Origin: Escherichia phage vB_EcoM-RPN226
Length of the DNA: 64,000 nucleotides
Sequence record: OL770073.2
Strand: one strand, 5' to 3'
In this document: positions 1-64,000 of the stretch, in pieces
Layout of the letters: the number at the start of each line of letters is the position of its first letter
How positions within the stretch are numbered: position 1 is the stretch's first letter
Program-made: the position numbers and the translations under genes
The notes under the pieces: model-generated
Database searches by the model: none
What the model was told of the DNA's origin: nothing
The model's input: the letters and a program-made list of their open reading frames with translations, nothing else

Positions 1-11
1 GAGGATATTAA

Positions 12-1214
12 ATGAAAGTATGCATTTTTATGGCTCGAGGTCTTGAAGGTTGTGGTGTAACTAAATTTTCTCTTGAGCAACGTGATTGGTTTATTAAAAA
101 TGGTCATGAAGTAACTTTGGTTTATGCTAAAGATAAATCATTTACCCGTAATTGCGCGCATGATTATAAATCATTTTCAATTCCGGTTTTATTGGCAAAA
201 GAATACGATAAAACACTTAAACTGGTAAATGATTGCGATATTCTAATTATCAATTCAGTTCCTGCTACTTCAGTTGAAGAAGACACGATTAATAATTATA
301 AAAAAATTATTGATAACATTAAACCTTCGGTTCGTGTTGTAGTTTATCAGCATGACCATTCTTCTCTTTCTTTACGCCGAAATTTGGGATTAGAAGAAAC
401 TGTTCGTCGAGCTGATGTTATTTTTAGTCATTCTGATAATGGCGATTTTAATAAAGTTTTAATGAAAGAATGGTATCCAGAAACAGTTTCTCTGTTTGAT
501 GATATTGAAGAAGCACCGACCGTATATAACTTTCAGCCTCCTATGGATATTGCGAAGGTTCGATCAACCTACTGGAAAGATGTTTCTGAAATTAACACGA
601 ATATCAACCGTTGGATTGGTCGTACGACTACATGGAAAGGCTTTTATCAGATGTTTGATTTTCACGAAAAACATCTTAAACCTGCAGGACTAAGTACTGT
701 TATGGAAGGTCTGGAACGTTCTCCAGCGTTCATTCCTATTAAAGAAAAAGGAATTCCATACGAGTATTATCGTCTTCATCAAGTAGACCAAATTAAAATT
801 GCTCCTAATTTGCCAACGCAAATTCTCGACCGTTATGTAAATAGCGAAATGCTTGAACGTATGAGTAAATCCGGATTTGGTTATCAGCTGAGTAAATTAG
901 ATAAAAAATATCTACAACGTTCTTTAGAATATACTCATCTCGAGCTTGGTGCATGTGGAACAATTCCGGTATTTTGGAAATCTACTGGCGAAAATTTAAA
1001 ATTCCGTGTTGATAATACTCCGTTAATTTCTCATGATAGCGGTATCGTTTGGTTTGATGAAAATGACATGGAATCAACATTTGAACGTATTAAAGAACTG
1101 TCATCTGACCGAGCTCTTTATGATCGCGAACGCGAAAAAGCTTATGAATTTTTGTATCAGCATCAAGATTCAAGCTTCTGCTTTAAAGAACAGTTTGACA
1201 TTATTACAAAATAA
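12..1214 (+). CDS. a-gt: DNA alpha-glucosyltransferase (glucosylates HMC-DNA)
   Basis: 400-aa ORF, colinear and near-identical to T4 alpha-glucosyltransferase as recalled (CIFMARGLEGCGVTKFSLEQRDWFIKNGHEV...); ATG with upstream GAGG. Confidence 0.9.
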   Translation: MKVCIFMARGLEGCGVTKFSLEQRDWFIKNGHEVTLVYAKDKSFTRNCAHDYKSFSIPVLLAKEYDKTLKLVNDCDILIINSVPATSVEEDTINNYKKIIDNIKPSVRVVVYQHDHSSLSLRRNLGLEETVRRADVIFSHSDNGDFNKVLMKEWYPETVSLFDDIEEAPTVYNFQPPMDIAKVRSTYWKDVSEINTNINRWIGRTTTWKGFYQMFDFHEKHLKPAGLSTVMEGLERSPAFIPIKEKGIPYEYYRLHQVDQIKIAPNLPTQILDRYVNSEMLERMSKSGFGYQLSKLDKKYLQRSLEYTHLELGACGTIPVFWKSTGENLKFRVDNTPLISHDSGIVWFDENDMESTFERIKELSSDRALYDREREKAYEFLYQHQDSSFCFKEQFDIITK

Positions 1215-1232
1215 AGGGCTTCGGCCCTTTAG
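1214..1232 (+). terminator. GC hairpin GGGC-UUCG-GCCC followed by U tract
   Basis: aaaGGGCttcgGCCCttt directly after a-gt stop; same hairpin family recurs in window. Confidence 0.6.
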
Positions 1233-1253
1233 CTTTATACGGAGTTTGATATA

Positions 1254-1394
1254 ATGATATTTCTTGGATATGTGATACTTTTTCTAGCGTTTTATTTGTT
1301 CACCAGAGCATGTTGGATTGGGTTCTTTAGTACTCCAGATGGATTTATTTCAATAATTTTATTTTGCATTTCAATGACGGTTCTTGATATATGA
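1254..1394 (+). CDS. small hydrophobic protein (46 aa)
   Basis: hand-translated MIFLGYVILFLAFYLFTRACWIGFF...; stop overlaps gene 47 start (ATGA); not in ORF track (<60 aa). Confidence 0.3.
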   Translation: MIFLGYVILFLAFYLFTRACWIGFFSTPDGFISIILFCISMTVLDI

Positions 1395-2410
1395 AAATTT
1401 TAAATTTAGGTGATTGGCATTTAGGTGTTAAAGCCGATGATGAGTGGGTTCAATCCATTCAGTTGGATGGAATTAAACAAGCAATAGAATATTCTAAGAA
1501 AAATGGAATTACTACATGGATTCAATACGGCGATATTTTTGATGTGCGAAAAGCAATCACGCATAAAACTATGGAGTTCGCCCGTGAAATAGTTCAAATG
1601 CTTGATGATGCTGGTATTACCCTACATACTGTTGTAGGAAACCATGATATGCACTTTAAAAATACTTTAACTCCAAATGCTTCTACTGAGCTTTTGGCTA
1701 AATATTCTAATGTTAAAGTATATGATAAGCCTACTACAGTAGATTTTGACGGATGTTTGATTGATTTAATTCCTTGGATGTGTGAAGAAAATACTGGTGA
1801 AATTCTTGAACACATCAAAACTTCATCTGCTTCTTTTTGTGTCGGTCACTGGGAACTGAATGGATTTTATTTTTATAAAGGAATGAAATCTCACGGTCTT
1901 GAACCTGATTTCCTTAAGACTTATAAAGAAGTGTGGTCTGGTCACTTCCACACTATCTCTGAGGCTGCTAACGTCAGATATATTGGGACACCATGGACAC
2001 TAACTGCAGGTGACGAGAATGACCCTCGCGGGTTCTGGGTGTTTGATACAGAAACAGAACGAATGGAATTTATTCCAAACAACACTACCTGGCATCGTCG
2101 AATTCAATATCCATTTAAGGGAAAAATTGACTATAAAGATTTTACAAATCTATCAGTACGTGTTATAGTAACTGAGGTAGACAAAAATCTGACGAAGTTC
2201 GAATCTGAATTAGAAAAAGTTGTACATTCATTACGAGTTGTGTCAAAGATTGATAACTCTGTCGAGTCAGATGATAGCGAAGAAGTTGAAGTTCAATCTC
2301 TTCAGACGTTGATGGAAGAATACATTAATGCAATTCCAGACATCACTGATTCTGACCGTGAAGCACTTATTCAATATGCAAATCAGTTATATGTAGAGGC
2401 AACACAATGA
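1391..2410 (+). CDS. 47: recombination endonuclease subunit gp47 (Mre11/SbcD-like)
   Basis: 339 aa as in T4 gp47; calcineurin-like phosphoesterase motifs (GDWHLG, GNHD, GHWE, GHFH). Confidence 0.9.
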   Translation: MKILNLGDWHLGVKADDEWVQSIQLDGIKQAIEYSKKNGITTWIQYGDIFDVRKAITHKTMEFAREIVQMLDDAGITLHTVVGNHDMHFKNTLTPNASTELLAKYSNVKVYDKPTTVDFDGCLIDLIPWMCEENTGEILEHIKTSSASFCVGHWELNGFYFYKGMKSHGLEPDFLKTYKEVWSGHFHTISEAANVRYIGTPWTLTAGDENDPRGFWVFDTETERMEFIPNNTTWHRRIQYPFKGKIDYKDFTNLSVRVIVTEVDKNLTKFESELEKVVHSLRVVSKIDNSVESDDSEEVEVQSLQTLMEEYINAIPDITDSDREALIQYANQLYVEATQ

Positions 2411-2670
2411 CTTTTGATGAATTTAAAAATGTTATGATGAGTCAGCATTTTGAATGCGAAGTAAAAGATGATATTGGTCATAAAGAAATTATTGAATACT
2501 GGTTTGAACCATTAGAGGTTGAAGATAATTGTATTAAAAAGGTCACGGTCTGCACTGACTGGGCTGTATCTTTTAACTTCAACATTTTAGATAATGACAC
2601 ACCTAAATCATTACAAGATATGGCTGTATCTTGTATTAAGGATGCATACTGTGAAGTTTTCGACATTTGA
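2407..2670 (+). CDS. hypothetical protein
   Basis: 87-aa ORF, ATG overlapping gene 47 stop; no motif recognised. Confidence 0.4.
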   Translation: MTFDEFKNVMMSQHFECEVKDDIGHKEIIEYWFEPLEVEDNCIKKVTVCTDWAVSFNFNILDNDTPKSLQDMAVSCIKDAYCEVFDI

Positions 2671-2857
2671 CATTAACGATGAATTCATAGCAAATATTGA
2701 TTACACCGAAGAAGATTCTAGATATGTTGGAATAATTTATATCACATCAAAAGCAGCGCAAGGTGTTGTTTGCATGGCTGAATTTGATGAATACTTTTTA
2801 GATTATGATGATATGATAGAATGGTCTAAAAGATACATTAAAAGGAATCTTTTGTGA
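2594..2857 (+). CDS. hypothetical protein (start probably internal ATG at 2642)
   Basis: ORF ending at HNH gene start; N-terminus (VKFSTFDINDEF) mirrors N-terminus of downstream HNH ORF. Confidence 0.3.
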   Translation: MTHLNHYKIWLYLVLRMHTVKFSTFDINDEFIANIDYTEEDSRYVGIIYITSKAAQGVVCMAEFDEYFLDYDDMIEWSKRYIKRNLL

Positions 2858-3708
2858 AGAATTTTAAACTTGACATTAATGATGAATTTTTAATAAAGGA
2901 ATTAGTTGAAAAATTAGCGTTGAGTGAAGAAGACGCCAAGTCTTACATTAATTTTATTTCTGCGAATTCAACTGTTAAAACTCCAGGTAAAACGGAAGCA
3001 CACCACGTGCTTCCTAAATCAATATTTCCTGAATATTTAAAATCTACATGGAATTTAGTTAATTTAAGTCATTTTAATCATTTTAAAGCACACTTCTTAT
3101 TAGCAAAAGGTAAAAATGGAAAAATGTTAAATGCTTTAAATAGAATGATGTCAGGAAAAACATATAAAAATTTATCTTTAGCCGAAGTTGATTTAATAGC
3201 TGCTGAATATAGTTTTATAAAACAAGATGTAAGTGACACAATATCAAAAAGGCTTCAACAGTATTATTCAAATCCGCAAAATAGAAATGCTGCTAGAGAA
3301 AGGGCATTAAAATATTTTTCAGTAGCAAAAAATAGGAAAGATAATAAAGAAAGATTAAATAATTTTAAAACAAAACAAAAAATTTCAATGGCTTCAAGGG
3401 AATGGTTTAATAACGAAGAAAATAAAATTAAACACCAAAAGGCTGTTCGTGCTGCTTTATCAAAACCTGAATATAAAATAGCTATATCAAATTCAGTAGC
3501 TGCTAGTTGGAAAAATCCGGAGATTAGAAAAGCTCATATAGCATCTCGACGAAAAGGCTATCATTGGGATAATAAAGATAAATTGTATGAATTGTGGATA
3601 TCATATAATCGTCCTAAACATGTAATGTTTAGGAAAATGTTAGTTAAGAATGGATATCCAATAGAGGCTTCATTACAGGCTTTAGTTAAAGAATTTTCTT
3701 CATTGTGA
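2854..3708 (+). CDS. HNH homing endonuclease (Mob-like, free-standing)
   Basis: GTG start after AAAGGA; HNH motif EAHHVLPKS...NLVNLSHFNHFKAH; C-terminal region paralogous to ORF 21476..22126 (YELWxxxNRPK...GYP). Confidence 0.7.
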   Translation: MKNFKLDINDEFLIKELVEKLALSEEDAKSYINFISANSTVKTPGKTEAHHVLPKSIFPEYLKSTWNLVNLSHFNHFKAHFLLAKGKNGKMLNALNRMMSGKTYKNLSLAEVDLIAAEYSFIKQDVSDTISKRLQQYYSNPQNRNAARERALKYFSVAKNRKDNKERLNNFKTKQKISMASREWFNNEENKIKHQKAVRAALSKPEYKIAISNSVAASWKNPEIRKAHIASRRKGYHWDNKDKLYELWISYNRPKHVMFRKMLVKNGYPIEASLQALVKEFSSL

Positions 3709-3723
3709 ACAATTGGATACAAA

Positions 3724-5406
3724 ATGAAATCATTTAAACTTAATAGAGTAAAATATAAAAATATAATGTCAGTTGGTCAAAATGGAGTTGACATTCAATT
3801 AGATAAGGTTCAAAAAACTCTTATTACTGGCCGAAATGGCGGTGGTAAGTCTACTATGTTAGAAGCCATCACATTTGGGCTTTTTGGCAAGCCATTCCGT
3901 GATGTAAAGAAAGGCCAATTAATAAACAGCACAAATAAGAAAGAACTTTTAGTTGAACTGTGGATGGAATATGATGAGAAAAAGTACTATATCAAAAGAG
4001 GACAAAAACCAAACGTTTTCGAAATCACCGTTAACGGTACACGTCTTAATGAATCTGCCAGCAGTAAAGATTTCCAAGCAGAATTTGAACAGCTTATCGG
4101 AATGTCATATGCCAGTTTCAAGCAGATTGTTGTCCTTGGTACAGCAGGGTATACCCCTTTCATGGGTTTGTCGACCCCTGCGCGAAGAAAGCTTGTGGAA
4201 GACCTGCTTGAGGTAGGAACATTAGCTGAAATGGATAAGCTTAATAAAGCACTAATACGTGAATTAAATTCACAAAACCAAGTGCTTGATGTTAAAAAAG
4301 ATAGTATTATCCAGCAAATTAAAATATATAATGATAACGTTGAACGCCAGAAAAAATTAACTGGTGATAACCTTACTCGTCTGCAGAATATGTATGATGA
4401 TTTAGCAAAAGAAGCTAGAACGCTAAAATCGGAAATAGAAGAAGCTAATGAAAGATTAGTTAATATTGTTTTGGATGAAGACCCGACTGATGCATTTAAT
4501 AAAATCGGTCAAGAAGCATTTTTAATTAAATCAAAAATTGATTCGTATAATAAAGTCATTAATATGTATCACGAAGGTGGATTATGTCCAACCTGTTTGT
4601 CACAATTAAGTTCCGGTGATAAAGTTGTTTCTAAAATTAAAGATAAAGTTTCTGAATGTACGCATTCGTTTGAACAGCTTTCAACACATCGTGATAATTT
4701 AAAAGTTCTTGTTGATGAATACCGAGATAATATTAAAACCCAGCAGACATTGGCGAATGATATTCGCAATAAAAAGCAATCTCTAATCACGACGGTAGAT
4801 AAAGCTAAAAAAGTTAAAGCAGCTATAGAAAAAGCATCATCCGAGTTTATTGATCATGCTGATGAAATAGCACTGCTTCAAGAAGAACTTGATAAAATTG
4901 TTAAGACAAAAACTAATTTAGTAATGGAAAAATACCATAGAGGAATTTTGACTGATATGCTCAAAGATTCTGGTATTAAAGGTGCTATTATTAAAAAGTA
5001 CATTCCATTATTTAATAAGCAGATTAACCATTATCTTAAAATAATGGAAGCGGATTATGTGTTTACATTAGATGAAGAATTTAATGAGACAATTAAATCA
5101 CGTGGTCGTGAAGATTTTAGTTATGCTTCATTTAGTGAAGGTGAAAAAGCACGAATCGATATTGCTCTTTTATTTACTTGGCGTGATATTGCTTCTATCG
5201 TATCTGGTGTTAGTATTAGTACATTAATTCTTGATGAAGTGTTTGATGGGTCATTTGATGCCGAAGGTATTAAAGGCGTAGCTAATATTATAAATTCAAT
5301 GAAAAATACTAATGTTTTTATAATTTCGCATAAAGACCATGACCCGCAAGAATATGGTCAGCATCTTCAAATGAAGAAAGTTGGTCGGTTTACTGTAATG
5401 GTTTAA
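3724..5406 (+). CDS. 46: recombination endonuclease subunit gp46 (Rad50/SbcC-like ATPase)
   Basis: 560 aa as in T4 gp46; Walker A GRNGGGKST, coiled-coil middle, CPTC zinc hook, signature/Walker B near C-terminus. Confidence 0.9.
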   Translation: MKSFKLNRVKYKNIMSVGQNGVDIQLDKVQKTLITGRNGGGKSTMLEAITFGLFGKPFRDVKKGQLINSTNKKELLVELWMEYDEKKYYIKRGQKPNVFEITVNGTRLNESASSKDFQAEFEQLIGMSYASFKQIVVLGTAGYTPFMGLSTPARRKLVEDLLEVGTLAEMDKLNKALIRELNSQNQVLDVKKDSIIQQIKIYNDNVERQKKLTGDNLTRLQNMYDDLAKEARTLKSEIEEANERLVNIVLDEDPTDAFNKIGQEAFLIKSKIDSYNKVINMYHEGGLCPTCLSQLSSGDKVVSKIKDKVSECTHSFEQLSTHRDNLKVLVDEYRDNIKTQQTLANDIRNKKQSLITTVDKAKKVKAAIEKASSEFIDHADEIALLQEELDKIVKTKTNLVMEKYHRGILTDMLKDSGIKGAIIKKYIPLFNKQINHYLKIMEADYVFTLDEEFNETIKSRGREDFSYASFSEGEKARIDIALLFTWRDIASIVSGVSISTLILDEVFDGSFDAEGIKGVANIINSMKNTNVFIISHKDHDPQEYGQHLQMKKVGRFTVMV

Positions 5407-5461
5407 TTTATAAGAGATTATGCTTTAATTTATTAAAGTATAATCTCTATGGAGGAAAAAC

Positions 5462-5650
5462 ATGGAATATTCAACTGGACAGCATCTATTAACTATTCCT
5501 GAAATAAAACGATATATTCTGAGAAATAATTTTTCTAATGAAGAGCATATAGTTACTGAATCTATGCTTAGGAATGCATTTAAAGCAGAATATACAAAAA
5601 TAATGTCCAACAGAAATGAAGCTTGGACTGTTACTGATTATTATGACTAA
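5462..5650 (+). CDS. hypothetical protein (45.2-like position)
   Basis: 62-aa ORF with GGAGG RBS between 46 and rpbA. Confidence 0.4.
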   Translation: MEYSTGQHLLTIPEIKRYILRNNFSNEEHIVTESMLRNAFKAEYTKIMSNRNEAWTVTDYYD

Positions 5651-5659
5651 AGGTGTATT

Positions 5660-6049
5660 ATGACTAAAATTACTGTGAATTATACTGTTGATGTAAAAGA
5701 TATTCAGCCAAAACACGTGCGTTCTGAATCAAATCCACAAAACCAAAATAAAATTCGTCGAGCATGGGTTTTGTCTCTTTCTAATAACGCAATGGAAGTT
5801 ATTCAGAACAAAATTAAATCTGCACCTGCTCGTCATGCGTATTATGAAGCTATCGATCGTGAAGTAAGTAATAAATGGATTGAATTAATGCGCAAACATA
5901 CGGCAGAATCTCTAAATGCTGGTGCTAAATTTATTATGACTTCATGTGGTGAACGCCTTGAAGATGATTATTGCGGTAATGCAGATGAACGTCTAATTGT
6001 TGCTGCTCAAATTGTTGCGGAAACAATTGCTGCTGATTTTAATCGTTAA
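5660..6049 (+). CDS. rpbA: RNA polymerase binding protein RpbA
   Basis: 129 aa, position immediately upstream of gene 45 as in T4. Confidence 0.75.
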
Positions 6050-6077
6050 TTGCTTTATTAAATTAGTTATAGAATTA
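6048..6077 (+). promoter_or_regulatory. putative MotA-dependent middle promoter for gene 45
   Basis: MotA-box-like TTGCTTTA about 12 bp upstream of -10-like TATAGAAT, upstream of gene 45 start; approx coordinates. Confidence 0.5.
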
Positions 6078-6105
6078 AATTCTCATTTGAATTGAAGGAA
6101 ATTAA

Positions 6106-6792
6106 ATGAAATTATCTAAAGACACGCTGAATATTTTGAAAAATTTCGCTACTATTAACTCTGGTATTATGCTTAAATCCGGTCAATTTATTATGACTCG
6201 CGCGGTTAATGGTACAACTTATGCGGAAGCAAATATTTCTGACACTATTGATTTTGATGTAGCGATTTACGATTTGAACGGTTTTCTCGGTATTCTGTCT
6301 CTAGTTAATGATGATGCAGAAATTTCCCAGTCAGAAGATGGTAATATTAAAATTGCTGATGCCCGTTCAACAATTTTTTGGCCAGCAGCCGATCCGAGTA
6401 CAGTAGTTGCTCCTAATAAACCAATTCCATTCCCGGTAGCATCTGTTGTTACTGAAATTAAAGCGGAAGACCTTCAACAGCTGTTGCGTGTATCTCGCGG
6501 TCTGCAGATTGATACAATTGCTATCACAGTAAAAGAAGGTAAAATCGTAATTAACGGTTTTAATAAAGTGGAAGATTCTGCTTTGACCCGTGTTAAATAT
6601 TCTTTGACTCTTGGTGATTATGATGGTGAAAATACATTTAATTTCATTATCAATATGGCAAATATGAAAATGCAACCAGGAAATTATAAACTTCTTCTCT
6701 GGGCAAAAGGTAAACAAGGCGCTGCTAAATTTGAAGGTGAACATGCGAATTATGTAGTAGCTCTTGAAGCTGATTCTACCCACGATTTTTAA
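6106..6792 (+). CDS. 45: sliding clamp gp45
   Basis: 228 aa, matches T4 gp45 along length. Confidence 0.95.
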   Translation: MKLSKDTLNILKNFATINSGIMLKSGQFIMTRAVNGTTYAEANISDTIDFDVAIYDLNGFLGILSLVNDDAEISQSEDGNIKIADARSTIFWPAADPSTVVAPNKPIPFPVASVVTEIKAEDLQQLLRVSRGLQIDTIAITVKEGKIVINGFNKVEDSALTRVKYSLTLGDYDGENTFNFIINMANMKMQPGNYKLLLWAKGKQGAAKFEGEHANYVVALEADSTHDF

Positions 6793-6793
6793 T

Positions 6794-6812
6794 AAAGGGC
6801 TTCGGCCCTTTA
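6794..6812 (+). terminator. GGGC-UUCG-GCCC hairpin after gene 45
   Basis: aaaGGGCttcgGCCCttt. Confidence 0.55.
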
Positions 6813-6843
6813 TAATTTACACTAAAACTTGAATGAGGAAATT

Positions 6844-7803
6844 ATGATTACTGTAAATGAAAAAGAACACATTCTTGAACAGAAATATCGTCCATCTACT
6901 ATCGATGAATGTATTCTTCCCGCCTTTGATAAAGAAACCTTTAAATCTATTACAAGTAAAGGTAAGATTCCACATATTATTCTTCATTCTCCTTCTCCAG
7001 GAACAGGTAAAACAACCGTAGCAAAAGCATTGTGTCATGATGTAAATGCTGATATGATGTTTGTGAATGGGTCAGATTGTAAAATTGATTTCGTTCGTGG
7101 TCCTTTGACTAATTTTGCTAGTGCAGCTTCATTTGATGGTCGTCAAAAAGTAATTATTATTGATGAATTTGACCGCTCAGGGCTAGCAGAGTCTCAGCGA
7201 CATCTTCGTTCCTTTATGGAAGCTTATAGTTCAAACTGTAGTATTATTATTACTGCTAACAATATTGATGGTATTATTAAACCGCTTCAGTCACGCTGTC
7301 GAGTTATTACATTCGGTCAACCGACCGATGAAGATAAAATTGAAATGATGAAGCAGATGATTCGTCGATTGACTGAAATCTGTAAGCATGAAGGAATTGC
7401 TATAGCTGATATGAAAGTTGTAGCAGCTTTGGTTAAAAAGAATTTTCCTGATTTTCGTAAAACTATTGGTGAGCTCGATAGTTATTCATCTAAAGGTGTT
7501 TTGGATGCTGGTATTTTATCACTGGTTACTAACGATCGTGGTGCTATTGATGATGTTCTTGAGTCTCTCAAAAATAAAGATGTTAAACAACTCAGAGCTT
7601 TAGCACCAAAATATGCGGCTGATTATTCGTGGTTCGTTGGTAAACTTGCCGAAGAAATCTATACACGCGTAACTCCGCAAAGTATTATTCGTATGTATGA
7701 AATTGTTGGTGAAAATAACCAGTATCATGGAATTGCGGCTAATACGGAATTACATTTAGCATATCTTTTCATTCAATTAGCATGTGAAATGCAGTGGAAG
7801 TGA
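6844..7803 (+). CDS. 44: clamp loader large subunit gp44 (AAA+)
   Basis: 319 aa from ATG 6844 (track start 6829 is upstream alternative); Walker [15 protein letters not shown] box. Confidence 0.9.
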
Positions 7804-7804
7804 T

Positions 7805-8368
7805 ATGAGCTTATTTGAAGATGATATTCAATTAAACGAGCATCAAGTTGCTTGGTATTCAAAAGATTGGACAGCTGTCCAATCTGCTGCTGATTCTTTT
7901 AAAGAAAAAGCTGAAAATGAGTTTTTTGAAATAATTGGAGCTATTAATAATAAAACTAAATGCTCTATTGCTCAAAAAGATTATTCAAAATACATGGTTG
8001 AGAATGCATTATCACAATTTCCTGAGTGCATGCCAGCTGTTTATGCTATGAATTTAATTGGATCAGGTTTAAGCGATGAAGCCCATTTTAATTATCTGAT
8101 GGCTGCTGTTCCTCGGGGTAAAAGATATGGTAAATGGGCAAAACTGGTTGAAGATTCTACTGAAGTATTGATTATTAAGTTACTTGCTAAGCGGTATCAA
8201 GTTAATACAAATGATGCAATTAACTATAAATCAATTCTTACTAAAAATGGAAAACTTCCTTTAGTATTAAAAGAACTAAAAGGTTTAGTCACGGATGATT
8301 TTTTGAAAGAAGTGACTAAGAACGTAAAAGAACAGAAACAACTCAAAAAACTAGCATTGGAATGGTAA
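7805..8368 (+). CDS. 62: clamp loader small subunit gp62
   Basis: 187 aa from MSLFEDD; ATG overlaps gp44 stop. Confidence 0.9.
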
Positions 8369-8369
8369 A

Positions 8370-8738
8370 ATGATTGAAATTACTCTTAAAAAACCTGAAG
8401 ATTTTCTGAAAGTAAAAGAAACTTTGACTCGTATGGGAATTGCTAATAATAAAGATAAAGTTCTGTATCAGTCCTGCCACATTCTTCAGAAAAAAGGACT
8501 ATACTATATCGTTCATTTTAAAGAAATGCTTCGTATGGATGGCCGTCAGGTTGAAATGACAGAAGAAGATGAAGTTCGTCGTGATTCGATTGCGTGGCTG
8601 TTAGAAGATTGGGGGCTGATTGAAATCGTTCCTGGTCAAAGAACTTTTATGAAAGATTTAACCAATAACTTCCGAGTTATTTCTTTTAAGCAAAAACATG
8701 AATGGAAACTCGTTCCTAAATATACGATTGGTAATTAA
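8370..8738 (+). CDS. regA: translational repressor RegA
   Basis: 122 aa, matches T4 RegA. Confidence 0.9.
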   Translation: MIEITLKKPEDFLKVKETLTRMGIANNKDKVLYQSCHILQKKGLYYIVHFKEMLRMDGRQVEMTEEDEVRRDSIAWLLEDWGLIEIVPGQRTFMKDLTNNFRVISFKQKHEWKLVPKYTIGN

Positions 8739-8739
8739 T

Positions 8740-8961
8740 ATGACTGCTATAACCCCGCAAGAATACATGGCGTCTCTTAAAGAAAAATATAATCTTTCTG
8801 CAACAGAAACACTTTTTGATTTACCAGAAAATCTCCAACTAAAATTTCAGGTAGAATTTCAAAAATTAGTTCACCCAGAACAAAAACACTTTACCGCAGT
8901 GGTTAAGTCAATTAATGCAGATGGATTGACAATTTTTCACCGACAAACGGTATTAATTTAA
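8740..8961 (+). CDS. hypothetical protein
   Basis: 73-aa ORF between regA and gene 43. Confidence 0.4.
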   Translation: MTAITPQEYMASLKEKYNLSATETLFDLPENLQLKFQVEFQKLVHPEQKHFTAVVKSINADGLTIFHRQTVLI

Positions 8962-8962
8962 G

Positions 8963-8986
8963 CAAGGGGCTTCGGCCCCTTATTTG
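8963..8986 (+). terminator. AGGGGC-UUCG-GCCCCU hairpin with U tract
   Basis: hairpin directly after ORF 8740..8961. Confidence 0.55.
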
Positions 8987-9000
8987 GAGTATAATATATC

Positions 9001-9042
9001 AAGAGCCTAATAACTCGGGCTATAAACTAAGGAATATCTATG
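9001..9042 (+). promoter_or_regulatory. gp43 translational operator (autoregulatory RNA hairpin overlapping RBS)
   Basis: AGCCU-AAUAACUC-GGGCU hairpin (5-bp stem, 8-nt loop) followed by AAGGAA RBS and ATG; matches the classical T4 DNA polymerase operator. Confidence 0.7.
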
Positions 9043-11736
9043 AAAGAATTTTATATCTCTATCGAAACAGTCGGAAATAATATTGTTGAGCGTTATATTG
9101 ATGAAAACGGAAAGGAACGTACTCGTGAAGTAGAATATCTTCCGACTATGTTTAGGCATTGTAAGGAAGAGTCAAAGTACAAAGACATTTATGGTAAAAA
9201 CTGTGCTCCTCAAAAATTTCCATCAATGAAAGATGCACGAGATTGGATGAAACGAATGGAAGACATCGGTCTCGAAGCTCTTGGTATGAACGATTTTAAA
9301 CTCGCTTATATCAGTGATACATATGGTTCAGAAATTGTTTATGACCGAAAATTTGTTCGTGTAGCTAACTGTGACATTGAGGTTACTGGTGATAAATTTC
9401 CTGACCCAATGAAAGCAGAATATGAAATTGATGCTATCACTCATTATGATTCAATTGACGACCGTTTTTACGTCTTTGATTTGTTGAATTCAATGTACGG
9501 TTCAGTATCAAAATGGGATGCAAAGTTAGCTGCTAAGCTTGACTGTGAAGGTGGTGATGAAGTTCCTCAGGAAATTCTTGACCGAGTAATTTATATGCCA
9601 TTTGATAATGAGCGTGATATGCTCATGGAATATATTAATCTCTGGGAACAGAAACGACCTGCTATTTTTACCGGTTGGAATATTGAGGGATTTGACGTTC
9701 CGTATATCATGAATCGTGTTAAAATGGTTCTCGGTGAACGCAGTATGAAACGCTTCTCTCCAATCGGTCGAGTAAAATCTAAACTAATTCAAAATATGTA
9801 CGGTAGCAAAGAAATTTATTCTATTGATGGCGTATCTATTCTTGATTATTTAGATTTGTACAAGAAATTCGCATTTACTAATTTGCCATCATTCTCTTTG
9901 GAATCAGTTGCTCAGCACGAAACCAAAAAAGGTAAATTGCCGTACGATGGTCCTATTAATAAACTTCGTGAGACTAATCATCAACGATACATTAGTTATA
10001 ACATCATTGACGTAGAATCAGTTCAAGCAATTGATAAAATTCGCGGGTTTATCGATCTAGTTTTAAGTATGTCTTATTACGCTAAAATGCCTTTTTCTGG
10101 TGTAATGAGTCCTATTAAAACTTGGGATGCTATTATTTTTAACTCACTGAAAGGTGAACATAAGGTTATTCCTCAACAAGGTTCGCACGTTAAACAGAGT
10201 TTTCCAGGTGCATTTGTATTTGAACCTAAACCGATTGCTCGTCGATACATTATGAGTTTTGACTTGACGTCTCTGTATCCTAGCATTATTCGTCAGGTTA
10301 ACATTAGTCCTGAGACTATTCGTGGACAGTTTAAAGTTCATCCAATTCATGAATATATCGCAGGAACAGCTCCTAAGCCAAGTGATGAATATTCTTGTTC
10401 TCCGAATGGATGGATGTATGATAAGCATCAAGAAGGTATCATTCCAAAGGAAATCGCTAAAGTATTTTTCCAACGTAAAGATTGGAAAAAGAAAATGTTC
10501 GCTGAAGAAATGAATGCCGAAGCTATTAAAAAGATTATTATGAAAGGTGCAGGGTCTTGTTCAACTAAACCAGAAGTTGAACGATATGTTAAGTTCAATG
10601 ATGATTTCTTAAACGAATTATCGAATTACACTGAATCTGTTCTTAATAGTCTGATCGAAGAATGTGAAAAAGCAGCTACACTTGCTAACACAAATCAGCT
10701 GAACCGTAAAATTCTTATCAACAGTCTTTATGGTGCTCTTGGTAATATTCATTTCCGTTACTATGATTTGCGAAATGCTACTGCTATCACAATTTTTGGT
10801 CAAGTTGGTATTCAGTGGATTGCTCGTAAAATTAATGAATACCTAAATAAAGTATGTGGAACTGATGGTGAAGATTTCATCGCAGCAGGTGATACTGATT
10901 CGGTATATGTTTGTGTAGATAAAGTAATTGAAAAAGTAGGTCTTGACCGCTTTAAAGAACAAAATGATTTAGTTGAATTCATGAATCAGTTCGGTAAGAA
11001 AAAGATGGAACCTATGATTGATGTTGCATATCGTGAGTTATGCGATTATATGAATAACCGCGAGCATCTGATGCATATGGACCGTGAAGCTATTTCTTGC
11101 CCTCCGCTTGGTTCAAAGGGTGTTGGTGGATTTTGGAAAGCGAAAAAACGTTATGCTCTGAACGTTTATGATATGGAAGATAAGCGATTTGCTGAACCAC
11201 ATCTAAAAATCATGGGTATGGAAACTCAGCAGAGTTCAACACCAAAAGCAGTACAAGAAGCTCTCGAAGAAAGTATTCGTCGTATTCTTCAGGAAGGCGA
11301 AGAGTCTGTCCAAGAATACTATAAGAACTTTGAGAAAGAATATCGTCAACTTGACTATAAAGTTATTGCTGAAGTAAAAACCGCGAACGATATAGCGAAA
11401 TATGATGATAAAGGTTGGCCAGGGTTTAAATGCCCGTTCCATATTCGTGGTGTACTAACTTATCGTCGAGCTGTTAGTGGTTTAGGTGTAGCTCCAATTT
11501 TGGATGGAAATAAGGTAATGGTTCTTCCATTACGTGAGGGAAATCCATTTGGTGACAAGTGTATTGCTTGGCCGTCGGGCACAGAACTTCCAAAAGAAAT
11601 TCGTTCTGATGTACTGTCTTGGATTGACTACTCAACTTTGTTCCAAAAATCGTTTGTTAAACCGCTTGCGGGCATGTGTGAATCGGCAGGTATGGACTAT
11701 GAGGAAAAAGCTTCGTTAGACTTCCTGTTTGGCTGA
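9040..11736 (+). CDS. 43: DNA polymerase gp43 (family B, with 3'-5' exonuclease)
   Basis: 898 aa as in T4 gp43; exo motifs (FANCDIEV, YNIIDVES), pol motifs (DLTSLYPS, KILINSLYG, YGDTDS). Confidence 0.97.
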   Translation: MKEFYISIETVGNNIVERYIDENGKERTREVEYLPTMFRHCKEESKYKDIYGKNCAPQKFPSMKDARDWMKRMEDIGLEALGMNDFKLAYISDTYGSEIVYDRKFVRVANCDIEVTGDKFPDPMKAEYEIDAITHYDSIDDRFYVFDLLNSMYGSVSKWDAKLAAKLDCEGGDEVPQEILDRVIYMPFDNERDMLMEYINLWEQKRPAIFTGWNIEGFDVPYIMNRVKMVLGERSMKRFSPIGRVKSKLIQNMYGSKEIYSIDGVSILDYLDLYKKFAFTNLPSFSLESVAQHETKKGKLPYDGPINKLRETNHQRYISYNIIDVESVQAIDKIRGFIDLVLSMSYYAKMPFSGVMSPIKTWDAIIFNSLKGEHKVIPQQGSHVKQSFPGAFVFEPKPIARRYIMSFDLTSLYPSIIRQVNISPETIRGQFKVHPIHEYIAGTAPKPSDEYSCSPNGWMYDKHQEGIIPKEIAKVFFQRKDWKKKMFAEEMNAEAIKKIIMKGAGSCSTKPEVERYVKFNDDFLNELSNYTESVLNSLIEECEKAATLANTNQLNRKILINSLYGALGNIHFRYYDLRNATAITIFGQVGIQWIARKINEYLNKVCGTDGEDFIAAGDTDSVYVCVDKVIEKVGLDRFKEQNDLVEFMNQFGKKKMEPMIDVAYRELCDYMNNREHLMHMDREAISCPPLGSKGVGGFWKAKKRYALNVYDMEDKRFAEPHLKIMGMETQQSSTPKAVQEALEESIRRILQEGEESVQEYYKNFEKEYRQLDYKVIAEVKTANDIAKYDDKGWPGFKCPFHIRGVLTYRRAVSGLGVAPILDGNKVMVLPLREGNPFGDKCIAWPSGTELPKEIRSDVLSWIDYSTLFQKSFVKPLAGMCESAGMDYEEKASLDFLFG

Positions 11737-11748
11737 TAGAATAAATCT

Positions 11749-11771
11749 AGGGACCTCCGGGTCCCTTTTTC
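11749..11771 (+). terminator. GGGACC-UCCG-GGUCCC hairpin with U5
   Basis: directly after gene 43 stop. Confidence 0.65.
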
Positions 11772-11853
11772 ACACAAGTAATGTAAATCTATACTTAAGA
11801 AAAATAGATGATTCTAGGTCCTGTAAATTCATTAAAAATTTTTTCACAAAACT

Positions 11854-11884
11854 GTTTACATCCCGGTTCCTTTGTGGTACTATA
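11854..11884 (+). promoter_or_regulatory. T4-type early promoter (cassette copy A)
   Basis: A/T-rich UP region, -35-like GTTTAC, -10-like TACTAT about 18 bp downstream; shared leader GGTACTATACAACTATCAACTGATAC. Confidence 0.6.
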
Positions 11885-11917
11885 CAACTATCAACTGATA
11901 CGGATTTGGAGAATGAA

Positions 11918-12298
11918 ATGAAAATCGCTATTTTGGTTATTGCATTGGGTCTTACTGGTTGTGTAGCTCAAGGACCAGTAGTAAATCAGTCTGATGCAGG
12001 AAAAATTGTAAACTGTTCAAGCAAATTTTATAATCCTAACGTCAAGTGTTATAAAGAGGCTCCAAAACAGACAGTAGAACAAATGCAGGCGAATTTTGAC
12101 GAAGCTATTCGTCCAGATGAATCTGCACAAACATATCGTAATTCAGATGTAATTACGCGTGAAGAAAAAATTGAAAACTACTGTGCTGAACTTTGGGCAA
12201 ATTGGGCTAATAATTACCAATGGCGTACTGGTAAAAATGCTCCGATGGAGTATGTAGTAAATTCTTATAATTCATGTGTAAAAAATTTGACTAAGTGA
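11918..12298 (+). CDS. putative lipoprotein (imm.1 position)
   Basis: 126 aa from ATG with GGAG RBS; signal peptide plus lipobox LTGC; track ORF start 11729 is read-through of promoter region. Confidence 0.5.
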   Translation: MKIAILVIALGLTGCVAQGPVVNQSDAGKIVNCSSKFYNPNVKCYKEAPKQTVEQMQANFDEAIRPDESAQTYRNSDVITREEKIENYCAELWANWANNYQWRTGKNAPMEYVVNSYNSCVKNLTK

Positions 12299-12305
12299 GG
12301 AAAAG

Positions 12306-12557
12306 ATGGAAACTTTAGTAGCAGGTTCAATTTTTATGGTTTTAGTTTCAGGCGTGTTGGCTATTATTATATACATGCTTCCGTGGTTCATCGCCTTGAT
12401 GCGTGGGTCAAAATCGACAGTAGGAATCTTTTTCACATCTTTACTGTTTAACTGGTCAATCATTGGTTGGTTTATTACTTTTATTTGGTCAATTGCCGGT
12501 GAAACTAAAAAGTCAACACAGCCAAATCAAGTAATTATCATCAGAGAGAAGGAATGA
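12306..12557 (+). CDS. imm: superinfection immunity membrane protein Imm
   Basis: 83 aa, two hydrophobic helices, matches T4 Imm. Confidence 0.8.
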   Translation: METLVAGSIFMVLVSGVLAIIIYMLPWFIALMRGSKSTVGIFFTSLLFNWSIIGWFITFIWSIAGETKKSTQPNQVIIIREKE

Positions 12558-12703
12558 AAAGCAAAATTTTAGCAGTATTGCTTTTAATCTTGATGATTAT
12601 AATAAGTATATACTATAGCGTAACAGTTCCTCTTATGATTCCGCCACTTATTATAGGTTGGAGTTTATTACTGTTACAAATTAAATATGAATGCATCAAT
12701 TGA
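12554..12703 (+). CDS. small hydrophobic protein (49 aa)
   Basis: hand-translated MKSKILAVLLLILMIIISIYYSVTVPLMIPPLIIGWSLLLLQIKYECIN; ATG overlaps imm stop. Confidence 0.3.
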   Translation: MKSKILAVLLLILMIIISIYYSVTVPLMIPPLIIGWSLLLLQIKYECIN

Positions 12704-12710
12704 GGTTTAA

Positions 12711-13451
12711 ATGATTAACGATTATATGACAGTTGAAGAAATCCGTCTTGATTTGGGTCTTGCATTAAAGGAAAAAGATTTCGTAATTGATAAAACCGGG
12801 GTTAAAACTATTGAAATTATTGGTGCATCATTTGTAGCAGATGAACCTTTTATTTTTGGCGCTCTTAATGATGAATACATTCAACGTGAACTTGAATGGT
12901 ATAAGTCTCAAAGTTTGTTTGTTAAAGATATTCCAGGTGAAACACCAAAGATTTGGCAGCAGGTAGCATCTTCTAAAGGCGAAATTAACTCGAATTATGG
13001 TTGGGCCATCTGGTCAGAAGATAACTATGCCCAGTATGATATGTGTTTAGCTGAACTTGGTCAAAATCCTGATTCTCGACGTGGTATCATGATTTATACT
13101 CGTCCATCCATGCAGTTTGACTACAATAAAGATGGCATGTCAGATTTCATGTGTACTAATACAGTACAGTACCTGATTCGTGATAAGAAAATTAATGCAG
13201 TGGTTAATATGAGAAGCAATGACTGCTGGGCAGGCTATCGTAATGATTATGCGTGGCAAAAATACGTACTAGATAAATTAGTATCTGATTTGAATGCAGG
13301 CGACCCATCACGACAGTATAAAGCAGGTTCTATTATATGGAATGTTGGAAGTCTTCATGTGTACGAAAATCAGTTTTATTTGGTTGACCATTGGTGGAAC
13401 ACCGGTGAAACCCATATTGCTAAAAAGGATTATACTGGAAAATGGAAGTAA
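12711..13451 (+). CDS. 42: dCMP hydroxymethylase gp42
   Basis: 246 aa, thymidylate-synthase-like fold; matches T4 gp42. Confidence 0.95.
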   Translation: MINDYMTVEEIRLDLGLALKEKDFVIDKTGVKTIEIIGASFVADEPFIFGALNDEYIQRELEWYKSQSLFVKDIPGETPKIWQQVASSKGEINSNYGWAIWSEDNYAQYDMCLAELGQNPDSRRGIMIYTRPSMQFDYNKDGMSDFMCTNTVQYLIRDKKINAVVNMRSNDCWAGYRNDYAWQKYVLDKLVSDLNAGDPSRQYKAGSIIWNVGSLHVYENQFYLVDHWWNTGETHIAKKDYTGKWK

Positions 13452-14083
13452 ATGCGCCACATGTTTATAAGTATAAACATCCTAAAACTAAAAAGTGGTA
13501 TATAGGAAGTCATGATGGTCACAACCCGAATTATGATGGTTCGGGTGTAGTTTGGCAACATGCTAAAAAGAAATATGGAATAAAATCCTTTAATAAAGAA
13601 ATATTATATGAAGGACCAATGTTTAGACAGGTTGAAGAAATTATTTTAACTTGTTTAGATGCTGCTAATTGTCCAGATTCATATAATTTAAAGAATGAAG
13701 CATGGGGAGGAAGTTTTCCAGGCAAATTAAATGGAATGTACGGTAAAAAACTATCTCCAGAAGAAAGATATAAGTGCGGAAATGCCTTTCGTGGAATCAA
13801 GCGTCCTGATCATTCTAAAAGAATGAAAGGCGAAGGTAATCCAATGTATGGTAAAAATGAGCAGGCATATGGAATTATAAATCGAGCAAAGGAAAATTCT
13901 GGTAAAACTTATGAAGAAATTTTTGGCGCAGAAAAAGCTAAAATAATTAAAGAAACGATGTCTAAAAATCGTAAAGGAAAACCTCATAATTTGATAGAAA
14001 AAATATGTCCGCATTGCGGACTAAAAGGACGTGGGCCAAATATGACAAGATACCATTTTGACAAATGTAAGGCACTTAAATGA
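13442..14083 (+). CDS. GIY-YIG homing endonuclease (Seg-like, free-standing)
   Basis: N-terminal VYKYKH...KKWYIGSH (GIY-YIG), basic NUMOD-like repeats, C-terminal CPHCG zinc motif; start overlaps 3' end of gene 42. Confidence 0.6.
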   Translation: MEVNAPHVYKYKHPKTKKWYIGSHDGHNPNYDGSGVVWQHAKKKYGIKSFNKEILYEGPMFRQVEEIILTCLDAANCPDSYNLKNEAWGGSFPGKLNGMYGKKLSPEERYKCGNAFRGIKRPDHSKRMKGEGNPMYGKNEQAYGIINRAKENSGKTYEEIFGAEKAKIIKETMSKNRKGKPHNLIEKICPHCGLKGRGPNMTRYHFDKCKALK

Positions 14084-14922
14084 TTCAATTCGTAATTCCA
14101 AGTTATCAACGCGTAGGGGCAGTTTCTGCCCTTGATATGTTTCCATCTGATTATGAACCTCATATTGTAGTACGTAAACACGAAGAAAAAGCTTATTATG
14201 ATGCTTATGGGTCTAGAGCTAAAATTATAACTATTCCTGATGATGTTAATGGAATTGCTGGTACTCGTAAAGCAATTACTGATATGTATGCAGGCCAACG
14301 AATCTGGATGATTGATGATGATACTACTATTCGTATGAGTTCAATGCGAAAGAAAGATGATCGTCGCTGCGTAGATAAAATTAATCAATTAACTCGTGAA
14401 CAGTTCTATGAATTGATTCAATACGTTGAAGATGCAATGGATTGTGGGTATTATCACGGTCATGCTCGTCTACCTATTTTTAAAATTACTTCATCTTGGG
14501 GTAATTATCGTGAAAATTCATATGGATTCACGAATACCTGGTATGACCTCGGAAAACTTACAACAGAACAAATTGGGTATGGAAAAATTGATTTATGCGA
14601 AGATATGTATGCATTTCTCAATTTAATTAATCAAGGTTATCCGCATTTGGCCTTGTTCAAATATCTGGTTGTGTCTGGAAAAGCACAAGCTCCAGGCGGA
14701 TGTAGTTCAATTCGTAGTAATTCAAAACATAATAGAGCTCTTGAGCAAATCAATAGAGAGTTTCCAGAGCAAGCTCGTTGGAAAACATCGAATATTGAAA
14801 AGAGAAAATCGTTGGGCGAAGAAGACGAGCCATTAAAGGTTCTTCGCATGTGTGTTTCGCGCAAAGAAAAATCAGAAGCGTTTCATAAGTTTAATGCTAT
14901 TCATCCAATAGCAGTCGATTAA
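14080..14922 (+). CDS. GT-A type glycosyltransferase at the beta-gt locus (candidate HMC-DNA glucosyltransferase, not T4 beta-gt)
   Basis: 280 aa; VIPSYQR near N-terminus and WMIDDD (DxD) motif; occupies slot between 42 and uvsX. Confidence 0.45.
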   Translation: MIQFVIPSYQRVGAVSALDMFPSDYEPHIVVRKHEEKAYYDAYGSRAKIITIPDDVNGIAGTRKAITDMYAGQRIWMIDDDTTIRMSSMRKKDDRRCVDKINQLTREQFYELIQYVEDAMDCGYYHGHARLPIFKITSSWGNYRENSYGFTNTWYDLGKLTTEQIGYGKIDLCEDMYAFLNLINQGYPHLALFKYLVVSGKAQAPGGCSSIRSNSKHNRALEQINREFPEQARWKTSNIEKRKSLGEEDEPLKVLRMCVSRKEKSEAFHKFNAIHPIAVD

Positions 14923-14947
14923 TGCCTAAATTTATTGTGTTATAATT
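14920..14947 (+). promoter_or_regulatory. putative middle promoter upstream of uvsX
   Basis: MotA-box-like ATGCCTAA about 12 bp upstream of TATAAT; approx coordinates. Confidence 0.35.
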
Positions 14948-14999
14948 ACTCTATCTTTAACCAGTGAGGAAAATATAATGATGCCTATGGAAAAAATGA

Positions 15000-15929
15000 A
15001 TGTCTATTGCAGATTTAAAATCCCGTTTGATTAAAGCTTCCACTTCTAAAATGACTGCTGAACTGACTACATCTAAATTCTTTAATGAAAAGGATGTAAT
15101 CCGTACAAAAATCCCAATGCTCAATATCGCTATTTCCGGCGCGATTGATGGTGGTATGCAGTCTGGTTTAACTATTTTTGCAGGTCCTTCTAAACACTTT
15201 AAATCAAATATGTCTTTGACTATGGTTGCGGCGTATTTGAACAAATATCCTGACGCGGTTTGTCTATTTTATGATAGCGAATTTGGTATTACTCCAGCTT
15301 ATTTGCGATCCATGGGAGTTGACCCGGAACGAGTAATTCATACGCCAATTCAGTCAGTTGAACAGCTGAAAATTGATATGGTGAATCAGCTTGAAGCTAT
15401 TGAGCGCGGTGAAAAAGTTATTGTATTCATCGACTCAATCGGTAATATGGCTTCTAAGAAAGAAACGGAAGATGCCTTGAATGAAAAATCTGTGGCAGAT
15501 ATGACTCGTGCTAAATCACTGAAGTCATTATTCCGTATTGTTACTCCTTATTTTAGTATTAAAAACATTCCATGTGTTGCGGTTAACCATACAATTGAAA
15601 CAATTGAAATGTTTAGTAAAACCGTGATGACAGGTGGTTGTGTTATTGCTGGTACTAAAATCCAGATGTCCGATGGTTCTACTAAAGCAGTTGAAGATAT
15701 TCGCCCGGGTGAACGTGTTAAAACCATGGTCGGTGATAATGAAGTAACTTATGTTTGGGACCCCGAAACTCTGGCTGAAGGTACTCCTGAATGTTTCGAA
15801 ATTGAATTCGAAGACGGTTATAAAGTAACTACTTCTAATACTCATAAATTTCTGGTAATGGTTAAAGACATTCCAACGTGGGTTGAAGCTAAAGACTTAG
15901 TAGCCGGTATGGATTGTGTTGTAAGGTAA
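15000..15929 (+). CDS. uvsX: UvsX recombinase N-terminal part (213 aa) fused to N-terminal half of a split intein (96 aa)
   Basis: residues 1-213 colinear with T4 UvsX up to KTVMTGG; then CVIAGTKIQMSDGS (Hint block A, Cys1) and TTSNTHKF (block B); stop at 15927. Confidence 0.85.
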   Translation: MSIADLKSRLIKASTSKMTAELTTSKFFNEKDVIRTKIPMLNIAISGAIDGGMQSGLTIFAGPSKHFKSNMSLTMVAAYLNKYPDAVCLFYDSEFGITPAYLRSMGVDPERVIHTPIQSVEQLKIDMVNQLEAIERGEKVIVFIDSIGNMASKKETEDALNEKSVADMTRAKSLKSLFRIVTPYFSIKNIPCVAVNHTIETIEMFSKTVMTGGCVIAGTKIQMSDGSTKAVEDIRPGERVKTMVGDNEVTYVWDPETLAEGTPECFEIEFEDGYKVTTSNTHKFLVMVKDIPTWVEAKDLVAGMDCVVR

Positions 15930-16829
15930 ATAAATATGGATACCGGACTAATGTATATTTTGAGGTATCCATATGAATTTTGTCTACAAAATCGTGTTCA
16001 ACAATAGAATTAAAGAAAACACTCCACCGTTTTACTACATAGGAAGCAAAACGAACGCTTCCTATGTAGATGGTAAGATTATAGATTCCAATGGTCATGA
16101 GTACTATGGTTCATCGAGATATCCCGGATATTATGATTTTATCGATAATGTTACGGTGGAAATACTTGAACAATTCGATGAGATAGAACACGCCGAACTA
16201 TTAGAGCGTGAAAATTTTTATCAGAAACAAGTAAAAGTTAAAACAAATCCAGATTATTTTAATTTGGATTATGCATGCGGACATAATTCATATGCTAATT
16301 CTGATTTTGCGTCGTACAAGCATCATATAACAGGCAAATGTATTCGTCTTGAAAGAAACCATCCTCTTGTTAAATCGGGAGAATATGTTGGCGTCACAAA
16401 AGGCGCGAAATGTTCTGATGCTCATCGTAAGCTCATATCAGAAGCTATTACTGGAGAAAACAACGGTTTCTATGGTAAGAAACATTCTAAAGAAACCCTC
16501 GATATAATAGCAGAAAAGGCAAAGAAAAGATTAAAGCATTCCCATCCTAGACAAAAAGGTGTTATTATAAACGGTATTGAATATCGTGGTGTCCGTCCTG
16601 CTGCAAGAGAACTAGGAATTAATCCTAATACAATTATCCGCAAGATTAAAACTAACACTAAAGGCTGGGCTTATGCGGCACAGTGATATTATTAAACTAG
16701 CTACTACGAAACACAAGGTAAAGTATGAAAATTAAATCTGTTAAATCTGTTGGTAAAAAAGAAGTCTATGATTTGTCTGTTGCTGACGTAGAGCATTATG
16801 TTTTAGAAAATGGTATCGTTACACACAAC
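15639..16829 (+). mobile_element. split intein plus embedded free-standing homing endonuclease gene interrupting uvsX
   Basis: N-intein 15639..15926, HEG 15973..16686, C-intein 16725..16829; exteins rejoin to a 393-aa UvsX. Confidence 0.75.
15973..16686 (+). CDS. GIY-YIG homing endonuclease (free-standing, between the two uvsX pieces)
   Basis: own RBS (TGAGGTA) and ATG, different frame from uvsX; FVYKIVF...PFYYIGSK GIY-YIG motif; NUMOD-like FYGKKHSKETL; C-terminal HTH-like GINPNTIIRKIK. Confidence 0.65.
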   Translation: MNFVYKIVFNNRIKENTPPFYYIGSKTNASYVDGKIIDSNGHEYYGSSRYPGYYDFIDNVTVEILEQFDEIEHAELLERENFYQKQVKVKTNPDYFNLDYACGHNSYANSDFASYKHHITGKCIRLERNHPLVKSGEYVGVTKGAKCSDAHRKLISEAITGENNGFYGKKHSKETLDIIAEKAKKRLKHSHPRQKGVIINGIEYRGVRPAARELGINPNTIIRKIKTNTKGWAYAAQ

Positions 16830-17372
16830 ACAGGCGTAATGTATTCGGCTGATACCGTATTCATTATCGGTAAACGTCAGATTAAAGATGGTTCTGATCT
16901 TCAGGGGTATCAATTTGTTCTAAATGTAGAAAAATCTCGTACCGTTAAAGAAAAAAGTAAATTCTTTATTGATGTTAAATTTGACGGTGGTATCGATCCT
17001 TATTCTGGATTGTTAGATATGGCTCTTGAATTAGGATTTGTAGTAAAACCTAAAAATGGTTGGTATGCTCGTGAATTTCTTGACGAAGAAACCGGTGAGA
17101 TGATTCGCGAAGAAAAATCTTGGCGTGCAAAAGATACCAACTGCACTACATTCTGGGGTCCTTTATTTAAACATCAACCATTCCGAGATGCTATTAAACG
17201 TGCTTATCAGTTAGGTGCTATTGATAGTAATGAAATTGTTGAAGCTGAAGTTGATGAATTGATTAACTCAAAGGTTGAAAAATTTAAATCTCCAGAAAGT
17301 AAAAGTAAATCAGCAGCTGATTTAGAAACTGACCTAGATCAGTTAAGTGATATGGAAGAATTTAATGAATAA
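16725..17372 (+). CDS. uvsX: C-terminal half of split intein (35 aa) fused to UvsX C-terminal part (180 aa)
   Basis: MKIKSVKSVGKKEVYDLSVADVEHYVLENGIVTHN (blocks F/G ending His-Asn) then Thr+1 and TGVMYSADTVFIIGKRQ... colinear with T4 UvsX C-terminus; own RBS. Confidence 0.85.
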   Translation: MKIKSVKSVGKKEVYDLSVADVEHYVLENGIVTHNTGVMYSADTVFIIGKRQIKDGSDLQGYQFVLNVEKSRTVKEKSKFFIDVKFDGGIDPYSGLLDMALELGFVVKPKNGWYAREFLDEETGEMIREEKSWRAKDTNCTTFWGPLFKHQPFRDAIKRAYQLGAIDSNEIVEAEVDELINSKVEKFKSPESKSKSAADLETDLDQLSDMEEFNE

Positions 17373-17709
17373 AGATGATTTAGATTTAGATCTAGAAATT
17401 ATCGATGAATCCCCCTCTTCGGAGGGGGAAGAAGAAAGAAAAGAACGTCTTTTTAATGAATCTCTTAAGATAATTAAATCTGCTATGGAAAATGTTATCC
17501 AGGAGATTGTCATTAAACTAGAAGACGGTTCTACACACATTGTGTATGTGACAAAATTAGATTGGGTTGATGGAAAAGTCGTAATGGACTTTGCTGTTCT
17601 TGACCAAGAAAGAAAAGCTGAGTTAGCTCCTCATGCAGAAAAATGTATTACAATGCAACTACAAGATGCATTTAATAAAAGGTCAAAGAAAAAATTTAAA
17701 TTCTTTTAA
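17365..17709 (+). CDS. 40: head vertex assembly chaperone gp40
   Basis: 114 aa from MNKDDLDLDLEIIDE; acidic N-terminus; position after uvsX. Confidence 0.7.
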   Translation: MNKDDLDLDLEIIDESPSSEGEEERKERLFNESLKIIKSAMENVIQEIVIKLEDGSTHIVYVTKLDWVDGKVVMDFAVLDQERKAELAPHAEKCITMQLQDAFNKRSKKKFKFF

Positions 17710-17718
17710 GGAGTAAGT

Positions 17719-19146
17719 GTGGTAGAAATTATTCTTTCTCATCTCATATTTGATCAAGCTTATTTTTCAAAAGTTTGGCCATATATGGATTCAGAATATT
17801 TTGAAAGTGGTCCAGCTAAAAATACATTCAAATTAATTAAATCTCATGTTAATGAGTACCATAGCGTTCCATCTATTAATGCGTTAAATGTTGCATTAGA
17901 AAATAGTTCATTTACTGAAACAGAATATTCTGGTGTAAAAACACTTATTTCAAAACTGGCCGATTCTCCGGAAGACCATAGCTGGTTAGTAAAAGAAACA
18001 GAAAAATATGTTCAGCAAAGGGCGATGTTTAACGCCACATCTAAAATAATTGAAATTCAAACTAATGCTGAGCTTCCTCCGGAAAAACGAAATAAGAAAA
18101 TGCCAGATGTAGGTGCTATTCCTGACATCATGCGCCAAGCATTATCAATTTCATTTGATAGCTACGTTGGTCATGATTGGATGGATGACTACGAAGCACG
18201 TTGGCTATCTTATATGAATAAAGCTCGTAAGGTTCCATTTAAACTCAAAATTCTAAATAAAATTACTAAAGGCGGAGCTGAGACTGGAACACTGAACGTT
18301 TTAATGGCTGGTGTTAACGTTGGTAAGTCATTAGGATTGTGTTCATTGGCAGCAGATTATTTGCAGCTCGGACACAATGTTCTTTACATTTCCATGGAAA
18401 TGGCAGAAGAAGTCTGTGCTAAACGTATTGATGCTAATATGCTTGACGTTTCTCTTGATGACATTGATGATGGGCATATTTCTTACGCTGAATATAAAGG
18501 AAAAATGGAAAAATGGCGTGAGAAATCTACTCTTGGACGTTTAATCGTTAAACAGTATCCTACTGGTGGAGCAGACGCTAATACATTTCGATCGCTTTTG
18601 AACGAATTAAAGCTCAAGAAGAATTTTGTTCCAACAATCATTATTGTCGACTATCTAGGTATTTGTAAATCTTGTCGCATCAGAGTTTACTCAGAAAATA
18701 GTTACACAACTGTTAAAGCTATCGCAGAGGAATTGCGTGCTCTAGCTGTTGAAACCGAAACTGTTCTTTGGACTGCAGCGCAGGTTGGTAAGCAAGCTTG
18801 GGATTCTTCTGATGTTAACATGAGCGATATTGCAGAATCCGCCGGTCTTCCAGCAACAGCCGATTTTATGCTTGCGGTCATTGAAACCGAGGAGTTAGCA
18901 GCTGCTGAACAGCAACTCATTAAGCAAATCAAATCACGATATGGTGATAAGAATAAATGGAATAAGTTTTTGATGGGTGTTCAAAAAGGAAATCAGAAAT
19001 GGGTAGAAATTGAACAAGATTCTACTCCAACTGAAGTGAACGAAGTAGCAGGTTCACAGCAGATTCAGGCTGAACAGAACCGCTATCAAAGAAATGAATC
19101 GGCTCGAGCTCAGTTAGATGCTTTGGCAAATGAATTAAAATTTTAG
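17719..19146 (+). CDS. 41: replicative DNA helicase gp41 (DnaB-like)
   Basis: 475 aa as in T4 gp41; Walker A GVNVGKS; GTG start after AAGGAG. Confidence 0.95.
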   Translation: MVEIILSHLIFDQAYFSKVWPYMDSEYFESGPAKNTFKLIKSHVNEYHSVPSINALNVALENSSFTETEYSGVKTLISKLADSPEDHSWLVKETEKYVQQRAMFNATSKIIEIQTNAELPPEKRNKKMPDVGAIPDIMRQALSISFDSYVGHDWMDDYEARWLSYMNKARKVPFKLKILNKITKGGAETGTLNVLMAGVNVGKSLGLCSLAADYLQLGHNVLYISMEMAEEVCAKRIDANMLDVSLDDIDDGHISYAEYKGKMEKWREKSTLGRLIVKQYPTGGADANTFRSLLNELKLKKNFVPTIIIVDYLGICKSCRIRVYSENSYTTVKAIAEELRALAVETETVLWTAAQVGKQAWDSSDVNMSDIAESAGLPATADFMLAVIETEELAAAEQQLIKQIKSRYGDKNKWNKFLMGVQKGNQKWVEIEQDSTPTEVNEVAGSQQIQAEQNRYQRNESARAQLDALANELKF

Positions 19147-19176
19147 TTTACAAGCTGACAAGACTATGGTATAGTA
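19146..19176 (+). promoter_or_regulatory. T4-type early promoter upstream of dmd
   Basis: GTTTAC ... TATAGT with about 18-bp spacer. Confidence 0.5.
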
Positions 19177-19204
19177 GTCTTGTTGGTTAAATGAGGAGAT
19201 TTTT

Positions 19205-19387
19205 ATGGAATTGGTAAAGGTAGTTTTTATGGGGTGGTTTAAGAATGAAAGCATGTTTACTAAAGAAATCACAATGATGAAAGATGACGTTCAATGGGCT
19301 ACTACTCAATATGCTGAAGTTAATAAAGCATTAGTTAAAGCTTTCATTGATGACAAGAAAGTATGTGAAGTTGATTGTCGAGGATAA
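19205..19387 (+). CDS. dmd: discriminator of mRNA degradation Dmd (antitoxin to RnlA/LsoA)
   Basis: 60 aa MELVKVVFMGWFKNESMF..., matches T4 Dmd as recalled; position after gene 41. Confidence 0.7.
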   Translation: MELVKVVFMGWFKNESMFTKEITMMKDDVQWATTQYAEVNKALVKAFIDDKKVCEVDCRG

Positions 19388-19388
19388 T

Positions 19389-19646
19389 ATGCATATTGTT
19401 TTATTTAAACCTACTCCGTATAATGTCAGGAAAAATACTCAATTCAAAGCACTTGTTGCAGATACGTGGGAATTGGTGTTAGATATTCCAGCAGAAGAAA
19501 GTCCTCCATTTGGTCGAGTGGAATTTATTAAGTTTGCTGTGCGCCCTACGAAGCGACAGATTCGTCAATGCAAAAGATACTTTCGTAAAATCGTCAAGTT
19601 AGAGAAACAGTTTGTAACATGTGATTATGCAGAAGTTTTAAAATAA
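19389..19646 (+). CDS. hypothetical protein (61.4-like position)
   Basis: 85 aa from ATG after GAGGA. Confidence 0.4.
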   Translation: MHIVLFKPTPYNVRKNTQFKALVADTWELVLDIPAEESPPFGRVEFIKFAVRPTKRQIRQCKRYFRKIVKLEKQFVTCDYAEVLK

Positions 19647-19706
19647 GTGTTTACTTTTGTTGAAAATTGAGATACTATATAAACATAAACTACTGAGGAG
19701 ATTATC

Positions 19707-20000
19707 ATGAAAAAATTTGTTTTTGCTACAATTTTTGCTTTAGCTTCTTGCGCTGCTCAGCCTGCTATGGCGGGTTATGACAAAGATTTGTGTGAATGGT
19801 CTATGACCGCAGATCAGACTGAGGTTGAAACTCAGATTGAAGCAGATATTATGAATATCGTTGAGCGTGATCGCCCTGAAATGAAAGCTGAAGTACAAAA
19901 ACAGCTTAAGTCTGGTGGTGTAATGCAGTATAATTACGTTCTGTATTGTGATAAAAACTTCAATAATAAAAATATCATCGCTGAAGTGGTAGGTGAATAA
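19707..20000 (+). CDS. sp: spackle periplasmic protein Sp (superinfection exclusion, lysozyme inhibitor)
   Basis: 97 aa with signal peptide MKKFVFATIFALASCAAQPAMA; matches T4 Sp. Confidence 0.7.
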   Translation: MKKFVFATIFALASCAAQPAMAGYDKDLCEWSMTADQTEVETQIEADIMNIVERDRPEMKAEVQKQLKSGGVMQYNYVLYCDKNFNNKNIIAEVVGE

Positions 20001-20012
20001 TTAGAGGTTAAT

Positions 20013-20177
20013 ATGAAAACATTTAAAGAATTTATCAAAGAAGATATGGTCGCTGGAGATTCAGGTGGTAATCCTGAAAATATCTCTACTGGAACAACAT
20101 CAGGCGCTGTAGTAAATAAAGGTCCTGAACAGATTCCTAAAAAGAAAAAAGAGGAATCTAAAGAAAAAGAAGAGTAA
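20013..20177 (+). CDS. hypothetical small protein (54 aa)
   Basis: hand-translated MKTFKEFIKEDMVAGDSGGNPENIST...; lysine-rich C-terminus. Confidence 0.3.
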   Translation: MKTFKEFIKEDMVAGDSGGNPENISTGTTSGAVVNKGPEQIPKKKKEESKEKEE

Positions 20178-20179
20178 AA

Positions 20180-21208
20180 ATGTCATCAATACCTTGGATT
20201 GATAATGAGTTTGCATACCGTGCATTAGCTCATTTACCTAAATTCACACAAGTAAATAATAGTTCAACTTTTAAATTGCGGTTTAGATGCCCAGTGTGTG
20301 GAGATTCAAAAACCGACCAGAATAAAGCTCGTGGATGGTATTATGGTGATAATAATGAAGGAAATATTCATTGTTATAACTGTAACTATCATGCACCAAT
20401 CGGAATATATTTAAAGGAGTTTGAACCTGATTTATATCGTGAGTATATCTTTGAAATAAGAAAAGAAAAAGGTAAAAGTCGTCCAGTAGAAAAACCTAAA
20501 GAACTTCCTAAACAACCTGAGAAGAAAATAATTAAATCTCTTCCGTCATGCATTAGATTAGATAAACTGGCGGAAGACCATCCAATTATAAAATACGTAA
20601 AAGCTCGTTGTATTCCAAAGGACAAATGGAAATATCTTTGGTTTACAACCGAATGGCCTAAATTGGTTAATAGCATAGCACCGGGAACATATAAAAAGGA
20701 AATACCTGAGCCTCGTCTTGTTATTCCAATTTATAATGCTAATGGAAAAGCTGAGTCTTTTCAAGGACGTGCATTAAAGAAAGATGCTCCTCAAAAATAT
20801 ATCACCATCAAAGCTTATCCTGAGGCAACAAAAATATATGGAGTCGAACGAGTCAAAGATGGTGATGTATATGTTCTAGAAGGACCTATAGATTCACTTT
20901 TTATTGAAAATGGTATAGCTATTACAGGTGGTCAATTAGACCTAGAAATTGTTCCATTTAAAGATAGACGTGTATGGGTTTTAGATAATGAACCTCGTCA
21001 TCCTGACACTATTAAACGAATGACTAAATTAGTTGATGCAGGAGAAAGGGTTATGTTTTGGGACAAATCTCCCTGGAAATCAAAAGATGTTAATGATATG
21101 ATTAGAAAGGAAGGTGCAACCCCTGAACAAATTATGGAATATATGAGAAATAATATTGCCCAGGGGTTGATGGCTAAAATGCGGCTATCTAAATATGCTA
21201 AGATTTAA
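20180..21208 (+). CDS. 61: DNA primase gp61
   Basis: 342 aa as in T4 gp61; N-terminal zinc ribbon CPVCGDS...CYNC, TOPRIM-like core. Confidence 0.95.
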   Translation: MSSIPWIDNEFAYRALAHLPKFTQVNNSSTFKLRFRCPVCGDSKTDQNKARGWYYGDNNEGNIHCYNCNYHAPIGIYLKEFEPDLYREYIFEIRKEKGKSRPVEKPKELPKQPEKKIIKSLPSCIRLDKLAEDHPIIKYVKARCIPKDKWKYLWFTTEWPKLVNSIAPGTYKKEIPEPRLVIPIYNANGKAESFQGRALKKDAPQKYITIKAYPEATKIYGVERVKDGDVYVLEGPIDSLFIENGIAITGGQLDLEIVPFKDRRVWVLDNEPRHPDTIKRMTKLVDAGERVMFWDKSPWKSKDVNDMIRKEGATPEQIMEYMRNNIAQGLMAKMRLSKYAKI

Positions 21209-21405
21209 ATTAACCCAACTAAAGCAAATGCTAAATCTACGAATGTATCAAGAGTAATTACTGGAATATTAACGCCATGAGCAATAGCAATTGGTGATAA
21301 AACAAAATTCCAGAGTAAAATTCCTATCATAGCAGAAATAGTAAAAGCTATACGTTTTTTATTACCTTTTATGGCATCGACAAGTGCCATTAATTTTTGT
21401 ACCAT
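21205..21405 (-). CDS. small membrane protein (66 aa), opposite strand
   Basis: strong RBS AAGGAGGA upstream on - strand; two hydrophobic segments; convergent with primase. Confidence 0.4.
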   Translation of the reverse strand: MVQKLMALVDAIKGNKKRIAFTISAMIGILLWNFVLSPIAIAHGVNIPVITLDTFVDLAFALVGLI

Positions 21406-21475
21406 ATGTCCTCCTTATTGCTTTATATATTTATTGTATAATTAATCTATTAACCCATGAATTGAAAGGATATAT

Positions 21476-22126
21476 GTGAATTACCAAAAAATTTACTCGG
21501 CTTTAATTACAAAAGCTAAATGCCGGCATCTTGGCGGATATAAAGAACGCCATCATATAATTCCTAGATGTATGGGAGGAGCAGATGGCAAAAACAATCT
21601 TGTTGAGTTAACTGCGCGTGAGCATTTTATAGCTCATAGATTATTAACTAAAATATATCCAGATGTGAGAGGATTGCATTATGCTGTAAATTTAATGCGA
21701 TATAATAAAGGTGTTAAATTAACAAGTAGATTAATAGAAACCCTTAAAATCCAAAACTCTGTTCTTTTCTCGGGTGAAAATAATCCTAGATATGGCAAGC
21801 CGTCATGGATTAAAGGTAAAAAGACTCCAGAAGAAACTAAAGCCAAAATGCGTCTAGCTCATAAAGGTAAAATTATATCCGATGAAGCCAAGGCTAATAT
21901 GAGTAAAGCCCGAAAAGGAAGATTTAGCGGTAAAAATTCGCCTCGATATGGTTTACCAAATCCTAGGCGAGGAGAAATATGGAATAGTTATGATGCGCTT
22001 TATGAATTATGGGTTTATAATAATAGACCTAAGCGCACAAAATTTAATAAAATAGCTGTCAAGGCAGGTTATCCTAATATCTGCTATAGACATATGATAG
22101 AAAACTTCATAAGAAAGGAAAAATAA
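21476..22126 (+). CDS. HNH homing endonuclease (Mob-like, free-standing)
   Basis: GTG start; HNH motif ERHHIIPRCMGG...NLVELTAREHFIAH; NUMOD-like repeats; paralog of ORF 2854..3708. Confidence 0.7.
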   Translation: MNYQKIYSALITKAKCRHLGGYKERHHIIPRCMGGADGKNNLVELTAREHFIAHRLLTKIYPDVRGLHYAVNLMRYNKGVKLTSRLIETLKIQNSVLFSGENNPRYGKPSWIKGKKTPEETKAKMRLAHKGKIISDEAKANMSKARKGRFSGKNSPRYGLPNPRRGEIWNSYDALYELWVYNNRPKRTKFNKIAVKAGYPNICYRHMIENFIRKEK

Positions 22127-22127
22127 C

Positions 22128-22646
22128 ATGCCACATTTCAACGAATGTTCGCAACTGATCGAAGGCGCTGATAAAGCTCAAAATGAATACTGGGATATTC
22201 TCGGTGATGAAAAAGACCCACTGCAGGTTATGCTTGATATGCAGAAATCTTTGCAGGTTCGTTTAGCTAAAGATAAACCTGAATATAACCGTCATCCTGA
22301 TGATTTGGCTACTGCAGGCGAAGTTGTTGATTGGCTGCGTAATCAGAAAGATTACATTGATGATGAATTCCGTGAACTTCTGACTTCTCTTGGTGGTATG
22401 AGCAATGGTGAAAAAGATGCATCTGCTGTATGGAAGCCTTGGAAGTCGCAGCATGGTGAACGCCGTGAAACTCTAATTACTGATTTGTCTCCTCAAGACC
22501 AGTTGGAAATTAAATTCGAAATGATTGATATTCTTCATTTCGTTCTGAACATGTTCCAAGGTCTCGGCCTTACTGCTGAAGAAATCTTTAAACTTTATTA
22601 TTTGAAGAATGCTGAAAACTTCGCTCGTCAAGATCGAGGTTATTAA
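22128..22646 (+). CDS. 56: dCTP/dUTP pyrophosphatase gp56 (MazG-like)
   Basis: 172 aa, matches T4 gp56. Confidence 0.9.
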   Translation: MPHFNECSQLIEGADKAQNEYWDILGDEKDPLQVMLDMQKSLQVRLAKDKPEYNRHPDDLATAGEVVDWLRNQKDYIDDEFRELLTSLGGMSNGEKDASAVWKPWKSQHGERRETLITDLSPQDQLEIKFEMIDILHFVLNMFQGLGLTAEEIFKLYYLKNAENFARQDRGY

Positions 22647-22855
22647 TGGCTCGTTTAAATAAACGCCAGCTTAAGAAAGCCCGCAAGAAACGTATTGACC
22701 AGCTATTTAAAAATTATGACAAAGAGCTCGTATGTGAGCTCTTATCTAATCAGCTTCGCGTGGTTGATTGGGTTGATTGGGTTGTAGAAGAAGGTCCTGA
22801 TGAAATTTTTGTCAGCGAAGAAGCCTTAAAATTAATTATAGAACATTCAAAATGA
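22646..22855 (+). CDS. hypothetical protein
   Basis: 69-aa basic N-terminus ORF. Confidence 0.4.
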   Translation: MARLNKRQLKKARKKRIDQLFKNYDKELVCELLSNQLRVVDWVDWVVEEGPDEIFVSEEALKLIIEHSK

Positions 22856-23025
22856 AAATATCCAAAGAAGAATTTATTAGACGTCAAAAAGCTTTAATTA
22901 ATTTATACGAGTGGTATGCTTATCAGCTTAAAGTAGATAGCTCTAATATAAATGCTGTAATGGCTTTATATAAACAAATTCAAGATGAACATGAATTCCT
23001 GGCACAAGTTTTCGTTGAAGACTGA
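22852..23025 (+). CDS. hypothetical small protein (57 aa)
   Basis: hand-translated MKISKEEFIRRQKALINLYEWYAYQLK...; ATG overlaps previous stop. Confidence 0.3.
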   Translation: MKISKEEFIRRQKALINLYEWYAYQLKVDSSNINAVMALYKQIQDEHEFLAQVFVED

Positions 23026-23033
23026 TATAAATA
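23026..23033 (+). promoter_or_regulatory. T4 late promoter TATAAATA upstream of soc
   Basis: exact TATAAATA about 30 nt upstream of soc ATG. Confidence 0.6.
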
Positions 23034-23063
23034 ATCATGTAATTTAAATAAAAGGAGAATTAC

Positions 23064-23309
23064 ATGGCTAGTACTCGCGGTTATGTTAATATCAAAACGT
23101 TTGAGCAGAAATTAGATGGAAATAAGAAAATTGAAGGAAAGGAAATTTCTGTAGCTTTCCCTCTTTATTCTGACGTTCACAAAATTTCTGGCGCTCATTA
23201 CCAGACATTCCCTTCAGAAAAAGCAGCATATTCTACAGTATATGAAGAAAATCAACGTGATGCATGGATTGCTGCAAACGAAGATTTGTGGAAAGTAACT
23301 GGTGGTTAA
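23064..23309 (+). CDS. soc: small outer capsid protein Soc
   Basis: 81 aa MASTRGYVNIKTFEQKLDGNKKIEGKEISVAFPLYSDVHKISGAHYQTF...; matches T4 Soc. Confidence 0.9.
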   Translation: MASTRGYVNIKTFEQKLDGNKKIEGKEISVAFPLYSDVHKISGAHYQTFPSEKAAYSTVYEENQRDAWIAANEDLWKVTGG

Positions 23310-23316
23310 TAATTCA

Positions 23317-23343
23317 AGGACTCCTTCGGGAGTCCTTTTTTCA
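23317..23343 (+). terminator. AGGACUCC-UUCG-GGAGUCCU hairpin with U7
   Basis: directly after soc stop. Confidence 0.7.
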
Positions 23344-23351
23344 TTTTACTG

Positions 23352-23382
23352 GTTTACTTTCCAAAATGAGTATGGTATAATA
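23352..23382 (+). promoter_or_regulatory. T4-type early promoter
   Basis: GTTTAC ... TGGTATAAT. Confidence 0.55.
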
Positions 23383-23407
23383 AAATTATCTTATAGAGGA
23401 GAGCACT

Positions 23408-23620
23408 ATGTTAAATCGCTGGATTAAACCAAATGAAGACCTTCAGAAGGTTCTTGATAAAGCTATCTCTGATAAATGGGGTATGAAAAGCTGGGATTGT
23501 GATATCGTCACGCATTCATTCATGATGCATGCAGATGGTTCAGTCGAGTTCAATGCTGAAATGCGATACACTGACTGGGGTGGATTTCAAAGAGTCGAAT
23601 TTCAAAGAGGCTTTTTGTAA
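23408..23620 (+). CDS. hypothetical protein
   Basis: 70-aa ORF. Confidence 0.4.
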   Translation: MLNRWIKPNEDLQKVLDKAISDKWGMKSWDCDIVTHSFMMHADGSVEFNAEMRYTDWGGFQRVEFQRGFL

Positions 23621-23961
23621 TGTTTATCTTCAATTGGTTTAAAAGTTTCTTTACGGATTTTTTCTCTACAACTCCCGGAGAAGGTGTAGTTCCTATTTCA
23701 AACGACTACCTTCCTTTAACTGTAGTTGAATATGTTTATATGGGAGATGGAACAGTAGAAGCAGTTACTATGACTTATGAAGAAGCCCAAGAATATTATA
23801 AAAATCCTTGGCGCTGGTCAACACCTACTGCATCATCTAATACACAGAATACACAATCTAGTTCTGATTCATATGACACTAATGTTCCTGTTCATGTATG
23901 GGCGGGCGATTCATGTGGAAGTTCTTGTGATTCTAGTTGTTCATCTACATCTTGTGATTGA
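23620..23961 (+). CDS. hypothetical protein with Ser/Cys-rich C-terminal tail
   Basis: 113 aa; C-terminus [19 protein letters not shown]. Confidence 0.4.
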
Positions 23962-23969
23962 GGAAAATT

Positions 23970-24455
23970 ATGGAAGCGATTTTGTTTGAAATGTATATTA
24001 GTAGTAATAGTTTGTCGTTTGCTAAAGACGTTCCAATTACCGTAGCAGTAATGATTGATAAGGGTTATTGTGACCCAATGTATCTCGTAGAAAATTTCGT
24101 TTCAATGCCAGTTCCAGAAGATGCTGAAATAAAGCTTAAAAAGATTGGTATCATTGAAACTGTACCAAATATTCCGTTTAGAGCAATTGAAGCATTTACT
24201 AAATCCGAATACATTAATGTTAGCGCAGAACAATATAATGATAAGCCTTTATCTTTTTATTCGTACGATTCACTATATAGTTGGAAAATAGATAAAGGAA
24301 ATAAATTTATAATTGCAAGTGAAGATGCTTTATCATACTTTATTTCTTCTGTATGGAATAGTTTACATCCAAATTTGCTAAAAATTCATGAATTTGATGA
24401 TGCTCCTACTGTTGTTTTAGGTAAAACAAATGAAAGTTCTGAAGAAGATTCTTGA
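23970..24455 (+). CDS. hypothetical protein (Mrh-like by size and position)
   Basis: 161 aa from ATG after GAGGAAAA; assignment by synteny and length only. Confidence 0.4.
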
Positions 24456-24633
24456 ATGGTTCAATAGACCAAACTCAATGTACATTGATGATGGTTGGGT
24501 TGAACAAGCAAATAAAGAAATGCAGAACGAATCAGAAGAATGGATGAAATCAATGATTAGCGTTGAGAAAGAAAAGAAATTAGAACGCTCAGCGCTTAAA
24601 TTGATGAGAGACATCTATGGGGATAAATCATGA
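24430..24633 (+). CDS. hypothetical protein
   Basis: 67-aa ORF. Confidence 0.35.
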
Positions 24634-24794
24634 ACAGAGATATGACGCTAGAAGAGGCCAAGGCTAAAGCAAATGAAGCATTGGATTTGCTTCTTAAAAT
24701 TGGCAGTAAAATGATGGAAGAAAATGAGAAATATATCCAGGAAAACAAAATTCCTGACGGCCCGTTAGTAGGCAAGAGGAAATCACATGATTGA
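24630..24794 (+). CDS. hypothetical small protein (54 aa)
   Basis: hand-translated; ATG overlaps previous stop, stop overlaps next ATG. Confidence 0.3.
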
Positions 24795-25257
24795 AGTAGC
24801 AAAACATTATTCAATAGAATTTATGTCTAAAGAAGGTAAATCAGTAAATACACTTGATAAAAAGTGCTCATTAATTATTCCTTTAGCAGAAAATCCGGAT
24901 ATTTTAATTAAAGATATAAAAGAAAGAAAATATCCAGAAAATGTTATTCTAATTATAAAGCATACTGAAGATATTTTGCATAATACTGATTCACCGTTTT
25001 CTTCTTCTGAAGCTTTAACTATTAAAGGCTATAAAAGAGCTCATGAATATGGTCTTTTTGACCTGTTTGAAGACGATAAAGTTAAATTAGCGAGTCAACC
25101 TTCTAAAAGTAAAACATTCATTATTGAAGATATTAAAGATATAAATGCATTTGTTAAGATGGTCTGGGCTCATTTTGATGTTGGACTACGCTGGAGAATG
25201 TCCGAAGAAGAAAGAAAGATTATTGAAGCTAATCGTTATTTTGGTTTTTATCGCTAG
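24787..25257 (+). CDS. hypothetical protein
   Basis: 156-aa ORF. Confidence 0.4.
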
Positions 25258-25265
25258 GAATTAAT

Positions 25266-25448
25266 ATGGATTTATTTGAGATGTTAGAAGATAATCATTC
25301 TACGAATATCCAGAATGATTCTAGTGATTATAAGAAAGAATACCGTATAGTATTACAGAATTATGGAATTGAAGCCCCAGATGCTCTTCTAGAAGAACTA
25401 GCTTCATACCATCTTGACCCTCCGCCCTGGGCTCCCTGGGCAAAATAA
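25266..25448 (+). CDS. hypothetical protein
   Basis: 60-aa acidic ORF. Confidence 0.35.
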   Translation: MDLFEMLEDNHSTNIQNDSSDYKKEYRIVLQNYGIEAPDALLEELASYHLDPPPWAPWAK

Positions 25449-25459
25449 TTCAAAAAGTT

Positions 25460-25490
25460 GTTTACTTTCCTTCCTAACAATGATATGATA
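25460..25490 (+). promoter_or_regulatory. T4-type early promoter upstream of modB
   Basis: GTTTAC ... TATGAT. Confidence 0.5.
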
Positions 25491-25515
25491 GCTTCTGAAG
25501 TATATGGAGGCTATC

Positions 25516-26139
25516 ATGATTATTAATCCCGCAGATGTTGAACAGTTATCTATAAAAGCTGAAAGCGTTGATTTTCAATATGATATGTATAAAAAAGTCT
25601 GTGAAAAATTTACTGACTTCGAGCAGTCAGTTCTTTGGCAATGTATGGAAGCAAAAAAGAATGAAGCTCTTCATCGGCAGTTGAATAAAATCGTTAAAAA
25701 GCATTTAACTAAATCGCCTTATCAGCTATATCGTGGTATATCAAAATCGACAAAAGAACTCATTAAAGATTTACAAGTCGGAGAAGTGTTTTCAACGAAC
25801 AGAGTAGATTCATTTACTACTAGTTTGCACACAGCATGTGGTTTTTCTTATGTTGAATATTCCACTGAAATAATATTTCGCTTAAAAACTGATAAAGCTT
25901 TTAATTACTCTGACCATATCAGCGATATTATACTTTCTTCTCCTAATACTGAGTTTAAGTATACATATGAAGATACTGATGGATTAGATTCAGAACGTAC
26001 TGATAACTTAATGATGATTGTGCGTGAACAAGAATGGATGATTCCAATTGGAAAGTATAAAATAACTTCTATTTCAAAGGAAAAATTACACGATTCGTTT
26101 GGAACATTTAAAGTGTATGATATTGAGGTAGTTGAATGA
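25516..26139 (+). CDS. modB: ADP-ribosyltransferase ModB
   Basis: 207 aa from ATG after GGAGG; ART motifs YRG, STS-like FTTS, EQEWMIP. Confidence 0.7.
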   Translation: MIINPADVEQLSIKAESVDFQYDMYKKVCEKFTDFEQSVLWQCMEAKKNEALHRQLNKIVKKHLTKSPYQLYRGISKSTKELIKDLQVGEVFSTNRVDSFTTSLHTACGFSYVEYSTEIIFRLKTDKAFNYSDHISDIILSSPNTEFKYTYEDTDGLDSERTDNLMMIVREQEWMIPIGKYKITSISKEKLHDSFGTFKVYDIEVVE

Positions 26140-26738
26140 AATATTCAGCAATGCAATTAAAAGATTTTAAAATCAAATCAATGGATGCATCAGTGCGTGC
26201 TTCTATTCGTGAAGAATTACTTTCTGAAGGATTTAATTTATCTGAAATTGAACTTTTAATTCATTGTATTACTAATAAGCCAGACGATCATTCTTGGTTA
26301 AATGAAATAATCAAATCTCGTTTGGTTCCAAACGATAAACCTCTTTGGAGAGGTGTTCCAGTTGAGACTAAGCAGGTATTAAATCAAGGAATTGATATTA
26401 TTACATTTGATAAAGTAGTATCAGCTTCATATGATAAAAATATAGCTCTGCATTTTGCTTCTGGATTAGAATACAACACGCAAGTTATTTTTGAATTCAA
26501 AGCTCCTATGGTATTTAATTTCCAGGAGTATGCTATAAAAGCTTTACGTTGTAAAGAATATAGTCCGAGTTTTAAATTTCCAGATAGCCATCGCTATCGT
26601 AATATGGAATTAGTTTCAGATGAACAAGAAGTAATGATACCAGCTGGAAGTGTATTTAGAATTGCAGATAGATATGAGTATAAAAAGTATTCAACATACA
26701 CTATCTATACTCTTGACTTTGAAGGATTTAATCTATAA
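26136..26738 (+). CDS. modA: ADP-ribosyltransferase ModA
   Basis: 200 aa; ART motifs WRG, SAS, EQEVMIP; paralog of preceding ORF. Confidence 0.7.
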   Translation: MKYSAMQLKDFKIKSMDASVRASIREELLSEGFNLSEIELLIHCITNKPDDHSWLNEIIKSRLVPNDKPLWRGVPVETKQVLNQGIDIITFDKVVSASYDKNIALHFASGLEYNTQVIFEFKAPMVFNFQEYAIKALRCKEYSPSFKFPDSHRYRNMELVSDEQEVMIPAGSVFRIADRYEYKKYSTYTIYTLDFEGFNL

Positions 26739-26794
26739 TGGAAGGACTTAGATTCATTATACCATGAAAGTTTTAAAGCATTTTTCATAAAGTT

Positions 26795-26826
26795 GTTTAC
26801 AAGCTGAAGTAAAAATGATATAGTAT
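26795..26826 (+). promoter_or_regulatory. T4-type early promoter upstream of srd
   Basis: GTTTAC ... TATAGT. Confidence 0.5.
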
Positions 26827-26853
26827 AAGTAGTTAACCGTTCGTGAGAAAAAT

Positions 26854-27600
26854 ATGAAACTGTCTAAAAATCAAATTCGTAAAATTACACGTCGTCTAGA
26901 GCATACTCAGGCATCTGCCAAAAGACGTTCTAAAGATTTTAACTTAGACTTCAATTACATTAAGAACATTTTAGATCAGAAAGTTTGCGCTTACTCAGGA
27001 GAACCTTTTGATAATCGTATTGAAGGAGAGAAATTATCGTTAGAACGTTTTGATAATAACGTTGGATACATTAAAGGGAATGTTATTGCAGTAAAGAAAA
27101 AGTATAATACATTTCGTTCTGATTATACTTTAGAAGAGTTGATTGAAAAGCGTGATTTATTTGCTTTGCGAATTGGTCGTTCATCTGCGAAAAAAGTTCA
27201 TAAACTAAATTTAGATGAAAAGAAATGGGCTAAAATCAAAAAGACTTATAATCAAATTAAAGCTATACAGAAAAAACGTGAAAACCGAATTGAGCACATT
27301 TCTCAGCTTTCTAAATCAAAACAAACTTCTGACGTTAAGCTAACGATTATAGCACTTAAAGCTCGTATTGATGGTTCTCGTATAGCAGAAGGCGCTGAAG
27401 TTGTTAAATTGAACGTTCTTCTTAAAGGCTCAGATTGGAAAACCGTGAAAAAGTTGTCAGAAGCAGAAATGCAATATGATATGTGTGATAAAATTATTCA
27501 AGGTGTAGAGCGGTATCAAAACTTGTCTTTTATTGATAAACTTAAACTGAAAAGAGGATACCCGCTAAATTGTTCAATTTTTAAACTTATCCGAGGATAA
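26854..27600 (+). CDS. srd: Srd-like protein (similarity to RpoD; anti-sigma/decay factor)
   Basis: 248 aa basic protein upstream of dda.1/dda; assigned by synteny and size. Confidence 0.5.
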   Translation: MKLSKNQIRKITRRLEHTQASAKRRSKDFNLDFNYIKNILDQKVCAYSGEPFDNRIEGEKLSLERFDNNVGYIKGNVIAVKKKYNTFRSDYTLEELIEKRDLFALRIGRSSAKKVHKLNLDEKKWAKIKKTYNQIKAIQKKRENRIEHISQLSKSKQTSDVKLTIIALKARIDGSRIAEGAEVVKLNVLLKGSDWKTVKKLSEAEMQYDMCDKIIQGVERYQNLSFIDKLKLKRGYPLNCSIFKLIRG

Positions 27601-27601
27601 T

Positions 27602-27913
27602 ATGTTTTATGTATATGCGATAGTGTATAGAGATAAAGATGGATTTGCGGTGCCTGTTCCTCTTGATGAACATCGTCCTGCTGTATTTTTTGAAAGGGAG
27701 ATTGCTGATAAAGTATTTACAACTCTTAAAGATCAGTATCGACTAGCTTTAGGTATGGGAATTCCGAGATTAGTCGAGACTCCACGCAAGTTTTGGTTTA
27801 ATAAAATAGAAGTTAAACATGTTAAGCCTGATGTAGACACACAAAGATTATATCGACGAATTTTAGATACTGGGCGTATTGTTAGTATACCAATTGCAGG
27901 GAATTTACGATGA
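27602..27913 (+). CDS. hypothetical protein (dda.1 position)
   Basis: 103-aa ORF. Confidence 0.4.
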   Translation: MFYVYAIVYRDKDGFAVPVPLDEHRPAVFFEREIADKVFTTLKDQYRLALGMGIPRLVETPRKFWFNKIEVKHVKPDVDTQRLYRRILDTGRIVSIPIAGNLR

Positions 27914-29229
27914 CATTTGATGATTTGACTGAAGGCCAGAAAAATGCCTTTAACATCGTTATGAGGGCTATTAAAGAAAAGAAACATCATGTAACTATTA
28001 ATGGACCTGCTGGTACCGGTAAGACTACTCTTACCAAGTTCATCATTGAAGCTTTAATATCTACAGGCGAAACTGGCATTATTTTAGCAGCTCCTACACA
28101 TGCAGCTAAAAAGATTCTTTCAAAACTATCAGGGAAAGAAGCGAGTACTATTCACAGTATTCTTAAAATTAACCCAGTAACATACGAAGAAAACGTTCTT
28201 TTTGAGCAAAAAGAAGTACCGGATTTGGCTAAATGCAGAGTATTAATCTGCGACGAAGTATCAATGTATGATAGAAAGCTATTTAAAATTCTGCTTTCAA
28301 CTATTCCACCTTGGTGTACTATAATTGGAATAGGCGATAATAAGCAAATTAGACCTGTTGATCCAGGAGAAAACACTGCTTATATCAGTCCATTCTTTAC
28401 ACATAAAGATTTTTATCAGTGTGAACTCACTGAAGTTAAACGCAGTAATGCTCCTATTATTGATGTAGCTACTGATGTTCGCAACGGTAAGTGGATTTAT
28501 GATAAAGTTGTTGACGGGCATGGAGTACGTGGATTTATCGGTGATACCGCTTTACGCGATTTTATGGTAAATTATTTTTCAATCGTAAAATCACTAGATG
28601 ATTTGTTTGAAAATCGTGTAATGGCATTTACGAATAAATCTGTTGACAAGTTAAATAGCATTATTCGCAAAAAGATTTTTGAAACTGATAAAGATTTTAT
28701 CGTTGGTGAAATTATTGTAATGCAGGAACCATTAATTAAAACATATAAAATTGATGGAAAGCCTGTGTCAGAAATTATTTTTAATAACGGACAATTAGTT
28801 CGTATTATAGAAGCAGAGTATACATCAACATTTGTTAAAGCTCGTGGTGTTTCTGGAGAATATCTAATTCGTCATTGGGATTTAACAGTAGAAACTTACG
28901 GCGATGATGAATATTATCGTGAAAAGATTAAAATAATTTCATCTGATGAAGAGCTGTATAAGTTTAACTTATTTTTAGGTAAAACGGCAGAAACTTATAA
29001 AAATTGGAATAAAGGAGGAAAAGCTCCGTGGAGTGATTTTTGGGATGCTAAATCGCAGTTTAGTAAAGTGAAAGCACTTCCTGCATCAACATTCCATAAA
29101 GCTCAGGGCATGTCTGTAGATCGTGCTTTCATTTATACGCCTTGTATCCATTATGCAGATGCTGAACTAGCTCAGCAGCTTCTTTATGTTGGTGTAACAC
29201 GTGGTCGTTATGATGTGTTTTATGTATGA
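27910..29229 (+). CDS. dda: Dda 5'-3' DNA helicase (SF1B)
   Basis: 439 aa as in T4 Dda; Walker A GPAGTGKTT, Walker B LICDEVSM. Confidence 0.95.
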   Translation: MTFDDLTEGQKNAFNIVMRAIKEKKHHVTINGPAGTGKTTLTKFIIEALISTGETGIILAAPTHAAKKILSKLSGKEASTIHSILKINPVTYEENVLFEQKEVPDLAKCRVLICDEVSMYDRKLFKILLSTIPPWCTIIGIGDNKQIRPVDPGENTAYISPFFTHKDFYQCELTEVKRSNAPIIDVATDVRNGKWIYDKVVDGHGVRGFIGDTALRDFMVNYFSIVKSLDDLFENRVMAFTNKSVDKLNSIIRKKIFETDKDFIVGEIIVMQEPLIKTYKIDGKPVSEIIFNNGQLVRIIEAEYTSTFVKARGVSGEYLIRHWDLTVETYGDDEYYREKIKIISSDEELYKFNLFLGKTAETYKNWNKGGKAPWSDFWDAKSQFSKVKALPASTFHKAQGMSVDRAFIYTPCIHYADAELAQQLLYVGVTRGRYDVFYV

Positions 29230-29235
29230 TTAAAT

Positions 29236-29496
29236 TTGAGGAAGCTATTCGTGGAAATAACTAAAGACCAGTTTTATCTACTTCAAGATAAAGTGAGCGA
29301 AATATATGAAATAGCTTATAGTAAAAATCGCAAAAACGTGAAAATTGAATCAGGCAAGTTAATGCTTCAATTGGAAGAAATTGAACGAGATTTGATTGCG
29401 TTAGAATTCTTTTGTGGTGAAGTGAAAACTGTTACAATCAGTGATTACGTTTTAGGTGAAATTAGCCATCTTTATAAGGCGGTTATTAATGATTGA
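29236..29496 (+). CDS. hypothetical protein (dexA.2 position)
   Basis: 86 aa; paralogous to next ORF. Confidence 0.4.
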   Translation: MRKLFVEITKDQFYLLQDKVSEIYEIAYSKNRKNVKIESGKLMLQLEEIERDLIALEFFCGEVKTVTISDYVLGEISHLYKAVIND

Positions 29497-29731
29497 ATTA
29501 AGTTTGCATCAGTTTAAATCTCTTATGGCAAATGTTAAAGCTGTCATTCAAGAAAATTCAGGACCTGATAATGTTACTATTCGCGAAAAAGCTTTAAAGA
29601 TAGTATACAGTCTTGAAGAGATACAAAAAGATATTGAATCTATGGCAAAATTTATTGATGAGCCCATTAATAAAGTTTATATCCAAGATTATACTGTAGG
29701 TCAAATTCGCGATTTAGCGAGGAAAATTTAA
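29489..29731 (+). CDS. hypothetical protein (dexA.1 position)
   Basis: 80 aa from MIELSLHQ; tandem paralog of 29236..29496. Confidence 0.4.
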   Translation: MIELSLHQFKSLMANVKAVIQENSGPDNVTIREKALKIVYSLEEIQKDIESMAKFIDEPINKVYIQDYTVGQIRDLARKI

Positions 29732-30414
29732 TGTTTGATTTTATTATAGATTTTGAAACAATGGGAAGCGGTGAAAAGGCAGCTGTTATTGATTTGGCTG
29801 TAATTGCTTTTGACCCTAATCCAGAAGTCGTTGAAACATTCGATGAATTAGTTTCACGTGGCATTAAAATCAAATTTGATTTAAAAAGCCAAAAAGGACA
29901 TCGTCTTTTTACTAAAAGCACTATCGAATGGTGGAAAAATCAGTCTCCTGAAGCTCGAAAAAATATTGCGCCATCAGATGAAGATGTAAGCACTATCGAT
30001 GGTATTGTAAAATTTAATGATTACATCAATGCACATAATATCGATCCTTGGAAATCTCAAGGCTGGTGCCGTGGAATGTCGTTTGATTTTCCAATTTTAG
30101 TCGATCTTATTCGCGATATTCAACGTCTTAATGGCGTTTCTGAGAATGAGCTTGATACATTTAAGTTAGAACCATGTAAATTCTGGAATCAACGTGATAT
30201 TCGTACCAGAATTGAAGCACTTCTGCTTGTTCGTGATATGACCATGTGTCCTCTTCCAAGGGGAACTTTAGATGGATTCGTTGCACATGATTCTATTCAT
30301 GACTGTGCGAAAGACATCCTGATGATGAAGTATGCTTTGCGATACGCTATGGGTCTTGAAGATGCTCCGTCAGAGGAAGAGTGCGATCCTCTTTCTCTTC
30401 CAACAAAACGATAA
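29731..30414 (+). CDS. dexA: exonuclease A DexA (DnaQ-like 3'-5' exonuclease)
   Basis: 227 aa as in T4 DexA; DFET exo motif. Confidence 0.9.
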   Translation: MFDFIIDFETMGSGEKAAVIDLAVIAFDPNPEVVETFDELVSRGIKIKFDLKSQKGHRLFTKSTIEWWKNQSPEARKNIAPSDEDVSTIDGIVKFNDYINAHNIDPWKSQGWCRGMSFDFPILVDLIRDIQRLNGVSENELDTFKLEPCKFWNQRDIRTRIEALLLVRDMTMCPLPRGTLDGFVAHDSIHDCAKDILMMKYALRYAMGLEDAPSEEECDPLSLPTKR

Positions 30415-30420
30415 AAAGTT

Positions 30421-30451
30421 GTTTACTTCCTCGGTTAGTTGTGGTATTATA
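30421..30451 (+). promoter_or_regulatory. T4-type early promoter
   Basis: GTTTAC ... TGGTATTAT. Confidence 0.5.
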
Positions 30452-30477
30452 ACACCATAGCTGCTGAGGATAATAAA

Positions 30478-30978
30478 ATGAAAATTTATCGTGTTGAATC
30501 ATCTTTTAGTATTCTTAATTATGAAGATGCTATAACAATACGTCGAAATCTTTGTGTTCAAATAACGCCGTACAGGAGTATAATAGATTCATGGAGCGAA
30601 GAGTGGTTATTACACGTAGGTTATGATAGACCTAATTTTATGCATCATAGCGATAATAATAAAAGAATTCCTTTACCACACGAAGATAAACTATTAGTTA
30701 AAAACGCTAATATAGTAATTAATACTAAGTTCAAGAAAGATTATGTTGGAGTAGAATATCATATTCCAGGATGGTTTATAGCTCTTTATCATTTTGCTTT
30801 CGCTAGTGAATATGATATGATGAGATGGTTCACACGAGAAGAGCGGGAAGAATTATCTTCTAAAGGATTTTATCTCGCTGTATACGAAGTTCCTGAAGAT
30901 GAAGTTATCATTGGCGGGCACCAAGTAATGTTCCGCAAATCGCATGCTGAACTCATAGATTTTATTGAAATGAGATAA
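30478..30978 (+). CDS. hypothetical protein (MotB-like by position and size)
   Basis: 166 aa from ATG after GAGGA; track start 30439 lies in promoter. Confidence 0.4.
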   Translation: MKIYRVESSFSILNYEDAITIRRNLCVQITPYRSIIDSWSEEWLLHVGYDRPNFMHHSDNNKRIPLPHEDKLLVKNANIVINTKFKKDYVGVEYHIPGWFIALYHFAFASEYDMMRWFTREEREELSSKGFYLAVYEVPEDEVIIGGHQVMFRKSHAELIDFIEMR

Positions 30979-30980
30979 TT

Positions 30981-31523
30981 ATGAAATTTAATTATAATCC
31001 TGAATACACACCAAATCCGGTAGCTAAACTGATTGATTTTGATGTTGTAAGCACTTATGTATGCCCTGTTAAACCACTGGAAATTAAGGAACCTACTATG
31101 ACTACTGCTATTGAAATCGGCAAAACCTACAAACTGGTTGAACCTGAAATTAAAACTAATGCCTTGATTTCCGGCCATAAAACTTTGACTGATGTTTTTG
31201 GCGAAGGCGAATTTACCGTTGAAGACTTTGAAAAAAGTAAATGGTTTACTAAATCTTATATTGTCCACGGTCGTCGTTTAGACAATAACAAAATAGAGAA
31301 AATCCTGGTTTATGAAGCAGAGTTCATCCTGTTCCAAGAAGTTGAAGAACAAGACCCTACCGACCTTCTAACTCGTGCAGTAGCTATTAAGACCCCATTT
31401 ATTTCGGTCTGTGGTTGGGTAACAGACCAATGGATTGAAGATGGCGTTGAACTTCTGAATGTTGTGCATGCAGGCGATTTTAGTGTAGTACCTCGTAGTG
31501 CGGTGGTAGCTATTTTAAATTAA
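30981..31523 (+). CDS. hypothetical protein
   Basis: 180 aa; C-terminal CGWVTDQWIEDGVELLNVVHAGDFSVVP shared with next ORF. Confidence 0.45.
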   Translation: MKFNYNPEYTPNPVAKLIDFDVVSTYVCPVKPLEIKEPTMTTAIEIGKTYKLVEPEIKTNALISGHKTLTDVFGEGEFTVEDFEKSKWFTKSYIVHGRRLDNNKIEKILVYEAEFILFQEVEEQDPTDLLTRAVAIKTPFISVCGWVTDQWIEDGVELLNVVHAGDFSVVPRSAVVAILN

Positions 31524-31525
31524 TA

Positions 31526-31556
31526 GTTTACAAACTCTTGGGACCAGAGTATAATG
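31526..31556 (+). promoter_or_regulatory. T4-type early promoter
   Basis: GTTTAC ... GAGTATAAT. Confidence 0.5.
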
Positions 31557-31599
31557 GTCCCGTGGAGTATAAAATCTTTTTAACAAGTGAGAGATAACT

Positions 31600-32097
31600 A
31601 TGATTATTAATATTGGTGAAATTGCTCGTGTATCTGATAAATCCCGTTCTAAAGCAGCAGGAAAATTGGTCGAAATTGTAAGCATTCAGCTTAAACATGG
31701 TGTTAAAGATGAAGATTCTGAAGTAAAAGTGCGTATCATTCCTAAAGATGGAAAGTCTAAACCTCAGTTTGGCTATGTTCGTGCGAAATTTCTTGAGTCT
31801 GCGTTTTTGAAAGCTATTCCTGCTAAAGGAATTGAAACGATTGATACTTCGCATGTAGGTGTAGACTTTAAGTGGAAACTCGGTCAGGCTATTAAGTTCA
31901 TTGCTCCTTATGAATTCGAATTTACTGAAGATGAGGAAGGGGTTATTCAAAAACATCGTACTCGCGCTATGTGTGCATACATTACCGATCAGTGGGTAGA
32001 AGATGGCGTTAAGTTGTACAACGCAGTATTTTTAGGAACATACAAAGTCATTCCTGAAAGTTGGATTAAACACTATAGTAAAGCCCGCTATGCATAA
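31600..32097 (+). CDS. hypothetical protein (paralog of 30981..31523)
   Basis: 165 aa; C-terminal CAYITDQWVEDGVKLYNAVFLGTYKVIP. Confidence 0.45.
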   Translation: MIINIGEIARVSDKSRSKAAGKLVEIVSIQLKHGVKDEDSEVKVRIIPKDGKSKPQFGYVRAKFLESAFLKAIPAKGIETIDTSHVGVDFKWKLGQAIKFIAPYEFEFTEDEEGVIQKHRTRAMCAYITDQWVEDGVKLYNAVFLGTYKVIPESWIKHYSKARYA

Positions 32098-32182
32098 AGT
32101 TTAAAATTTTTTCATAAAACTATATACATCAGTAGTTGATTATGGTACTATATCAATATCAACTACTGATACAGAAAACAAC

Positions 32183-32464
32183 TTGGAGAATAAAATGGAA
32201 AACTTAATTATCATCGAACAATCTTTCAACGATTATGGTATGGCTTATGGTTATCGTGCGATAATGGAAGATTCTCGTGGATGTGTTATCGATATTGCAG
32301 AGTGTAAAGATTTACTGCAGCTTTTGAAGATTGTTCGTAAAAATTGGGATTGTGAAAACATTAAAGTTCGTGTTGTAACAGAAGAAGAAACTGTTTTTCA
32401 TGATGTAAAATTCGCCAAAGGTGCTGCTACTCTTCTGAAACGCATCGCTCTACTGTTTAATTAA
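32183..32464 (+). CDS. hypothetical protein
   Basis: 93-aa ORF downstream of degenerate promoter cassette. Confidence 0.4.
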   Translation: MENKMENLIIIEQSFNDYGMAYGYRAIMEDSRGCVIDIAECKDLLQLLKIVRKNWDCENIKVRVVTEEETVFHDVKFAKGAATLLKRIALLFN

Positions 32465-32477
32465 TGAGGAAATTGTA

Positions 32478-32693
32478 ATGAAACGTAAAATTGTTCAGAA
32501 TTGCACTAATGATGAATTTGAAGATGTATTATTTGATCCAAATTTGGTAGTAGTTCAAAAGGAACATACTAGCAAGTTTACTCACTTGACTTCTGTTTAT
32601 GTGTATGAGAAAGCCGGTGATAAACAGCCAATTTACGGTGTATTTCGTGAAATTACTGAAGACGGCACAACTTACTGGAAGGAAATTTATTAA
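32478..32693 (+). CDS. hypothetical protein
   Basis: 71-aa ORF. Confidence 0.35.
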
Positions 32694-33112
32694 TGGCTAT
32701 TAAATTTGAAGTTAATAAATGGTATCAATTTAAAAATAAACAAGCCCAAGAAAATTTTATTAAAGACCATACTGATAACGGAATCTATGCACGACGTTTA
32801 GGTATGGAGCCTTTTAAAATTTTAGATGCTGATTATCTTGGGCGTCCTACTAAAATTATGACATCCATAGGTGTGCTCAAACGTTGTGCCGGCGGTGATA
32901 TCCTTGACGAAAACTTTATCTGGCTCTCTACTAACGAAGCTGGGTTCTTTGATGAAGTTGAAAATCCATATCAGGCTGCTGAAGAACAAGAGCAGGAAGA
33001 GCAAGAACAAATAGAAGATTTCACAGAATTCCCGGTAATGAAAGTTACTATTGAAAATAATGAACAAGCATGGTCCTTGTATCAGATGTTGAAAGCTCAC
33101 TTTAAGGAATAA
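32693..33112 (+). CDS. hypothetical protein with acidic EQ-rich segment
   Basis: 139 aa; [16 protein letters not shown]. Confidence 0.4.
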
Positions 33113-33114
33113 TT

Positions 33115-33291
33115 ATGCCTCTTTATGATTATAAATGTCAATCCAAAGACTGTGCAAAAGAATACGAAAAAATCAAGAAAATTTCTGAAAGGGATACTGA
33201 TGTATGTCCTGATTGTCATCGGATTGCTATTCGGTTAGTTTCCGCTCCTAAGCATGTGAATGGTGGATTTTACGACTTACTTAAAGGGTGA
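33115..33291 (+). CDS. small zinc-ribbon protein (58 aa)
   Basis: hand-translated MPLYDYKCQSKDCAKEYEKIKKISERDTDVCPDCH...; two CxxC pairs. Confidence 0.4.
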   Translation: MPLYDYKCQSKDCAKEYEKIKKISERDTDVCPDCHRIAIRLVSAPKHVNGGFYDLLKG

Positions 33292-33293
33292 TT

Positions 33294-33665
33294 ATGTTTA
33301 AAATCGGTAAGAAGTATCGTGTTCGCGAAGGTGAAGAAAAGAAATATCTAATGTCTGCTATTTATAGGAATGGTTCTATTAATGCTGTAATATCTACAAG
33401 CGAATTTATCGTTGAAGATATGAAAGGTCATAATGTTACGATGATTAGTACAGCATCTGGAAATGACGGAAAAATTCTTCACAGTATGCAGAGTAATGTT
33501 CTAATTTATGCTGAAGAATTTGACTTCTTCGAAGAAGTTCCCGAAAATTTTGATTTTGGATGCACTATCACTATGAAATCTGGTGACCCTCTTTCCTTTA
33601 CAGTTAAAGATGAAAGAAGTCGCTTGAGAATTATTAGTCTCCTTCAAGCCATTAAATTTGAGTGA
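33294..33665 (+). CDS. hypothetical protein
   Basis: 123-aa ORF from ATG; track start 33288 is GTG. Confidence 0.4.
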   Translation: MFKIGKKYRVREGEEKKYLMSAIYRNGSINAVISTSEFIVEDMKGHNVTMISTASGNDGKILHSMQSNVLIYAEEFDFFEEVPENFDFGCTITMKSGDPLSFTVKDERSRLRIISLLQAIKFE

Positions 33666-33669
33666 AATT

Positions 33670-33930
33670 ATGAAATATGTTAATCGTTCTATCGCGGCAT
33701 TAGTATTAGCAGTATCTTTAGTAGGATGTACTGATGCTGATAATGCAACCAAAGTTTTGTCTTCAAGTGGTTTTACTAATATTGAAATCACTGGATATAA
33801 TTGGTTCGGTTGCTCTGAAAATGATTTCCAGCATACTGGATTTCGTGCTATTGGACCTACCGGGCAGAAAGTAGAAGGAACAGTATGTTCTGGTCTATTC
33901 TTCAAGGATTCGACTATCCGTTTTAAATAA
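33670..33930 (+). CDS. putative lipoprotein
   Basis: 86 aa; signal peptide plus lipobox LVGC. Confidence 0.45.
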   Translation: MKYVNRSIAALVLAVSLVGCTDADNATKVLSSSGFTNIEITGYNWFGCSENDFQHTGFRAIGPTGQKVEGTVCSGLFFKDSTIRFK

Positions 33931-33950
33931 AAGGCCTTCGGGCCTTTAGC
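33931..33950 (+). terminator. AGGCC-UUCG-GGCCU hairpin
   Basis: directly after lipoprotein ORF. Confidence 0.5.
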
Positions 33951-33999
33951 TTTATGATTACCGGAGTATAATATTCCCGAAACCAAACGAGGATAAGTG

Positions 34000-35817
34000 A
34001 TGATTAAGAATGAAATTAAAATTCTGAGCGATATTGAACATATCAAAAAGCGTAGCGGCATGTATATTGGCTCTTCTGCTAATGAAATGCATGAGCGCTT
34101 TCTGTTTGGTAAATGGGAAAGTGTTCAGTATGTACCTGGTCTTGTTAAGCTTATTGATGAAATTATCGATAACTCAGTAGATGAAGGTATTCGTACTAAG
34201 TTTAAATTCGCAAATAAAATTAATGTTACTATCAAAAACAATCAAGTAACAGTTGAAGATAACGGTCGTGGTATTCCACAAGCGATGGTTAAAACACCTA
34301 CCGGTGAAGAAATTCCTGGTCCAGTTGCTGCATGGACTATTCCAAAAGCAGGTGGTAACTTTGGTGATGATAAAGAACGCGTCACTGGCGGTATGAACGG
34401 TGTTGGCTCTAGTTTAACTAACATTTTTTCTGTGATGTTTGTCGGTGAAACTGGCGACGGTCAAAATAATATTGTAGTTCGTTGTTCAAACGGCATGGAA
34501 AATAAATCGTGGGAAGATATTCCTGGAAAATGGAAAGGAACTCGCGTTACTTTCATTCCCGATTTTATGTCATTTGAAACTAATGAGCTATCTCAGGTTT
34601 ATCTTGACATTACACTAGATCGTCTCCAGACACTTGCAGTAGTTTATCCTGATATTCAATTTACCTTTAATGGTAAAAAGGTTCAGGGTAATTTTAAGAA
34701 ATACGCACGCCAATATGATGAGCATGCTATCGTTCAAGAACAAGAAAATTGTTCTATTGCGGTTGGTCGTTCACCGGATGGTTTTCGTCAATTAACATAC
34801 GTCAATAACATTCATACTAAGAATGGTGGCCACCACATTGACTGCGTTATGGATGATATTTGTGAAGACCTTATTCCACAAATCAAACGTAAATTTAAAA
34901 TTGACGTAACTAAAGCACGTGTTAAAGAATGTTTGACTATCGTTATGTTTGTTCGTGATATGAAAAACATGCGATTTGATTCTCAGACTAAAGAGCGTTT
35001 GACTTCTCCATTTGGTGAAATTCGTAGTCATATTCAGCTTGATGCTAAAAAGATTTCACGTGCTATTTTAAATAATGAAGCAATTTTAATGCCAATTATT
35101 GAAGCTGCTTTGGCTCGTAAATTGGCGGCAGAAAAAGCAGCAGAAACTAAAGCAGCTAAAAAGGCTTCTAAAGCTAAGGTTCATAAACATATTAAAGCGA
35201 ATCTTTGCGGTAAAGATGCTGATACTACTCTTTTCTTGACTGAGGGTGATTCGGCTATTGGATATCTTATTGATGTTCGTGATAAAGAACTTCATGGTGG
35301 TTATCCATTGCGTGGTAAAGTTCTTAACAGTTGGGGTATGTCATATGCTGATATGCTTAAAAACAAAGAACTGTTTGATATTTGCGCAATCACTGGATTG
35401 GTTCTTGGTGAAAAAGCCGAAAACTTGAATTATCATAATATTGCTATTATGACAGATGCTGACCATGATGGTCTAGGAAGCATTTATCCTTCTCTGCTCG
35501 GATTTTTTAGTAATTGGCCAGAACTGTTTGAACAAGGAAGAATTCGCTTTGTCAAAACTCCTGTAATCATCGCTCAGGTCGGTAAAAAACAAGAATGGTT
35601 TTATACAGTCGCTGAATATGAGAGTGCCAAAGATGCTCTACCTAAACATAGCATCCGTTATATTAAGGGACTTGGCTCTTTGGAAAAATCTGAATATCGT
35701 GAGATGATTCAAAATCCAGTATATGATGTTGTTAAACTTCCTGAGAATTGGAAAGAGCTTTTTGAAATGCTTATGGGAGATAATGCTGACCTTCGTAAAG
35801 AATGGATGAGCCAGTAG
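34000..35817 (+). CDS. 39: DNA topoisomerase II large subunit gp39 (ATPase plus TOPRIM, full length, no gene 60 split)
   Basis: 605 aa; GHKL ATPase motifs, TOPRIM EGDSA and DADHDG; in T4 this protein is split into 39 and 60. Confidence 0.9.
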   Translation: MIKNEIKILSDIEHIKKRSGMYIGSSANEMHERFLFGKWESVQYVPGLVKLIDEIIDNSVDEGIRTKFKFANKINVTIKNNQVTVEDNGRGIPQAMVKTPTGEEIPGPVAAWTIPKAGGNFGDDKERVTGGMNGVGSSLTNIFSVMFVGETGDGQNNIVVRCSNGMENKSWEDIPGKWKGTRVTFIPDFMSFETNELSQVYLDITLDRLQTLAVVYPDIQFTFNGKKVQGNFKKYARQYDEHAIVQEQENCSIAVGRSPDGFRQLTYVNNIHTKNGGHHIDCVMDDICEDLIPQIKRKFKIDVTKARVKECLTIVMFVRDMKNMRFDSQTKERLTSPFGEIRSHIQLDAKKISRAILNNEAILMPIIEAALARKLAAEKAAETKAAKKASKAKVHKHIKANLCGKDADTTLFLTEGDSAIGYLIDVRDKELHGGYPLRGKVLNSWGMSYADMLKNKELFDICAITGLVLGEKAENLNYHNIAIMTDADHDGLGSIYPSLLGFFSNWPELFEQGRIRFVKTPVIIAQVGKKQEWFYTVAEYESAKDALPKHSIRYIKGLGSLEKSEYREMIQNPVYDVVKLPENWKELFEMLMGDNADLRKEWMSQ

Positions 35818-35847
35818 TTTACTTTACCACAAGGATGTGGTATAATT
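35817..35847 (+). promoter_or_regulatory. T4-type early promoter
   Basis: GTTTAC ... TGGTATAAT. Confidence 0.5.
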
Positions 35848-35871
35848 AATTGGGCAAATGAGGACATTGAA

Positions 35872-36075
35872 ATGAAATCATACAGAGTAAATTTAGAACT
35901 TTTTGATAAAGCAGTTCATCGAGAATATAGAATCATTCAACGCTTTTTCGATATGGGAGAAGCCGAAGAGTTTAAAAACCGCTTTAAGGATATTAGAGAT
36001 AAAATTCAATCCGACACCGCAACTAAAGATGAACTACTAGAAGTTGCTGAAGTTATTAAACGCAATATGAATTAA
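35872..36075 (+). CDS. hypothetical protein
   Basis: 67-aa ORF. Confidence 0.4.
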
Positions 36076-36085
36076 TGAGGAAATT

Positions 36086-38263
36086 ATGATTATCACCACT
36101 GAAAAAGAAACAATTCTTGGTAATGGTTCTAAATCAAAAGCATTTAGCATCACAGCGTCTCCTAAAGTATTTAAAATTCTGTCATCTGATTTGTATACAA
36201 ACAAGATTCGCGCAGTGGTTCGTGAATTGATTACCAACATGATTGATGCCCATGCTCTTAATGGAAATCCTGAAAAATTTATCATTCAAGTTCCAGGACG
36301 ATTAGATCCGCGATTTGTTTGCCGAGATTTTGGTCCAGGTATGAGCGATTTTGATATTCAGGGTGATGATAATTCTCCTGGGTTATATAATTCATACTTT
36401 AGTTCATCTAAGGCTGAGTCTAACGATTTCATTGGTGGATTTGGTTTAGGTTCTAAATCTCCGTTTAGTTATACTGATACATTTAGTATTACTTCATATC
36501 ATAAAGGTGAAATTCGTGGTTATGTAGCTTACATGGATGGTGATGGTCCACAGATTAAACCTACATTCGTAAAAGAAATGGGTCCAAACGATAAAACTGG
36601 TATTGAAATCGTAGTTCCAGTTGAAGAAAAAGACTTTAGAAACTTTGCTTATGAAGTTTCTTATATCATGCGACCATTCAAAGATTTGGCTATCATTAAT
36701 GGTCTTGACCGCGAAATTGATTATTTTCCGGATTTTGATAACTACTACGGCGTAAATCCAGAAAGATACTGGCCAGATCGTGGTGGATTGTACGCTATCT
36801 ATGGTGGTATTGTTTATCCTATTGACGGTGTTATTAGAGACCGTAACTGGTTAAGCATTCGCAATGAAGTGAATTATATTAAGTTTCCAATGGGTTCACT
36901 TGATATTGCTCCATCACGCGAAGCCCTTTCACTAGATGATCGTACTCGTAAAAATATTATTGAGCGTGTTAAAGAGCTTAGTGAGAAGGCATTCAATGAA
37001 GATGTAAAACGATTTAAAGAATCTACATCTCCTCGTCATACATACCGTGAATTGATGAAGATGGGATATTCTGCTCGAGATTATATGATTAGCAATTCAG
37101 TCAAATTTACGACTAAAAATCTGTCATATAAAAAGATGCAGAGCATGTTTGAACCTGACAGTAAGTTATGCAATGCAGGGGTTGTGTATGAAGTAAATCT
37201 TGACCCTCGACTGAAACGCATTAAACAAAGTCATGAAACTTCAGCCGTTGCGTCAAGCTATCGTCTGTTTGGTATTAATACAACAAAAATTAATATCGTT
37301 ATTGATAATATTAAAAATCGTGTTAATATTGTCCGTGGATTAGCACGTGCATTAGATGATAGTGAATTTAATAACACTCTGAATATTCATCATAACGAAC
37401 GTCTTCTGTTTATTAATCCGGAAGTAGAATCACAGATTGATTTACTTCCTGATATTATGGCAATGTTTGAAAGTGATGAAGTTAACATTCATTATTTGTC
37501 AGAAATCGAAGCTTTAGTTAAAAGTTATATTCCAAAGGTAGTAAAAAGTGCAGCTCCTCGTCCTAAAACTGCTACTGCATTTAAGTTTGAAATTAAAGAC
37601 GGACGCTGGGAAAAAGAGGAACTGTTTACACTCACATCAGAAGCAGATGAAATTACTGGTTATGTAGCATACATGCATCGTTTTGATATTTTCTCTATGG
37701 ATGGTACTACATCGCTTTGTAATCCGTCTACGAGTATTTTGACTCGTATGGCTAATCTTATTGGCATTAATGAATTTTATGTTATTCGTCCACTTTTACA
37801 GAAAAAGGTAAAAGAACTCGGTCAGTGCCAGTGTATTTTTGAAACTCTACGTGATTTATATGTAGATGCTTTTGATGCTGTAGATTATGATAAGTATGTA
37901 GGTTATTCAAGTTCAGCTAAACGATATATTGATAAAATTATTAAGTATCCTGAACTAGATTTTATGATGAAGTACTTTAGTACAGATAATGTTTCTGAAG
38001 AATATACTCGCCTTGGTAATATGGTCAGTTCATTGCAGGGTATATATTTCAACGGTGGAAAAGGTACCATCGGTCATGACATCTGGGCAGTAACTAATCT
38101 TTTTGAAACACTATCATATAATGCTTCAAAAAACAGTGATAAAATGGTTGCTGAGTTTACCAAGAAATTCCGTATTGTTTCCGACTTTATCGGTTATCGC
38201 AACTCTTTAAGTGATGATGAAGTTTCCCAAATCGCTAAAACTATGAAGGCCCTTGCGGCCTAA
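36086..38263 (+). CDS. rIIA: RIIA membrane-associated protein (lysis inhibition/Rex exclusion)
   Basis: 725 aa as in T4 rIIA; GHKL-like N-terminus. Confidence 0.9.
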
Positions 38264-38274
38264 TAAGGAAAATT

Positions 38275-39213
38275 ATGTACAATATTAAATGCCTGACCAA
38301 AAACGAACAAGCTGAAATTGTCAAACTGTATTCAAGCGGTAATTATACCCAACAGGAATTGGCTGATTGGCAAGGTGTATCGGTTGACACAATCCGTCGT
38401 GTTTTGAAAAATGCTGAAGAAGCTGAGCGTTCCAAAGTTACCATTAGCGGTGACATTACAGTTGAAGTTAAGAGTGATGTAGCTATTGCTCCAGTTGCTA
38501 AATCTGACATTATTTGGAATGCATCTAAAAAATTCATTTCAATTACTGTTGATGGCGTAACTTATAACGCAACTCCTAATACTCATTCAAACTTCCAGGA
38601 AATTCTTAATCTGCTTGTTGAAGATAAATTGGAAGAAGCAGCGCAAAAAATTAATGTTCGTCGCGCTGTTGAAAAATATATTTCCGGTGATGTTCGAATT
38701 GAAGGCGGAAGCTTGTTCTATCAAAATATTGAATTGCGGTCTGGTTTAGTTGATCGTATTCTCGATTCGATGGAAAAAGGTGAAAACTTTGAATTTTATT
38801 TTCCGTTCTTGGAAAATCTGTTGGAAAATCCAAGCCAAAAAGCAGTATCTCGACTCTTTGATTTCTTGGTAGCAAACGATATTGAAATTACAGAAGATGG
38901 TTACTTCTATGCTTGGAAAGTAGTTCGCAGCAATTACTTTGACTGTCATTCAAATACTTTTGATAACAGTCCTGGTAAAGTAGTTAAAATGCCACGTACT
39001 CGCGTGAATGACGATGATACACAAACTTGTTCTCGTGGTCTGCATGTGTGTTCTAAATCTTATATTCGTCACTTTGGCAGTTCAACCAGCCGAGTTGTAA
39101 AAGTTAAAGTACATCCTCGCGATGTAGTATCAATTCCGATCGATTACAACGATGCTAAAATGCGTACCTGCCAATACGAAGTAGTTGAAGACGTTACTGA
39201 ACAATTTAAATAA
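38275..39213 (+). CDS. rIIB: RIIB protein
   Basis: 312 aa as in T4 rIIB. Confidence 0.9.
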   Translation: MYNIKCLTKNEQAEIVKLYSSGNYTQQELADWQGVSVDTIRRVLKNAEEAERSKVTISGDITVEVKSDVAIAPVAKSDIIWNASKKFISITVDGVTYNATPNTHSNFQEILNLLVEDKLEEAAQKINVRRAVEKYISGDVRIEGGSLFYQNIELRSGLVDRILDSMEKGENFEFYFPFLENLLENPSQKAVSRLFDFLVANDIEITEDGYFYAWKVVRSNYFDCHSNTFDNSPGKVVKMPRTRVNDDDTQTCSRGLHVCSKSYIRHFGSSTSRVVKVKVHPRDVVSIPIDYNDAKMRTCQYEVVEDVTEQFK

Positions 39214-39230
39214 GGGCTTCGGCCCTTAAC
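39212..39230 (+). terminator. AAGGGC-UUCG-GCCCUU hairpin (no U tract)
   Basis: directly after rIIB; may be RNA-stabilising stem-loop and not a terminator. Confidence 0.4.
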
Positions 39231-39241
39231 TAAGGAAAATT

Positions 39242-39436
39242 ATGTTAGGTTATCAAGCACGAGTAAAAGAAGAATACGATCAATTAATGCTCAAAATTAA
39301 TGCACTGAGCAAATTTTTAGAAAGCGCAAAGTTTCTAACAGTTAGTGCAGTTGAGCAAGAACTGTTACTTTCACAGTTCATCTCAATGAAATCTTATGCT
39401 GAATGTCTAGAGAAAAGAATTGCACAATTCAAATAA
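39242..39436 (+). CDS. hypothetical protein
   Basis: 64-aa ORF flanked on both sides by the same GGGCUUCGGCCC hairpin. Confidence 0.4.
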   Translation: MLGYQARVKEEYDQLMLKINALSKFLESAKFLTVSAVEQELLLSQFISMKSYAECLEKRIAQFK

Positions 39437-39439
39437 AAT

Positions 39440-39462
39440 AAGGGCTTCGGCCCTTTTGTTTT
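39440..39462 (+). terminator. AGGGC-UUCG-GCCCU hairpin with U-rich tail
   Basis: after ORF 39242..39436. Confidence 0.55.
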
Positions 39463-39521
39463 AAGAGAAATTATGATTTATTATATGAATATCAGTGATT
39501 CCGGCATAAAGGAAAGTTTAA

Positions 39522-40079
39522 ATGCAGAAAACGAATCCGGGTTTACAGAGACTATTTCAGATTCCGACATTTACCCTATCGAACAGTGACTTGACTAGTG
39601 AAATGAAGGTCAAAATTGCTGATACAGCAAGATACTCTTTAAAACAAAATCCAAATCAGGATAAGGCAGAAGTTATCGAAAGATGCCGTATCGCTGTGTA
39701 CGCAGAATTTTTTGTGGCAGATTGGCTAAGCGGATATGTCAATAAAGGCCAAGAAGATGTCGATGATCCGTACACATATGCATGGGATGTACTGGCGCAT
39801 CCAAAATACTGCGGGCTTCGTGTAGAAGTCAAAACACATCAAACTGACTCACGTTGGATTTCGGTAACAACCGGATGCAGCGGAGAGTATCCATACGGTT
39901 CTGGAATAAATCTAGGGCCCATTCTAAATCATCAAGTCGCTGACTGTATAATTATATTCAACACTAAAGAAATTCATCCAGGTGTCATCCAGTACACTCC
40001 GAAATTCATCGGTGATAGAGAAGACCTTCGTAAGGTTGTAAGAAAAAGCAACTACAATGGATGGTATCTTTCCATTTAA
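39522..40079 (+). CDS. denB: endonuclease IV DenB
   Basis: 185 aa as in T4 DenB. Confidence 0.8.
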   Translation: MQKTNPGLQRLFQIPTFTLSNSDLTSEMKVKIADTARYSLKQNPNQDKAEVIERCRIAVYAEFFVADWLSGYVNKGQEDVDDPYTYAWDVLAHPKYCGLRVEVKTHQTDSRWISVTTGCSGEYPYGSGINLGPILNHQVADCIIIFNTKEIHPGVIQYTPKFIGDREDLRKVVRKSNYNGWYLSI

Positions 40080-40095
40080 AAATTTTCACAAAACG

Positions 40096-40126
40096 GTTTA
40101 CATACCACAAGGACTGTGGTAATATA
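40096..40126 (+). promoter_or_regulatory. T4-type early promoter (cassette copy B)
   Basis: GTTTAC ... TAATAT; downstream leader almost identical to copy A. Confidence 0.55.
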
Positions 40127-40159
40127 CAACTATCAACTGATACGGATTTGGAGAATAAA

Positions 40160-40366
40160 ATGTTTACTACAGCTGAATTAAAACGAGCAAAAGCTAAGAA
40201 AGGGCAAGGAAAATATAAAGCTGAATTAGTTAAAGAACTTCAGTTTGCTGAGGCTGAATTGAATTCAATGATTATTCAAAATGCTCCAGAAACTGAAATT
40301 GCTCTTAAGCGTATTGCGAATAAGTGTCTTCGTGATGCAATCGTCGATCTTTTAGCGGATTATTGA
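40160..40366 (+). CDS. hypothetical protein
   Basis: 68 aa from ATG after GGAGAAT; track start 40061 is read-through of promoter. Confidence 0.4.
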   Translation: MFTTAELKRAKAKKGQGKYKAELVKELQFAEAELNSMIIQNAPETEIALKRIANKCLRDAIVDLLADY

Positions 40367-40583
40367 GTAAAATGAAAATCGTTGAGATTGAACTATGAGT
40401 TCATTATGGTGGTGTTTTGTTTGGTTAATTAGTATTCCAGTAATTTGTTTAACATTTACTTTTGTAATGAGGTTATTATGAAAATTTTGAATTCTGTACT
40501 TATTGCTTGTGCGTGGTGGGTTGCACAAGTTTCAGCGGTAGTAGTTGGTATTCACATTTATTACGAATATTTTTAAAAAAGTT

Positions 40584-40614
40584 GTTTACAAGACTGTTCC
40601 TCTATGGTACTATA
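40584..40614 (+). promoter_or_regulatory. T4-type early promoter (cassette copy C)
   Basis: GTTTAC ... TACTAT. Confidence 0.55.
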
Positions 40615-40641
40615 CAACTATCAACTACGGAGGAACAGAAA

Positions 40642-40755
40642 ATGAAAAAGATTATTAAAGCTATATGGAATGTAGTTATAATACTAATAGTTTTGAGTAT
40701 ATTCCCAATCGTTTTAATGATTGATGTATTAAACGTTTACTTTGGATTTATGTGA
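40642..40755 (+). CDS. small hydrophobic protein (37 aa)
   Basis: MKKIIKAIWNVVIILIVLSIFPIVLMIDVLNVYFGFM. Confidence 0.3.
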   Translation: MKKIIKAIWNVVIILIVLSIFPIVLMIDVLNVYFGFM

Positions 40756-40762
40756 GGAAAAT

Positions 40763-40960
40763 ATGAAGCGTAAACGCAGTGCTTTTACATTTATTGAATG
40801 GTTTTTCGATAATATTTTTCCGGCTTTATTCATTTTCATGCTGATTTTTGCCTTAGGTTCAGTTGTAGTTGGAATCTATTTGATGGCGGTAGTCGGAATG
40901 GATATTCATCAAAATGGTTTAAAATCCGTAGTTGAAACAATTTGGAATGGTGTAAAATGA
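40763..40960 (+). CDS. small membrane protein (65 aa)
   Basis: MKRKRSAF... with hydrophobic core FPALFIFMLIFALGSVVVGIYLMAVVG. Confidence 0.35.
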   Translation: MKRKRSAFTFIEWFFDNIFPALFIFMLIFALGSVVVGIYLMAVVGMDIHQNGLKSVVETIWNGVK

Positions 40961-41075
40961 TGAATTTACTAAACATTTGGTTTTATATTCTTATGTTTTA
41001 CATTGGTGCAAATTTCCCATATTGGATGGGATGGTCAACAACTGCGTTTGGATTTTATACTCCTTGAGGTGAATT

Positions 41076-41291
41076 ATGAAAATCTTTAAAGATGTAAAAG
41101 TTGGTGAAATTTTTTGCTTAGATAATGGTGATCAGTTAATTCGTATTTCGCCTCTTAAAAGCACTAGCGAGAAAATGACAGTTAACGCTACTTTAGCAAA
41201 TAACAACAATGAACGTTTCTGTATTGAAAATGATACTGAAACTTATACTGTAGAAGAGTTTTGGGAATTGAGCGTCGACTGCGACGATTAA
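41076..41291 (+). CDS. hypothetical protein
   Basis: 71-aa ORF. Confidence 0.4.
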   Translation: MKIFKDVKVGEIFCLDNGDQLIRISPLKSTSEKMTVNATLANNNNERFCIENDTETYTVEEFWELSVDCDD

Positions 41292-41351
41292 TTTAATGGC
41301 CGCATGGATACATGCGGTCTTGGAGCAGAAAATAATTTAGAGGAAATTAAT

Positions 41352-41795
41352 ATGAAATACATGACTGTTACTGATCTGAATAATGCAGGCGCTACTGTTA
41401 TTGGTACAATTAAGGGTGGTGAATGGTTTTTAGGAACTCCGCATAAAGATATTTTATCTAAACCTGGATTTTACTTTTTAGTAAGTGAATTCGATGGTTC
41501 ATGCGTATCTGCACGATTTTATGTAGGTAATCAGCGTTCTAAGCAAGGATTCAGCGCAGTTCTAAGTCATATTCGTCAACGCCGGTCTCAGCTTGCGCGT
41601 ACTATTGCAAATAACAATATGGTATACACAGTATTTTATCTGCCTGCTTCTAAGATGAAACCTCTGACGACAGGATTTGGAAAAGGTCAGTTAGCTTTGG
41701 CGTTTACTCGTAACCATCATTCTGAGTATCAAACGCTTGAAGAAATGAATCGTATGTTGGCTGATAACTTTAAATTTGTTTTGCAGGCATACTAA
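41352..41795 (+). CDS. ndd: nucleoid disruption protein Ndd (tentative)
   Basis: 147 aa from [18 protein letters not shown]; matches my recollection of T4 Ndd N-terminus and its position between denB and 52. Confidence 0.5.
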
Positions 41796-41875
41796 TGAGT
41801 AATTTCCACAACGAACACGTGATGCAGTTCTATCGTAACAATCTTAAAACCAAAGGCGTCTTCGGACGCCAGTGA
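41795..41875 (+). CDS. stp: Stp peptide (26 aa; suppressor of three-prime phosphatase, PrrC activator)
   Basis: hand-translated [26 protein letters not shown]; ATG overlaps ndd stop. Confidence 0.65.
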
Positions 41876-41882
41876 GGAAAAT

Positions 41883-42035
41883 ATGAAATTTGTTTATGGC
41901 ATAGCCTTTTTCTGTTGGTCCTTTTTATGCATCGGAACAGTAATAACTGGAGAAACTTCAGTATTTTTACAAGCAACAGCTCAAGGCGTATTAGCGGTTT
42001 TATCATTGTTTTGGCTATTAGATAAAAATGATTAA
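41883..42035 (+). CDS. small membrane protein (50 aa; Ac-like by position)
   Basis: MKFVYGIAFFCWSFLCIGTVITGETSVFLQATAQGVLAVLSLFWLLDKND. Confidence 0.3.
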   Translation: MKFVYGIAFFCWSFLCIGTVITGETSVFLQATAQGVLAVLSLFWLLDKND

Positions 42036-42168
42036 GAAAATCTTGGGCTATTCATTAGCCCTTGCTGCTTTATTGGTAGCACTATATTACGGAATAATGT
42101 TCGGATTAATTCAAGTCGTGCTTTTCATTTCTGATGTTATTATGGCACTACATTCACTAGTATGGTAA
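42028..42168 (+). CDS. small membrane protein (46 aa)
   Basis: MIKKILGYSLALAALLVALYYGIMFGLIQVVLFISDVIMALHSLVW. Confidence 0.3.
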   Translation: MIKKILGYSLALAALLVALYYGIMFGLIQVVLFISDVIMALHSLVW

Positions 42169-42172
42169 ATTT

Positions 42173-43501
42173 ATGCAACTGAATAATCGCGATTTAAAAA
42201 GTATCATTGATAATGAAGCATTGGCTTATGCTATGTACACGGTTGAAAATCGTGCTATCCCAAATATGATTGATGGATTTAAGCCAGTTCAACGATTTGT
42301 TATTGCTCGAGCTCTTGATTTGGCGCGAGGAAATAAAGATAAGTTTCACAAACTTGCTTCTATTGCAGGTGGTGTAGCTGACCTTGGATATCATCATGGT
42401 GAAAACTCTGCGCAAGACGCGGGGGCTTTGATGGCTAACACTTGGAATAATAACTTTCCTTTGTTAGATGGTCAAGGAAACTTTGGTTCTCGTACCGTTC
42501 AAAAAGCAGCAGCAAGTCGTTATATTTTTGCTCGTGTAAGTAAAAATTTCTATAGTGTATATAAAGATACTGAATATGCTCCGGTACATCAAGATAAAGA
42601 ACACATTCCTCCTGCTTTCTATTTGCCTATTATTCCTACCGTTCTTCTTAATGGTGTTTCCGGTATTGCAACTGGTTATGCAACTTACATTCTTCCTCAT
42701 AGTGTTTCTTCTGTCAAGAAAGCTGTACTACAAGCTCTTCAAGGAAAGAAAGTAACTAAACCGAAGGTAGAATTCCCAGAATTTCGTGGTGAAGTCGTTG
42801 AAATTGACGGTCAATATGAAATTCGTGGAACGTACAAGTTTACTTCACGAACTCAAATGAATATCACTGAGATTCCGTATAAGTATGATCGTGAAACTTA
42901 TGTGAGTAAAATCTTAGACCCGCTTGAAGATAAAGGCTTCATTACATGGGATGATGCTTGTGGTGAGCATGGTTTTGGCTTCAAAGTTAAATTCCGTAAA
43001 GAATATTCTTTAAGCGATAACGAAGAAGAACGCCATGCAAAAATTATGAAAGACTTTGGATTGATTGAGCGTCGTTCTCAGAATATTACAGTCATCAATG
43101 AGAAAGGAAAACTGCAAGTTTACGATAACGTAGTTGATTTAATTAAAGACTTCGTTGAAGTTCGTAAAACTTATGTCCAAAAACGAATTGATAACAAAAT
43201 CAAAGAAACTGAATCAGCTTTTCGTTTAGCCTTTGCCAAGGCACATTTCATTAAGAAAGTAATTTCAGGTGAAATCGTTGTACAGGGTAAAACTCGTAAA
43301 GAACTGACCGAAGAACTTTCTAAAATTGAGATGTATTCTTCTTATGTTGATAAACTAGTTGGAATGAATATTTTTCATATGACTTCCGATGAAGCGAAGA
43401 AACTCGCTGAAGAAGCTAAAGCCAAAAAAGAAGAAAACGAATATTGGAAAACTACTGATGTAGTTACCGAATACACCAAAGATTTAGAGGAAATCAAATG
43501 A
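42173..43501 (+). CDS. 52: DNA topoisomerase II medium subunit gp52 (GyrA-like cleavage/religation)
   Basis: 442 aa as in T4 gp52. Confidence 0.9.
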   Translation: MQLNNRDLKSIIDNEALAYAMYTVENRAIPNMIDGFKPVQRFVIARALDLARGNKDKFHKLASIAGGVADLGYHHGENSAQDAGALMANTWNNNFPLLDGQGNFGSRTVQKAAASRYIFARVSKNFYSVYKDTEYAPVHQDKEHIPPAFYLPIIPTVLLNGVSGIATGYATYILPHSVSSVKKAVLQALQGKKVTKPKVEFPEFRGEVVEIDGQYEIRGTYKFTSRTQMNITEIPYKYDRETYVSKILDPLEDKGFITWDDACGEHGFGFKVKFRKEYSLSDNEEERHAKIMKDFGLIERRSQNITVINEKGKLQVYDNVVDLIKDFVEVRKTYVQKRIDNKIKETESAFRLAFAKAHFIKKVISGEIVVQGKTRKELTEELSKIEMYSSYVDKLVGMNIFHMTSDEAKKLAEEAKAKKEENEYWKTTDVVTEYTKDLEEIK

Positions 43502-43647
43502 GTCCATTCATTGGTATTACAAGCGCTGCATTAGTATCTGGCAGCATTTTACTGGCGGGTTTAGGTGTTGTTCCAGCCGTAGCAGGAGGTCTTCTTGCGT
43601 TCGGAATTCAACGTGTTATCATGACAGTTATCACAGTCATGCAGTAA
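43498..43647 (+). CDS. small membrane protein (49 aa)
   Basis: MSPFIGITSAALVSGSILLAGLGVVPAVAGGLLAFGIQRVIMTVITVMQ; ATG overlaps gp52 stop. Confidence 0.3.
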   Translation: MSPFIGITSAALVSGSILLAGLGVVPAVAGGLLAFGIQRVIMTVITVMQ

Positions 43648-43651
43648 TTTT

Positions 43652-43680
43652 AGGGAGAGCCTCGGCTCTCCCTTTTTTTA
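43652..43680 (+). terminator. GGGAGAGC-CUCG-GCUCUCCC hairpin with U7
   Basis: after gene 52 cluster. Confidence 0.7.
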
Positions 43681-43704
43681 TTTCAAAAATTTTTTCACAA
43701 AACG

Positions 43705-43735
43705 GTTTACAACCAAAGCATACTGTGGTACTATA
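43705..43735 (+). promoter_or_regulatory. T4-type early promoter (cassette copy D) for motA
   Basis: GTTTAC ... TACTAT, leader GGTACTATACAACTATCAA. Confidence 0.6.
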
Positions 43736-43775
43736 CAACTATCAAATACTGATACAGAATTACGGAGATTAGAAA

Positions 43776-44411
43776 ATGTCTAAAGTAACTTACATCATCA
43801 AAGCTTCTAACGATGTTCTGAATGAAAAAACTGCTGCGATTTTAATTACTATTGCTAAGAAAGATTTCATTACAGCTGCAGAAGTTCGTGAGGTGCATCC
43901 AGATTTAGGTAACGCAGTAGTTAATAGTAATATTGGGGTATTGATTAAAAAAGGCCTGGTGGAGAAATCTGGTGATGGATTAATCATTACTGGTGAAGCT
44001 CAGGATATTATTTCAAATGCAGCAACTTTATACGCACAAGAAAATGCTCCGGAACTGCTGAAAAAACGAGCAACTCGTAAAGCTCGTGAGATTACTTCTG
44101 ATATGGAAGAAGATAAAGACTTCATGTTAAAACTTTTAGATGAAAATGGATTTGTTCTTAAAAAGGTTGAAACTTATCGTAGTAACTATCTTGCTATTTT
44201 AGAAAAACGCACTCACGGAATTCGTAATTTTGAAATTAATAACAATGGAAATATGCGAATTTTTGGATACAAAATGATGGAACATCATATTCAGAAATTT
44301 ACTGACATCGGTATGTCATGCAAAATCGCTAAAAATGGTAATGTGTATCTTGACATTAAACGCTCGGCAGAAAACATTGAAGCAGTAATCACCGTAGCAT
44401 CTGAACTGTGA
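43776..44411 (+). CDS. motA: middle-promoter transcription activator MotA
   Basis: 211 aa as in T4 MotA. Confidence 0.85.
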   Translation: MSKVTYIIKASNDVLNEKTAAILITIAKKDFITAAEVREVHPDLGNAVVNSNIGVLIKKGLVEKSGDGLIITGEAQDIISNAATLYAQENAPELLKKRATRKAREITSDMEEDKDFMLKLLDENGFVLKKVETYRSNYLAILEKRTHGIRNFEINNNGNMRIFGYKMMEHHIQKFTDIGMSCKIAKNGNVYLDIKRSAENIEAVITVASEL

Positions 44412-44421
44412 GGAATAAATA

Positions 44422-44751
44422 ATGAACAAGTTAGAAATTGTTAATGAACTTCGCCGTTGTGCAGAACCCACTCAAGAGGGGTGGGATATCTGGTACCATG
44501 GGGCTTATCTTGGAACTATTGTAAAGATTAAGACTGGCAAATACATGATTATTCGTGAAAGTAAAGATGCTCCAGTAGGTATTCGCAATAATTTCATGGC
44601 AGCGATAAGTTCCTTTACGGATTCAGCTTACGAAATTTACCTTGCTGATTATAAAGAATTCCAGGAATCTCAACCAGTTATTCGCTCAATTGGTGTTAAC
44701 AAAGCTCAACAGAAAACTTTGTGGCAGCGTATTAAAGGATGGTTTAAATGA
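44422..44751 (+). CDS. hypothetical protein
   Basis: 109-aa ORF. Confidence 0.4.
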
Positions 44752-45209
44752 ATCCATTTATTAATCGCTTAAAAATGCTGAATGTTCCTTTATCTCGTGA
44801 AACTCCAGAAAGTCTTGTTGAAAAATTTAAAGCACATGGTTATAAATGCACAGAAGAAGATATTCTTGCAGAAGTTCCTGAAATCTGTTGGCAGACCGCA
44901 TACTGGGATGAAAACCAAAAGTATCAACGACGAATTGTTTGCGCAGCCAACCGTTTTAAATTAAAAGATGGACGAACTCTTGTTATTCCGGGTGCTCGTC
45001 ATTATTCTAAAGATATGGCAGCAGTTTTAGATGTAGTTAAACCCCAATTAGTTACTCAGCAAGTTTGTGATGATGACCAAGGGTTTATTGACCAATATAG
45101 TAATTATTGGACACGTGAAGAAGCAATGATTATTGCAACTTACGCTGGACAAGTACGTATTGAACGTGGTGGTAGTGAAAAAGAACTTTACTCTGAGGAC
45201 CTTTACTAA
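44748..45209 (+). CDS. hypothetical protein
   Basis: 153-aa ORF. Confidence 0.4.
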
Positions 45210-45505
45210 TGAATATTAAAAAGTTTCAAATTGATGGAATTATGAATCAAATCCAGGCATTGGAATATGCCAATAAAATGATGTCAACTAATTGGGGAAT
45301 TTATGCCAATGAACCGGGATTTAAGTTCTGTAATATGGAATTCACTAAAAAGCTCGTAGGAAAAGATTATGTATGTCCATTTAGTTCTCCAGTAAATGGA
45401 ATGTTAAAACCTGCTTTACGCGATCTTTATATTGCGATGAACGAAGAAATGATAAAAGAACTAAAACGTCAACTGAAGGTGATTCAATTTGGCCAGGGAA
45501 ATTAA
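45209..45505 (+). CDS. hypothetical protein
   Basis: 98-aa ORF. Confidence 0.4.
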   Translation: MNIKKFQIDGIMNQIQALEYANKMMSTNWGIYANEPGFKFCNMEFTKKLVGKDYVCPFSSPVNGMLKPALRDLYIAMNEEMIKELKRQLKVIQFGQGN

Positions 45506-45707
45506 TTCAAAATCCGATTATTTTAATTCTCTCAATGATAAAGATAAAAATCTAATACGGCATTTTATCGTTGAGATGGGATATACTGATACACGTGATT
45601 TAAGAGAACATATATTTGAATGCGGTGTAGCTAAAAAGTTTTCATTCACATGCAAATGTTTAAGAGAGGTAATTCAGCACTATGAACAATTTAGTCGCAA
45701 AACATAA
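45489..45707 (+). CDS. hypothetical protein
   Basis: 72-aa ORF. Confidence 0.35.
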   Translation: MAREINSKSDYFNSLNDKDKNLIRHFIVEMGYTDTRDLREHIFECGVAKKFSFTCKCLREVIQHYEQFSRKT

Positions 45708-45790
45708 TTTTAATAAAGCTTCTGTCCATAAAGATAAGAAGAAAGCGTTTAAAGAATCTAATCGCAAACAGAAACATAAGGGGAAGGTCT

Positions 45791-46069
45791 ATGATTATTG
45801 ATTCTCAATCTGTGGTTCAATATACAATCAAAATTGATATTCTAGAAAAGCTATATAAGATTCTACCAAATTTATACCACTCAATTGTTAATGAATTAGT
45901 TGAAGAACTACATCTCGAGAATAATGATTTCTTGGTTGGAACTTATAAAGACCTCTCAAAAGCAGGATATTTTTACGTAATTCCAGCTCCAGGAAAAAGT
46001 ATTGATGATGTATTAAAAACTATAATGATTTATGTCCATGATTACGAAATTGAAGATTATTTTGAATGA
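45791..46069 (+). CDS. arn: anti-restriction nuclease Arn (tentative)
   Basis: 92 aa, acidic; position immediately upstream of asiA region as in T4. Confidence 0.5.
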   Translation: MIIDSQSVVQYTIKIDILEKLYKILPNLYHSIVNELVEELHLENNDFLVGTYKDLSKAGYFYVIPAPGKSIDDVLKTIMIYVHDYEIEDYFE

Positions 46070-46218
46070 GTCATAATCTTGAAAAGGTAATCGAGCATAA
46101 TGTAGCTCAGGAACGTGAGTCGTTCAAGGAATTCGTAGAAAAAATTTTTGAAGAAAATAACACAGACCAGTTTACAAATCAAACGTCTGATGATATTATA
46201 ATAAAGTCAACTAATTGA
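46066..46218 (+). CDS. hypothetical small protein (50 aa)
   Basis: hand-translated MSHNLEKVIEHNVAQERESF... Confidence 0.3.
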   Translation: MSHNLEKVIEHNVAQERESFKEFVEKIFEENNTDQFTNQTSDDIIIKSTN

Positions 46219-46230
46219 GTGGTATAGTTA

Positions 46231-46503
46231 ATGAATAAAAACATTGATACAGTTCGTGAAATTATTACTGTTGCGTCTATTTTGATTAAATTTTCCAGAG
46301 AAGATATTGTTGAGAATCGTGCTAATTTTATTGCATTTCTGAACGAGATTGGAGTAACGCATGAAGGTAGAAAGTTAAATCAGAATTCATTCCGTAAAAT
46401 TGTTTCTGAAATAACCCAAGAAGATAAGAAAACCCTCATCGACGAATTCAACGAGGGTTTTGAGGGTGTATATCGATATCTAGAGATGTATACAAATAAA
46501 TAA
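46231..46503 (+). CDS. asiA: anti-sigma70 factor AsiA
   Basis: 90 aa MNKNIDTVREIITVASILIKFSREDIVENRANFIAFLNEIGVTHEGRKLNQNSFRKIV...; matches T4 AsiA. Confidence 0.85.
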   Translation: MNKNIDTVREIITVASILIKFSREDIVENRANFIAFLNEIGVTHEGRKLNQNSFRKIVSEITQEDKKTLIDEFNEGFEGVYRYLEMYTNK

Positions 46504-47160
46504 TTATTTAGCCCTTCCTAATATTCTGGCCGCCTGAGAACATATTGATTCAAGGCGGTCATTACTTATATGATCATTTCTATACCAGTACATGGTTATT
46601 GTTCCAGCATAGATATTATCCAAATTAAAATATGGACAACTGTACATGTAATTTATTTCGGGAGTAGGCTTTTTAGTTGGTAAAAAAGCAAATTTTGAAT
46701 CGGAATAATAATGACGTCCATTTAAATGAACTGTATATTCATCCATAGTTTTATCAACAGGATATCCTCCAAGTGATTTTTCGCTTATTGTTGAAGGTAA
46801 TTTTCCTTCATATGCTATAATATCAACAAAATAGTTTAAGTTTTTAGGGCGGAAAGAATACACCGCACTAAAGTCTGCCTCAGATGATATGTGAACTATC
46901 TGGAGTTGTTCCAGGGCGACAGATTCAAAGCGTGCAGTTCTTTCCTTTTCAATAATTTCACTGTATGTTTCATACTTTGATTGCTTATAGTACTCAAAGA
47001 AACTATCTCCCCTATACCAAACAATCGCCATTATAAACAAAAGAATTACGACAGCTACTCGGGAAGCAAGAACCTTCCCGGTAGCGTTATCTTTGAACAA
47101 GCGATCTAGAACACCCAACAGAATATCAGAGGGCGAAAATGATATTCTAGGTGCTGCCAT
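46504..47160 (-). CDS. t: holin T
   Basis: 218 aa as in T4 holin; single N-terminal TMD (VAVVILLFIMAIVWY) and large periplasmic domain; RBS AAGGAGGG. Confidence 0.85.
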   Translation of the reverse strand: MAAPRISFSPSDILLGVLDRLFKDNATGKVLASRVAVVILLFIMAIVWYRGDSFFEYYKQSKYETYSEIIEKERTARFESVALEQLQIVHISSEADFSAVYSFRPKNLNYFVDIIAYEGKLPSTISEKSLGGYPVDKTMDEYTVHLNGRHYYSDSKFAFLPTKKPTPEINYMYSCPYFNLDNIYAGTITMYWYRNDHISNDRLESICSQAARILGRAK

Positions 47161-47190
47161 AGACCCTCCTTTTAAGGATATTTATTCAAA

Positions 47191-47970
47191 TTATACTCTT
47201 GGACCATATATTGCTCCAACATTTATCCACGTTGGAGCAGACCCTATAACAGCATAACCAGCAGCACCGCCGTCATATTCTGTACCGTTACCTTGAATAT
47301 TACATCTTCCTCCAGCAGCACCAACGTTACCGCCAGCACCGCCTGTATATACCCAAAGAGACCCCTCACCGACAGATCCGGCACCAGGAGCGGAAATGGT
47401 GCCGGCGGTTGCACCAGCACCCATATGAGAGCCAGACCCGCCAGCACCGAATGGGCGACCACCGCCACCGCCAAATGATAGTCTGCCATATCTACCGCCG
47501 CCACCGCCACCGCCGCCACCAGCAATAGCTCCGCCATTATTAATTCTTAGTCTCCCACCAATATCGTTTTGAATACAATGACCTCCAGCTGATCCAGGAC
47601 TATTGCTACCGCCATTCCCGCCACGGCCATACATCGTTACACCGTGTATATTCAGTTGAACATATTCATTTGGTGTATCTCCGTACATGAAGAATAAAGG
47701 AACATCTTTAGAATATGATACTAAATCTCCGGTGATATTAAACACTATAGGTGCACTACCTGCCTCAAAACATCTATCTCGGAACCATTGACCATTGAAG
47801 TTATGGTCTGCTCCAAGCGTGTGAATTATTTCTCTTGAGCGACCTGCAAATTGACTCATCCAGCAAGGAACACCCAATCTTAATTGACCAGCTGCTTGAC
47901 TCATCCAGCGCTGACCCGTTTCATTTACGGCTGAACTTCCAATCCAGCCAGGAACTCCAACTACTGCCAT
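47191..47970 (-). CDS. 38: long tail fiber tip adhesin gp38 (T2-type, glycine-rich motifs)
   Basis: 259 aa; conserved N-terminus, then glycine-rich motifs ([38 protein letters not shown]) separated by variable segments. Confidence 0.85.
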
Positions 47971-48006
47971 AATTTATACTCCAAAGGGGGCATTTCCCCC
48001 TTGTTG

Positions 48007-51000
48007 TTAGAATTTAAAGTATTTACCAATTTTGCGAGCAATTTTAGTGAAGAAAGGCGTTTTCAATTCTTTAATTTCTTCACTCATTTCCTGAATGGCC
48101 TTAATTAAAAGAGCATTCACAGCAGAGTTAGAAATTGTCAGAACTTCGTCTGGTTTATCAAGATTGCCAATTTTCGAAATATTAATCGCTTCTGGTAATA
48201 TTTCTTGTAAATCCTGTGCGATAATGCCGATCTCATGACCGATAATTTCACGGTCGGATAATGATTTAACTTTATCGTAGGTTTTAACTTTCAGTTTACC
48301 GATTAAATCAGTTGCATTTCCTATATAATCTTCGATGTTTTCTTTGAGGCGACGGTCTGATCGAATATAAACATCGTTAAAGCTTCCGTTACCAGTGGCA
48401 TGAAATTCTCCACTTGCATGGAATTGATAATTAGCATCTTGAACATGGAGAATCGCTGCTGCAGTATTATTACTATCACCTGGCATATGAACATCCAAAG
48501 CAGCGATGTAGTTACGCCCCCAATCAACCGCTTTCCAAATGGCATGAGCACTATCAACGCTTTGTTGACAGTCAAGCAACAAACCAGCAGGGCGATTTCT
48601 CCAATCCACATAAGCACCGCCAGAAACCTCACCACGAATAATTCCTTGATCTGCGGCATAAGGAACACGTCCGTCAAGTTTAAACATCGCGCCCTGGAAG
48701 CGATGTGCAACTGCTCCACCATAGTTATTGCGAATATGTAAAATACCCTCATCTGTAGCCCAGATAACAGCCTTTTCCGATTCGCTGTCATCTCTAAACC
48801 AGATATGGCGTGCACCAGCAGAGTTTTTGATGGTTATTCCGTTAGGTCCATGCACGGTCAAAGCACCAGCAACATCAAACGCCAAATTGTTATCTGTCCT
48901 GCGTTCTGTAAAGAAGTGATAACCTTTGGAATCACCGACTTCCATCACTGCCGCGCGACCAACTTCTGAATTTCCCCAATTATTGATATGGAATCGTTCA
49001 GAGCTATTATTCATCTGATTTAGGTATAATGTACCATCAGTAAATGTTTCGCCAAAGAAACGAGTTTTAATTGCACCTGTCGCTAAAGTACGTTCAGTGG
49101 AAAAATGAGCGCCTTGACTATCTTCTAACTGGATGATGTTATCACGAGCATTATTACTATCACCCCAATGGTTAAATTTAAAATAATCTCGTGATCCTAA
49201 ACGTCCGGCGTCAAAAGTCATCACGCCTTTCATGTTAATATCACCGTCGACCAGAACATTATCCGGGAAGTTAACAGTACCGTCTTGATTAAAACGAGAC
49301 GTATGGCCTTGTGAACCATCTTCTTTCAGATGATGAATAACGAATGTACCCGAATTAATTTCAGTACCTAAAGACCAAACGGCTTTACTGTTTAAAAACT
49401 TCTGTTTAACAATAGGATAATATTTGCTTATAGCATCATCATCAATTTCCTGGAAAATAGGAGCTGCTTGAACATACTGAATATCATAACCACCGGCGCC
49501 CGCACCGTGACCAGTAAATTTAATATAGCCGTTTGCTGCGAACGTATTGTAACTTGATTGTAAATCCGGAATAGTAACTTTACCAGTATCTAAAGCCATA
49601 CTAAACGGGCGAAGTGGACCGATATCGCCATATTTACCTTCACCGTAAGCAGTTGGAATAATATGAAGACTTCCTTCTGAACGTCTAAAAATGGCTCCAT
49701 AATCTGCATTCCAAATGCGAAGCGCATTCACTGCTCCAGATGAAATTTCGCCTGTTGTGTGAACTCCTCTATTTCCAGCAGTAACACCGGATGATTCAAA
49801 TGAACCATTGACGTTCATTTCTACTTCACCGGTAGTAAGTCTTTGAATATAACTCATCCAGCTAGTTGCGTCAGAAATTTCCATGACATTTTTACGATTA
49901 CCTACACTAGGATTAGTAAACGTATTACCCCATACAGAAATTGTCATATTATCAACTGAACTGCTACCAGTTGTGTTACCTCTAAACATCAGCGTAGAAG
50001 CATTATTACGACCATCAATATTAACAGAACCACCAATAACGTCAATATTACCAGGAGTAACTAACAAACCGCCATGAGTATTAATGTTTGTGGTACCCTT
50101 ACCGCGGAAATAGTGGTGATAATTGCCGCCCTGATAATAACCTAAAAGAGTTTGACCGTCGCCATACGCGTTATTATCATGATAAGTAACAACAGTGGCT
50201 AATGCATAGTTTTCTGTCGGTGGCGTTGTCATAAGAATCCCATCCGGAGAATAACCCATAACCATTTTTCTAAGGCTTTGTGTTTCCGCAGGACCGTAAA
50301 TGAAAGTTCTTGTTCCGTTGTTTACTGTATGAAAATATCCGTCCTGATGCCATTTAAATCCGGTATCATTATCACCAAGAGCAATTGAAGCAGTCCCTAA
50401 TTCAGAATATCCTTTAGAGCCGCCCGGAAGACCTATAGAAATAGAATGGCCTGCTTTCAATCCACCGAACCAGGTAAACGACCAAAGATAGGCATCTAAC
50501 CCGTCACCGGCGTACCAGGTTATCCCGTCGTTATCTTTAACTTCATGGAATATACCAGATCCTACGGCATTTCGCATAACACGGAGGTGGTTAATAGCCG
50601 TTTCGCTTTCTGCCAACGGAGTGTTATTTGCTAATGAGTAGATATCATAATCGCCTGTCTTCTTCCCATTTGTAATAACTTTATCGGTCAGAATTTGTGG
50701 AGACGAAATAGATTTCCATGCTGATACTTCAGGTGAAGTAAATAGGCCACTGCCTGAAAATGCATAGGTGCTTTCATCACCAGCGGCGTAGTCTTGAACG
50801 CGGATATTAACTACTTGCGTAGTTAATCCATCATTAGCCGGGGCATAAATGATTCCACGTTCGCGGCTATTGCCATCGAAAAAACGAACATGCGATGTAC
50901 CTGAACTTTTTGTAATAAGTTCTCCACCCTCAGTCATAATCTGCCCGGCGGCAATAATATCGCGAGTTACTCGAGCAATACCAGTTAAATTGAAATCACC

Positions 51001-51249
51001 GGTTTGAGTGAAGGTACCATTTAAAGTATAATCACCAGTTTGATTATAGTTTCCTATATGAATAACATTCCCGTCAATGCTACCACCTTTAGCAAAACCA
51101 AGATCAATGATATTTCCTTGGTCATCTTTAGTAAAAAGTACGCGGTCTTTTAAGTTTATAGCCAATTCACCTTCGGCTAATACTGAAGCGGCAGGACGTG
51201 CTCCTGCAGTTTTGCTTCTTTTAAATTGTATTTGTTTTAAAGTAGCCAT
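48007..51249 (-). CDS. 37: long tail fiber distal subunit gp37
   Basis: 1080 aa; conserved N-terminus MATLKQIQFKRSKTAGARPAASVLAEGELAINL...; C-terminal ~120 aa resembles autoproteolytic intramolecular chaperone domain. Confidence 0.9.
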   Translation of the reverse strand: MATLKQIQFKRSKTAGARPAASVLAEGELAINLKDRVLFTKDDQGNIIDLGFAKGGSIDGNVIHIGNYNQTGDYTLNGTFTQTGDFNLTGIARVTRDIIAAGQIMTEGGELITKSSGTSHVRFFDGNSRERGIIYAPANDGLTTQVVNIRVQDYAAGDESTYAFSGSGLFTSPEVSAWKSISSPQILTDKVITNGKKTGDYDIYSLANNTPLAESETAINHLRVMRNAVGSGIFHEVKDNDGITWYAGDGLDAYLWSFTWFGGLKAGHSISIGLPGGSKGYSELGTASIALGDNDTGFKWHQDGYFHTVNNGTRTFIYGPAETQSLRKMVMGYSPDGILMTTPPTENYALATVVTYHDNNAYGDGQTLLGYYQGGNYHHYFRGKGTTNINTHGGLLVTPGNIDVIGGSVNIDGRNNASTLMFRGNTTGSSSVDNMTISVWGNTFTNPSVGNRKNVMEISDATSWMSYIQRLTTGEVEMNVNGSFESSGVTAGNRGVHTTGEISSGAVNALRIWNADYGAIFRRSEGSLHIIPTAYGEGKYGDIGPLRPFSMALDTGKVTIPDLQSSYNTFAANGYIKFTGHGAGAGGYDIQYVQAAPIFQEIDDDAISKYYPIVKQKFLNSKAVWSLGTEINSGTFVIHHLKEDGSQGHTSRFNQDGTVNFPDNVLVDGDINMKGVMTFDAGRLGSRDYFKFNHWGDSNNARDNIIQLEDSQGAHFSTERTLATGAIKTRFFGETFTDGTLYLNQMNNSSERFHINNWGNSEVGRAAVMEVGDSKGYHFFTERRTDNNLAFDVAGALTVHGPNGITIKNSAGARHIWFRDDSESEKAVIWATDEGILHIRNNYGGAVAHRFQGAMFKLDGRVPYAADQGIIRGEVSGGAYVDWRNRPAGLLLDCQQSVDSAHAIWKAVDWGRNYIAALDVHMPGDSNNTAAAILHVQDANYQFHASGEFHATGNGSFNDVYIRSDRRLKENIEDYIGNATDLIGKLKVKTYDKVKSLSDREIIGHEIGIIAQDLQEILPEAINISKIGNLDKPDEVLTISNSAVNALLIKAIQEMSEEIKELKTPFFTKIARKIGKYFKF

Positions 51250-51257
51250 AAGTCCTC

Positions 51258-51914
51258 TTAATAATAGCCGAAATCTTGAACAGAATCCTTAATAACAATT
51301 TGATCAAATCGTGGAACATGTGAAGGTTGAGATGCAGGATTCTGTGAAAAAAGGTTTGGCGCAGTTAAATTTCCTGTCATAGTGTCTCCAGAGCGTAATA
51401 CTCTAGAGTTTGCGTTTGCTGTAACAATATTTATTGCTCCATCAACATAATCTTTCCGTGTAAGGTCATAATTATTTACTGGTGATAATGAAGTTGCGCG
51501 TATTTGTGATGCTTCAATTACACCCTTTGAGCTAATATCTCCATTTCGTGTGTTAATTACTACAGTTCTACCTGCTGTTCCTTGTGATGATTTAAAACCA
51601 ATACCATACCACGAAACAATATCCATATTTGTAGTATCAAATGTTGCTCCATCATCATTACCAGGATATATACCATTTCCAGAATTACTTGCTAATGGAA
51701 TCGTTATTCCATTATTAAAAATTACTCTATTTAAATAAGTACCACCATTAGCTTTAGAAACGAAATCGTTATCAGCAGCTTGTGGTTTATTGTATTCTGA
51801 ATATATTTTAAATGATTTATAGAGTACATCGTCACCGGCTGGATTCAATGGAAAATTTCCTTGATGCCAAATGACAGAGCCTCCAGTTGTTGAACCTACT
51901 TTTAAATCAGCCAT
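51258..51914 (-). CDS. 36: long tail fiber distal connector gp36
   Basis: 218 aa, matches T4 gp36. Confidence 0.85.
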   Translation of the reverse strand: MADLKVGSTTGGSVIWHQGNFPLNPAGDDVLYKSFKIYSEYNKPQAADNDFVSKANGGTYLNRVIFNNGITIPLASNSGNGIYPGNDDGATFDTTNMDIVSWYGIGFKSSQGTAGRTVVINTRNGDISSKGVIEASQIRATSLSPVNNYDLTRKDYVDGAINIVTANANSRVLRSGDTMTGNLTAPNLFSQNPASQPSHVPRFDQIVIKDSVQDFGYY

Positions 51915-51937
51915 TGTATGCCCCTTTATTTTAATAG

Positions 51938-51945
51938 TATTTATA
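51938..51945 (-). promoter_or_regulatory. T4 late promoter TATAAATA for genes 36-37-38
   Basis: reverse complement of tatttata upstream of gene 36 start. Confidence 0.6.
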
Positions 51946-51946
51946 A

Positions 51947-51971
51947 AGAAAAAGGGAACCCGAAGGCTCCC
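51947..51971 (-). terminator. GGGAGCC-UUCG-GGUUCCC hairpin with U tract (- strand) after gene 35
   Basis: hairpin plus UUUUUUCUUU on - strand between genes 35 and 36. Confidence 0.55.
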
Positions 51972-51976
51972 TCAAT

Positions 51977-53092
51977 TTAAACTTCTCTAAATTCTTGCCC
52001 AAACACTTTACCAGTTTTAGACGATGCTTGCGTAGGAAGTACCATTATATCTGGAGGTGAAGCAGATTCACAGACATAATTAACTCGAATACCATTGACG
52101 CCAAATTCAGCAGGTTTTGAAATTCCGCCATTTCTTGATACTTCAGAAAAGCTTAAATTTCTCATGCCGCCTTGACCAGCTTGAGCAGTTCTTTGTGCAT
52201 ATATCGTAAATCCTACTGCATTTTCTGGAATAACTACATAATCTTCCTTTAATTCCCACGACCCAGCCTGTCCAGTAAACTCAGCATGTGTTGAAGAAAT
52301 ATATCCATTCGATTCATCATAAAAACGGATAGATATATTTGTAGTTCCAAGCGCAAGTAAATCGGCATCAGCATATAACTGCGCTTTAAGATAAAGAACA
52401 TCACCAGGAATTAAATTATAATCAGAGAGTTTACTTATCGCGGATGAAGTTGGTAAACGTGCAATTTCGTTATTAGTTCCACCAACTGCTGACATAAATT
52501 GTTCAACGCTTTCATATGTTCTTTTAGGAAATCCTGTAGCTCCAACGTCTTCTAAACTGTCAAATACAACATCTAAAATAGTTTGATAATCGTCTGTACT
52601 TTTTCTATTACTTAGTTTAACATGTTCTAATGCAATAGCTCTTTTAGAAGAAGTATAAAAGGCAGCATATGATACGTCAAATCTTGACAATATAGAATCA
52701 GATGGAAAAGCAGACGTTCCCGCGGATCTTAGCCAAGATACTACCTCAGGAGGAAAATTAACCTTTCCACTGGTTAATATAGCAACAAGTCTGTTGTTTG
52801 AAAAAGAATTCATGAAACTGACAAAAGCAGCTGATGTAGTATCGTTTGAAGTCGAAAAAGCATATGACTTACTATCAACTAATGCTCCTGTAGAAGGGTC
52901 AAAAACTCTTAGATGAAGTCCTGCGCTAAATGTTTGGCTTCCGATAGGATTATCCTGAAATTTAACATATGGTCCTGCTGTAGAAAGCGGGCAAGAACCC
53001 GCTATACTTATTTTATATCTTACTGAATTACTTTCCGATAAAAATGGCGTTTGGACATATCCTTGTCCAAACTCTGCCATAAATTTTTCCAT
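51977..53092 (-). CDS. 35: long tail fiber hinge connector gp35
   Basis: 371 aa, matches T4 gp35. Confidence 0.85.
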   Translation of the reverse strand: MEKFMAEFGQGYVQTPFLSESNSVRYKISIAGSCPLSTAGPYVKFQDNPIGSQTFSAGLHLRVFDPSTGALVDSKSYAFSTSNDTTSAAFVSFMNSFSNNRLVAILTSGKVNFPPEVVSWLRSAGTSAFPSDSILSRFDVSYAAFYTSSKRAIALEHVKLSNRKSTDDYQTILDVVFDSLEDVGATGFPKRTYESVEQFMSAVGGTNNEIARLPTSSAISKLSDYNLIPGDVLYLKAQLYADADLLALGTTNISIRFYDESNGYISSTHAEFTGQAGSWELKEDYVVIPENAVGFTIYAQRTAQAGQGGMRNLSFSEVSRNGGISKPAEFGVNGIRVNYVCESASPPDIMVLPTQASSKTGKVFGQEFREV

Positions 53093-53100
53093 AATACCTC

Positions 53101-56100
53101 TTATTCAACCCATTCAAATTTAACTGTTTTATTCACTGGGTCAGGAATAATGCGAACATTACCAATTCGTAAGAAATCACGAATAGTAAGATTCCCCATT
53201 ATAGCATTATCAGATGGTAAAGCACCGATATCAGATGGCTGAGGAGGGTTACCTCCATCAAATACCTGAACAAAACTTGACCAAGAGTTTTTGGTTTTCT
53301 GCCATGTACGCGTCCAGCGAGTGGTGCGCGCTTCTGGGGTCGTTGGATAAGTAATCCAATCTTGGTAAAGCGAATCGAGTGTGTTACCAAACTGAGTCAA
53401 TGTACCAGGAGATTTAACCTCTTCGCCACGTTCTAAGTATGGAAGTCCAGTCACTTCATTAGTTTTTTCAACCATCTTAAAATAACCCGGGAACTGGTTA
53501 TAAGTAGCTGAATCATTAATATCGATTGACCAGAATCCTACAGTATCAGATGTTGGCGCACGGGTATATAAATCAGAGGTTTTAGTACCCTGAGAACGAA
53601 TTCTCGAGTTAACAGTTAAACCACCTGAAGTTATAGTAGCACCTTTGGCAATGATTAGGCTTTCACCAATTGTAACCTGACCAGATTGATTATTAATTGA
53701 TAATGGACGTAATCCATTAAACCCACCAGTCTGATCGCCAGATGCAGTAAGCATAAAATAGGTGTTAGCACCATCATTACGAATAAAGAATCCATAATCA
53801 CCATTTATTGCTCTAAAAGCATTCGACGATTTACTGATAAATTCGCCATTAGCAGTAACTGAACTACCGAATGTTGCAACGCCATTCGCATTCAATGTTC
53901 CTGAAGCATTAACATTTATCGGAGTTACTGTACCGTTGATATTAAATGTTATATTACCAGCTTTATTGCGTTGAGAATAAAAGTGACTAGACGTTTCATC
54001 ACTAACTTCAAATACAGTAGAACGCGTTGTGTCTGATTCACCACTAAATTGATTTCCCCACACTTTGACTGTCATCGTTTGAGCAGGGTTCGTTCCAGTT
54101 TGAGGTCCTTTCTCAAAAATCAGACGAGTTGCTGTTCCAGTATTAGAAATAGTTAGTGTACTATTTGCTGAAACTGATCCACCAAACGTAGCAGTACTAG
54201 ATGATACAAGAGGGGCACTCAGATTCGTTTGTTGGGTTAAGGTTAGTGAACCATTAACTGTCTGTGCAATATCCCTACGAATGAACTGAGATGAATCTAG
54301 ACCATCCAGTAAATTACTATCTACGGCTTTTGCTTTTAACGGCAAATAATTTGCTAATACACGGTTTAATTCATATGGCGATACTGCATAGCTATTTTTC
54401 TCATATAATTCTAATGACTGTGTTGAACCAACTGTATCATTACCAACGAATGTAATTGAACCAGATGAAGTTTTAACAAAACCTCTTACCAAAGTAGTAG
54501 CTGCCCAAGTAGATTCACTCTGCACAATCCATTTTAAATTTTTTGGAGATACAGCAGTATTTGCTGACGTTCCAGCTACAGTTTCAGCCTGAGTTGCAAC
54601 TTTAATAACGCCTTCTTGCGATTCGGTAGATTTAGTACCTAAAAGCTTTTTAGGAGTTATTAGAACATTATCCAATGTTCCTGCAGCAGCTTCAACTTGT
54701 GTAGCTACACGAAGTGTACCACGTTGTGTCTCATTTGCTTCAAGAATATTAAGGGTATAATGGTCCCAGAGAGTTCCTGATTCAACTAATCCAGATAGAG
54801 CAACAACAGAAGTACGATCAGTACTATTAAATCTAGTTTTAATTTTTAATGGTGTAGAGATACGAGTATCGTCGACGCCTGCGTCGAATTCAACTTGTGT
54901 AGCAATTTCAGCTATACCACTTAAACTTTCAGTTGCTATACGGTCATTTAAAGTTTTCGGAGTGACTGCACGAGTATAATCAGTTCCTGTATTAACTTCG
55001 CTTTGCGTAGCAATTTCAATTAAACCAATTCTTGCATCAGTCGATGTCTTTTTATGTAACGTTTCTGGTGTTACAACCGCATTTGCCCATCCTTCTTGGC
55101 TTTGTCCAGCAATTACTTCACTTTCAACTGCTAAAATTACTGCACCTTGCTGTGTTGGAGTAGCTTTATACTGATCCAAAGCTTTAGGCGAAACAACTAA
55201 ATTATTAGTGTTTTTATTGTAAACATTTGTACCATTTAATTCACGACTAGAAGCTGGAGTAGCTCCTGCGGTAGATACAAAGGTTACAATACCAGATAAT
55301 GATTCAGAACCTTGTCGAGCTTGAAGCTTTTTAGGAGTGATGATTGTAGTATCATCAGTACCTGCATTAGTTTCTTGCTGTGTAGCAATTTCAGCAACAC
55401 CTCTACGAGTTTCTGTGGCAGTTCTTTCATTCAGCTTTTTAGGAGTGACGATAATATCATCAGCAAAAGAGAATGTAGTATCCTGGTTCACTTGGGCAGT
55501 GGTTGCTATTCTTGCGATACCTCTACGAGTTTCTGTAGCAGTACGGTTAGCTAATGTTTCTGGTGTAATTGCTAATTCTTTCTGTGGAGAATTTTCTAAA
55601 TCAGCATTTGCTTGAGCTTGTGTAGCTAAAGCAATTACGCCTAATCTTGCTCTAGTAGAATCATTTAAAGAATCAACTCTTTCAACTGTTGGAACGTTTT
55701 GTTGTACAACCCAGTATTTTCCGTCAGAATCTTCTATGTAAGCAAGCTGTAAAACTGGAACATAATTAGTTTCGCCGTTAAAAACTAATTCTTGAACAGT
55801 CACCCATTTAGTTTCAGGCGGATACTCTGAACGTTTTGGGAATTGCAACAATTGAATTGAAGAAGCAATTTTATCTTCACCAGCAGCTTTGATTTTAACT
55901 GTTTGGCCTTTTCTCATGTAATTCATGGAAATTTTAACAGTATCACCAATAGAAATATCAGTTGGAAGCTGAAGTTCAATTGTTTGGGTTGTTCCGTTAT
56001 TCGCTCCAAATACCATAACTTCTTCATTTGGAAGAATATTTGAATTAGTTGTTATAATACGTAAACGTGCTTTACTATCCCCGTCAAACAATCTCCACAA

Positions 56101-56970
56101 TTTTTCATTATCATCATACATCAAGAAACCATCAATCGATGTACGACCTTCAATGGAATGAGTTCCATCTTCTTGTATTGAAGTAGTTTCGTCGTATGTA
56201 GTAACAATTGTATGATAAAGCGGATTTAGTTTGTCTAAATCGACGAAATTAATAATATCGCCATGATTAGCAAATCTCGGAAGTTTAATATTAATCGGCG
56301 CAGCGGAAGTAAATCTACGCACGATAAAATCGTTAGATTGCGCCTGATAGAGACTTGCCGGTGTTACAATTGCAGCTTCTCTGCTATAATCAGCAACGTA
56401 CATTTGCCACAGACGATTACTAAAAATTAAAACTATCTGTGATTTTGGATGAGTCATTAGTACTGATCGTACTTGCTGACCTCTAAAATTTACAATGCTT
56501 TGCACTGGAGCTGTAATTAAAACTTGGTTAACTCCGGGTTTTCCTCCAATGTCTTGGAGAACGATAGTATCTCCATCAATTGGGGAAGATGGTAAAGTAA
56601 ATGTAATGTCATTACCGGCTGCAGTATCAACTGAAATTGATTCGCCTGACTTTAATTGATAAGGTCCTGATGAAACAGTTGTCCAATTAGCATCAGTACG
56701 TAATGCTCTCCAGCGTACGCTATTAAAAGCTCCTGCTGGTTTTGGAATATCATTTATAGCAGCCCAAAAGCGGTTATCATAAATGATTACAAAATCTTTT
56801 AAATATCCACGAGTTGGATCGTATTGTTGAACTGTGTTTTCTTGAATTAAGTAATCAACGTTAACACCGTCAGTTCCTACGGTACGATCAGCTAAAGCTA
56901 CGTTGATTATTTTATCGCCACCTGCGTCCAGACCATCTTCTGCTCTGAACTTTCTTTTAATCTCGGCCAT
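53101..56970 (-). CDS. 34: long tail fiber proximal subunit gp34
   Basis: 1289 aa as in T4 gp34; repeated ATQ...NTGTDxTxxITPKxL motifs. Confidence 0.9.
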   Translation of the reverse strand: MAEIKRKFRAEDGLDAGGDKIINVALADRTVGTDGVNVDYLIQENTVQQYDPTRGYLKDFVIIYDNRFWAAINDIPKPAGAFNSVRWRALRTDANWTTVSSGPYQLKSGESISVDTAAGNDITFTLPSSPIDGDTIVLQDIGGKPGVNQVLITAPVQSIVNFRGQQVRSVLMTHPKSQIVLIFSNRLWQMYVADYSREAAIVTPASLYQAQSNDFIVRRFTSAAPINIKLPRFANHGDIINFVDLDKLNPLYHTIVTTYDETTSIQEDGTHSIEGRTSIDGFLMYDDNEKLWRLFDGDSKARLRIITTNSNILPNEEVMVFGANNGTTQTIELQLPTDISIGDTVKISMNYMRKGQTVKIKAAGEDKIASSIQLLQFPKRSEYPPETKWVTVQELVFNGETNYVPVLQLAYIEDSDGKYWVVQQNVPTVERVDSLNDSTRARLGVIALATQAQANADLENSPQKELAITPETLANRTATETRRGIARIATTAQVNQDTTFSFADDIIVTPKKLNERTATETRRGVAEIATQQETNAGTDDTTIITPKKLQARQGSESLSGIVTFVSTAGATPASSRELNGTNVYNKNTNNLVVSPKALDQYKATPTQQGAVILAVESEVIAGQSQEGWANAVVTPETLHKKTSTDARIGLIEIATQSEVNTGTDYTRAVTPKTLNDRIATESLSGIAEIATQVEFDAGVDDTRISTPLKIKTRFNSTDRTSVVALSGLVESGTLWDHYTLNILEANETQRGTLRVATQVEAAAGTLDNVLITPKKLLGTKSTESQEGVIKVATQAETVAGTSANTAVSPKNLKWIVQSESTWAATTLVRGFVKTSSGSITFVGNDTVGSTQSLELYEKNSYAVSPYELNRVLANYLPLKAKAVDSNLLDGLDSSQFIRRDIAQTVNGSLTLTQQTNLSAPLVSSSTATFGGSVSANSTLTISNTGTATRLIFEKGPQTGTNPAQTMTVKVWGNQFSGESDTTRSTVFEVSDETSSHFYSQRNKAGNITFNINGTVTPINVNASGTLNANGVATFGSSVTANGEFISKSSNAFRAINGDYGFFIRNDGANTYFMLTASGDQTGGFNGLRPLSINNQSGQVTIGESLIIAKGATITSGGLTVNSRIRSQGTKTSDLYTRAPTSDTVGFWSIDINDSATYNQFPGYFKMVEKTNEVTGLPYLERGEEVKSPGTLTQFGNTLDSLYQDWITYPTTPEARTTRWTRTWQKTKNSWSSFVQVFDGGNPPQPSDIGALPSDNAIMGNLTIRDFLRIGNVRIIPDPVNKTVKFEWVE

Positions 56971-57004
56971 TCTCCCGGGCTCCTATTGTGTTTTCAATAA
57001 TAAG

Positions 57005-57012
57005 TATTTATA
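57005..57012 (-). promoter_or_regulatory. T4 late promoter TATAAATA for gene 34
   Basis: reverse complement of tatttata about 35 nt upstream of gene 34 ATG. Confidence 0.6.
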
Positions 57013-57015
57013 CTT

Positions 57016-57045
57016 GTTTACTTTAAGATTTAGATAGTATATAAT
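57016..57045 (+). promoter_or_regulatory. T4-type early promoter for rnh (divergent from gene 34 late promoter)
   Basis: GTTTAC ... TATAAT. Confidence 0.5.
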
Positions 57046-57074
57046 AGAAATCTCACTAATTGAACGAGGTTCAT

Positions 57075-57992
57075 ATGGATTTAGAAATGATGCTGGATGA
57101 AGATTACAAAGAAGGAATTTGCTTAATTGACTTTAGTCAGATTGCGCTTTCAACTGCTCTGGTAAACTTCCCAGATAAAGAAAAAATTAATTTATCAATG
57201 GTTCGTCATTTGATATTGAACTCAATTAAGTTCAATGTTAAAAAAGCAAAAACTCTTGGATACACTAAAATTGTATTGTGTATTGATAACGCGAAATCTG
57301 GATACTGGCGTCGTGATTTCGCTTATTATTATAAGAAAAACCGCGGAAAAGCACGAGAAGAATCTACTTGGGACTGGGAAGGTTATTTTGAATCCAGTCA
57401 TAAAGTTATAGATGAATTGAAAGCTTATATGCCATACATCGTTATGGATATTGATAAGTATGAAGCAGATGATCATATCGCTGTTCTTGTTAAAAAGTTC
57501 TCTTTAGAAGGACACAAGATTTTAATCATTTCGTCGGATGGTGACTTTACTCAACTTCACAAATACCCAAATGTTAAGCAATGGTCACCGATGCACAAGA
57601 AATGGGTTAAAATTAAAAGCGGTTCTGCTGAAATTGACTGTATGACTAAAATCCTTAAAGGCGACAAAAAGGATAACGTCGCTTCAGTTAAAGTACGATC
57701 TGACTTTTGGTTTACCAGAGTTGAAGGTGAACGAACTCCTTCAATGAAAACATCTATTGTTGAAGCTATTGCTAATGACCGTGAGCAAGCTAAGGTGCTT
57801 CTCACTGAATCTGAATATAATCGATATAAAGAAAATTTAGTTCTAATTGATTTTGATTATATTCCTGATAATATTGCTTCAAACATTGTGAATTACTATA
57901 ATTCATATAAATTACCACCGCGTGGCAAAATTTATTCATATTTTGTAAAAGCGGGTCTTTCTAAATTAACTAATAGCATTAATGAATTTTGA
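57075..57992 (+). CDS. rnh: RNase H (5'-3' exonuclease, FEN-1 family)
   Basis: 305 aa from ATG after GAGGT, as in T4 RNase H; track start 57060 is TTG upstream. Confidence 0.9.
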   Translation: MDLEMMLDEDYKEGICLIDFSQIALSTALVNFPDKEKINLSMVRHLILNSIKFNVKKAKTLGYTKIVLCIDNAKSGYWRRDFAYYYKKNRGKAREESTWDWEGYFESSHKVIDELKAYMPYIVMDIDKYEADDHIAVLVKKFSLEGHKILIISSDGDFTQLHKYPNVKQWSPMHKKWVKIKSGSAEIDCMTKILKGDKKDNVASVKVRSDFWFTRVEGERTPSMKTSIVEAIANDREQAKVLLTESEYNRYKENLVLIDFDYIPDNIASNIVNYYNSYKLPPRGKIYSYFVKAGLSKLTNSINEF

Positions 57993-58000
57993 GGTGAATA

Positions 58001-58270
58001 ATGGCTAAAAAAGAAATGGTTGAATTTGATGAAGCTATCCATGGCGAAGACTTAGCTAAATTTATCAAAGAAGCATCTGATCATAAACTGAAAATTTCTG
58101 GTTATAATGAATTGATTAAAGATATTCGAATTCGCGCCAAAGATGAACTTGGCGTTGATGGTAAGATGTTTAATCGTCTTTTAGCTTTGTATCATAAAGA
58201 TAACCGTGATGTGTTTGAAGCTGAAACCGAAGAGGTAGTTGAACTTTATGACACAGTTTTCTCTAAATGA
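58001..58270 (+). CDS. dsbA: dsDNA-binding protein DsbA
   Basis: 89 aa as in T4 DsbA. Confidence 0.8.
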   Translation: MAKKEMVEFDEAIHGEDLAKFIKEASDHKLKISGYNELIKDIRIRAKDELGVDGKMFNRLLALYHKDNRDVFEAETEEVVELYDTVFSK

Positions 58271-58586
58271 TATTCGTCCGGTCGATGAGACCGGTCTTTC
58301 AGAAAAAGAACTTTCAATTAAGAAAGAAAAGGATGAAATAGCAAAGCTTCTTGACCGCCAAGAAAATGGATTTATTATTGAAAAAATGGTAGAAGAATTT
58401 GGAATGAGTTATCTTGAAGCTACAACCGCATTCTTGGAAGAAAATTCTATTCCTGAAACTCAATTTGCTAAATTTATTCCTTCGGGTATAATTGAAAAAA
58501 TTCAGTCAGAAGCTATTGACGAAAATCTTTTACGTCCTTCTGTTGTTCGTTGTGAAAAAACTAATACATTAGATTTTCTACTATGA
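58248..58586 (+). CDS. 33: late transcription co-activator gp33
   Basis: 112 aa from MTQFSLNDIRPVDETG. Confidence 0.8.
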   Translation: MTQFSLNDIRPVDETGLSEKELSIKKEKDEIAKLLDRQENGFIIEKMVEEFGMSYLEATTAFLEENSIPETQFAKFIPSGIIEKIQSEAIDENLLRPSVVRCEKTNTLDFLL

Positions 58587-59236
58587 TTAAACTCCGCATG
58601 CCTGCTGGTGGTGAAAGATATATTGATGGTAAATCAGTTTATAAATTATACTTAATGATAAAACAACATATGAATGGAAAGTATGATGTAATTAAGTATA
58701 ATTGGTGCATGCGGGTGTCTGATGCCGCTTATCAAAAGCGAAGGGATAAGTATTTTTTCCAGAAGTTATCAGAAAAATATAAATTAAAGGAACTTGCTTT
58801 AATCTTTATAAGCAATCTTGTTGCTAACCAAGATGCTTGGATTGGTGACATCTCTGACGCTGATGCACTTGTGTTTTATCGTGAATATATCGGACGCTTA
58901 AAGCAAATTAAATTTAAGTTTGAAGAAGATATTCGCAACATTTATTATTTTAGTAAAAAAGTTGAAGTTTCTGCTTTTAAAGAAATCTTTGAGTATAATC
59001 CAAAAGTTCAATCAAGTTATATTTTTAAACTACTTCAATCGAATATAATTTCGTTTGAGACGTTTATCTTGCTTGATTCGTTTTTAAATATAATCGATAA
59101 ACATGATGAACAGACTGATAATTTAGTCTGGAATAATTATTCTATAAAGTTAAAGGCTTATAGAAAAATTTTAAATATTGATTCGCAGAAAGCTAAAAGT
59201 GTTTTCATTGAAACTGTGAAATCCTGCAAGTATTAA
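58583..59236 (+). CDS. 59: helicase loader gp59
   Basis: 217 aa as in T4 gp59. Confidence 0.85.
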   Translation: MIKLRMPAGGERYIDGKSVYKLYLMIKQHMNGKYDVIKYNWCMRVSDAAYQKRRDKYFFQKLSEKYKLKELALIFISNLVANQDAWIGDISDADALVFYREYIGRLKQIKFKFEEDIRNIYYFSKKVEVSAFKEIFEYNPKVQSSYIFKLLQSNIISFETFILLDSFLNIIDKHDEQTDNLVWNNYSIKLKAYRKILNIDSQKAKSVFIETVKSCKY

Positions 59237-59262
59237 TTGCTTATTATAAATAGATTATAATT
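59236..59262 (+). promoter_or_regulatory. overlapping middle (MotA box TTGCTTAT plus TATAAT) and late (TATAAATA) promoters upstream of gene 32
   Basis: TATAAATA at about 59245..59252; MotA-box-like TGCTTA about 12 bp upstream of TATAAT; approx coordinates. Confidence 0.5.
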
Positions 59263-59335
59263 ATCTCACTGACCAGCTATGAGGTCATACATCGTCATAG
59301 CACCAACTGTTAATTAAATTAAAAAGGAAATAAAA
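59263..59335 (+). promoter_or_regulatory. gene 32 5' leader / translational operator region
   Basis: structured region followed by unstructured AU-rich tract UUAAAUUAAAAAGGAAAUAAAAAUG, as in T4 gp32 autoregulation. Confidence 0.5.
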
Positions 59336-60244
59336 ATGTTTAAACGTAAATCTACTGCTGAACTCGCTGCACAAATGGCTAAACTGGCTGGAAATAAAGG
59401 TGGTTTTTCTTCTGAAGATAAAGGCGAGTGGAAACTGAAACTCGATAATGCGGGTAACGGTCAAGCAGTAATTCGTTTTCTTCCGTCTAAAAATGATGAA
59501 CAAGCACCATTCGCAATTCTTGTAAATCATGGTTTCAAGAAAAATGGCAAATGGTATATTGAAACGTGTTCATCTACCCACGGTGATTACGATTCTTGCC
59601 CAGTATGTCAGTACATCAGTAAAAATGATTTGTACAACACTGACAATAAAGAGTATGGTCTTGTTAAACGTAAAACTTCTTACTGGGCTAACATTCTTGT
59701 TGTAAAAGACCCAGCTGCTCCAGAAAATGAAGGTAAAGTATTTAAATATCGTTTCGGTAAGAAAATCTGGGATAAAATCAACGCAATGATTGCAGTTGAT
59801 GTTGAAATGGGTGAAACCCCAGTTGATGTAACTTGTCCGTGGGAAGGTGCTAACTTTGTACTGAAAGTTAAACAAGTTTCTGGTTTTAGTAACTACGACG
59901 AATCTAAATTCCTGAATCAATCTGCGATTCCAAACATTGATGATGAATCTTTCCAGAAAGAACTGTTCGAACAAATGGTTGACCTTTCTGAAATGACTTC
60001 TAAAGATAAATTCAAATCGTTTGAAGAACTGAGCACTAAGTTCAGTCAAGTTATGGGAACTGCTGCTATGGGTGGTGCCGCTGCAACTGCCGCTAAGAAA
60101 GCTGATAAAGTTGCTGATGATTTGGATGCATTCAATGTTGATGACTTCAAAACAAAAACTGAAGATGATTTTATGAGCTCAAGCTCTGGCAGTCCATCTA
60201 GTGCTGATGACACGGACCTGGATGACCTTTTGAATGACCTTTAA
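59336..60244 (+). CDS. 32: ssDNA-binding protein gp32
   Basis: 302 aa; zinc site H..C..C..C ([11 protein letters not shown]); acidic C-terminus [15 protein letters not shown]. Confidence 0.95.
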
Positions 60245-60265
60245 TAGATTATATTACTAATTAAT

Positions 60266-60292
60266 TGGGGACCCTAGAGGTCCCCTTTTTTA
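60266..60292 (+). terminator. GGGGACC-CUAGA-GGUCCCC hairpin with U7
   Basis: directly after gene 32. Confidence 0.7.
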
Positions 60293-60316
60293 TTTCAAAA
60301 TTTTTTTCACAAAACT

Positions 60317-60347
60317 GTTTACATCTCTGTTCTTCCATGGTACTATA
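60317..60347 (+). promoter_or_regulatory. T4-type early promoter (cassette copy E)
   Basis: GTTTAC ... TACTAT, leader GGTACTATACAACTATC. Confidence 0.6.
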
Positions 60348-60389
60348 CAACTATCGGCAATACTGCTGATGATTAAAGAGGAAAATAAC

Positions 60390-60620
60390 ATGGCTAAAAT
60401 TGATATTGATGTTGTTGATTTTGAATATATTGAAGAAATTATTCGTAATCGTTATCCTGAACTCCGTATCACAAGTATTCATGATGATCCAAATTATTGC
60501 AATTTTTCTATTGTTATTGAAGGTCCTTTAGAAGTTCTTGAACGATTTATGGCTAATGAATACTGTGATGGTATGGATTCTGAAGACGCAGAATTTTACA
60601 TGGGACTGATTGAACAATAA
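60390..60620 (+). CDS. hypothetical protein (frd.3 position)
   Basis: 76 aa from ATG after GAGGAAAA. Confidence 0.4.
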
Positions 60621-60654
60621 CTATCAAGCCCCTATTAAAATGAGGAAAATCAAA

Positions 60655-61041
60655 ATGGAAATCGGCAAAAAATACGAGTTAAATCCACATCGTATTAAAT
60701 CTTTCATTGATATTAGCTCATCAAATGCTAATATGGTCGGCATCATTCAAGAAAATGGTGGTTGGTTTGAAGTTAAATCAATATCAAATTTAGATGGCTT
60801 TGATTATGTAACCGAAATCATTTGTGCTAATGGCGAAATCTATAATGATGATGGTATGGGTGATGATTATTTTGAACTTAGTGAAGAAGAGTTTTATTGT
60901 TTCCGCGAATATAAAGAACCGACTTCTGAAGAAGATGAAATCGAAGACAAGGTTTCTGGCGTAACAAAAATTCACTGCATTGTTGACGAAAACAATGTAG
61001 ATGAAATTATTGAACTTTTGCGAAAAACTTTCAAAAAGTAG
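60655..61041 (+). CDS. hypothetical protein (frd.2 position)
   Basis: 128 aa from ATG after GAGGAAAA. Confidence 0.4.
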   Translation: MEIGKKYELNPHRIKSFIDISSSNANMVGIIQENGGWFEVKSISNLDGFDYVTEIICANGEIYNDDGMGDDYFELSEEEFYCFREYKEPTSEEDEIEDKVSGVTKIHCIVDENNVDEIIELLRKTFKK

Positions 61042-61071
61042 TTTACAGAAGGGTAGTAGTGTGATACTATT
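61041..61071 (+). promoter_or_regulatory. T4-type early promoter
   Basis: GTTTAC ... TACTAT. Confidence 0.5.
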
Positions 61072-61095
61072 ACCCTATCAATTAAGGAGAATAAA

Positions 61096-62479
<1,384 letters not shown>

Positions 62480-63495
62480 TAATTTAGGCCTAGGTATAAG
62501 GTGACTTATACTTGTAATCTATCTAAACGGGGGACCTCTCTAGTAGACAATCCCGTGCTAAATTGTAGGACTACCCTTTAATAAATACTTCTATATAAAA
62601 AGAGGTGTTTATGAAAAGCGGAATTTATCAGATTAAAAACACTTTAAACGGTAAAGTGTATGTTGGAAGTGCTAAAGATTTTGAGAAAAGATGGAAGAGA
62701 CATTTTAAAGACCTTGAAAACGGTGTTCACTCTTCTATAAAATTTCAAAGGTCTTTTAATAAACATGGTAATGTTTTTGAATGCTCTGTACTGGAAGAAA
62801 TTCCATATGAGAAAGATTTGATTATTGAACGAGAAAATTTTTGGATTAAAGAGCTAAATTCTAAAATTAATGGATATAATATTGCTGATGCGTCTTTTGG
62901 CGATGTGCTTTCAAATCATCCATTAAAAGAAGAAATTGCTAAGAAACGAGCTGAAACTGTTAAAGCTAAGATGCTTAAGCTTGGTCCTGATGGTCGGAAA
63001 GCTCTTTATGGTAAACACGGAAGTAAAAATGGCCGATGGAATCCAGAAAACCACAAGTTTTGTAAATGCGGTGTTCGCATACCATCTTCGGCTGATACTT
63101 GTGGAAAGTGCCGAAAACGTTCAGGTGAAAATAACCCGTTCTTTAATCACAAACATTCAGAAAAAACTAAAACTAAACTATCTGAAAAGATGAAAGGCAA
63201 AAAGCCAGCTAACATCAAAAAGATTTCATGCGATGGGATTATTTTTGAATGTGCAGCCGATGCGGCTAGACATTTTGAAATTTCATCAGGATTAGTTACT
63301 TACCGTGTAAAATCTGATAAGTGGAATTGGTTCTACATAAATGCCTAACGACTATCCCTTTGGGGAGTAGGGTCAAGTGACTCGAAACGATAGACATCTT
63401 GCTTCATCAAGATGGAGATATAGTCTGATCTGTATGGTGACATGCAGCTGGATATAATTCCGGGATAAGATTAACGACCTTATCTGAACATAATG
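62480..63495 (+). ncRNA. group I self-splicing intron in td (1016 nt)
   Basis: starts UAAUUUAGGCCUAGGUAUAAGGUGACUUAUACUUGUAAUCUAUCUAAACGGGG, ends with G before exon 2 CUUCCAUUC; same length and boundaries as the T4 td intron as I recall it; contains I-TevI ORF. Confidence 0.8.
62611..63348 (+). CDS. intron-encoded GIY-YIG homing endonuclease I-TevI
   Basis: 245 aa from MKSGIYQIKNTLNGKVYVGSAKDFEKRWKRH; zinc finger CKCG...CGKC; C-terminal HTH; RBS AAAGAGG. Confidence 0.9.
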   Translation: MKSGIYQIKNTLNGKVYVGSAKDFEKRWKRHFKDLENGVHSSIKFQRSFNKHGNVFECSVLEEIPYEKDLIIERENFWIKELNSKINGYNIADASFGDVLSNHPLKEEIAKKRAETVKAKMLKLGPDGRKALYGKHGSKNGRWNPENHKFCKCGVRIPSSADTCGKCRKRSGENNPFFNHKHSEKTKTKLSEKMKGKKPANIKKISCDGIIFECAADAARHFEISSGLVTYRVKSDKWNWFYINA

Positions 63496-63807
63496 CTTCC
63501 ATTCAACATTGCATCATATGCTGCGTTGGCTCATATTGTAGCTAAGATGTGTAATCTTATTCCAGGAGATTTGATATTTTCTGGCGGTAATACTCATATC
63601 TATATGAATCACGTAGAACAATGTAAAGAAATTTTGCGTCGTGAACCTAAAGAGCTTTGTGAACTGGTAATAGGCGGATTGCCTTATAAATTCCGCTATC
63701 TTTCTACTAAAGAACAATTGGAATACATTCTTAAACTCAGGCCTAAAGATTTCGTTCTTAAAGGTTACGAATCACACCCTCCTATTAAAGGAAAAATGGC
63801 GGTGTAA
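63496..63807 (+). CDS. td: thymidylate synthase, exon 2 (103 codons)
   Basis: LPFNIASYAALAHIVAKMCNLIPGD...; exon1+exon2 = 286 aa as in T4 TS. Confidence 0.9.
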   Translation, partial: LPFNIASYAALAHIVAKMCNLIPGDLIFSGGNTHIYMNHVEQCKEILRREPKELCELVIGGLPYKFRYLSTKEQLEYILKLRPKDFVLKGYESHPPIKGKMAV

Positions 63808-63830
63808 TTAATTATTAATTGTGAGGATAT

Positions 63831-64000
63831 ATGATTTTACGATTTAAGGATACTTCTGGTGTCGTTCTTTTTACACTTCCTAACCCAAGTGAGTTAGAAG
63901 TTCCAGGACCAAATCAGCCTATTATCATTTATGGCAAAAAATATTATACTCATAAAATGACCCGTGAGTATTTTGATAATAAAATTTCCACAGTTAAAAC
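63831..64000 (+). CDS. hypothetical protein, 3'-truncated by window end
   Basis: ATG after TGAGGAT; open to end of window. Confidence 0.35.

Follow-up and report, generated by a model that had tools for sequence, protein, structure and literature searches.

A family of predicted early promoter cassettes with a shared leader and translation start in the T4-like Escherichia phage vB_EcoM-RPN226

Promoter-early stem-loop elements (PeSLs) were defined in the phages RB49 and phi1 as repeats of ~100 bp beside differential ORFans, which contain an A/T-rich region together with a sigma-70-like promoter and a stem-loop and finish in a Shine-Dalgarno sequence and ATG (Arbiol et al. 2010, PMC2839356). 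Experiments in phi1 and RB49 demonstrated that these elements act as promoters and terminators and that mini-circles form (PMC2839356). The description was subsequently extended to PST and T4, with the consensus TTTACW-N17-TAYWAT, the notion of 'half' PeSLs and a worked example at denB/ndd (Fig. 6A; Comeau, Arbiol & Krisch 2014, PMC4122927). The early promoters of T4 have themselves been reviewed as UP, -35, TGn and -10 elements with additional consensus (PMC2988021).

We analysed a stretch of 64,000 nucleotides from Escherichia phage vB_EcoM-RPN226 (OL770073.2), hereafter the window. The phage is a Tequatrovirus (T4-like coliphage): by alignment, the window is collinear with T4 (NC_000866) at ~92-97% identity, and megablast of 11400-12400 and 39000-44500 returned hundreds of Tequatrovirus genomes at 90-99% identity. 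PST is ~96% identical to window positions 39000-44500. The plus strand of the window corresponds to the T4 minus strand and to the direction of early transcription. Gene order runs 47/46, 43, imm, 42, uvsX, 41, 61, rIIA/B, denB, ndd, 52 and motA, and continues past motA with tail-fibre genes and then 32, frd and td.

The original prediction, made from the letters of the window, was that a promoter and leader module recurs at six sites, and the repeat was recovered at every one of them. We observed a block of ~85 nt at these sites and at a seventh, 61021-61095, which was missing from the earlier list and is followed by frd.1 (82 aa). The 17-mer GGTACTATACAACTATC, with up to three mismatches allowed, has six matches, all on the plus strand (11876, 32144, 40118, 40606, 43727 and 60339), compared to 0.18 expected; none of 100 shuffles reached six. 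A repeat search yielded the family D1, with 59 nt aligned at six sites and a weaker seventh copy at 61021-61079. Finally, a profile built from the seven copies scored its own members at 46-79 bits and the best other early promoter at 25 bits, and searching both strands of the window with this profile found no further cassette copies. A multiple alignment of the copies (A1) has a mean column identity of 67% over 137 columns and a 3' end of the form GGAG...ATG.

We next list the seven cassettes, the genes behind them and three terminator-like hairpins.

11749-11771, plus strand: terminator-like hairpin GGGACCTCCGGGTCCC followed by T5, just 3' of the gene 43 (DNA polymerase) stop; stem 11749-11766, -13.9 kcal/mol, z -3.5
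11834-11917, plus strand: cassette 1, gene 43/imm.1; UP 11834-11853, -35 GTTTAC 11854-11859, TGn plus -10 TGGTACTAT 11875-11883, predicted start 11890, GGAG 11908-11911, ATG at 11918
11918-12298, plus strand: imm.1, 126 aa, behind cassette 1; phrog_1754, E 1e-43, T4 annotation imm.1
32102-32194, plus strand: cassette 2, degenerate, after motB; -35 ATATAC 32122-32127, -10 TACTAT 32146-32151, predicted start 32158, GGAG 32185-32188
32195-32464, plus strand: 89-aa ORF behind cassette 2, between motB and cef; phrog_3720
40076-40159, plus strand: cassette 3, after denB and overlapping its stop; -35 40096-40101, -10 TAATAT 40120-40125, predicted start 40132, GGAG 40150-40153
40160-40366, plus strand: cargo module like PST ORF269, 68 aa; phrog_4535
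40564-40641, plus strand: cassette 4, ndd.5/ndd.4, overlapping the ndd.5 3' end; -35 40584-40589, -10 40608-40613, predicted start 40620, GGAG 40629-40632
40642-40755, plus strand: ndd.4-like membrane peptide, 37 aa, behind cassette 4; phrog_3098, PST annotation Ndd.4
43652-43680, plus strand: terminator-like hairpin AGGGAGAGCCTCGGCTCTCCCT followed by T7, 3' of motA.1; stem 43652-43673, -18.6 kcal/mol, z -4.7, also found in the terminator scan
43685-43775, plus strand: cassette 5, motA promoter/leader; -35 43705-43710, -10 43729-43734, predicted start 43741, GGAG 43764-43767
43776-44411, plus strand: motA, activator of middle transcription, 211 aa; phrog_1345, E 2.7e-99
60267-60291, plus strand: hairpin GGGGACCCTAGAGGTCCCC followed by T6, directly 3' of gene 32; stem 60267-60285, -14.3 kcal/mol
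60297-60389, plus strand: cassette 6, gene 32/frd.3; -35 60317-60322, -10 60341-60346, predicted start 60353, Shine-Dalgarno GAGG 60378-60381
60390-60620, plus strand: frd.3-like gene, 76 aa; phrog_1764, T4 annotation
61021-61095, plus strand: cassette 7, frd.2/frd.1, overlapping the frd.2 3' end; -35 61041-61046, -10 TACTAT 61065-61070, predicted start 61077, GGAGAATAAAATG 61086-61098

The cassettes form a group distinct from other early promoters. A listing of every GTTTAC-N17-TAnnnT site includes 17 plausible early promoters on the plus strand; ten other early promoters in the window are without the family -10/leader part. Identity in the 7-nt -10 segment is 0.95 within the family and 0.74 among the ten non-family promoters. 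Over the 20 nt after the -10, it is 0.65 within the family, 0.33 among non-family promoters and 0.40 for pairs with one promoter from each group, so the copies are closer to one another than to the other early promoters. Pairs of cassettes in the window are identical at 37-56 of 73 positions, with exact runs of up to 34 nt; a run of this length is common to cassettes 1 and 3. For the block from -45 to the ATG, identity between copies is 50-77%, and the longest exact run in T6 reaches 40 nt. These exact repeats of 34-40 nt extend through the leader and the Shine-Dalgarno sequence. The read-through peptide IQLSTDTDLEN, which had been pointed out in two ORFs, is indeed present in both conceptual translations; it is a mere by-product, because the shared leader happens to lie in frame.

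All cassettes are built in the same order: UP region, GTTTAC(A), 17-nt spacer, TGn and TACTAT (TGGTACTAT), ACAACT, leader, Shine-Dalgarno sequence and ATG. The UP region is A/T-rich and ~20 nt long (AAAAATTTTTTCACAAAAC). The -35 reads GTTTAC in six of the seven copies and ATATAC in one (32122), the -10 reads TACTAT in six and TAATAT in one at a spacing of 17 nt, and all seven have TGG or TGA ahead of the -10. Among the copies that the scan covered, A/T content over the 30 nt upstream is 77-87% for those with GTTTAC between 11855 and 60318 and 73% for the frd.2 copy (61042); the sequence ahead of the degenerate 32122 copy is A/T-rich too. The copies thus display what characterizes a T4 early (sigma-70) promoter, namely a -35, 17-nt spacer and TAnnAT -10, an extended -10 and an A/T-rich UP region (-40 to -60). 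In cassette 2, the -35, spacer and -10 are identical in T4 at its position 6630.

Start sites were predicted from T4. In T4, the ortholog of the 11854 copy already has a name, Pe26.4. The published map units are 27,044 for this early promoter and 150,727 for Pe148.6 (PMC6024815), and in both cases subtracting 36 from the position of the G in the T4 GTTTAC gives the same figure. Applying this offset to the window predicts starts at 11890, 32158, 40132, 40620, 43741, 60353 and 61077, and the RNA should begin at the A of ATCAACT. The 21-nt sequence GGTACTATACAACTATCAACT had been taken for a leader shared by the copies. It is repeated as claimed, but it consists mostly of extended -10 and discriminator, and only the part from ATCAACT onward would be transcribed.

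A GC hairpin with a U tract had been ascribed to every module. We found one at three sites (11749, 43652 and 60267) and not at the others, so that the PeSL stem-loop is present in the copies behind 43, motA.1 and 32 and absent from those at 32102, 40076, 40564 and 61021. The hairpin at 11749, upstream of which gene 43 was placed from the annotation of relatives, stands 87 nt ahead of the -35, and 62 nt separate its T tract from cassette 1. The hairpin at 60267 corresponds to the T4 gene 32 terminator, and the T4 sequence is identical. No stable hairpin was detected in the 45-50 nt upstream of the 32102, 40076, 40564 and 61021 copies, where folding energies were -1.8 to -6.4 kcal/mol and z-scores against shuffles -1.6 to +0.6. 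These four are promoter-only relatives, the 'half PeSLs' of Comeau (Fig. 5 legend). At its 3' end, the family has the Shine-Dalgarno sequence and start codon of a PeSL, with repeated conservation over ~100 bp. A predicted role of the cassettes as early promoters and terminators is well supported.

Among the seven downstream genes, a function is assigned only for motA, and imm.1 has a lipoprotein-type signal (MKIAILVIALGLTGC). The proposal that every cassette is followed by a small, poorly conserved or membrane-protein gene is wrong at one site in six, namely motA, which is a conserved key regulator.

The same family occupies seven orthologous positions in T4 (27080, 6630, 167086, 166807, 163673, 146875 and 146143). 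Further T4 members precede e.8, nrdC.10, nrdC.9, mobD.5 and trna.4, and leader sub-types are common to distant loci. An exact-match scan of IMG/VR returned 30 loci, 27 of them in contigs of T4-like phages, and a single genome carried as many as nine copies. All seven cassettes are at fixed orthologous positions in T4, T2 and T6, and it is the cargo that varies instead. Comparing synteny with these three genomes, as the original prediction had suggested, we observed variation in cassette-adjacent modules at the 43, motB, denB and frd.2 loci; variable cargo thus directly follows four of the seven cassettes, and in IMG/VR relatives the motA cassette is a fifth example.

Four arrangements exist at the denB locus: no module (T4), ORF269 (this phage), ORF269 with ORF268 (PST) and ORF268 alone (T6 and several IMG/VR contigs). 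ORF269 is flanked by the leader-like 20-mers CGGATTTGGAGAATAAAATG on the left and CGGATTATTGAGTAAAATG on the right. PST keeps unannotated homologs of ndd.6 and ndd.5, which makes the T4/PST difference an insertion and not the published exchange. Between 43 and imm.1, an extra signal-peptide gene of 78-85 aa is found in T2 and in four IMG/VR metagenomic loci; this gene is missing in the window and T4, and the insert is flanked by ATGAAAAT. At the motB locus, T4 and T6 are without an internal 200 nt (32203-32402) of the 89-aa ORF, and the deletion junction is ATGGAAAA/ATGTAAAA. The frd.2-frd.1 locus of T4 and T6 has an extra micro-ORF of 85 nt, flanked by GGAGAAAAGAAAATG and GGAGAATAAAATG. At the motA locus, one relative (L021) carries a 75-aa gene between two cassettes with the common leader CTATCAAATAAATGAACTGAAAC, and in another (L019) the left promoter is partly deleted. 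ORF269, the motB segment and the extra 43-imm.1 gene occur in 117, 260 and 319 phage records, respectively, of about 535-600. The junctions map to the leader and the translation start. On the right-hand side, they are Shine-Dalgarno/ATG microhomologies of 8-20 nt, with no second PeSL.

We conclude that the seven copies very probably constitute one sub-family of T4-type sigma-70 early promoters with a leader and a strong start, which doubles as dispersed homology for the gain and loss of modules. The anatomy, T4 orthology, cargo polymorphism and junctions on which this explanation is based come from the present analysis, and early activity and the RegB cleavage of motA come from the literature. 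In each copy, a predicted early promoter is joined to a strong translation start by a short leader without structure. Three copies stand directly behind a putative intrinsic terminator of the preceding unit (43, 52/motA.1 and 32) and are full PeSL units. Unmodified host RNA polymerase would fire the cassettes immediately after infection. The block similarity and long exact runs suggest that the cassettes also serve as dispersed homology, and ectopic recombination or conversion may swap patches between them. Promoterless modules would be gained and lost directly behind the cassette ATG, with the result that any captured gene would be expressed early. A more specific version of this process is tentative and less likely than not: the cassettes may act as dispersed 'expression landing pads', at which promoterless modules are captured and lost by recombination in the 13-40 nt of leader and start (...GATACGGATTTGGAGAATAAAATG) and not between two complete PeSLs, each module bearing a degenerate 3' copy of GATACGGATTTGGAGAATAAAATG and the slot being regenerated.

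Instead, the similarity might reflect selection for strong early promoters and translation starts, or common descent, with no causal role in shuffling; indels would then gather near the cassettes only because a whole-gene indel has to end in intergenic DNA, and much of this is promoter. We consider this unlikely, although several observations fit it. The cassettes occupy the same seven loci in all four genomes compared (the window, T4, T2 and T6), an extended consensus is a known feature of T4 early promoters (PMC2988021), and four of the seven spacers are locus-specific, with 15-17 of 17 positions kept between the window and T4. Moreover, we counted 21 distinct structural differences from T4, T2 and T6, of which four break at a family cassette; most of the remainder are at homing endonucleases (segA, segF, segG, mobA, td intron), glucosyltransferases and the tail-fibre adhesin. 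Four cassette events far outnumber the ~0.2 expected over the whole sequence, but ~3 are expected if junctions are intergenic-only, and against this baseline the excess is not significant; the latter figure is an estimate from 21 events versus three genomes, and these leaders are a sizeable part of intergenic DNA. A junction at the promoter was seen for four of seven family members compared to one of ten non-family promoters, which is only suggestive (P ~0.1, an estimate). Set against these points, the ACAACTATCAACT... block is dispensable for promoter function, since ten other early promoters in the window do without it. The other three spacers are of a shared, swapped type, and functionally neutral spacers have been swapped between non-orthologous cassettes: in T4, the spacers of imm.1 and ndd.4 agree at 16 of 17 positions, whereas the T4 imm.1 spacer shares only 9 of 17 with its window ortholog, the frd.3 spacers of the window and T4 agree at 6 of 17 positions between flanks that agree at 27/30 and 20/20, and the T4 frd.3 spacer variant aagcataaagctttatg is the spacer of the nrdC.10 cassette. 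Selection or descent is likewise at odds with the exact repeats that run through leader and Shine-Dalgarno sequence, with the position of ORF269 between two leader-like 20-mers and with the L021 gene between two cassettes. A cassette contribution to local plasticity is plausible, but not proven; that the cassettes cause shuffling, as opposed to merely sitting where it is tolerated, is what we infer. Nothing shows that the cassettes themselves move, because all seven are positionally fixed in T4, T2 and T6. We also considered concerted evolution, on the grounds of a 3-nt ACT deletion shared by the imm.1 and denB copies here and in T6, and rejected it: the two loci agree in four of six genomes, which is about chance.

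Another reading, compatible with the main explanation and in our view rather improbable, is that the transcribed part (ATCAACTACTGATAC...GGAGAATAAAATG) is a cis-acting RNA signal that defines a co-regulated set of immediate-early genes; it could serve as a recognition context for RegB/S1, enhance translation or form an mRNA-protecting 5'-terminal hairpin. The leader ends in GGAG in six of the seven copies and in GAGG in one, and GGAG is found in the Shine-Dalgarno sequence of four of the ten other early promoters. The motA mRNA is a documented RegB target that is cut within its Shine-Dalgarno sequence, and GGAG 43764-43767 is the site described in the T4 literature (PMC2988021). GGAG in this position makes most cassette transcripts candidates for RegB cleavage. 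In addition, the 13-mer GGAGAATAAAATG occurs five times in the window, compared to 0.36 expected, and ends four leaders, and three copies are able to form a short stem at the 5' end, UAUCA/UGAUA or UAUCGGCA/UGCUGAUG. Against an RNA signal, the predicted true leaders, which are G-poor, vary in length from 19 to 37 nt, and five of six fold no better than shuffles (z -0.9 to +0.8); the exception is frd.3, where a small hairpin is predicted at the 5' end (z -2.2). Scanned against Rfam, the entire window gave no match at the gathering score. A structured cis-regulatory RNA was rejected on the basis of these folding and Rfam results. A protective UAUCA...UGAUA hairpin at the 5' terminus was rejected as well, since the stem is broken or absent in the ndd.4, frd.1, imm.1 and ORF269 copies and in many relatives. 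Public records point to yet another interpretation, in which a site-specific mobile element or prophage-like insert has its ends or attachment sites at the repeats: in the T6 record, the 40-nt repeat TGGTACTATACAACTATCAACTGATACGGATTTGGAGAAT is labelled attL/attR at the cassettes of imm.1 and denB, and the T2 record labels TATCAACTACTGATACAGAA at the motB and motA cassettes likewise. We give this practically no credence and rejected it. The marked pairs lie tens of kilobases apart, with core T4 genes between them (replication, rII, topoisomerase), each genome has more than two copies, what is labelled is the -10, leader and Shine-Dalgarno part of early genes, and the record notes 'similar to PHAGE_...' point to an automatic prophage finder.

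Read as early promoters that double as dispersed homology, the cassettes mark the starts of immediate-early units and, together with the hairpins, three terminators; beyond annotation, this is of little importance. The family explains why the public records of T2 and T6 contain spurious attL/attR features, and it flags the short strain-specific genes behind cassettes as likely accessory, host-adaptation cargo. For the engineering of T4-like phages, it is of use that natural genomes accept inserted genes in the slot directly behind a cassette. The four-state denB locus, the retention of ndd.6 and ndd.5 in PST, the Shine-Dalgarno/ATG junctions and the spacer swaps are small additions to the PeSL picture. 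If the tentative landing-pad process operates, the system would be integron-like without an integrase, and captured genes would be immediate-early and RegB-limited.

In integron arrays, small genes that lack a promoter become expressed through insertion behind a resident one that stays in place. By analogy, promoterless genes in this phage may gain expression from a resident promoter. Unlike integrons, there is no integrase and no attC/attI here, and general recombination or leader/start microhomology would serve; there are also many dispersed slots as opposed to one array.

The cassettes are also comparable to T4 early promoters such as Pe26.4 and the motA promoter. They share the UP/-35/TGn/-10 structure, are orthologous at seven loci and fit the same start offset (PMC2988021, PMC6024815). 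In contrast to T4 early promoters at large, the copies are one sub-family, about 7 of 17 in the window, marked by TACTAT-ACAACT-ATCAACT and by a shared leader and translation start. By this comparison, the general early-promoter consensus does not account for the shared block, leader and translation start.

The PeSLs of RB49 and phi1 resemble the cassettes in being repeats of ~100 bp with a promoter, a stem-loop and a Shine-Dalgarno/ATG end that lie beside variable ORFans, and there too a PeSL borders gene 43. They differ in their near-perfect TTGACA/TATAAT elements and in the stem-loop, which is usually between or over the -35 and -10. Activities and mini-circles have been demonstrated for those phages only. 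The closest match is to the PeSLs of PST and T4, which belong to the same clade and share with the cassettes the TTTACW-N17-TAYWAT consensus, the denB/ndd locus and the 'half' PeSLs (PMC4122927), together with the A/T-rich upstream part, the stem-loop just upstream and the Shine-Dalgarno sequence and start codon at the 3' end. Unlike the published cases, this phage has a third denB arrangement, ORF269 without ORF268, with the fourth, ORF268 alone, in T6 and IMG/VR, and its junctions are Shine-Dalgarno/ATG microhomologies and not PeSL-PeSL crossovers. The original prediction of T4-type cassettes of the PeSL kind tied to variable small genes is thus supported by the T4 orthologs, by Pe26.4, by the published PST/T4 elements (PMC4122927) and by the cargo polymorphism. 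In conclusion, the repeats are an already published element, recognized here in a close relative of the published phages.

The uvsX region of the window (15000-17372) appears, from its predicted protein products, to be a fractured gene, in which a split intein would divide the coding sequence and a free-standing endonuclease gene would lie between the two halves. Pfam matches assign the ORFs of this region as follows.

ORF 15000-15929: N-terminal part of UvsX, running into the N-terminal half of a Hint domain (...MTGG/CVIAGTKIQ...)
ORF 15973-16686: NUMOD3 homing-endonuclease-like gene
ORF 16725-17372: C-terminal half of the intein (...GIVTHN/TGVMY), followed by the C-terminal domain of UvsX

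Genome comparison showed that the 1.2-kb insert in uvsX is absent from T4, T2 and T6, and matches to it were found in only 12 of 50,697 phage records, all at 91% identity or less. The paper that defined fractured genes counts gp41, NrdA, NrdJ, IMPDH and DnaE among their hosts, whereas UvsX is mentioned there only as an adjacent ORF that lies upstream (PMC2677866).

Several other segments distinguish the window from one or more of these three phages. A 213-aa ORF at 13442-14083, which overlaps the end of gene 42 and shows a weak match to NUMOD3, is absent from T2 and T6, and the 280-aa ORF downstream of it (region 13442-14922) is found in place of the T4 beta-glucosyltransferase/segA segment. 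Between regA and gene 43 we observed a 219-nt insert (8739-8957) that is not present in T4, T2 or T6 and that is annotated as a hypothetical protein in one relative. The dihydrofolate reductase gene frd (61335-61928) is diverged or replaced when compared to T4, T2 and T6, and in the phage record search no record covered more than 80% of window 59500-62000. Both T4 (NC_000866, ~146,020-146,105) and T6 carry an unannotated 22-aa micro-ORF, MFAPYIMAAVMLVCLYLLIKAC, which has its own GGAG Shine-Dalgarno sequence and is placed between the frd.2/frd.1 promoter and frd.1; this micro-ORF is missing in the window. At the topoisomerase genes, the window has 64 nt (35417-35482) compared to 1117 nt in T4, where this length covers the last part of gene 39, mobA, 60.1 and the 5' portion of gene 60, including the 50-nt translational bypass of that gene. 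The compact gene 39/60 state is common to the window, T2 and T6, and from this junction it follows that the gene for the large topoisomerase subunit is contiguous in the window.

The leader of the early-promoter cassettes is also found in the records of T6 and T2, under a different label. In the T6 record (AP018814), a 40-nt repeat from this leader, TGGTACTATACAACTATCAACTGATACGGATTTGGAGAAT, is annotated as attL/attR at 24507-24546 and 166589-166628, and in the T2 record (AP018813) the same is true of a 20-nt repeat, TATCAACTACTGATACAGAA, at 6093-6112 and 158300-158319. Both pairs of labels appear to be artefacts that arose when prophages were predicted automatically.

A repeat search of the window further identified a family, D3, consisting of six intergenic copies of a GGGCTTCGGCCC-type hairpin with a C(UUCG)G tetraloop.

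Window 1206, 6787, 8957, 33923, 39204 and 39432: D3 hairpin copies

These are probably the classic intercistronic CUUCGG hairpins of T4. Outside the cassette family, a composite of terminator and early promoter lies at ~23317-23381, where AGGACTCCTTCGGGAGTCCTTTTTT is followed by GTTTAC-N17-GTATAAT; it is the counterpart of the T4 soc-mrh.2 intergenic region. Since this composite exists, the list of recurring hairpin and promoter modules in the original prediction was incomplete.

At the denB/ndd locus, PST (NC_027404) holds intact homologs of T4 ndd.6 (28 aa) and ndd.5 (32 aa), at locus positions ~2138-2381, in a stretch that has no annotated gene. Since PST retains both ndd.6 and ndd.5, the difference between T4 and PST is an insertion of ORF269 and ORF268, the PST cargo genes behind the denB cassette, whereas the 2014 study of promoter-early stem-loop elements described a gene exchange (Comeau, Arbiol & Krisch, PMC4122927).

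Follow-up and report, generated by a model that had tools for sequence, protein, structure and literature searches.

Organization of the Locus

The window analyzed here is a 64,000-nucleotide stretch of the genome of Escherichia phage vB_EcoM-RPN226 that contains, in this order, gene 43, imm, gene 42, an open reading frame (ORF) of 213 amino acids (aa), a glycosyltransferase gene, uvsX, and then genes 40 and 41. Gene 43, which encodes DNA polymerase, occupies positions 9040..11736. Gene 42 (12711..13451, plus strand) encodes a dCMP hydroxymethylase of 246 aa, with 227 of 246 residues identical to those of T4 gp42, and supplies hydroxymethyl-dCMP. The glycosyltransferase ORF (14080..14922, plus strand) starts with ATG and codes for a 280-aa protein that carries the motifs VIPSYQR (residues 5 to 11) and WMIDDD (residues 76 to 81), exactly as the original prediction for this DNA had stated. 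That prediction also mentioned a T4-like alpha-gt gene; it is indeed present at 12..1214 (plus strand) and encodes an alpha-glucosyltransferase of 400 aa (PF11440, E = 1.2e-235; PHROG 2888). Both partners that make the acceptor, gene 42 and alpha-gt, are intact in the window.

The 213-aa ORF (13442..14083, plus strand) encodes a Seg-type GIY-YIG homing endonuclease (PHROG 314, E = 6e-31) with 33% identity to T4 SegA (E = 5e-9). It is inserted exactly at the junction of gene 42 with the glycosyltransferase gene, and start and stop codons overlap at either end; its stop codon and the glycosyltransferase ATG share the sequence ATGA, the same overlap that connects gene 42 to the glycosyltransferase gene in phages without the endonuclease. 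Seventy-eight phage records have the endonuclease at this site; T2, T6, Shigella phage SF2-1, and NR1 lack it. The closest alleles of the glycosyltransferase gene come from the endonuclease-free phages SF2-1 and P922 (99.2% nucleotide identity), whereas the endonuclease carrier vB_SsoM_113 is more distant (97.6%), and the region is therefore mosaic. The endonuclease ORF is a neighbor of the modification genes that stands outside the modification pathway.

On the other side of the glycosyltransferase gene, uvsX (15000..17372) is a "fractured gene," divided into two ORFs by a split intein whose halves flank a free-standing homing endonuclease gene. The first ORF (15000..15929) encodes UvsX as far as ...FSKTVMTGG and then the N-terminal half of the intein (CVIAGTK...VVR, about 96 aa). 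The free-standing homing endonuclease, which has a NUMOD3 motif (PHROG 314/7504), is encoded at 15973..16686, and the second ORF (16725..17372) encodes the C-terminal half of the intein (MKIKSV...IVTHN) and the rest of UvsX (TGVMYSADTVF...). The break falls exactly between GGG and TGP of T4 UvsX, and the sequence obtained by joining the two halves has matches to the inteins of Npu DnaE (E = 1e-5), gp41-1 (E = 6e-4), and Pho RadA. The endonuclease between the halves was considered as a possible relative of T4 SegA, which cuts uvsX, and was rejected as such (best E, 0.9). The whole arrangement is present in only 8 of the 597 phage records with a match to uvsX, and six distinct phages have it (BYEP01, ELT1, pSe_SNUABM_01, SYGD1, SP21535, and HY03); more distant versions are found in phages of Salmonella, Klebsiella, and Enterobacter. 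The eight records annotate only two recombination proteins plus an endonuclease, and we found no publication on a split intein in the UvsX of such phages. The type of arrangement is that of Dassa et al. 2009 (PMC2677866).

The original prediction assigned the glycosyltransferase to the slot between gene 42 and uvsX. This position is right, but the slot also houses the homing endonuclease ORF, and uvsX itself is split. The homing endonuclease gene in front of the glycosyltransferase gene and the fractured uvsX are more unusual than the glycosyltransferase gene.

In positions 12500..15200, promoters and terminators are no richer than in shuffled sequence. The sole terminator-like hairpin on the plus strand in this segment lies inside the glycosyltransferase ORF, at 14114..14134 (codons 12 to 18). 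It is GC-rich (GGGGCAG-TTT-CTGCCCT), is followed by a T-rich stretch, and is invariant in T2, T6, and SF2-1, though nearby synonymous sites vary. The record of Yersinia phage fPS-2 has a "terminator" feature for the glucosyltransferase gene (g041c) within the matched region. RNA folding of the 121 nucleotides around the hairpin (14050..14170) is unremarkable (z = -0.57).

Family Assignment and Phyletic Distribution

The 280-aa protein matches the "TET-associated glycosyltransferase" (TAGT) domain (Pfam ID PF20691) with 38.3 bits, against a curated gathering cut-off of 27.5 bits, and covers profile positions 2 to 205 of 205. It also matches PHROG 842, "beta-glucosyl-HMC-alpha-glucosyltransferase," at E = 2e-88. 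A comparison with the T2/T6 enzyme of this name, as proposed in the original prediction, revealed identity at 275 of 280 positions (98%) with the g-gt protein of T2 (GenBank accession number MH751506) and at 272 of 280 positions (97%) with that of T6 (MH550421). The protein of SF2-1 is identical at all 280 positions, and the NR1 TAGT is identical at 275 of 280 (98%), with five differences that are all conservative and none of which affects an invariant position. In T2, T6, SF2-1, and NR1, the gene occupies the same locus, abutting gene 42 and upstream of uvsX. The near identity with the T2 and T6 proteins, combined with the shared locus, indicates a true ortholog rather than a mere likeness. 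Thus, with a probability of about 0.93, ORF 14080..14922 encodes the second DNA glucosyltransferase of this phage and is orthologous to the T2/T6 gene for beta-glucosyl-HMC-alpha-glucosyltransferase, an enzyme that also goes by the names g-gt, beta-alpha-GT, TAGT, and glucosyl-DNA beta-glucosyltransferase. Winkler and Rueger reportedly cloned the T2 and T6 versions of the gene in 1993.

The protein is unlike T4 beta-gt, as the original prediction had it: the best blastp hit between the two has an E value of 3.3, and there is no match to PF09198. A homolog of T4 beta-gt was not found in the 64-kb window (tblastn best E, 0.86), and its presence elsewhere in the genome, of which the window is only 64 kb, would be highly unusual.

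A megablast search with the glycosyltransferase gene retrieved 479 phage records; the match is full length in 474, and identity is at least 90% in all but 5. The carriers are nearly all T4-like phages of Escherichia, Shigella, Yersinia, Salmonella, and Citrobacter, and in many of them the gene is annotated as beta-glucosyl-HMC-alpha-glucosyltransferase. The combination of either alpha-GT or beta-GT with TAGT has been described as the usual state, and among 753 phage genomes that encode glycosyltransferases, only 6 have the T4-type pair of alpha-GT and beta-GT (PMC13216743). TAGT at the beta-gt site is therefore the norm in most T4 relatives, and its finding here is right but ordinary. The gene does not encode a new enzyme; the inferences of the original prediction are correct and had already been published in work of 2024 to 2026, which covers the replacement of beta-gt in its slot by a nonhomologous gene, the GT-A fold of the enzyme, its disaccharide product, and the bearing on host defenses. 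The value for annotation is that the phage is classed as T6-type (alpha-GT plus TAGT), not T4-type; the gene as such adds no new biology.

Conserved Motifs, Selection, and Predicted Fold

In an alignment of 11 family members, reaching down to 29% identity, invariant residues are found in three segments. In VIPSYQR (14092..14112, plus strand), which corresponds to the first β-strand and loop of the GT-A nucleotide-binding half (strand E3-7 in the structural model), residues I6, P7, S8, Y9, and R11 are invariant. In WMIDDD (14305..14322, plus strand), the DxD motif for binding of metal and nucleotide-sugar that follows strand E74-77 in the model, M77, D79, D80, and D81 are invariant. The third segment is the E174-D175 pair (14599..14604, plus strand) within CEDMY, with which helix 174-184 of the model begins. 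Here D175 is invariant, and the conservation of E174 is 90% or more; analogy with GT2 enzymes suggests the pair as a candidate catalytic base for a GT-A enzyme of the inverting kind. The window ORF is full length, and every invariant residue is present in its product.

Compared to its counterparts in T2, T6, and ELT1, the glycosyltransferase gene shows 34 to 40 synonymous and 6 to 12 nonsynonymous differences, with dN/dS ratios of 0.03 to 0.08. The comparison with SF2-1 shows seven synonymous differences and no replacements. These values show an intact gene under strong purifying selection. The low dN/dS, together with the hundreds of matching records, nearly all of them full length, means that the ORF is not a chance product.

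An AlphaFold2 model built from the 11-sequence alignment (mean pLDDT, 80.3; pTM, 0.81) has a GT-A fold, as the original prediction had proposed, and is poorly defined only at residues 131 to 149, a low-confidence loop. The structures nearest to it are mostly inverting GT2-like enzymes. No solved structure of the family was found in a PDB sequence search with the protein (best E, 0.75), so the fold rests on prediction. Modeling of the T6 TAGT in a 2026 paper likewise yielded a GT-A enzyme, sister to GT2 (PMC13216743). We can thus assign with confidence a predicted GT-A fold with a DxD motif to the product of this ORF.

Predicted DNA Modification

In the proposed pathway, gp42 would make hydroxymethyl-dCMP, so that hydroxymethylcytosine (hmC) enters DNA in place of C. 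After replication, the alpha-GT encoded at 12..1214 would put glucose in alpha linkage on duplex hmC, and TAGT would then extend this glucose by another one, taken from UDP-glucose and joined through a beta-1,6 linkage, yielding gentiobiosyl-hmC. Forming a beta-1,6 linkage from UDP-alpha-glucose implies inversion at the anomeric carbon; an inverting GT-A enzyme, as suggested by the mostly inverting GT2-like neighbors of the model, fits a product with this linkage. In this scheme, the product chemistry and the phenotype of the T6 deletion come from the literature, and gene identity, predicted fold, motifs, partners, synteny, and selection come from sequence analysis. The transfer of glucose by the window enzyme to alpha-glucosyl-hmC, which would give gentiobiosyl-hmC, is supported indirectly, by analogy with its close relatives.

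The relevant nucleoside compositions are available for several phages. In T2 DNA, alpha-glucosyl-hmC accounts for about 70% and gentiobiosyl-hmC for 5%; in T6 DNA, the respective values are about 3% and 72%, and bare hmC makes up about 25% in both phages (PMC11078745; bioRxiv 10.64898/2026.02.25.707755). In T6 without g-gt, gentiobiosyl-hmC is lost and about 75% is alpha-glucosyl-hmC (bioRxiv 10.64898/2026.02.25.707755). In the Durham Collection, nucleosides have been analyzed for ten wild Tequatrovirus isolates with alpha-GT plus TAGT and without beta-GT; gentiobiosyl-hmC was found in all ten, at about 40% or about 67%, and beta-glucosyl-hmC in none, with about 40% gentiobiosyl-hmC in group iii and about 70% in group iv (PMC13390438). 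The same authors noted that the position of TAGT is syntenic with that of T4 beta-GT, and the DNA of NR1, one of the ten isolates and a member of the group with the higher level, consists by HPLC/MS of about two-thirds gentiobiosyl-hmC and about one-third hmC, with no beta-glucosyl form (PMC13390438). How far the second glucosylation proceeds differs between phages whose enzymes are almost identical, and it cannot be read off the sequence. Since the NR1 TAGT differs from the window protein at only five positions, T6-like DNA is the best prediction. The absence of beta-gt from the window, with alpha-gt and gene 42 intact, also leads us to expect a T6-like pattern free of beta-glucosyl-hmC. We infer that the virion DNA of phage vB_EcoM-RPN226 would have T6-like proportions, with about two-thirds gentiobiosyl-hmC, about one-third bare hmC, and little alpha-monoglucosyl-hmC.

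The unlikely, though not negligible, alternative is that the enzyme is the T2/T6 ortholog but a weak one, as in T2, so that the DNA would be mostly alpha-monoglucosylated with a few percent of gentiobiosyl-hmC. At 98% identity to the window protein, the T2 protein still produces only about 5% gentiobiosyl-hmC, so identity alone sets no level. However, T2 has His at residue 11, whereas the window protein has Arg11, like the enzymes of T6 and NR1, both with about 70% gentiobiosyl-hmC, and all ten Durham isolates with alpha-GT plus TAGT fall at 40 to 67%. It is far less probable that the enzyme uses a different sugar or a different acceptor, such as bare hmC, and produces a modification absent from T2 and T6. 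TAGT members do occur with alpha-GT, with beta-GT, or alone, and their specificity varies (PMC13216743), but the window protein is only five to eight residues away from the T2, T6, and NR1 enzymes, and its alpha-GT partner and gp42 are of the T-even type. Just as improbable is a decaying or nonfunctional remnant: two public T6 records contain lesions in g-gt, which indicates that loss of the gene may be tolerated, but here the full-length ORF retains all the invariant residues, the dN/dS is low, and the protein has stayed identical to that of SF2-1 despite the synonymous differences between the two genes. We therefore retain the reading of the ORF as a functional second glucosyltransferase of the T2/T6 type.

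With respect to residue 11, His is found in both independent T2 records (MH751506 and AP018813), and Arg is found in the window protein, T6, SF2-1, ELT1, and NR1. Two pattern scans of IMG/VR yielded no His11 alleles and three Arg11 alleles, with these three sequences only. Judging from the sequences, His11 may be the cause of the low level (about 5%) of gentiobiosylation in T2. A broader proposal, tentative and in our view somewhat doubtful, is that natural variation in TAGT, notably Arg11 versus His11, sets the level of double glucosylation and that phage vB_EcoM-RPN226 is of the "high" type. If the Arg11/His11 reading is true, the modification pattern would be predictable from the genotype, and so would the sensitivity to Brig1 and BapA/Brig3, which attack alpha-glucosyl-hmC.

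The two T6 records each have a different lesion in g-gt. In MH550421, CAG is replaced by TAG (amber) at codon 10 (Q10), and the gene is annotated from Met20; in AP018814, one GAT is lost from the GATGATGAT run that codes for the DDD motif. Each lesion is at a critical site. They could be laboratory-stock mutations or artefacts of sequencing or assembly at modified cytosines or at the triplet repeat; either is surprising in the very phage that sets the standard for high gentiobiosylation. The annotated ELT1 gene of 786 nucleotides was considered as another lesion and rejected: the full 843-nucleotide ORF is intact, and the shorter version reflects only a choice of start codon.

Implications for Host Defense

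Purified Brig1 degrades DNA with alpha-glucosyl-hmC but spares T6 DNA; in vivo, however, Brig1 still strongly restricted T6 infection (PMC11078745). BapA does not remove glucose from gentiobiosyl-hmC, whereas GmrSD and BrxU cut all forms (PMC11078745; PMC13390438; PMC13216743; bioRxiv 10.64898/2026.02.25.707755). Assignment to the T6-type class, as delineated from T2, T6, and the Durham phages, predicts gentiobiosyl-hmC plus about one-third bare hmC, and thus DNA that would be spared by purified Brig1 and BapA but would still be open to attack by GmrSD/BrxU-type enzymes and by Brig3, an hmC glycosylase.

Comparison with Known Systems

The cellular GT2-like GT-A enzymes WrtF, AvpGT, TarS/TarP, and K4CP share only 8 to 17% identity with the window protein, and they modify glycans or teichoic acid rather than DNA. 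What sets TAGT apart from them is a C-terminal region of its own (residues about 200 to 280) and the low-confidence loop at residues 131 to 149.

The T2 and T6 g-gt proteins, at 97 to 98% identity, are like the window protein in length, location next to gene 42, alpha-GT partner, and motifs. They differ from it by five to eight substitutions, including His11 in T2 versus Arg11 here, and their genomes have no homing endonuclease gene at gene 42 like the one found in the window.

T4 beta-gt (PF09198) occupies the same slot between gene 42 and uvsX and, like the window enzyme, uses UDP-glucose as the donor, forms a beta linkage, and targets phage DNA (PMC13216743). However, the two proteins show no sequence similarity, and T4 beta-gt has a GT-B fold, in contrast to the GT-A fold predicted here. 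T4 beta-gt acts on bare hmC and forms a monoglucoside, whereas the window enzyme, by analogy with its orthologs, would use alpha-glucosyl-hmC as the acceptor and produce a disaccharide. The surroundings differ as well: the T4 order is 42, b-gt, segA, uvsX, with segA on the opposite side of the glycosyltransferase slot, whereas in the window one endonuclease gene precedes TAGT and another one is located inside uvsX. The glycosyltransferase slot is thus bracketed by mobile endonuclease genes, which might promote exchange of the modification gene.

Follow-up and report, generated by a model that had tools for sequence, protein, structure and literature searches.

A split-intein fractured uvsX gene with an intervening homing endonuclease gene in Escherichia phage vB_EcoM-RPN226

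How can a phage obtain a complete recombinase when the gene for it lies in two pieces? The question is raised by the genome of Escherichia phage vB_EcoM-RPN226 (record OL770073.2), of which a stretch of 64,000 nucleotides, here called the window, was analyzed. Between positions 15000 and 17372, uvsX is divided over two separately initiated open reading frames (ORFs) that belong to a single locus and are 795 nt apart, with a third ORF between them. We will argue that this is very probably a fractured gene, in which a mini-intein was split by an endonuclease gene, protein trans-splicing yields intact UvsX, and the endonuclease drives the spread of the element. Fractured genes were defined by Dassa et al. 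(2009, NAR 37:2560; PMC2677866) from fragmentary ocean metagenome reads, and gave the gp41-1, gp41-8, NrdJ-1, NrdA-2 and IMPDH-1 split inteins. The arrangement examined here is of that known kind, with UvsX as a new host protein, and is undescribed in the literature searched; no description of a UvsX intein was found there either, most subscription journals being outside the coverage of the search.

All features of the locus are on the plus strand. The first ORF (15000–15929, 309 aa) opens with an N-extein corresponding to residues 1–213 of UvsX (15000–15638), which ends in ...KTVMTGG and is matched by the Pfam RecA and PHROG UvsX-like families. A 96-aa N-intein follows directly in frame after the two glycines (15639–15929, coding to 15926) and is closed by a TAA stop at 15927–15929. 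The second uvsX ORF (16725–17372, 215 aa) starts with a 35-aa C-intein (16725–16829) and continues into the C-extein (16830–17372 with its stop, coding 16830–17369), whose 180 residues begin with Thr+1, represent UvsX residues 214–393 and are recognized by Pfam T4_UVSX_C (E=1.9e-39). Its own Shine-Dalgarno sequence, AAGG at 16715–16718, is located in a spacer (16687–16724) that was delimited in an alignment of seven alleles. The last 31 nt of this spacer are 100% conserved among the aligned alleles, and comparison with the spacer remnant of phage HY03 and with short ORFs in PM2 and PspYZU05 identifies them as what is left of a small upstream ORF. Coordinates, quoted sequences, common frame, ribosome site and the sizes of all four parts had been given correctly in an earlier note on this DNA. 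Although the two ORFs share a frame, more than 30 stop codons lie between the uvsX halves in that frame, which rules out a fusion of the three ORFs by read-through or frameshifting.

Joining the exteins gives a protein of 393 aa, as the earlier note had stated, against 391 aa for T4 UvsX. It agrees with the T4 protein at 355 of 393 positions, far beyond chance, and with the intact UvsX of phage ime09 at all 393, the N-extein being equal to ime09 residues 1–213 and the C-extein to residues 214–393. The insertion is therefore precise to the codon. At the nucleotide level, the exteins differ from ime09 uvsX at 18 positions, and every one of these differences is synonymous. The insertion site is equivalent to G211|T212 of T4 UvsX according to the extein alignment, and alignment to RecA places it at the C-terminal end of the DNA-binding loop L2.

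The inserted halves carry the full set of residues for splicing. In the N-intein, Cys1 is the first residue and opens block A, and block B has S66-N-T-H69; the C-terminal Hint motifs open the separately initiated second ORF (MKIKSVKSVGKKEVYDLSVADVEHYVLENGIVTHN|T), with block F (VYDLSV..EHY) contributing its Asp and His, and block G (NGIVTHN) ending in His-Asn just before Thr+1. The TIGR01443 model (intein_Cterm) scores 29.9 bits against a cut-off of 15.6, and TIGR01445 (intein_Nterm) scores 25.9 against 24.5 for the joined intein, while the whole first ORF gives 22.9. Pfam adds weak Hint, Vint and Intein_splicing matches for the N-intein, and for the C-intein a match to positions 122–155 of the 155 in the Intein_splicing model. 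The halves are also complementary in charge, with a net −5 for IntN residues 47–62 and +4 for IntC residues 1–13. Motifs, HMM cut-offs and colinear exteins together support the assignment of the locus as a naturally split class-1 intein. A search of the whole 64-kb window with an HMM built from this intein family revealed no further copy.

Two of its residues are less usual. The block B motif TTSNTHKF is present as the earlier note had reported it, but in its SNTH a Ser stands where TxxH usually has Thr, and at +1 the characterized split inteins favor Cys or Ser. Since both the block B Ser and Thr+1 are invariant in the family, they are probably functional.

When the joined intein was compared with the PDB by sequence, the matches included Npu DnaE (E=7e-6; 4kl5/2keq), gp41-1 (E=6e-4) and the Pyrococcus horikoshii (Pho) RadA intein (E=7.5e-4). 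For the fold, we considered a contiguous relative, P0001, which is 53–54% identical to the joined window intein (by BLASTP and by alignment) with small indels only. The AlphaFold model of this relative, rather than of the window's own halves, is a confident Hint fold (pLDDT 82), and the PDB structure that it matches best is that of the gp41-1 intein (TM 0.76–0.81, rmsd 2.5 Å). To our knowledge, gp41-1 is the fastest split intein. The resemblance to DnaE-type inteins that had been suggested earlier holds at the level of the general Hint family, but the structure closest to the modeled relative is gp41-1.

This distinction is seen also in the arrangement. With the Npu and Ssp DnaE inteins the element shares the canonical split position, after block B and before block F, the charges of the halves (IntN acidic, IntC basic) and the class-1 catalytic residues, but identity is only ca 25%, and those inteins have a different host and site, Cys at +1, and halves at distant loci without an endonuclease. 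The window locus is a single one in uvsX, and so has neither the DnaE-a site nor the separate loci of a DnaE-type allele. The endonuclease gene between the halves places the locus among the fractured genes of Dassa et al. (2009) rather than with dispersed split genes of the DnaE kind. Their loci have the same layout, in which the N-extein with IntN is followed by a hairpin and late-promoter spacer, an endonuclease of the GIY-YIG or another type, and IntC with the C-extein. Common to both are also the complementary charge of the interface and a host enzyme of phage DNA metabolism, and the present half sizes (96 and 35 aa) fall within their ranges of 88–105 and 33–54 aa. There are also differences. 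UvsX is absent from their eight host types and occurs there only as a neighboring gene; the +1 residue is Thr here and Ser or Cys in their characterized members, with Ser instead of Thr in block B; and the present element is found in cultured enterobacterial phages, among them Tequatrovirus phages that infect E. coli K-12, rather than in ocean metagenome reads only.

Inteins are known from the same recombinase superfamily, namely in RecA of M. tuberculosis and M. leprae and in RadA of P. horikoshii, and they too occupy a critical element of the ATPase core. Each of them is in one piece, whether or not it contains a LAGLIDADG domain in frame, whereas the intein in the window is split, and the M. 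tuberculosis RecA site is further downstream than the one used here. The Pho RadA intein also has Thr at +1.

We now consider the ORF between the halves (15973–16686, 237 aa), an integral part of the element that the earlier note had missed. It is in a different frame from uvsX, has its own Shine-Dalgarno sequence and ATG, and encodes what appears to be a free-standing homing endonuclease related to I-TevI and the Seg proteins, with a divergent GIY-YIG-type N-domain, a NUMOD3 motif (Pfam E=1.4e-11) and a helix-turn-helix DNA-binding tail. The relationship is supported by pairwise BLASTP against T4 I-TevI (E=1e-8, with E80 aligned to E75 and N97 to N90), by TIGR01453, the group I intron endonuclease model, with 54.4 bits just under its cut-off of 56.05, and by the PHROG families phrog_314 and phrog_7504, annotated as homing endonuclease. 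The I-TevI DNA-binding domain (1i3j) furthermore matches residues 160–234 with E=7e-4. The N-terminal part is more distant: Pfam gives no GIY-YIG domain (PF01541) at E<=10, sequence and profile searches find no PDB match for the first 118 aa, hhalign against I-TevI gives the N-domain a probability of 2.8% only, and no equivalent of Arg27 of I-TevI is evident. V4-Y5 and Y22-I23-G24 are nevertheless invariant, and dN/dS for the endonuclease is 0.13.

The region upstream of this gene can be read as a switch for its expression. The sequence AATAAATA (15929–15936), which agrees in 7 of 8 positions with the T4 late-promoter box TATAAATA and may have that function, overlaps the 5′ arm of an RNA hairpin (15934–15974) with a perfect 11-bp stem (AUAUGGAUACC / GGUAUCCAUAU) and a 19-nt loop. 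The hairpin covers part of the endonuclease Shine-Dalgarno (GAGG, 15962–15965) and the AU of the AUG. A 76-nt segment (15915–15990) folds with a minimum free energy of −19.9 kcal mol−1 and a z-score of −3.4. In HY03-type alleles, G:C replaces A:U in the stem, a compensatory change, and similar hairpins are found in PM2, PspYZU05, EniLVp02 and TG1; in PM2, PspYZU05 and TG1 the loop of the equivalent hairpin contains a perfect TATAAATA. On early and middle read-through transcripts, the hairpin would probably silence the endonuclease by hiding its ribosome site, and transcripts starting late from the promoter-like box, which truncates the hairpin, would be expected to allow its synthesis. A generic scan for sigma-70 promoters and terminators, whose models do not cover T4 middle and late promoters, was uninformative, with 5 sites where 10.7 were expected and without any terminator.

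Control of an endonuclease gene by a hairpin and a late promoter is also known from mobE in the nrdA gene of phage Aeh1 and from the GIY-YIG gene in gene 43 of Aeromonas phage 25. Those interrupted genes are without intein halves, and their fragments act as separate polypeptides. Closer in position is T4 SegA, a Seg-type GIY-YIG endonuclease whose gene adjoins uvsX and which cleaves within uvsX (PMC2988022). The segA gene is located outside the coding sequence, in the gap between uvsX and beta-gt, and interrupts no gene, whereas the endonuclease gene in the window interrupts uvsX. The two proteins have 49 identical positions over an alignment of 219 columns.

The arrangement occurs in 24 of the 1,994 UvsX-bearing phage records, which come from ca 18 isolates obtained independently in several countries and on several hosts, and with the same layout in metagenome contigs. 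The earlier note knew of no such arrangement in reference T-even genomes, but examples were already in GenBank and RefSeq, e.g. HY03 (NC_031047); an intein is annotated in none of the 24 records. Among Tequatrovirus records, 8 of 628 have the cassette, and it is otherwise precisely absent from near-identical uvsX genes. Nine phages from at least six Straboviridae lineages were compared. All of them have the site GG|C...HN|T, with an IntN of 96–97 aa and an IntC of 35 aa, and Cys1, SxxH, Asp and His of block F, the terminal HN and Thr+1 are invariant. The splicing residues are likewise unchanged in the ca 18 cultured T4-like phages and in many metagenome contigs. One metagenome allele has HN|S instead of HN|T. 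Both intein halves have dN/dS values of 0.02–0.2, similar to the exteins (pN is far below pS, with synonymous sites saturated), the range for the N-intein being 0.02–0.17. The halves are intact also where the endonuclease has decayed, through a frameshift in TG1 and by truncation to 133 aa in vB_VmeM-32.

Metagenomes moreover contain contiguous mini-inteins at the same UvsX site (P0044, P0050, P0053, P0067, P0123 and P0148), so that one position now offers all three stages: unoccupied, with a contiguous mini-intein, and with the split form. The cassette is found in differing genomic backgrounds. In HY03, the divergence shifts roughly 60–200 nt upstream of the insertion, between nt 441 and 576 of uvsX, with the junction at nt 639/640. 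It should be noted that mosaic flanks are expected from ordinary T-even recombination as well.

On this basis the following origin and mechanism can be proposed. The ancestral state would be an in-frame mini-intein in uvsX at the equivalent of Gly211/Thr212. A free-standing gene of the I-TevI/Seg type would then have invaded the intein loop, the usual place of an endonuclease domain, and thereby split the intein. Three proteins would now be made from one strand, namely UvsX(1–213)-IntN(96 aa), the endonuclease, and IntC(35 aa)-UvsX(214–393). An acidic strand of IntN (PECFEIEFEDG) should pair with the basic start of IntC (MKIKSVKSVGKK) to form the Hint domain, and class-1 trans-splicing would proceed through a Cys1 thioester that Thr+1 attacks, after which Asn131 would cyclize and an acyl shift would follow. 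This would give native UvsX of 393 aa with the junction ...MTGG-TGVM... The endonuclease would cut intein-less uvsX in co-infecting phages, and the entire IntN-endonuclease-IntC cassette would thereby be copied into the gene. The presence or precise absence of the cassette among near-identical uvsX genes and its differing genomic backgrounds are indirect evidence for such homing. As judged from the sequence, trans-splicing to intact UvsX is the most likely fate of the two uvsX products.

Another option is that the split intein goes beyond being a tolerated parasite and that trans-splicing is conditional. It might respond to ssDNA, to the redox state or to the stage of infection, and would then set the time at which active recombinase appears in the infected cell. 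Splicing of an archaeal RadA intein is reportedly stimulated by ssDNA. The suggestion can be made because the intein sits at the end of L2 and because in some other phages a second split intein brackets this loop. We regard conditional splicing as unlikely, but if it were true, a T-even-type phage would control recombination-dependent replication by protein trans-splicing.

It is also conceivable that UvsX works in two pieces without ligation, with the intein halves serving only for non-covalent dimerization or with UvsX fragments that assemble by themselves. The parallel would be the NrdA of phage Aeh1, and genes that stay in pieces without splicing do occur among T4-like phages (Friedrich et al. 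2007, as cited in PMC2677866 and PMC10448857). However, the residues that have remained invariant across deeply diverged alleles, i.e. Cys1, Ser and His of block B, Asp and His of block F, the final His-Asn pair, and Thr or Ser at +1, are those needed for the chemistry of splicing and not just for association. In addition, a 131-aa Hint domain left at the end of L2 would probably block the contacts between filament and DNA. We therefore consider this alternative distinctly improbable.

A decaying locus, in which the insertion inactivated uvsX, the loss was tolerated and the ORFs are remnants, is less probable still. T4 UvsX is important yet not strictly essential, and uvsX mutants of T4 are viable, which makes the description of the recombinase as essential in the earlier note too strong. 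Some T4-like Acinetobacter phages are even without uvsX (PMC4177764). Against decay stand the extein protein, which is 100% identical to an intact UvsX with purely synonymous nucleotide differences, and the dN/dS ratios far below 1 in the exteins, both intein halves and the endonuclease. The arrangement also persists across genera between which synonymous sites are saturated, and the related alleles showed no frameshifts or premature stops in extein or intein parts, and no dN/dS near 1. Together with the intein model scores and the identity of the exteins to ime09 UvsX, this purifying selection supports the reading of uvsX as a gene broken up by a natural split intein. Finally, a sequencing or assembly artefact is ruled out by the same layout in ca 18 independently sequenced phages, and a contiguous intein with an endonuclease inside it that was mistaken for three ORFs has next to no probability in view of the recurrence of this layout in phages and metagenomes, the stop codons between the halves, and the separate frame, start and ribosome site of the endonuclease.

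The fractured-gene reading makes the locus useful in several respects. As far as is known, split inteins from fractured genes have been studied only out of context. Here, hundreds of near-identical phages lack the insert, and trans-splicing in infection, its rate and its fitness cost are directly testable. The same holds for the mobilization of the whole cassette by a free-standing endonuclease, and for the way in which invasion by an endonuclease gene turns a mini-intein into a split one. As a candidate tool, the element offers a compact mesophilic split intein of 96+35 aa with Gly at −1 and Thr at +1. In a wider pattern, inteins occupy at least four sites in UvsX, and an extein of 13 aa is flanked by two split inteins, which would be of interest to both the intein and the recombinase fields.

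The uvsX region of the window contains three same-strand ORFs, rather than two. The first (15000-15929, + strand, 309 aa) encodes the UvsX N-extein and a 96-aa N-intein (IntN), the second (15973-16686, +, 237 aa) is a homing endonuclease ORF in a frame that differs from that of the extein ORFs, and the third (16725-17372, +, 215 aa) encodes a 35-aa C-intein (IntC) and the UvsX C-extein. The first and third ORFs share one reading frame, with more than 30 in-frame stop codons between them. In Pfam searches, weak matches to Hint, Vint and Intein_splicing come after the RecA/UvsX N-terminal domain of the first ORF, and the third ORF opens on the final 34 positions of the Intein_splicing model, followed by T4_UVSX_C (E=1.9e-39). 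When the two are cut after Gly213 and Asn35, respectively, and the outer parts are fused, a protein of 393 aa is obtained that agrees at 393/393 positions with the UvsX of phage ime09, where the gene is uninterrupted; the exteins differ from ime09 at 18 nucleotides, all synonymous. T4 UvsX (391 aa) aligns colinearly with 355/393 identical residues, which places the intein site at Gly211|Thr212 in T4 numbering. The three-ORF fractured-gene architecture is nearly certain. The earlier note had all sequence details right, as its coordinates, junctions and joined length were reproduced here; its two uvsX ORFs in one frame stand, and its account of the locus lacked the middle ORF.

The split-intein reading put forward in that note is supported by the restored ime09 UvsX and by the NCBIfam intein models, with the C-terminal model scoring 29.9 bits (cut-off 15.6) and the N-terminal model 25.9 bits (cut-off 24.5) on the joined 131-aa intein. 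A PDB sequence search with the joined intein returned the inteins Npu DnaE (E=7e-6), gp41-1 (E=6e-4, with the entire length aligned) and Pho RadA. The class-1 catalytic residues are all present: Cys1, S66-x-x-H69 in block B (with Ser66 where Thr is usual), Asp (in VYDLSV) and His (in EHY) in block F, the penultimate His, the terminal Asn, and Thr+1, which is the native UvsX residue. The split point between blocks B and F is the canonical one. The IntN strand PECFEIEFEDG is acidic (net charge -5 over residues 47-62) and the IntC start, MKIKSVKSVGKKE, is basic (+4), so that the charges are arranged as in DnaE split inteins. Several independent lines thus concur in identifying the joined element as a class-1 intein by sequence. 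AlphaFold was run on a contiguous metagenome relative, P0001 (53-54% identical to the joined intein by BLASTP and alignment), with the window halves included in its alignment. The predicted structure (pLDDT 82) has the gp41-1 intein as its best PDB match (TM 0.76-0.81, rmsd 2.5 Å). The label DnaE-type, used in the earlier note, is toned down here.

We now turn to the middle ORF. It contains a NUMOD3 motif (E=1.4e-11) and a C-terminal helix-turn-helix, is placed in PHROG homing-endonuclease families, scores 54.4 bits against TIGR01453 (group I intron endonuclease), just under the cut-off of 56.05, and matches the I-TevI DNA-binding domain (1i3j). It is colinear with T4 I-TevI (E=1e-8), and its invariant Glu80 and Asn97 fall on I-TevI Glu75 and Asn90 in the same alignment. 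The first 60 residues have VY...YIG motifs and are too divergent to give any Pfam, PDB sequence or PDB profile match, and for this reason we call the ORF I-TevI/Seg-like and a candidate GIY-YIG member. A dN/dS of 0.13 relative to the HY03 allele indicates that the gene is maintained.

Directly upstream lies a predicted RNA hairpin (15934-15974, +) with an 11-bp perfect stem that pairs half of the Shine-Dalgarno sequence plus the AU of the endonuclease start codon. Folding of the surrounding 76 nt gives a minimum free energy of -19.9 kcal/mol (z-score -3.4). Where the six related Tequatrovirus alleles have G instead of A in the 5' arm, they have C instead of T at the matching place in the 3' arm. 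A AATAAATA box overlaps the 5' arm in the window, and in phages PM2, PspYZU05 and TG1 a perfect T4 late-promoter box, TATAAATA, lies within the equivalent hairpin. Regulation of this kind has been described for gene-fracturing endonucleases by Dassa et al. 2009 and by Gibb and Edgell (PMC2677866).

The region matches 628 phage records, about 620 of them with uninterrupted uvsX and eight with the whole cassette (IntN, endonuclease gene and IntC), the latter representing six phages (HY03, ELT1, BYEP01, SYGD1, pSe_SNUABM_01 and SP21535). A tblastn search with IntN gave 27 records. In 24 of these the same UvsX intein is found, and the other three are weak matches (33-36% identity) in other genes, two in large terminase subunit genes of Brevundimonas phages and one in a Vibrio phage GR11A gene for a hypothetical protein. 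With full-length intein-containing UvsX as query, homologues appear in 1,994 records; the intein is covered in only 24, and in all 24 the match is in two pieces, with the gene split. The carriers include Tequatrovirus, Tegunavirus (TG1), Bragavirus (PM2, Pm5461), Jiangsuvirus (PspYZU05), Shewanella phage Thanatos-1, two Vibrio phages, and Salmonella, Klebsiella and Enterobacter phages. In all phages examined the order is UvsX-N with IntN, endonuclease, sometimes an ORF of 55-61 aa, and IntC with UvsX-C; the junctions are invariably GG|C and HN|T, and IntN has 96-97 aa and IntC exactly 35. Both intein halves have pN far below pS, with dN/dS of 0.02-0.2 as in the exteins, synonymous sites being saturated in some comparisons.

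The endonuclease is less stable across carriers. In Yersinia phage TG1 (L009 3345-4299) a frameshift parts the catalytic from the DNA-binding ORF, only the second being annotated, and in Vibrio phage vB_VmeM-32 (L010 3284-3685) a 133-aa catalytic fragment is left; the intein halves are intact in both. Thanatos-1 has a different Seg-like gene in this position, and metagenome contigs have HNH-type genes. Intact intein halves beside a decayed endonuclease would be expected if UvsX function needs splicing.

The 55-61-aa ORF is conserved, with the C-terminal end ..YYI(D/E)..YYQ.QG.V, and is found downstream of the endonuclease gene and upstream of IntC in Thanatos-1 (L008 3933-4100), PM2 (L012 4114-4296) and PspYZU05 (L013 4179-4364). 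In PM2 and PspYZU05 it shares an ATGA overlap with the C-piece start, which suggests translational coupling, and it stops 14 nt upstream of that start in Thanatos-1. It is a stop-interrupted remnant in HY03-type alleles (L001 3297-3438), and only its last 10 codons are left in the window (16694-16724), where a deletion of about 110 nt removed the remnant found before IntC in other alleles and spared the final 31 nt, which hold the C-piece ribosome site. At the nucleotide level, IntN and IntC of the window are 95.5% and 99% identical to HY03, and the endonuclease is only 87% identical to its nearest deposited copy; in its details, the window's allele is new.

When 1.84 billion representative proteins were searched exhaustively with IntN, 401 relatives were found. 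These include UvsX proteins of 477-514 aa (P0044, P0050, P0053, P0067, P0123 and P0148) in which a contiguous mini-intein occupies this GG|C...HN|T/S site, so that empty, contiguous-intein and endonuclease-split forms all occur at one position. In the Dassa model, they represent steps I and II.

In the HMMER alignment, the UvsX site (MFSKTVMTGG|TGVMYSA) falls on MFGNPETTTGG|NALKFYA of E. coli RecA, which we take, from RecA/UvsX structures, to be the C-terminal end of DNA-binding loop L2; the region is included in the crystallised T4 UvsX construct 3IO5. An unremoved 131-aa Hint domain here would be expected to disturb filament-DNA contacts, and we therefore favour its removal by splicing over a permanent two-piece UvsX. 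A non-covalent two-piece protein is disfavoured also by the invariance of residues specific to splicing chemistry. That the locus is a pseudogene is excluded by the purifying selection and the perfect exteins. About 18 independent genomes, the many stop codons between the halves and the other frame of the endonuclease exclude an artefact or a misread contiguous intein.

Functional trans-splicing of the window UvsX is very likely. The precursors would pair via the charged intein strands and then fold, and class-1 trans-splicing would yield native UvsX. The hairpin would silence endonuclease translation on read-through transcripts, with expression occurring late. The endonuclease would then cut the cassette-free uvsX of co-infecting phages, and the phage's own recombination-dependent repair would copy in the whole cassette. 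The earlier note called the recombinase essential; that its gene is split stands, and the adjective is toned down here. Mobility is supported indirectly by the precise presence or absence of the cassette among near-identical uvsX genes, by its varied genomic backgrounds (e.g. with or without a neighbouring Seg-like ORF), and by the divergence between HY03 and the window, which is high over uvsX nt 60-441 and falls steeply between nt 441 and the insertion site. This drop is consistent with a co-conversion tract, as well as with ordinary mosaicism.

The locus belongs, by its layout, to the fractured-gene class of Dassa et al. 2009, whose hosts are gp41, NrdA, NrdJ, IMPDH, DnaE, ligase, terminase and one unknown protein, UvsX being a neighbour gene only (PMC2677866). 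A specialist would not be greatly surprised by a fractured uvsX. In the full-text literature searched, no description of an intein in UvsX or in any carrier phage was found; most subscription journals lie outside this coverage, and earlier recognition is possible. GenBank/RefSeq label the pieces 'DNA repair protein', 'homing endonuclease', 'recombinase' or 'uvsX_1' / 'uvsX_2', one record has the note 'conserved domain HintC', and PHROGs separates the two pieces into phrog_8337 and phrog_18112. These sequences are thus public, yet apparently unrecognised. With this locus, a natural fractured gene and its split intein are placed in a coliphage amenable to genetics, and UvsX is revealed as a multi-site intein host.

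In three metagenome contigs (L017 4346-7747, also L018 and L019), two split inteins break uvsX into three pieces, and each of them is accompanied by a separate free-standing HNH-type endonuclease gene. L017 reads, in order, UvsX-N+IntN1 (296 aa), endonuclease (256 aa), IntC1+extein+IntN2 (142 aa), endonuclease (239 aa) and IntC2+UvsX-C (190 aa). The middle piece (P0006, P0003) has a 13-aa extein, TQEMYSKTVVSGG, between IntC1 and IntN2; since the sites are T4 UvsX E198|T199 and G211|T212, this extein is essentially loop L2. None of the cultured phages in the collection compared has the three-piece form. The metagenome UvsX homologues P0058, P0033 and P0039 have inteins at further sites, directly after the Walker-A lysine (..GPSRHFK|C...HHN|T..) and just before the L2 site (..VYADMG|C...THN|S..), sometimes together with a split L2-site intein. 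With four or more insertion points, UvsX looks like a hot spot for inteins. Another contig (L015 1257-6486) has a split uvsX with Ser as the +1 residue and two large ORFs (554 and 500 aa) with an HNH-like motif between the halves. P0001, a 161-aa ORF that comes next and overlaps the end of its uvsX-C, is an orphan copy of this intein family, a complete mini-intein in one contiguous piece with flanks of only 27 aa and 4 aa (..KGG|C...HN|SETI).

A second Seg-like homing endonuclease ORF (13442-14083, +, 213 aa; phrog_314, E=6e-31) is wedged between gene 42 (dCMP hydroxymethylase, 12711-13451) and a glucosyltransferase gene, with both ends overlapping. It is 32% identical to T4 SegA, and has a counterpart in HY03, ELT1 and SYGD1 and none in ime09, BYEP01, pSe_SNUABM_01 and SP21535. 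The related T4 segA lies between uvsX and beta-gt and cuts uvsX (PMC2988022). The glucosyltransferase gene upstream of uvsX (14080-14922, +) matches Pfam TAGT (TET-associated glycosyltransferase, E=1.7e-9), and its counterpart is annotated as beta-glucosyl-HMC-alpha-glucosyltransferase in related genomes; T4 has beta-gt there, and the enzyme is ordinary for T2/T6-like phages.

Follow-up and report, generated by a model that had tools for sequence, protein, structure and literature searches.

The uvsX gene of Escherichia phage vB_EcoM-RPN226 is represented in the analyzed stretch of DNA (64,000 nt, referred to below as the window) by two pieces, uvsX-N (15000..15929) and uvsX-C (16725..17372), flanking an open reading frame which starts with ATG and codes for 237 aa (15973..16686); all three reside on the + strand. 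As proposed earlier in a sequence-only reading of this DNA, the middle ORF possesses its own Shine-Dalgarno motif (GAGG, 15962-15965) and a frame different from that of uvsX (frame 1 vs. frame 0 for both uvsX pieces). The uvsX-N product comprises an N-extein (213 aa) followed by an N-intein (96 aa) with Cys in the first position; the uvsX-C product comprises a C-intein (35 aa) terminating in HN, followed by Thr+1 and the C-extein (180 aa). The features of the locus are, in window coordinates:

15000..15638, + strand: uvsX N-extein, 213 codons, ending with ...VMTGG (Pfam RecA, PHROG 8337/97)
15639..15929, + strand: N-intein, 96 codons (CVIAGT...CVVR), and a TAA stop (TIGR01445; weak Hint/Vint matches in Pfam)
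15929..15936, + strand: T4 late-promoter-like motif AATAAATA (7/8 matches to TATAAATA, one mismatch)
15934..15974, + strand: RNA hairpin with an 11-bp stem, 15934-15944 pairing with 15964-15974 (minimum free energy folding, covariation)
15939..15956, + strand: target copy GATACCGGACTAATGTAT, compared with GGT|ACAGGCGTAATGTAT (14/18 matches)
15973..16686, + strand: endonuclease gene, 237 aa (SegG homology, NUMOD3, helix-turn-helix, dN/dS)
16715..16719, + strand: Shine-Dalgarno motif AAGGT of uvsX-C (read from the sequence)
16725..16829, + strand: C-intein, 35 codons (MKIKSV...IVTHN) (TIGR01443; weak Pfam Intein_splicing match)
16830..17372, + strand: uvsX C-extein and stop, beginning with Thr+1 (TGVMYSAD...) (Pfam T4_UVSX_C, 1.9e-39; colinear with intein-less uvsX)

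The promoter/terminator scan revealed neither a terminator-like site between the uvsX halves nor a convincing sigma-70 promoter within the locus, and the tRNA and Rfam scans of the entire window of 64,000 nt came out empty. In the annotation of vB_EcoM-RPN226, the 237-aa protein (100% identical) is a “hypothetical protein”; public entries currently give the three ORFs separate labels, with “DNA repair protein” for the first, either “homing endonuclease” or “hypothetical protein” for the middle one, and “recombinase” for the last.

The interruption of uvsX is precise: once the insert (1191 nt) is excised in silico, the restored uvsX measures exactly 1182 nt. The insert-free junction does not differ from the intein-less allele of Nami between positions -30 and +25 nt, and differs from that of ime09 by one substitution (at -16) over the same span, while the N-extein DNA is 98–99% identical to intein-less Tequatrovirus uvsX. 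The interruption point is the invariant GG|TG motif.

The fused intein scored above the cut-offs of the NCBIfam models TIGR01445 (intein_Nterm; 25.9 bits, cut-off 24.5) and TIGR01443 (intein_Cterm; 30.0 bits, cut-off 15.6), which bears out the suggestion that the ORF is situated between the halves of a split intein; the Pfam models Hint and Intein_splicing gave sub-threshold matches only. Among the PDB sequences, it matched the Npu DnaE and gp41-1 inteins; the two top matches (Tako8) were discarded as repeat artefacts. The residues expected of a class 1 split intein are in place, i.e., Cys1 (C214), S-N-T-H in block B, the His-Asn end, and Thr+1. The S-x-x-H form of block B is conserved in 13/13 cultured phages with split uvsX, and the 96-aa N-intein half is common to the 13. 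Judging by their sequences, the uvsX split-intein halves are canonical.

In the definition of Dassa et al. 2009 (PMC2677866), a “fractured gene” is a gene of a conserved enzyme which a split intein divides in two, the space between the halves being taken by a free-standing endonuclease gene of the same strand. The uvsX locus shows this very layout, in agreement with the sequence-only reading; hence, the uvsX of this RPN226-like Tequatrovirus is a fractured gene, with uvsX being a new host gene of a known class. The loci described in the cited work (gp41-1, gp41-8, NrdJ-1, NrdA-2, IMPDH-1; PMC2677866) likewise involve a DNA-metabolism gene of T4-like phages, a free-standing GIY-YIG (or Vsr-like) endonuclease gene placed in the same orientation between the halves, hairpins in the 5' leader of the endonuclease gene, and an intein split where the endonuclease domain normally sits. 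At the same time, uvsX is not among the host genes reported there (those of gp41, IMPDH, DnaE, NrdA, NrdJ, ligase, and terminase; PMC2677866). Other differences are the SegG type of the uvsX endonuclease, the copy of the target site in its leader, and the presence in the uvsX gap of related loci of HNH-type endonucleases, a type not observed by Dassa et al. Their loci came from assembled ocean reads, whereas the uvsX locus resides in cultured, genetically tractable coliphages. The view that this layout is known mainly from metagenomic data needs correction, since the genomes of 13 or more cultured T4-like phages contain it too, where it has gone unremarked.

The N-terminal part of the endonuclease (residues 1 to ~105; 15973-16287) is a SegG-type GIY-YIG catalytic domain: BLASTP aligned it with T4 SegG at 42% identity over 105 aa (E 1e-24), and tblastn matched the annotated segG genes of T4T, RB3, and RB5 at 7e-17. 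It displays the alpha/beta fold with a three-stranded sheet characteristic of the superfamily. Among the 23 family members, Y5 (FVY), Y22/I23/G24 (YYIG), and N97 (YFN) are invariant, and E80 (ERENF) is conserved in at least 90%. A position-conserved Arg after the YIG strand, equivalent to R27 of I-TevI, was not identified among these 23 members, where the YIG strand is followed by a beta-hairpin and a Y-x-G-S-S motif; SegA and SegG, both reported as active, likewise show no obvious R27 equivalent in the sequence alignment. Neither the endonuclease nor any of its 23 relatives matched the Pfam GIY-YIG model (PF01541) at E ≤ 1. A weak match to SegE_GIY-YIG was recorded in three relatives, and TIGR01453 gave 54.4 bits for the endonuclease, 1.6 bits short of its cut-off (56.05). 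T4 SegG, an accepted GIY-YIG member, also lacks a Pfam match, so the failure of PF01541 and TIGR01453 reflects the coverage of the models. Alignment of the N-terminal domains alone with Pfam-recognized GIY-YIG proteins (hhalign) gave a weak match at E 9e-4 confined to the Glu/Asn half, and the searches with the family profile against PDB sequences and with hhalign against I-TevI retrieved only the NUMOD3 region. The GIY-YIG-like N-terminus noticed earlier is upheld by the SegG homology and by the conserved Tyr, Glu, and Asn, and not by the Pfam model.

The remainder of the protein is devoted to DNA binding. Pfam places NUMOD3 at residues 144-176 (16402-16500) with 1.4e-11, in accord with the NUMOD-like linker anticipated from the sequence. 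A helix-turn-helix, also foreseen, is located at residues ~203-226 (16579-16650); residues 160-234 align to the DNA-binding domain of I-TevI (1i3j; E 7e-4), and weak NUMOD1/HTH_8 matches are found at the C-terminus. The 54.4 bits of TIGR01453 likewise count in favor of the DNA-binding part. By its domains, the ORF between the intein halves is a GIY-YIG/NUMOD3/HTH endonuclease. Comparison with the ELT1 allele yielded a dN/dS of 0.13 at a dS of 0.52 for the entire ORF, the catalytic domain included; the endonuclease gene is under purifying selection.

The known T-even endonucleases offer several points of comparison. T4 SegG, listed as an active GIY-YIG homing endonuclease (PMC2988022), is, like the window endonuclease, missed by the Pfam GIY-YIG model and encoded by a selfish T-even gene; however, segG lies between genes 32 and 59 and targets gene 32, whereas the window gene sits inside a split intein, and the relationship of the two proteins does not extend past residue ~105, the window protein having an I-TevI-like NUMOD3/HTH tail. 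I-TevI shares the two-domain design (GIY-YIG, a linker with a NUMOD3 helix, helix-turn-helix), but it is carried by the self-splicing td group I intron, and its catalytic domain is only 26% identical to that of the window protein over 78 structure-aligned residues; equivalents of its zinc finger and R27 were not identified in the window protein. The gene of T4 SegA adjoins uvsX, and SegA cuts uvsX (PMC2988022), but it is located outside uvsX, and T4 uvsX has no intein. A SegA homolog, 51% identical, occupies the uvsX split-intein gap of Shewanella phage Thanatos-1; the window protein, lacking a significant BLASTP match to SegA, is not such a homolog. In Aeh1 nrdA (mobE) and in gp43 of Aeromonas phage 25, an endonuclease gene also splits an essential or important phage gene with retention of its function, and mobE, too, features a regulatory hairpin; there, the pieces reassemble non-covalently without an intein, in contrast to uvsX with its canonical split-intein halves.

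The hairpin in the leader of the endonuclease gene (-16 kcal/mol, z -2.6) occludes the Shine-Dalgarno motif along with the A and U of the start codon. All its pairs are kept in five distinct homologs, with compensatory double changes at two of them (G:C to A:U and A:U to G:C), and the hairpin recurs together with TATAAATA in homologous loci. A perfect TATAAATA is found at the equivalent place in PspYZU05, TG1, and the loci L017, L020, L066, and L092. By analogy with the I-TevI/segB/mobE paradigm (PMC2988022), AATAAATA may function as a late promoter. The 18-nt target copy keeps the register of uninterrupted uvsX on both sides of the point where the intein is inserted; in dinucleotide shuffling, its p-value was 0.0005 when matches had to span the junction and 0.015 when they could fall anywhere. 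Similar copies occur in ELT1 (15/18, p 0.0005), Pm5461 (14/18), and UFV01 (14/18). I-TevI is regulated by a late promoter, a hairpin sequestering the ribosome-binding site, and an operator resembling the homing site (PMC2988022), and the window leader contains analogs of all of these; by this parallel, the target copy is a candidate binding site, probably an operator for autorepression.

So far, the insertion has been encountered in 8 of about 550–630 Tequatrovirus records (~1.5%), always at GG|TG, and its carriers differ in local background, with or without an upstream endonuclease gene at 13442. More broadly, the cultured T4-like phages with a fractured uvsX number at least 13 and represent 11 host genera (the hosts include Klebsiella, Salmonella, Enterobacter, Proteus, Pseudomonas, Shewanella, Yersinia, and Vibrio); numerous metagenomic contigs carry it as well, those from IMG/VR having UvsX only 31–56% identical. 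Homologs of the endonuclease occupy the same position in many phages, almost all IMG/VR relatives sharing its DNA-binding region sit in the same uvsX gap, and paralogs are found at several intergenic positions in Tequatroviruses and also in L021. Across the loci, the gap is filled by SegG-type, SegA-type, or HNH endonucleases or by decayed ones; the presence of at least three unrelated lineages in the same gap suggests that turnover is ongoing. In TG1 (frameshifted) and VmeM-32 (truncated), the endonuclease has decayed while the split intein persists; hence, endonuclease activity is not guaranteed for every carrier. Since intein identity roughly follows extein identity across genera, the wide distribution could largely represent old vertical descent with losses and not recent transfer. 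In HY03, the 5' part of uvsX resembles that of intein-less G2540, and the sequence around the element resembles ELT1 (3 vs. 14 differences in the last ~860 nt of the alignment, from -219 to the 3' end), a mosaic which fits acquisition of the element together with flanking sequence. The strong 5' divergence of HY03 was considered as a co-conversion boundary and rejected, since intein-less G2540 has the same boundary; what is left is the weaker contrast of 3 vs. 14 differences.

Taken as a whole, the locus is likely a fractured gene in which a trans-splicing split intein travels with a regulated endonuclease homing into empty alleles. Early and middle transcripts would read through the entire uvsX locus; the UvsX halves would be translated apart and joined by the split intein through protein trans-splicing to give full-length UvsX, while the hairpin on the read-through transcripts would bury the ribosome-binding site of the endonuclease gene. 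Late transcripts are predicted to start just downstream of the late-promoter-like motif (near 15942) and, hence, to lack the 5' arm of the hairpin, which would make translation of the endonuclease possible late in infection. In a mixed infection, the enzyme would bind uninterrupted uvsX across the insertion point (GGT|ACAGGCGTAATGTAT) and cut nearby, and recombinational repair from the element-bearing genome would copy the intein halves and the endonuclease gene into the empty allele; the resident allele would be immune because the insertion splits the target site. Cleavage of intein-less uvsX by the endonuclease and co-mobilization of the split intein, also surmised in the sequence-only reading, are suggested by the sporadic distribution of the element, the intact identical target in intein-less relatives, purifying selection, and the target copy in the leader. 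T4 uvsX (MGGG|TGPMY), proposed there as the substrate, differs at 4/15 target positions downstream of the junction; judging by the target sequence, the alleles best suited as cleavage substrates are those of the TGVMY type, present in Nami and other close relatives lacking the intein.

Alternatively, the element may be an immobile relic, inherited vertically, whose endonuclease lacks cleavage activity and survives because imprecise deletion would destroy uvsX or because the protein has been retained to regulate the locus by binding DNA. The parallel fall of intein and extein identities across genera would be expected of such a relic, as would the absence of an identified canonical arginine from the catalytic domain and the decay of the endonuclease in TG1 and VmeM-32 next to a retained split intein; the target copy in the leader, for its part, indicates only likely binding, not cleavage. 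Still, a dN/dS of 0.13 extending over the catalytic domain and the conserved positions of the catalytic Tyr, Tyr, Glu, and Asn speak for a working enzyme, the succession of at least three unrelated lineages in the gap implies turnover, and occurrence in ~1.5% of Tequatrovirus records on differing local backgrounds is hard to square with pure vertical descent, so the relic is regarded as unlikely. The doubt that the ORF encodes a nuclease at all, being instead a fortuitous reading frame or wrongly assigned to this fold, could draw on the missing Pfam match for the catalytic domain; against 42% identity to T4 SegG, NUMOD3 at 1.4e-11, purifying selection, and conserved homologs at the same position in many phages, it is practically negligible.

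It is also conceivable, if rather improbable, that the endonuclease is active in the manner of intergenic Seg enzymes, cutting at a distant or different site, in another part of uvsX or in an adjacent gene, and causing general marker exclusion, with the intein as a tolerated landing place which is not specifically co-mobilized. [quoted passage not shown] However, the 18-nt copy in the leader matches the sequence across the insertion point (p 0.0005, junction-spanning), which indicates recognition of the uvsX insertion site, and nearly all IMG/VR relatives with the same DNA-binding region are confined to the uvsX gap. Moreover, this alternative differs from homing into empty uvsX alleles in detail and not in outcome, because any cut in or near uvsX would co-convert the element. 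A more specific form of the homing interpretation is offered tentatively, as a possibility somewhat short of probable: the split intein of uvsX may act as an enduring “landing pad” through which unrelated SegG-type, SegA-type, and HNH endonucleases cycle, with the SegG-type occupant still homing via the 18-nt site and the leader copy serving as its operator.

T-even homing itself requires the recombinase UvsX (PMC2988022), so the spread of the element would depend on successful splicing of its own UvsX protein. Three endonuclease types, and decayed copies as well, coexist with a single conserved split intein, which bears on the gain and loss of intein endonucleases. The naturally split inteins gp41-1 and NrdJ-1 are prized tools for protein ligation, and the UvsX intein (96 + 35 residues) is a candidate for the same use. 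No paper describing an intein-split uvsX locus was found in the literature covered, most subscription journals being outside this coverage, and, to our knowledge, no living system has so far been used to track the mobility of a fractured gene. The T4-like coliphages with the uvsX element can be crossed with near-identical intein-less relatives; therefore, cleavage, co-conversion, trans-splicing, and late-only expression are directly testable. If the “landing pad” interpretation holds true, T-even crosses in E. coli would, for the first time, allow the movement of a fractured gene and its split intein to be observed in a genetically tractable system, and the way in which associations between endonucleases and inteins arise could be viewed directly.

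The window comes from a Tequatrovirus genome in which uvsX is split into two pieces flanking a separate gene:

15000..15929, + strand: uvsX-N ORF, 309 aa
15973..16686, + strand: endonuclease ORF, 237 aa
16725..17372, + strand: uvsX-C ORF, 215 aa

The first and third ORFs share a reading frame, from which the middle one is offset by one base. The first comprises 213 N-terminal UvsX residues (Pfam RecA, PHROG 8337/97) followed by 96 residues starting with Cys; the third comprises 35 residues ending in His-Asn, then Thr and 180 C-terminal UvsX residues (Pfam T4_UVSX_C, 1.9e-39). When fused, the 96 + 35 residues score above the curated NCBIfam cut-offs for both the N-terminal and the C-terminal intein splicing regions, and they match in sequence the Npu DnaE and gp41-1 inteins, whose structures are solved. 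Without the 1191-nt insert, uvsX measures exactly 1182 nt, and its restored junction (-30..+25 nt) differs at no base from that of the intein-less phage Nami and at one (a substitution at -16) from that of ime09. Hence, the clean removal of the insert, the intein domain matches and the three-ORF layout confirm the sequence-only reading, which placed a 237-aa ORF in a frame other than that of uvsX between the halves of a split intein. In public records, the three ORFs are annotated separately, with a “HintC” domain noted in the C-terminal piece by one record; in Escherichia phage vB_EcoM-RPN226, a protein with 100% identity to the 237-aa product is labelled “hypothetical protein”. A Shine-Dalgarno sequence of its own precedes uvsX-C (16715-16719), and no terminator-like site was found between the uvsX halves in a scan of the locus; as sequence features, both are consistent with read-through expression of the two halves.

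The arrangement matches the fractured genes described by Dassa et al. 2009 (PMC2677866), as had been claimed: in ocean metagenomes, these authors found split inteins whose halves flank a GIY-YIG or Vsr-like endonuclease and noted leader hairpins. Their host genes were gp41, IMPDH, DnaE, NrdA, NrdJ, ligase and terminase (PMC2677866), so uvsX is absent from the list. No paper on an intein in uvsX was found in the literature searched, a provisional result, most subscription journals lying outside the search.

The architecture proposed for the endonuclease, i.e., a GIY-YIG N-terminus, a NUMOD and a helix-turn-helix, was only partly borne out by profile searches. Pfam detected NUMOD3 at residues 144-176 (1.4e-11) and, weakly, helix-turn-helix/NUMOD1 at residues 203-226, and returned no match for the catalytic domain in the 237-aa protein or in 22 relatives; the GIY-YIG assignment stands through SegG. 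Residues 1-103 match genes annotated as segG in T4T, RB3 and RB5 (tblastn against phage genomes), and T4 SegG proved 42% identical along 105 residues in a direct BLASTP comparison (E 1e-24), which is the decisive sequence link for the catalytic domain. SegG is listed as an active GIY-YIG homing endonuclease in the review by Edgell, Gibb and Belfort (PMC2988022). T4 SegG itself has no Pfam match either, which accounts for the silence of Pfam on this domain. No family member deviates at Y5, Y22-I23-G24 or N97, and at least 90% of members keep E80. The ERENF surrounding E80 is the same motif as ERENFW of I-TevI; no equivalent of I-TevI R27 was identified in the sequences of the family. The family has few members: a search of 1.84 billion representative proteins with its catalytic domain gave only 159 matching clusters at E<=1e-3. 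At the other end, similarity to the I-TevI DNA-binding domain (1i3j, E 7e-4) extends over residues 160-234, and the NCBIfam group I intron endonuclease model TIGR01453 covers residues 58-230 at 54.4 bits, just under its cut-off of 56.05. Judged by these similarities, the protein is a chimera of a SegG-type GIY-YIG catalytic domain and an I-TevI-like NUMOD3/helix-turn-helix DNA-binding tail.

Three elements overlap in the leader of the endonuclease gene:

15929-15936, + strand: late-promoter-like motif AATAAATA, directly 3' of the N-intein stop, one mismatch to the T4 late promoter TATAAATA
15934-15944 pairing with 15964-15974, + strand: 11-bp hairpin, -16 kcal/mol, z -2.6
15939-15956, + strand: target copy GATACCGGACTAATGTAT, 14/18 matches to uninterrupted uvsX GGT|ACAGGCGTAATGTAT, in register across the insertion point

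The 3' arm of the hairpin runs from the last two Shine-Dalgarno bases through the second base of the start codon. All its pairs are kept in five distinct homologous leaders, two through compensatory double substitutions and two more with G-U changes; more distant loci show the same design in other sequence, with a perfect TATAAATA inside or just 5' of a hairpin burying the ribosome-binding site. The motif and hairpin layout is the one known from I-TevI, I-TevII, I-TevIII, segB and Aeh1 mobE, whose early/middle read-through transcripts fold and are untranslated, whereas late transcripts start within the hairpin and can be translated (PMC2988022). Window 1..64000 contains just 5 exact copies of TATAAATA (chance expectation 9.7), a low count that fits a region of mostly early/middle genes.

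Target copy in homologous leaders (matches; p-values from dinucleotide-preserving shuffles)
Window: 14/18; any position, 0.015; spanning the junction, 0.0005
ELT1: 15/18; any position, 0.0005; spanning the junction, 0/2000 shuffles
Pm5461: 14/18; any position, 0.0165; spanning the junction, 0.0025
UFV01: 14/18; any position, 0.007; spanning the junction, 0.001

The coincidence of the leader copy with the junction is striking; its register is identical in all four phages, whose leaders are homologous and so do not represent four independent events. The I-TevI operator overlaps its own late promoter, resembles the homing site at 15/20 positions and mediates autorepression without cleavage (PMC2988022). 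By this analogy, the copy is probably an operator and a pointer to the binding site of the enzyme; alternatively, it would be a relic of an earlier insertion event. The leaders of PspYZU05, TG1 and EniLVp02, which encode zinc-finger long-tailed variants, differ and have in common the motif GCTGT(A/G)TA(C/T)AT, resembling uvsX C-extein +24..+38 (ACTGTATTCAT; 12/15, p about 0.03 in PspYZU05). These variants, whose DNA-binding tail differs, may use it as an operator or target of their own.

In the proposed mechanism, read-through transcripts would yield both UvsX halves, to be joined by trans-splicing, and the endonuclease would be produced late in infection. During mixed infection, it would cleave uvsX that lacks the intein close to the insertion point, and the break would be repaired by copying in the whole 1191-nt element; the carrier allele would be immune because the insertion splits its site. 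Since T-even homing requires UvsX (PMC2988022), the spread of the element would rely on its own splicing.

Compared with the ELT1, BYEP01 and HY03 alleles, the endonuclease gene shows 13% nucleotide divergence, and its dN/dS of 0.13 indicates clear purifying selection. Its dS (0.52) is far above the 0.07-0.10 of the exteins, the 0.05 of the C-intein and the 0.2 of the N-intein, where the differences concentrate in the last third, adjoining the endonuclease gene. Against ELT1, the block ~15836..16690 (this last third plus the endonuclease gene) has a dS of about 0.5, compared with 0.05-0.1 for the exteins and the remaining intein. Thus, the block has a deeper history than its flanks, the locus being a recombination mosaic with breakpoints inside the N-intein and just 3' of the endonuclease gene. 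Between the endonuclease stop and uvsX-C, the window (16684..16724, compared with loci L001 3294-3438 and L002 3294-3404) is shorter by 113 nt than ELT1/HY03 and by 79 nt than BYEP01, and the protein ends in AAQ* versus AVDARG* in the other Tequatrovirus carriers. Phages of Klebsiella, Salmonella and Enterobacter instead have the endonuclease stop and the uvsX-C start overlapping (ATGA). The 5' part of HY03 uvsX resembles the intein-less G2540 clade, and the sequence around the element resembles ELT1: in the final ~860 aligned nt (from -219 to the 3' end), HY03 shows 3 differences from ELT1 versus 14 from G2540. This pattern fits acquisition of the element along with flanking sequence, though the sharp 5' boundary is common to G2540.

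A second Seg-like gene lies nearby, between gene 42 (dCMP hydroxymethylase) and a glucosyltransferase gene whose start it overlaps:

13442..14083, + strand: Seg-like endonuclease gene, 213 aa, HVYKYKH...WYIGSH...YDGSG; PHROG 314 at 6e-31, weak TIGR01453 and NUMOD3

Present in ELT1 and HY03 and absent in BYEP01, Nami and ime09, it is therefore another patchily distributed selfish gene, so that the local background varies among carriers of the insertion. In Proteus phage Pm5461, a further 460-aa “homing endonuclease” ORF directly follows uvsX-C (L004 4692..6071), and in VmeM-32, the DNA polymerase just upstream of uvsX is annotated in several pieces (L008 1..2290); both point to more selfish-element activity around the uvsX locus. 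No tRNA genes or Rfam families reached threshold in window 1..64000.

Close matches to uvsX occur in about 550-630 phage records, of which only 8 (6 phages) carry the insertion. With the N-intein as tblastn query, uvsX proved to be split in the same way, and invariably at GG|TG, in phages infecting Klebsiella, Salmonella, Enterobacter, Proteus, Pseudomonas, Shewanella, Yersinia and Vibrio, and an IMG/VR scan with the endonuclease family recovered it again in environmental contigs with UvsX only 31-56% identical. Since intein identity declines roughly in parallel with extein identity, old vertical descent with losses probably explains part of this wide spread.

Most split-uvsX gaps harbor the SegG-type family with either a short helix-turn-helix or a longer zinc-finger tail. 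In Shewanella phage Thanatos-1, the gap holds a SegA homologue (L007 3278..3931; 51% identity over 209 aa, E 7e-66), followed by a 55-aa ORF of no assigned function; T4 segA lies right beside uvsX, and its product cuts inside uvsX (PMC2988022). Five IMG/VR contigs (L037, L062, L066, L078, L092) carry an HNH + NUMOD3 + zinc-finger endonuclease with the intein at the same site, the HNH match exceeding the Pfam cut-off in L078; this type differs from those reported by Dassa et al. Decayed occupants were found as well. In Yersinia phage TG1 (L006 3345..4299), the SegG-type gene is frameshifted into 133-aa and 201-aa ORFs, only the second being annotated; Vibrio phage VmeM-32 (L008 3263..3812) has a truncated copy, whose catalytic ORF spans 140 aa (133 aa in the annotation) and overlaps an ORF of 89 aa that lies in a different frame and encodes the zinc-finger tail. 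In both phages, the catalytic ORF stops soon past a common GYGTYK motif. A 209-aa member is free-standing in a 170-kb IMG/VR contig (L021 2001..2630), between a gp59-like gene and gene 32, i.e., in the SegG position, so the family exists outside inteins too; paralogues occupy other intergenic sites of Tequatroviruses. On these comparisons, the gaps look as they would if free-standing endonucleases kept colonising a persistent split intein, decaying there and being replaced. The value of the element is that it resides in culturable, crossable coliphages, and that comparison among loci exposes endonuclease turnover and an I-TevI-like control region.
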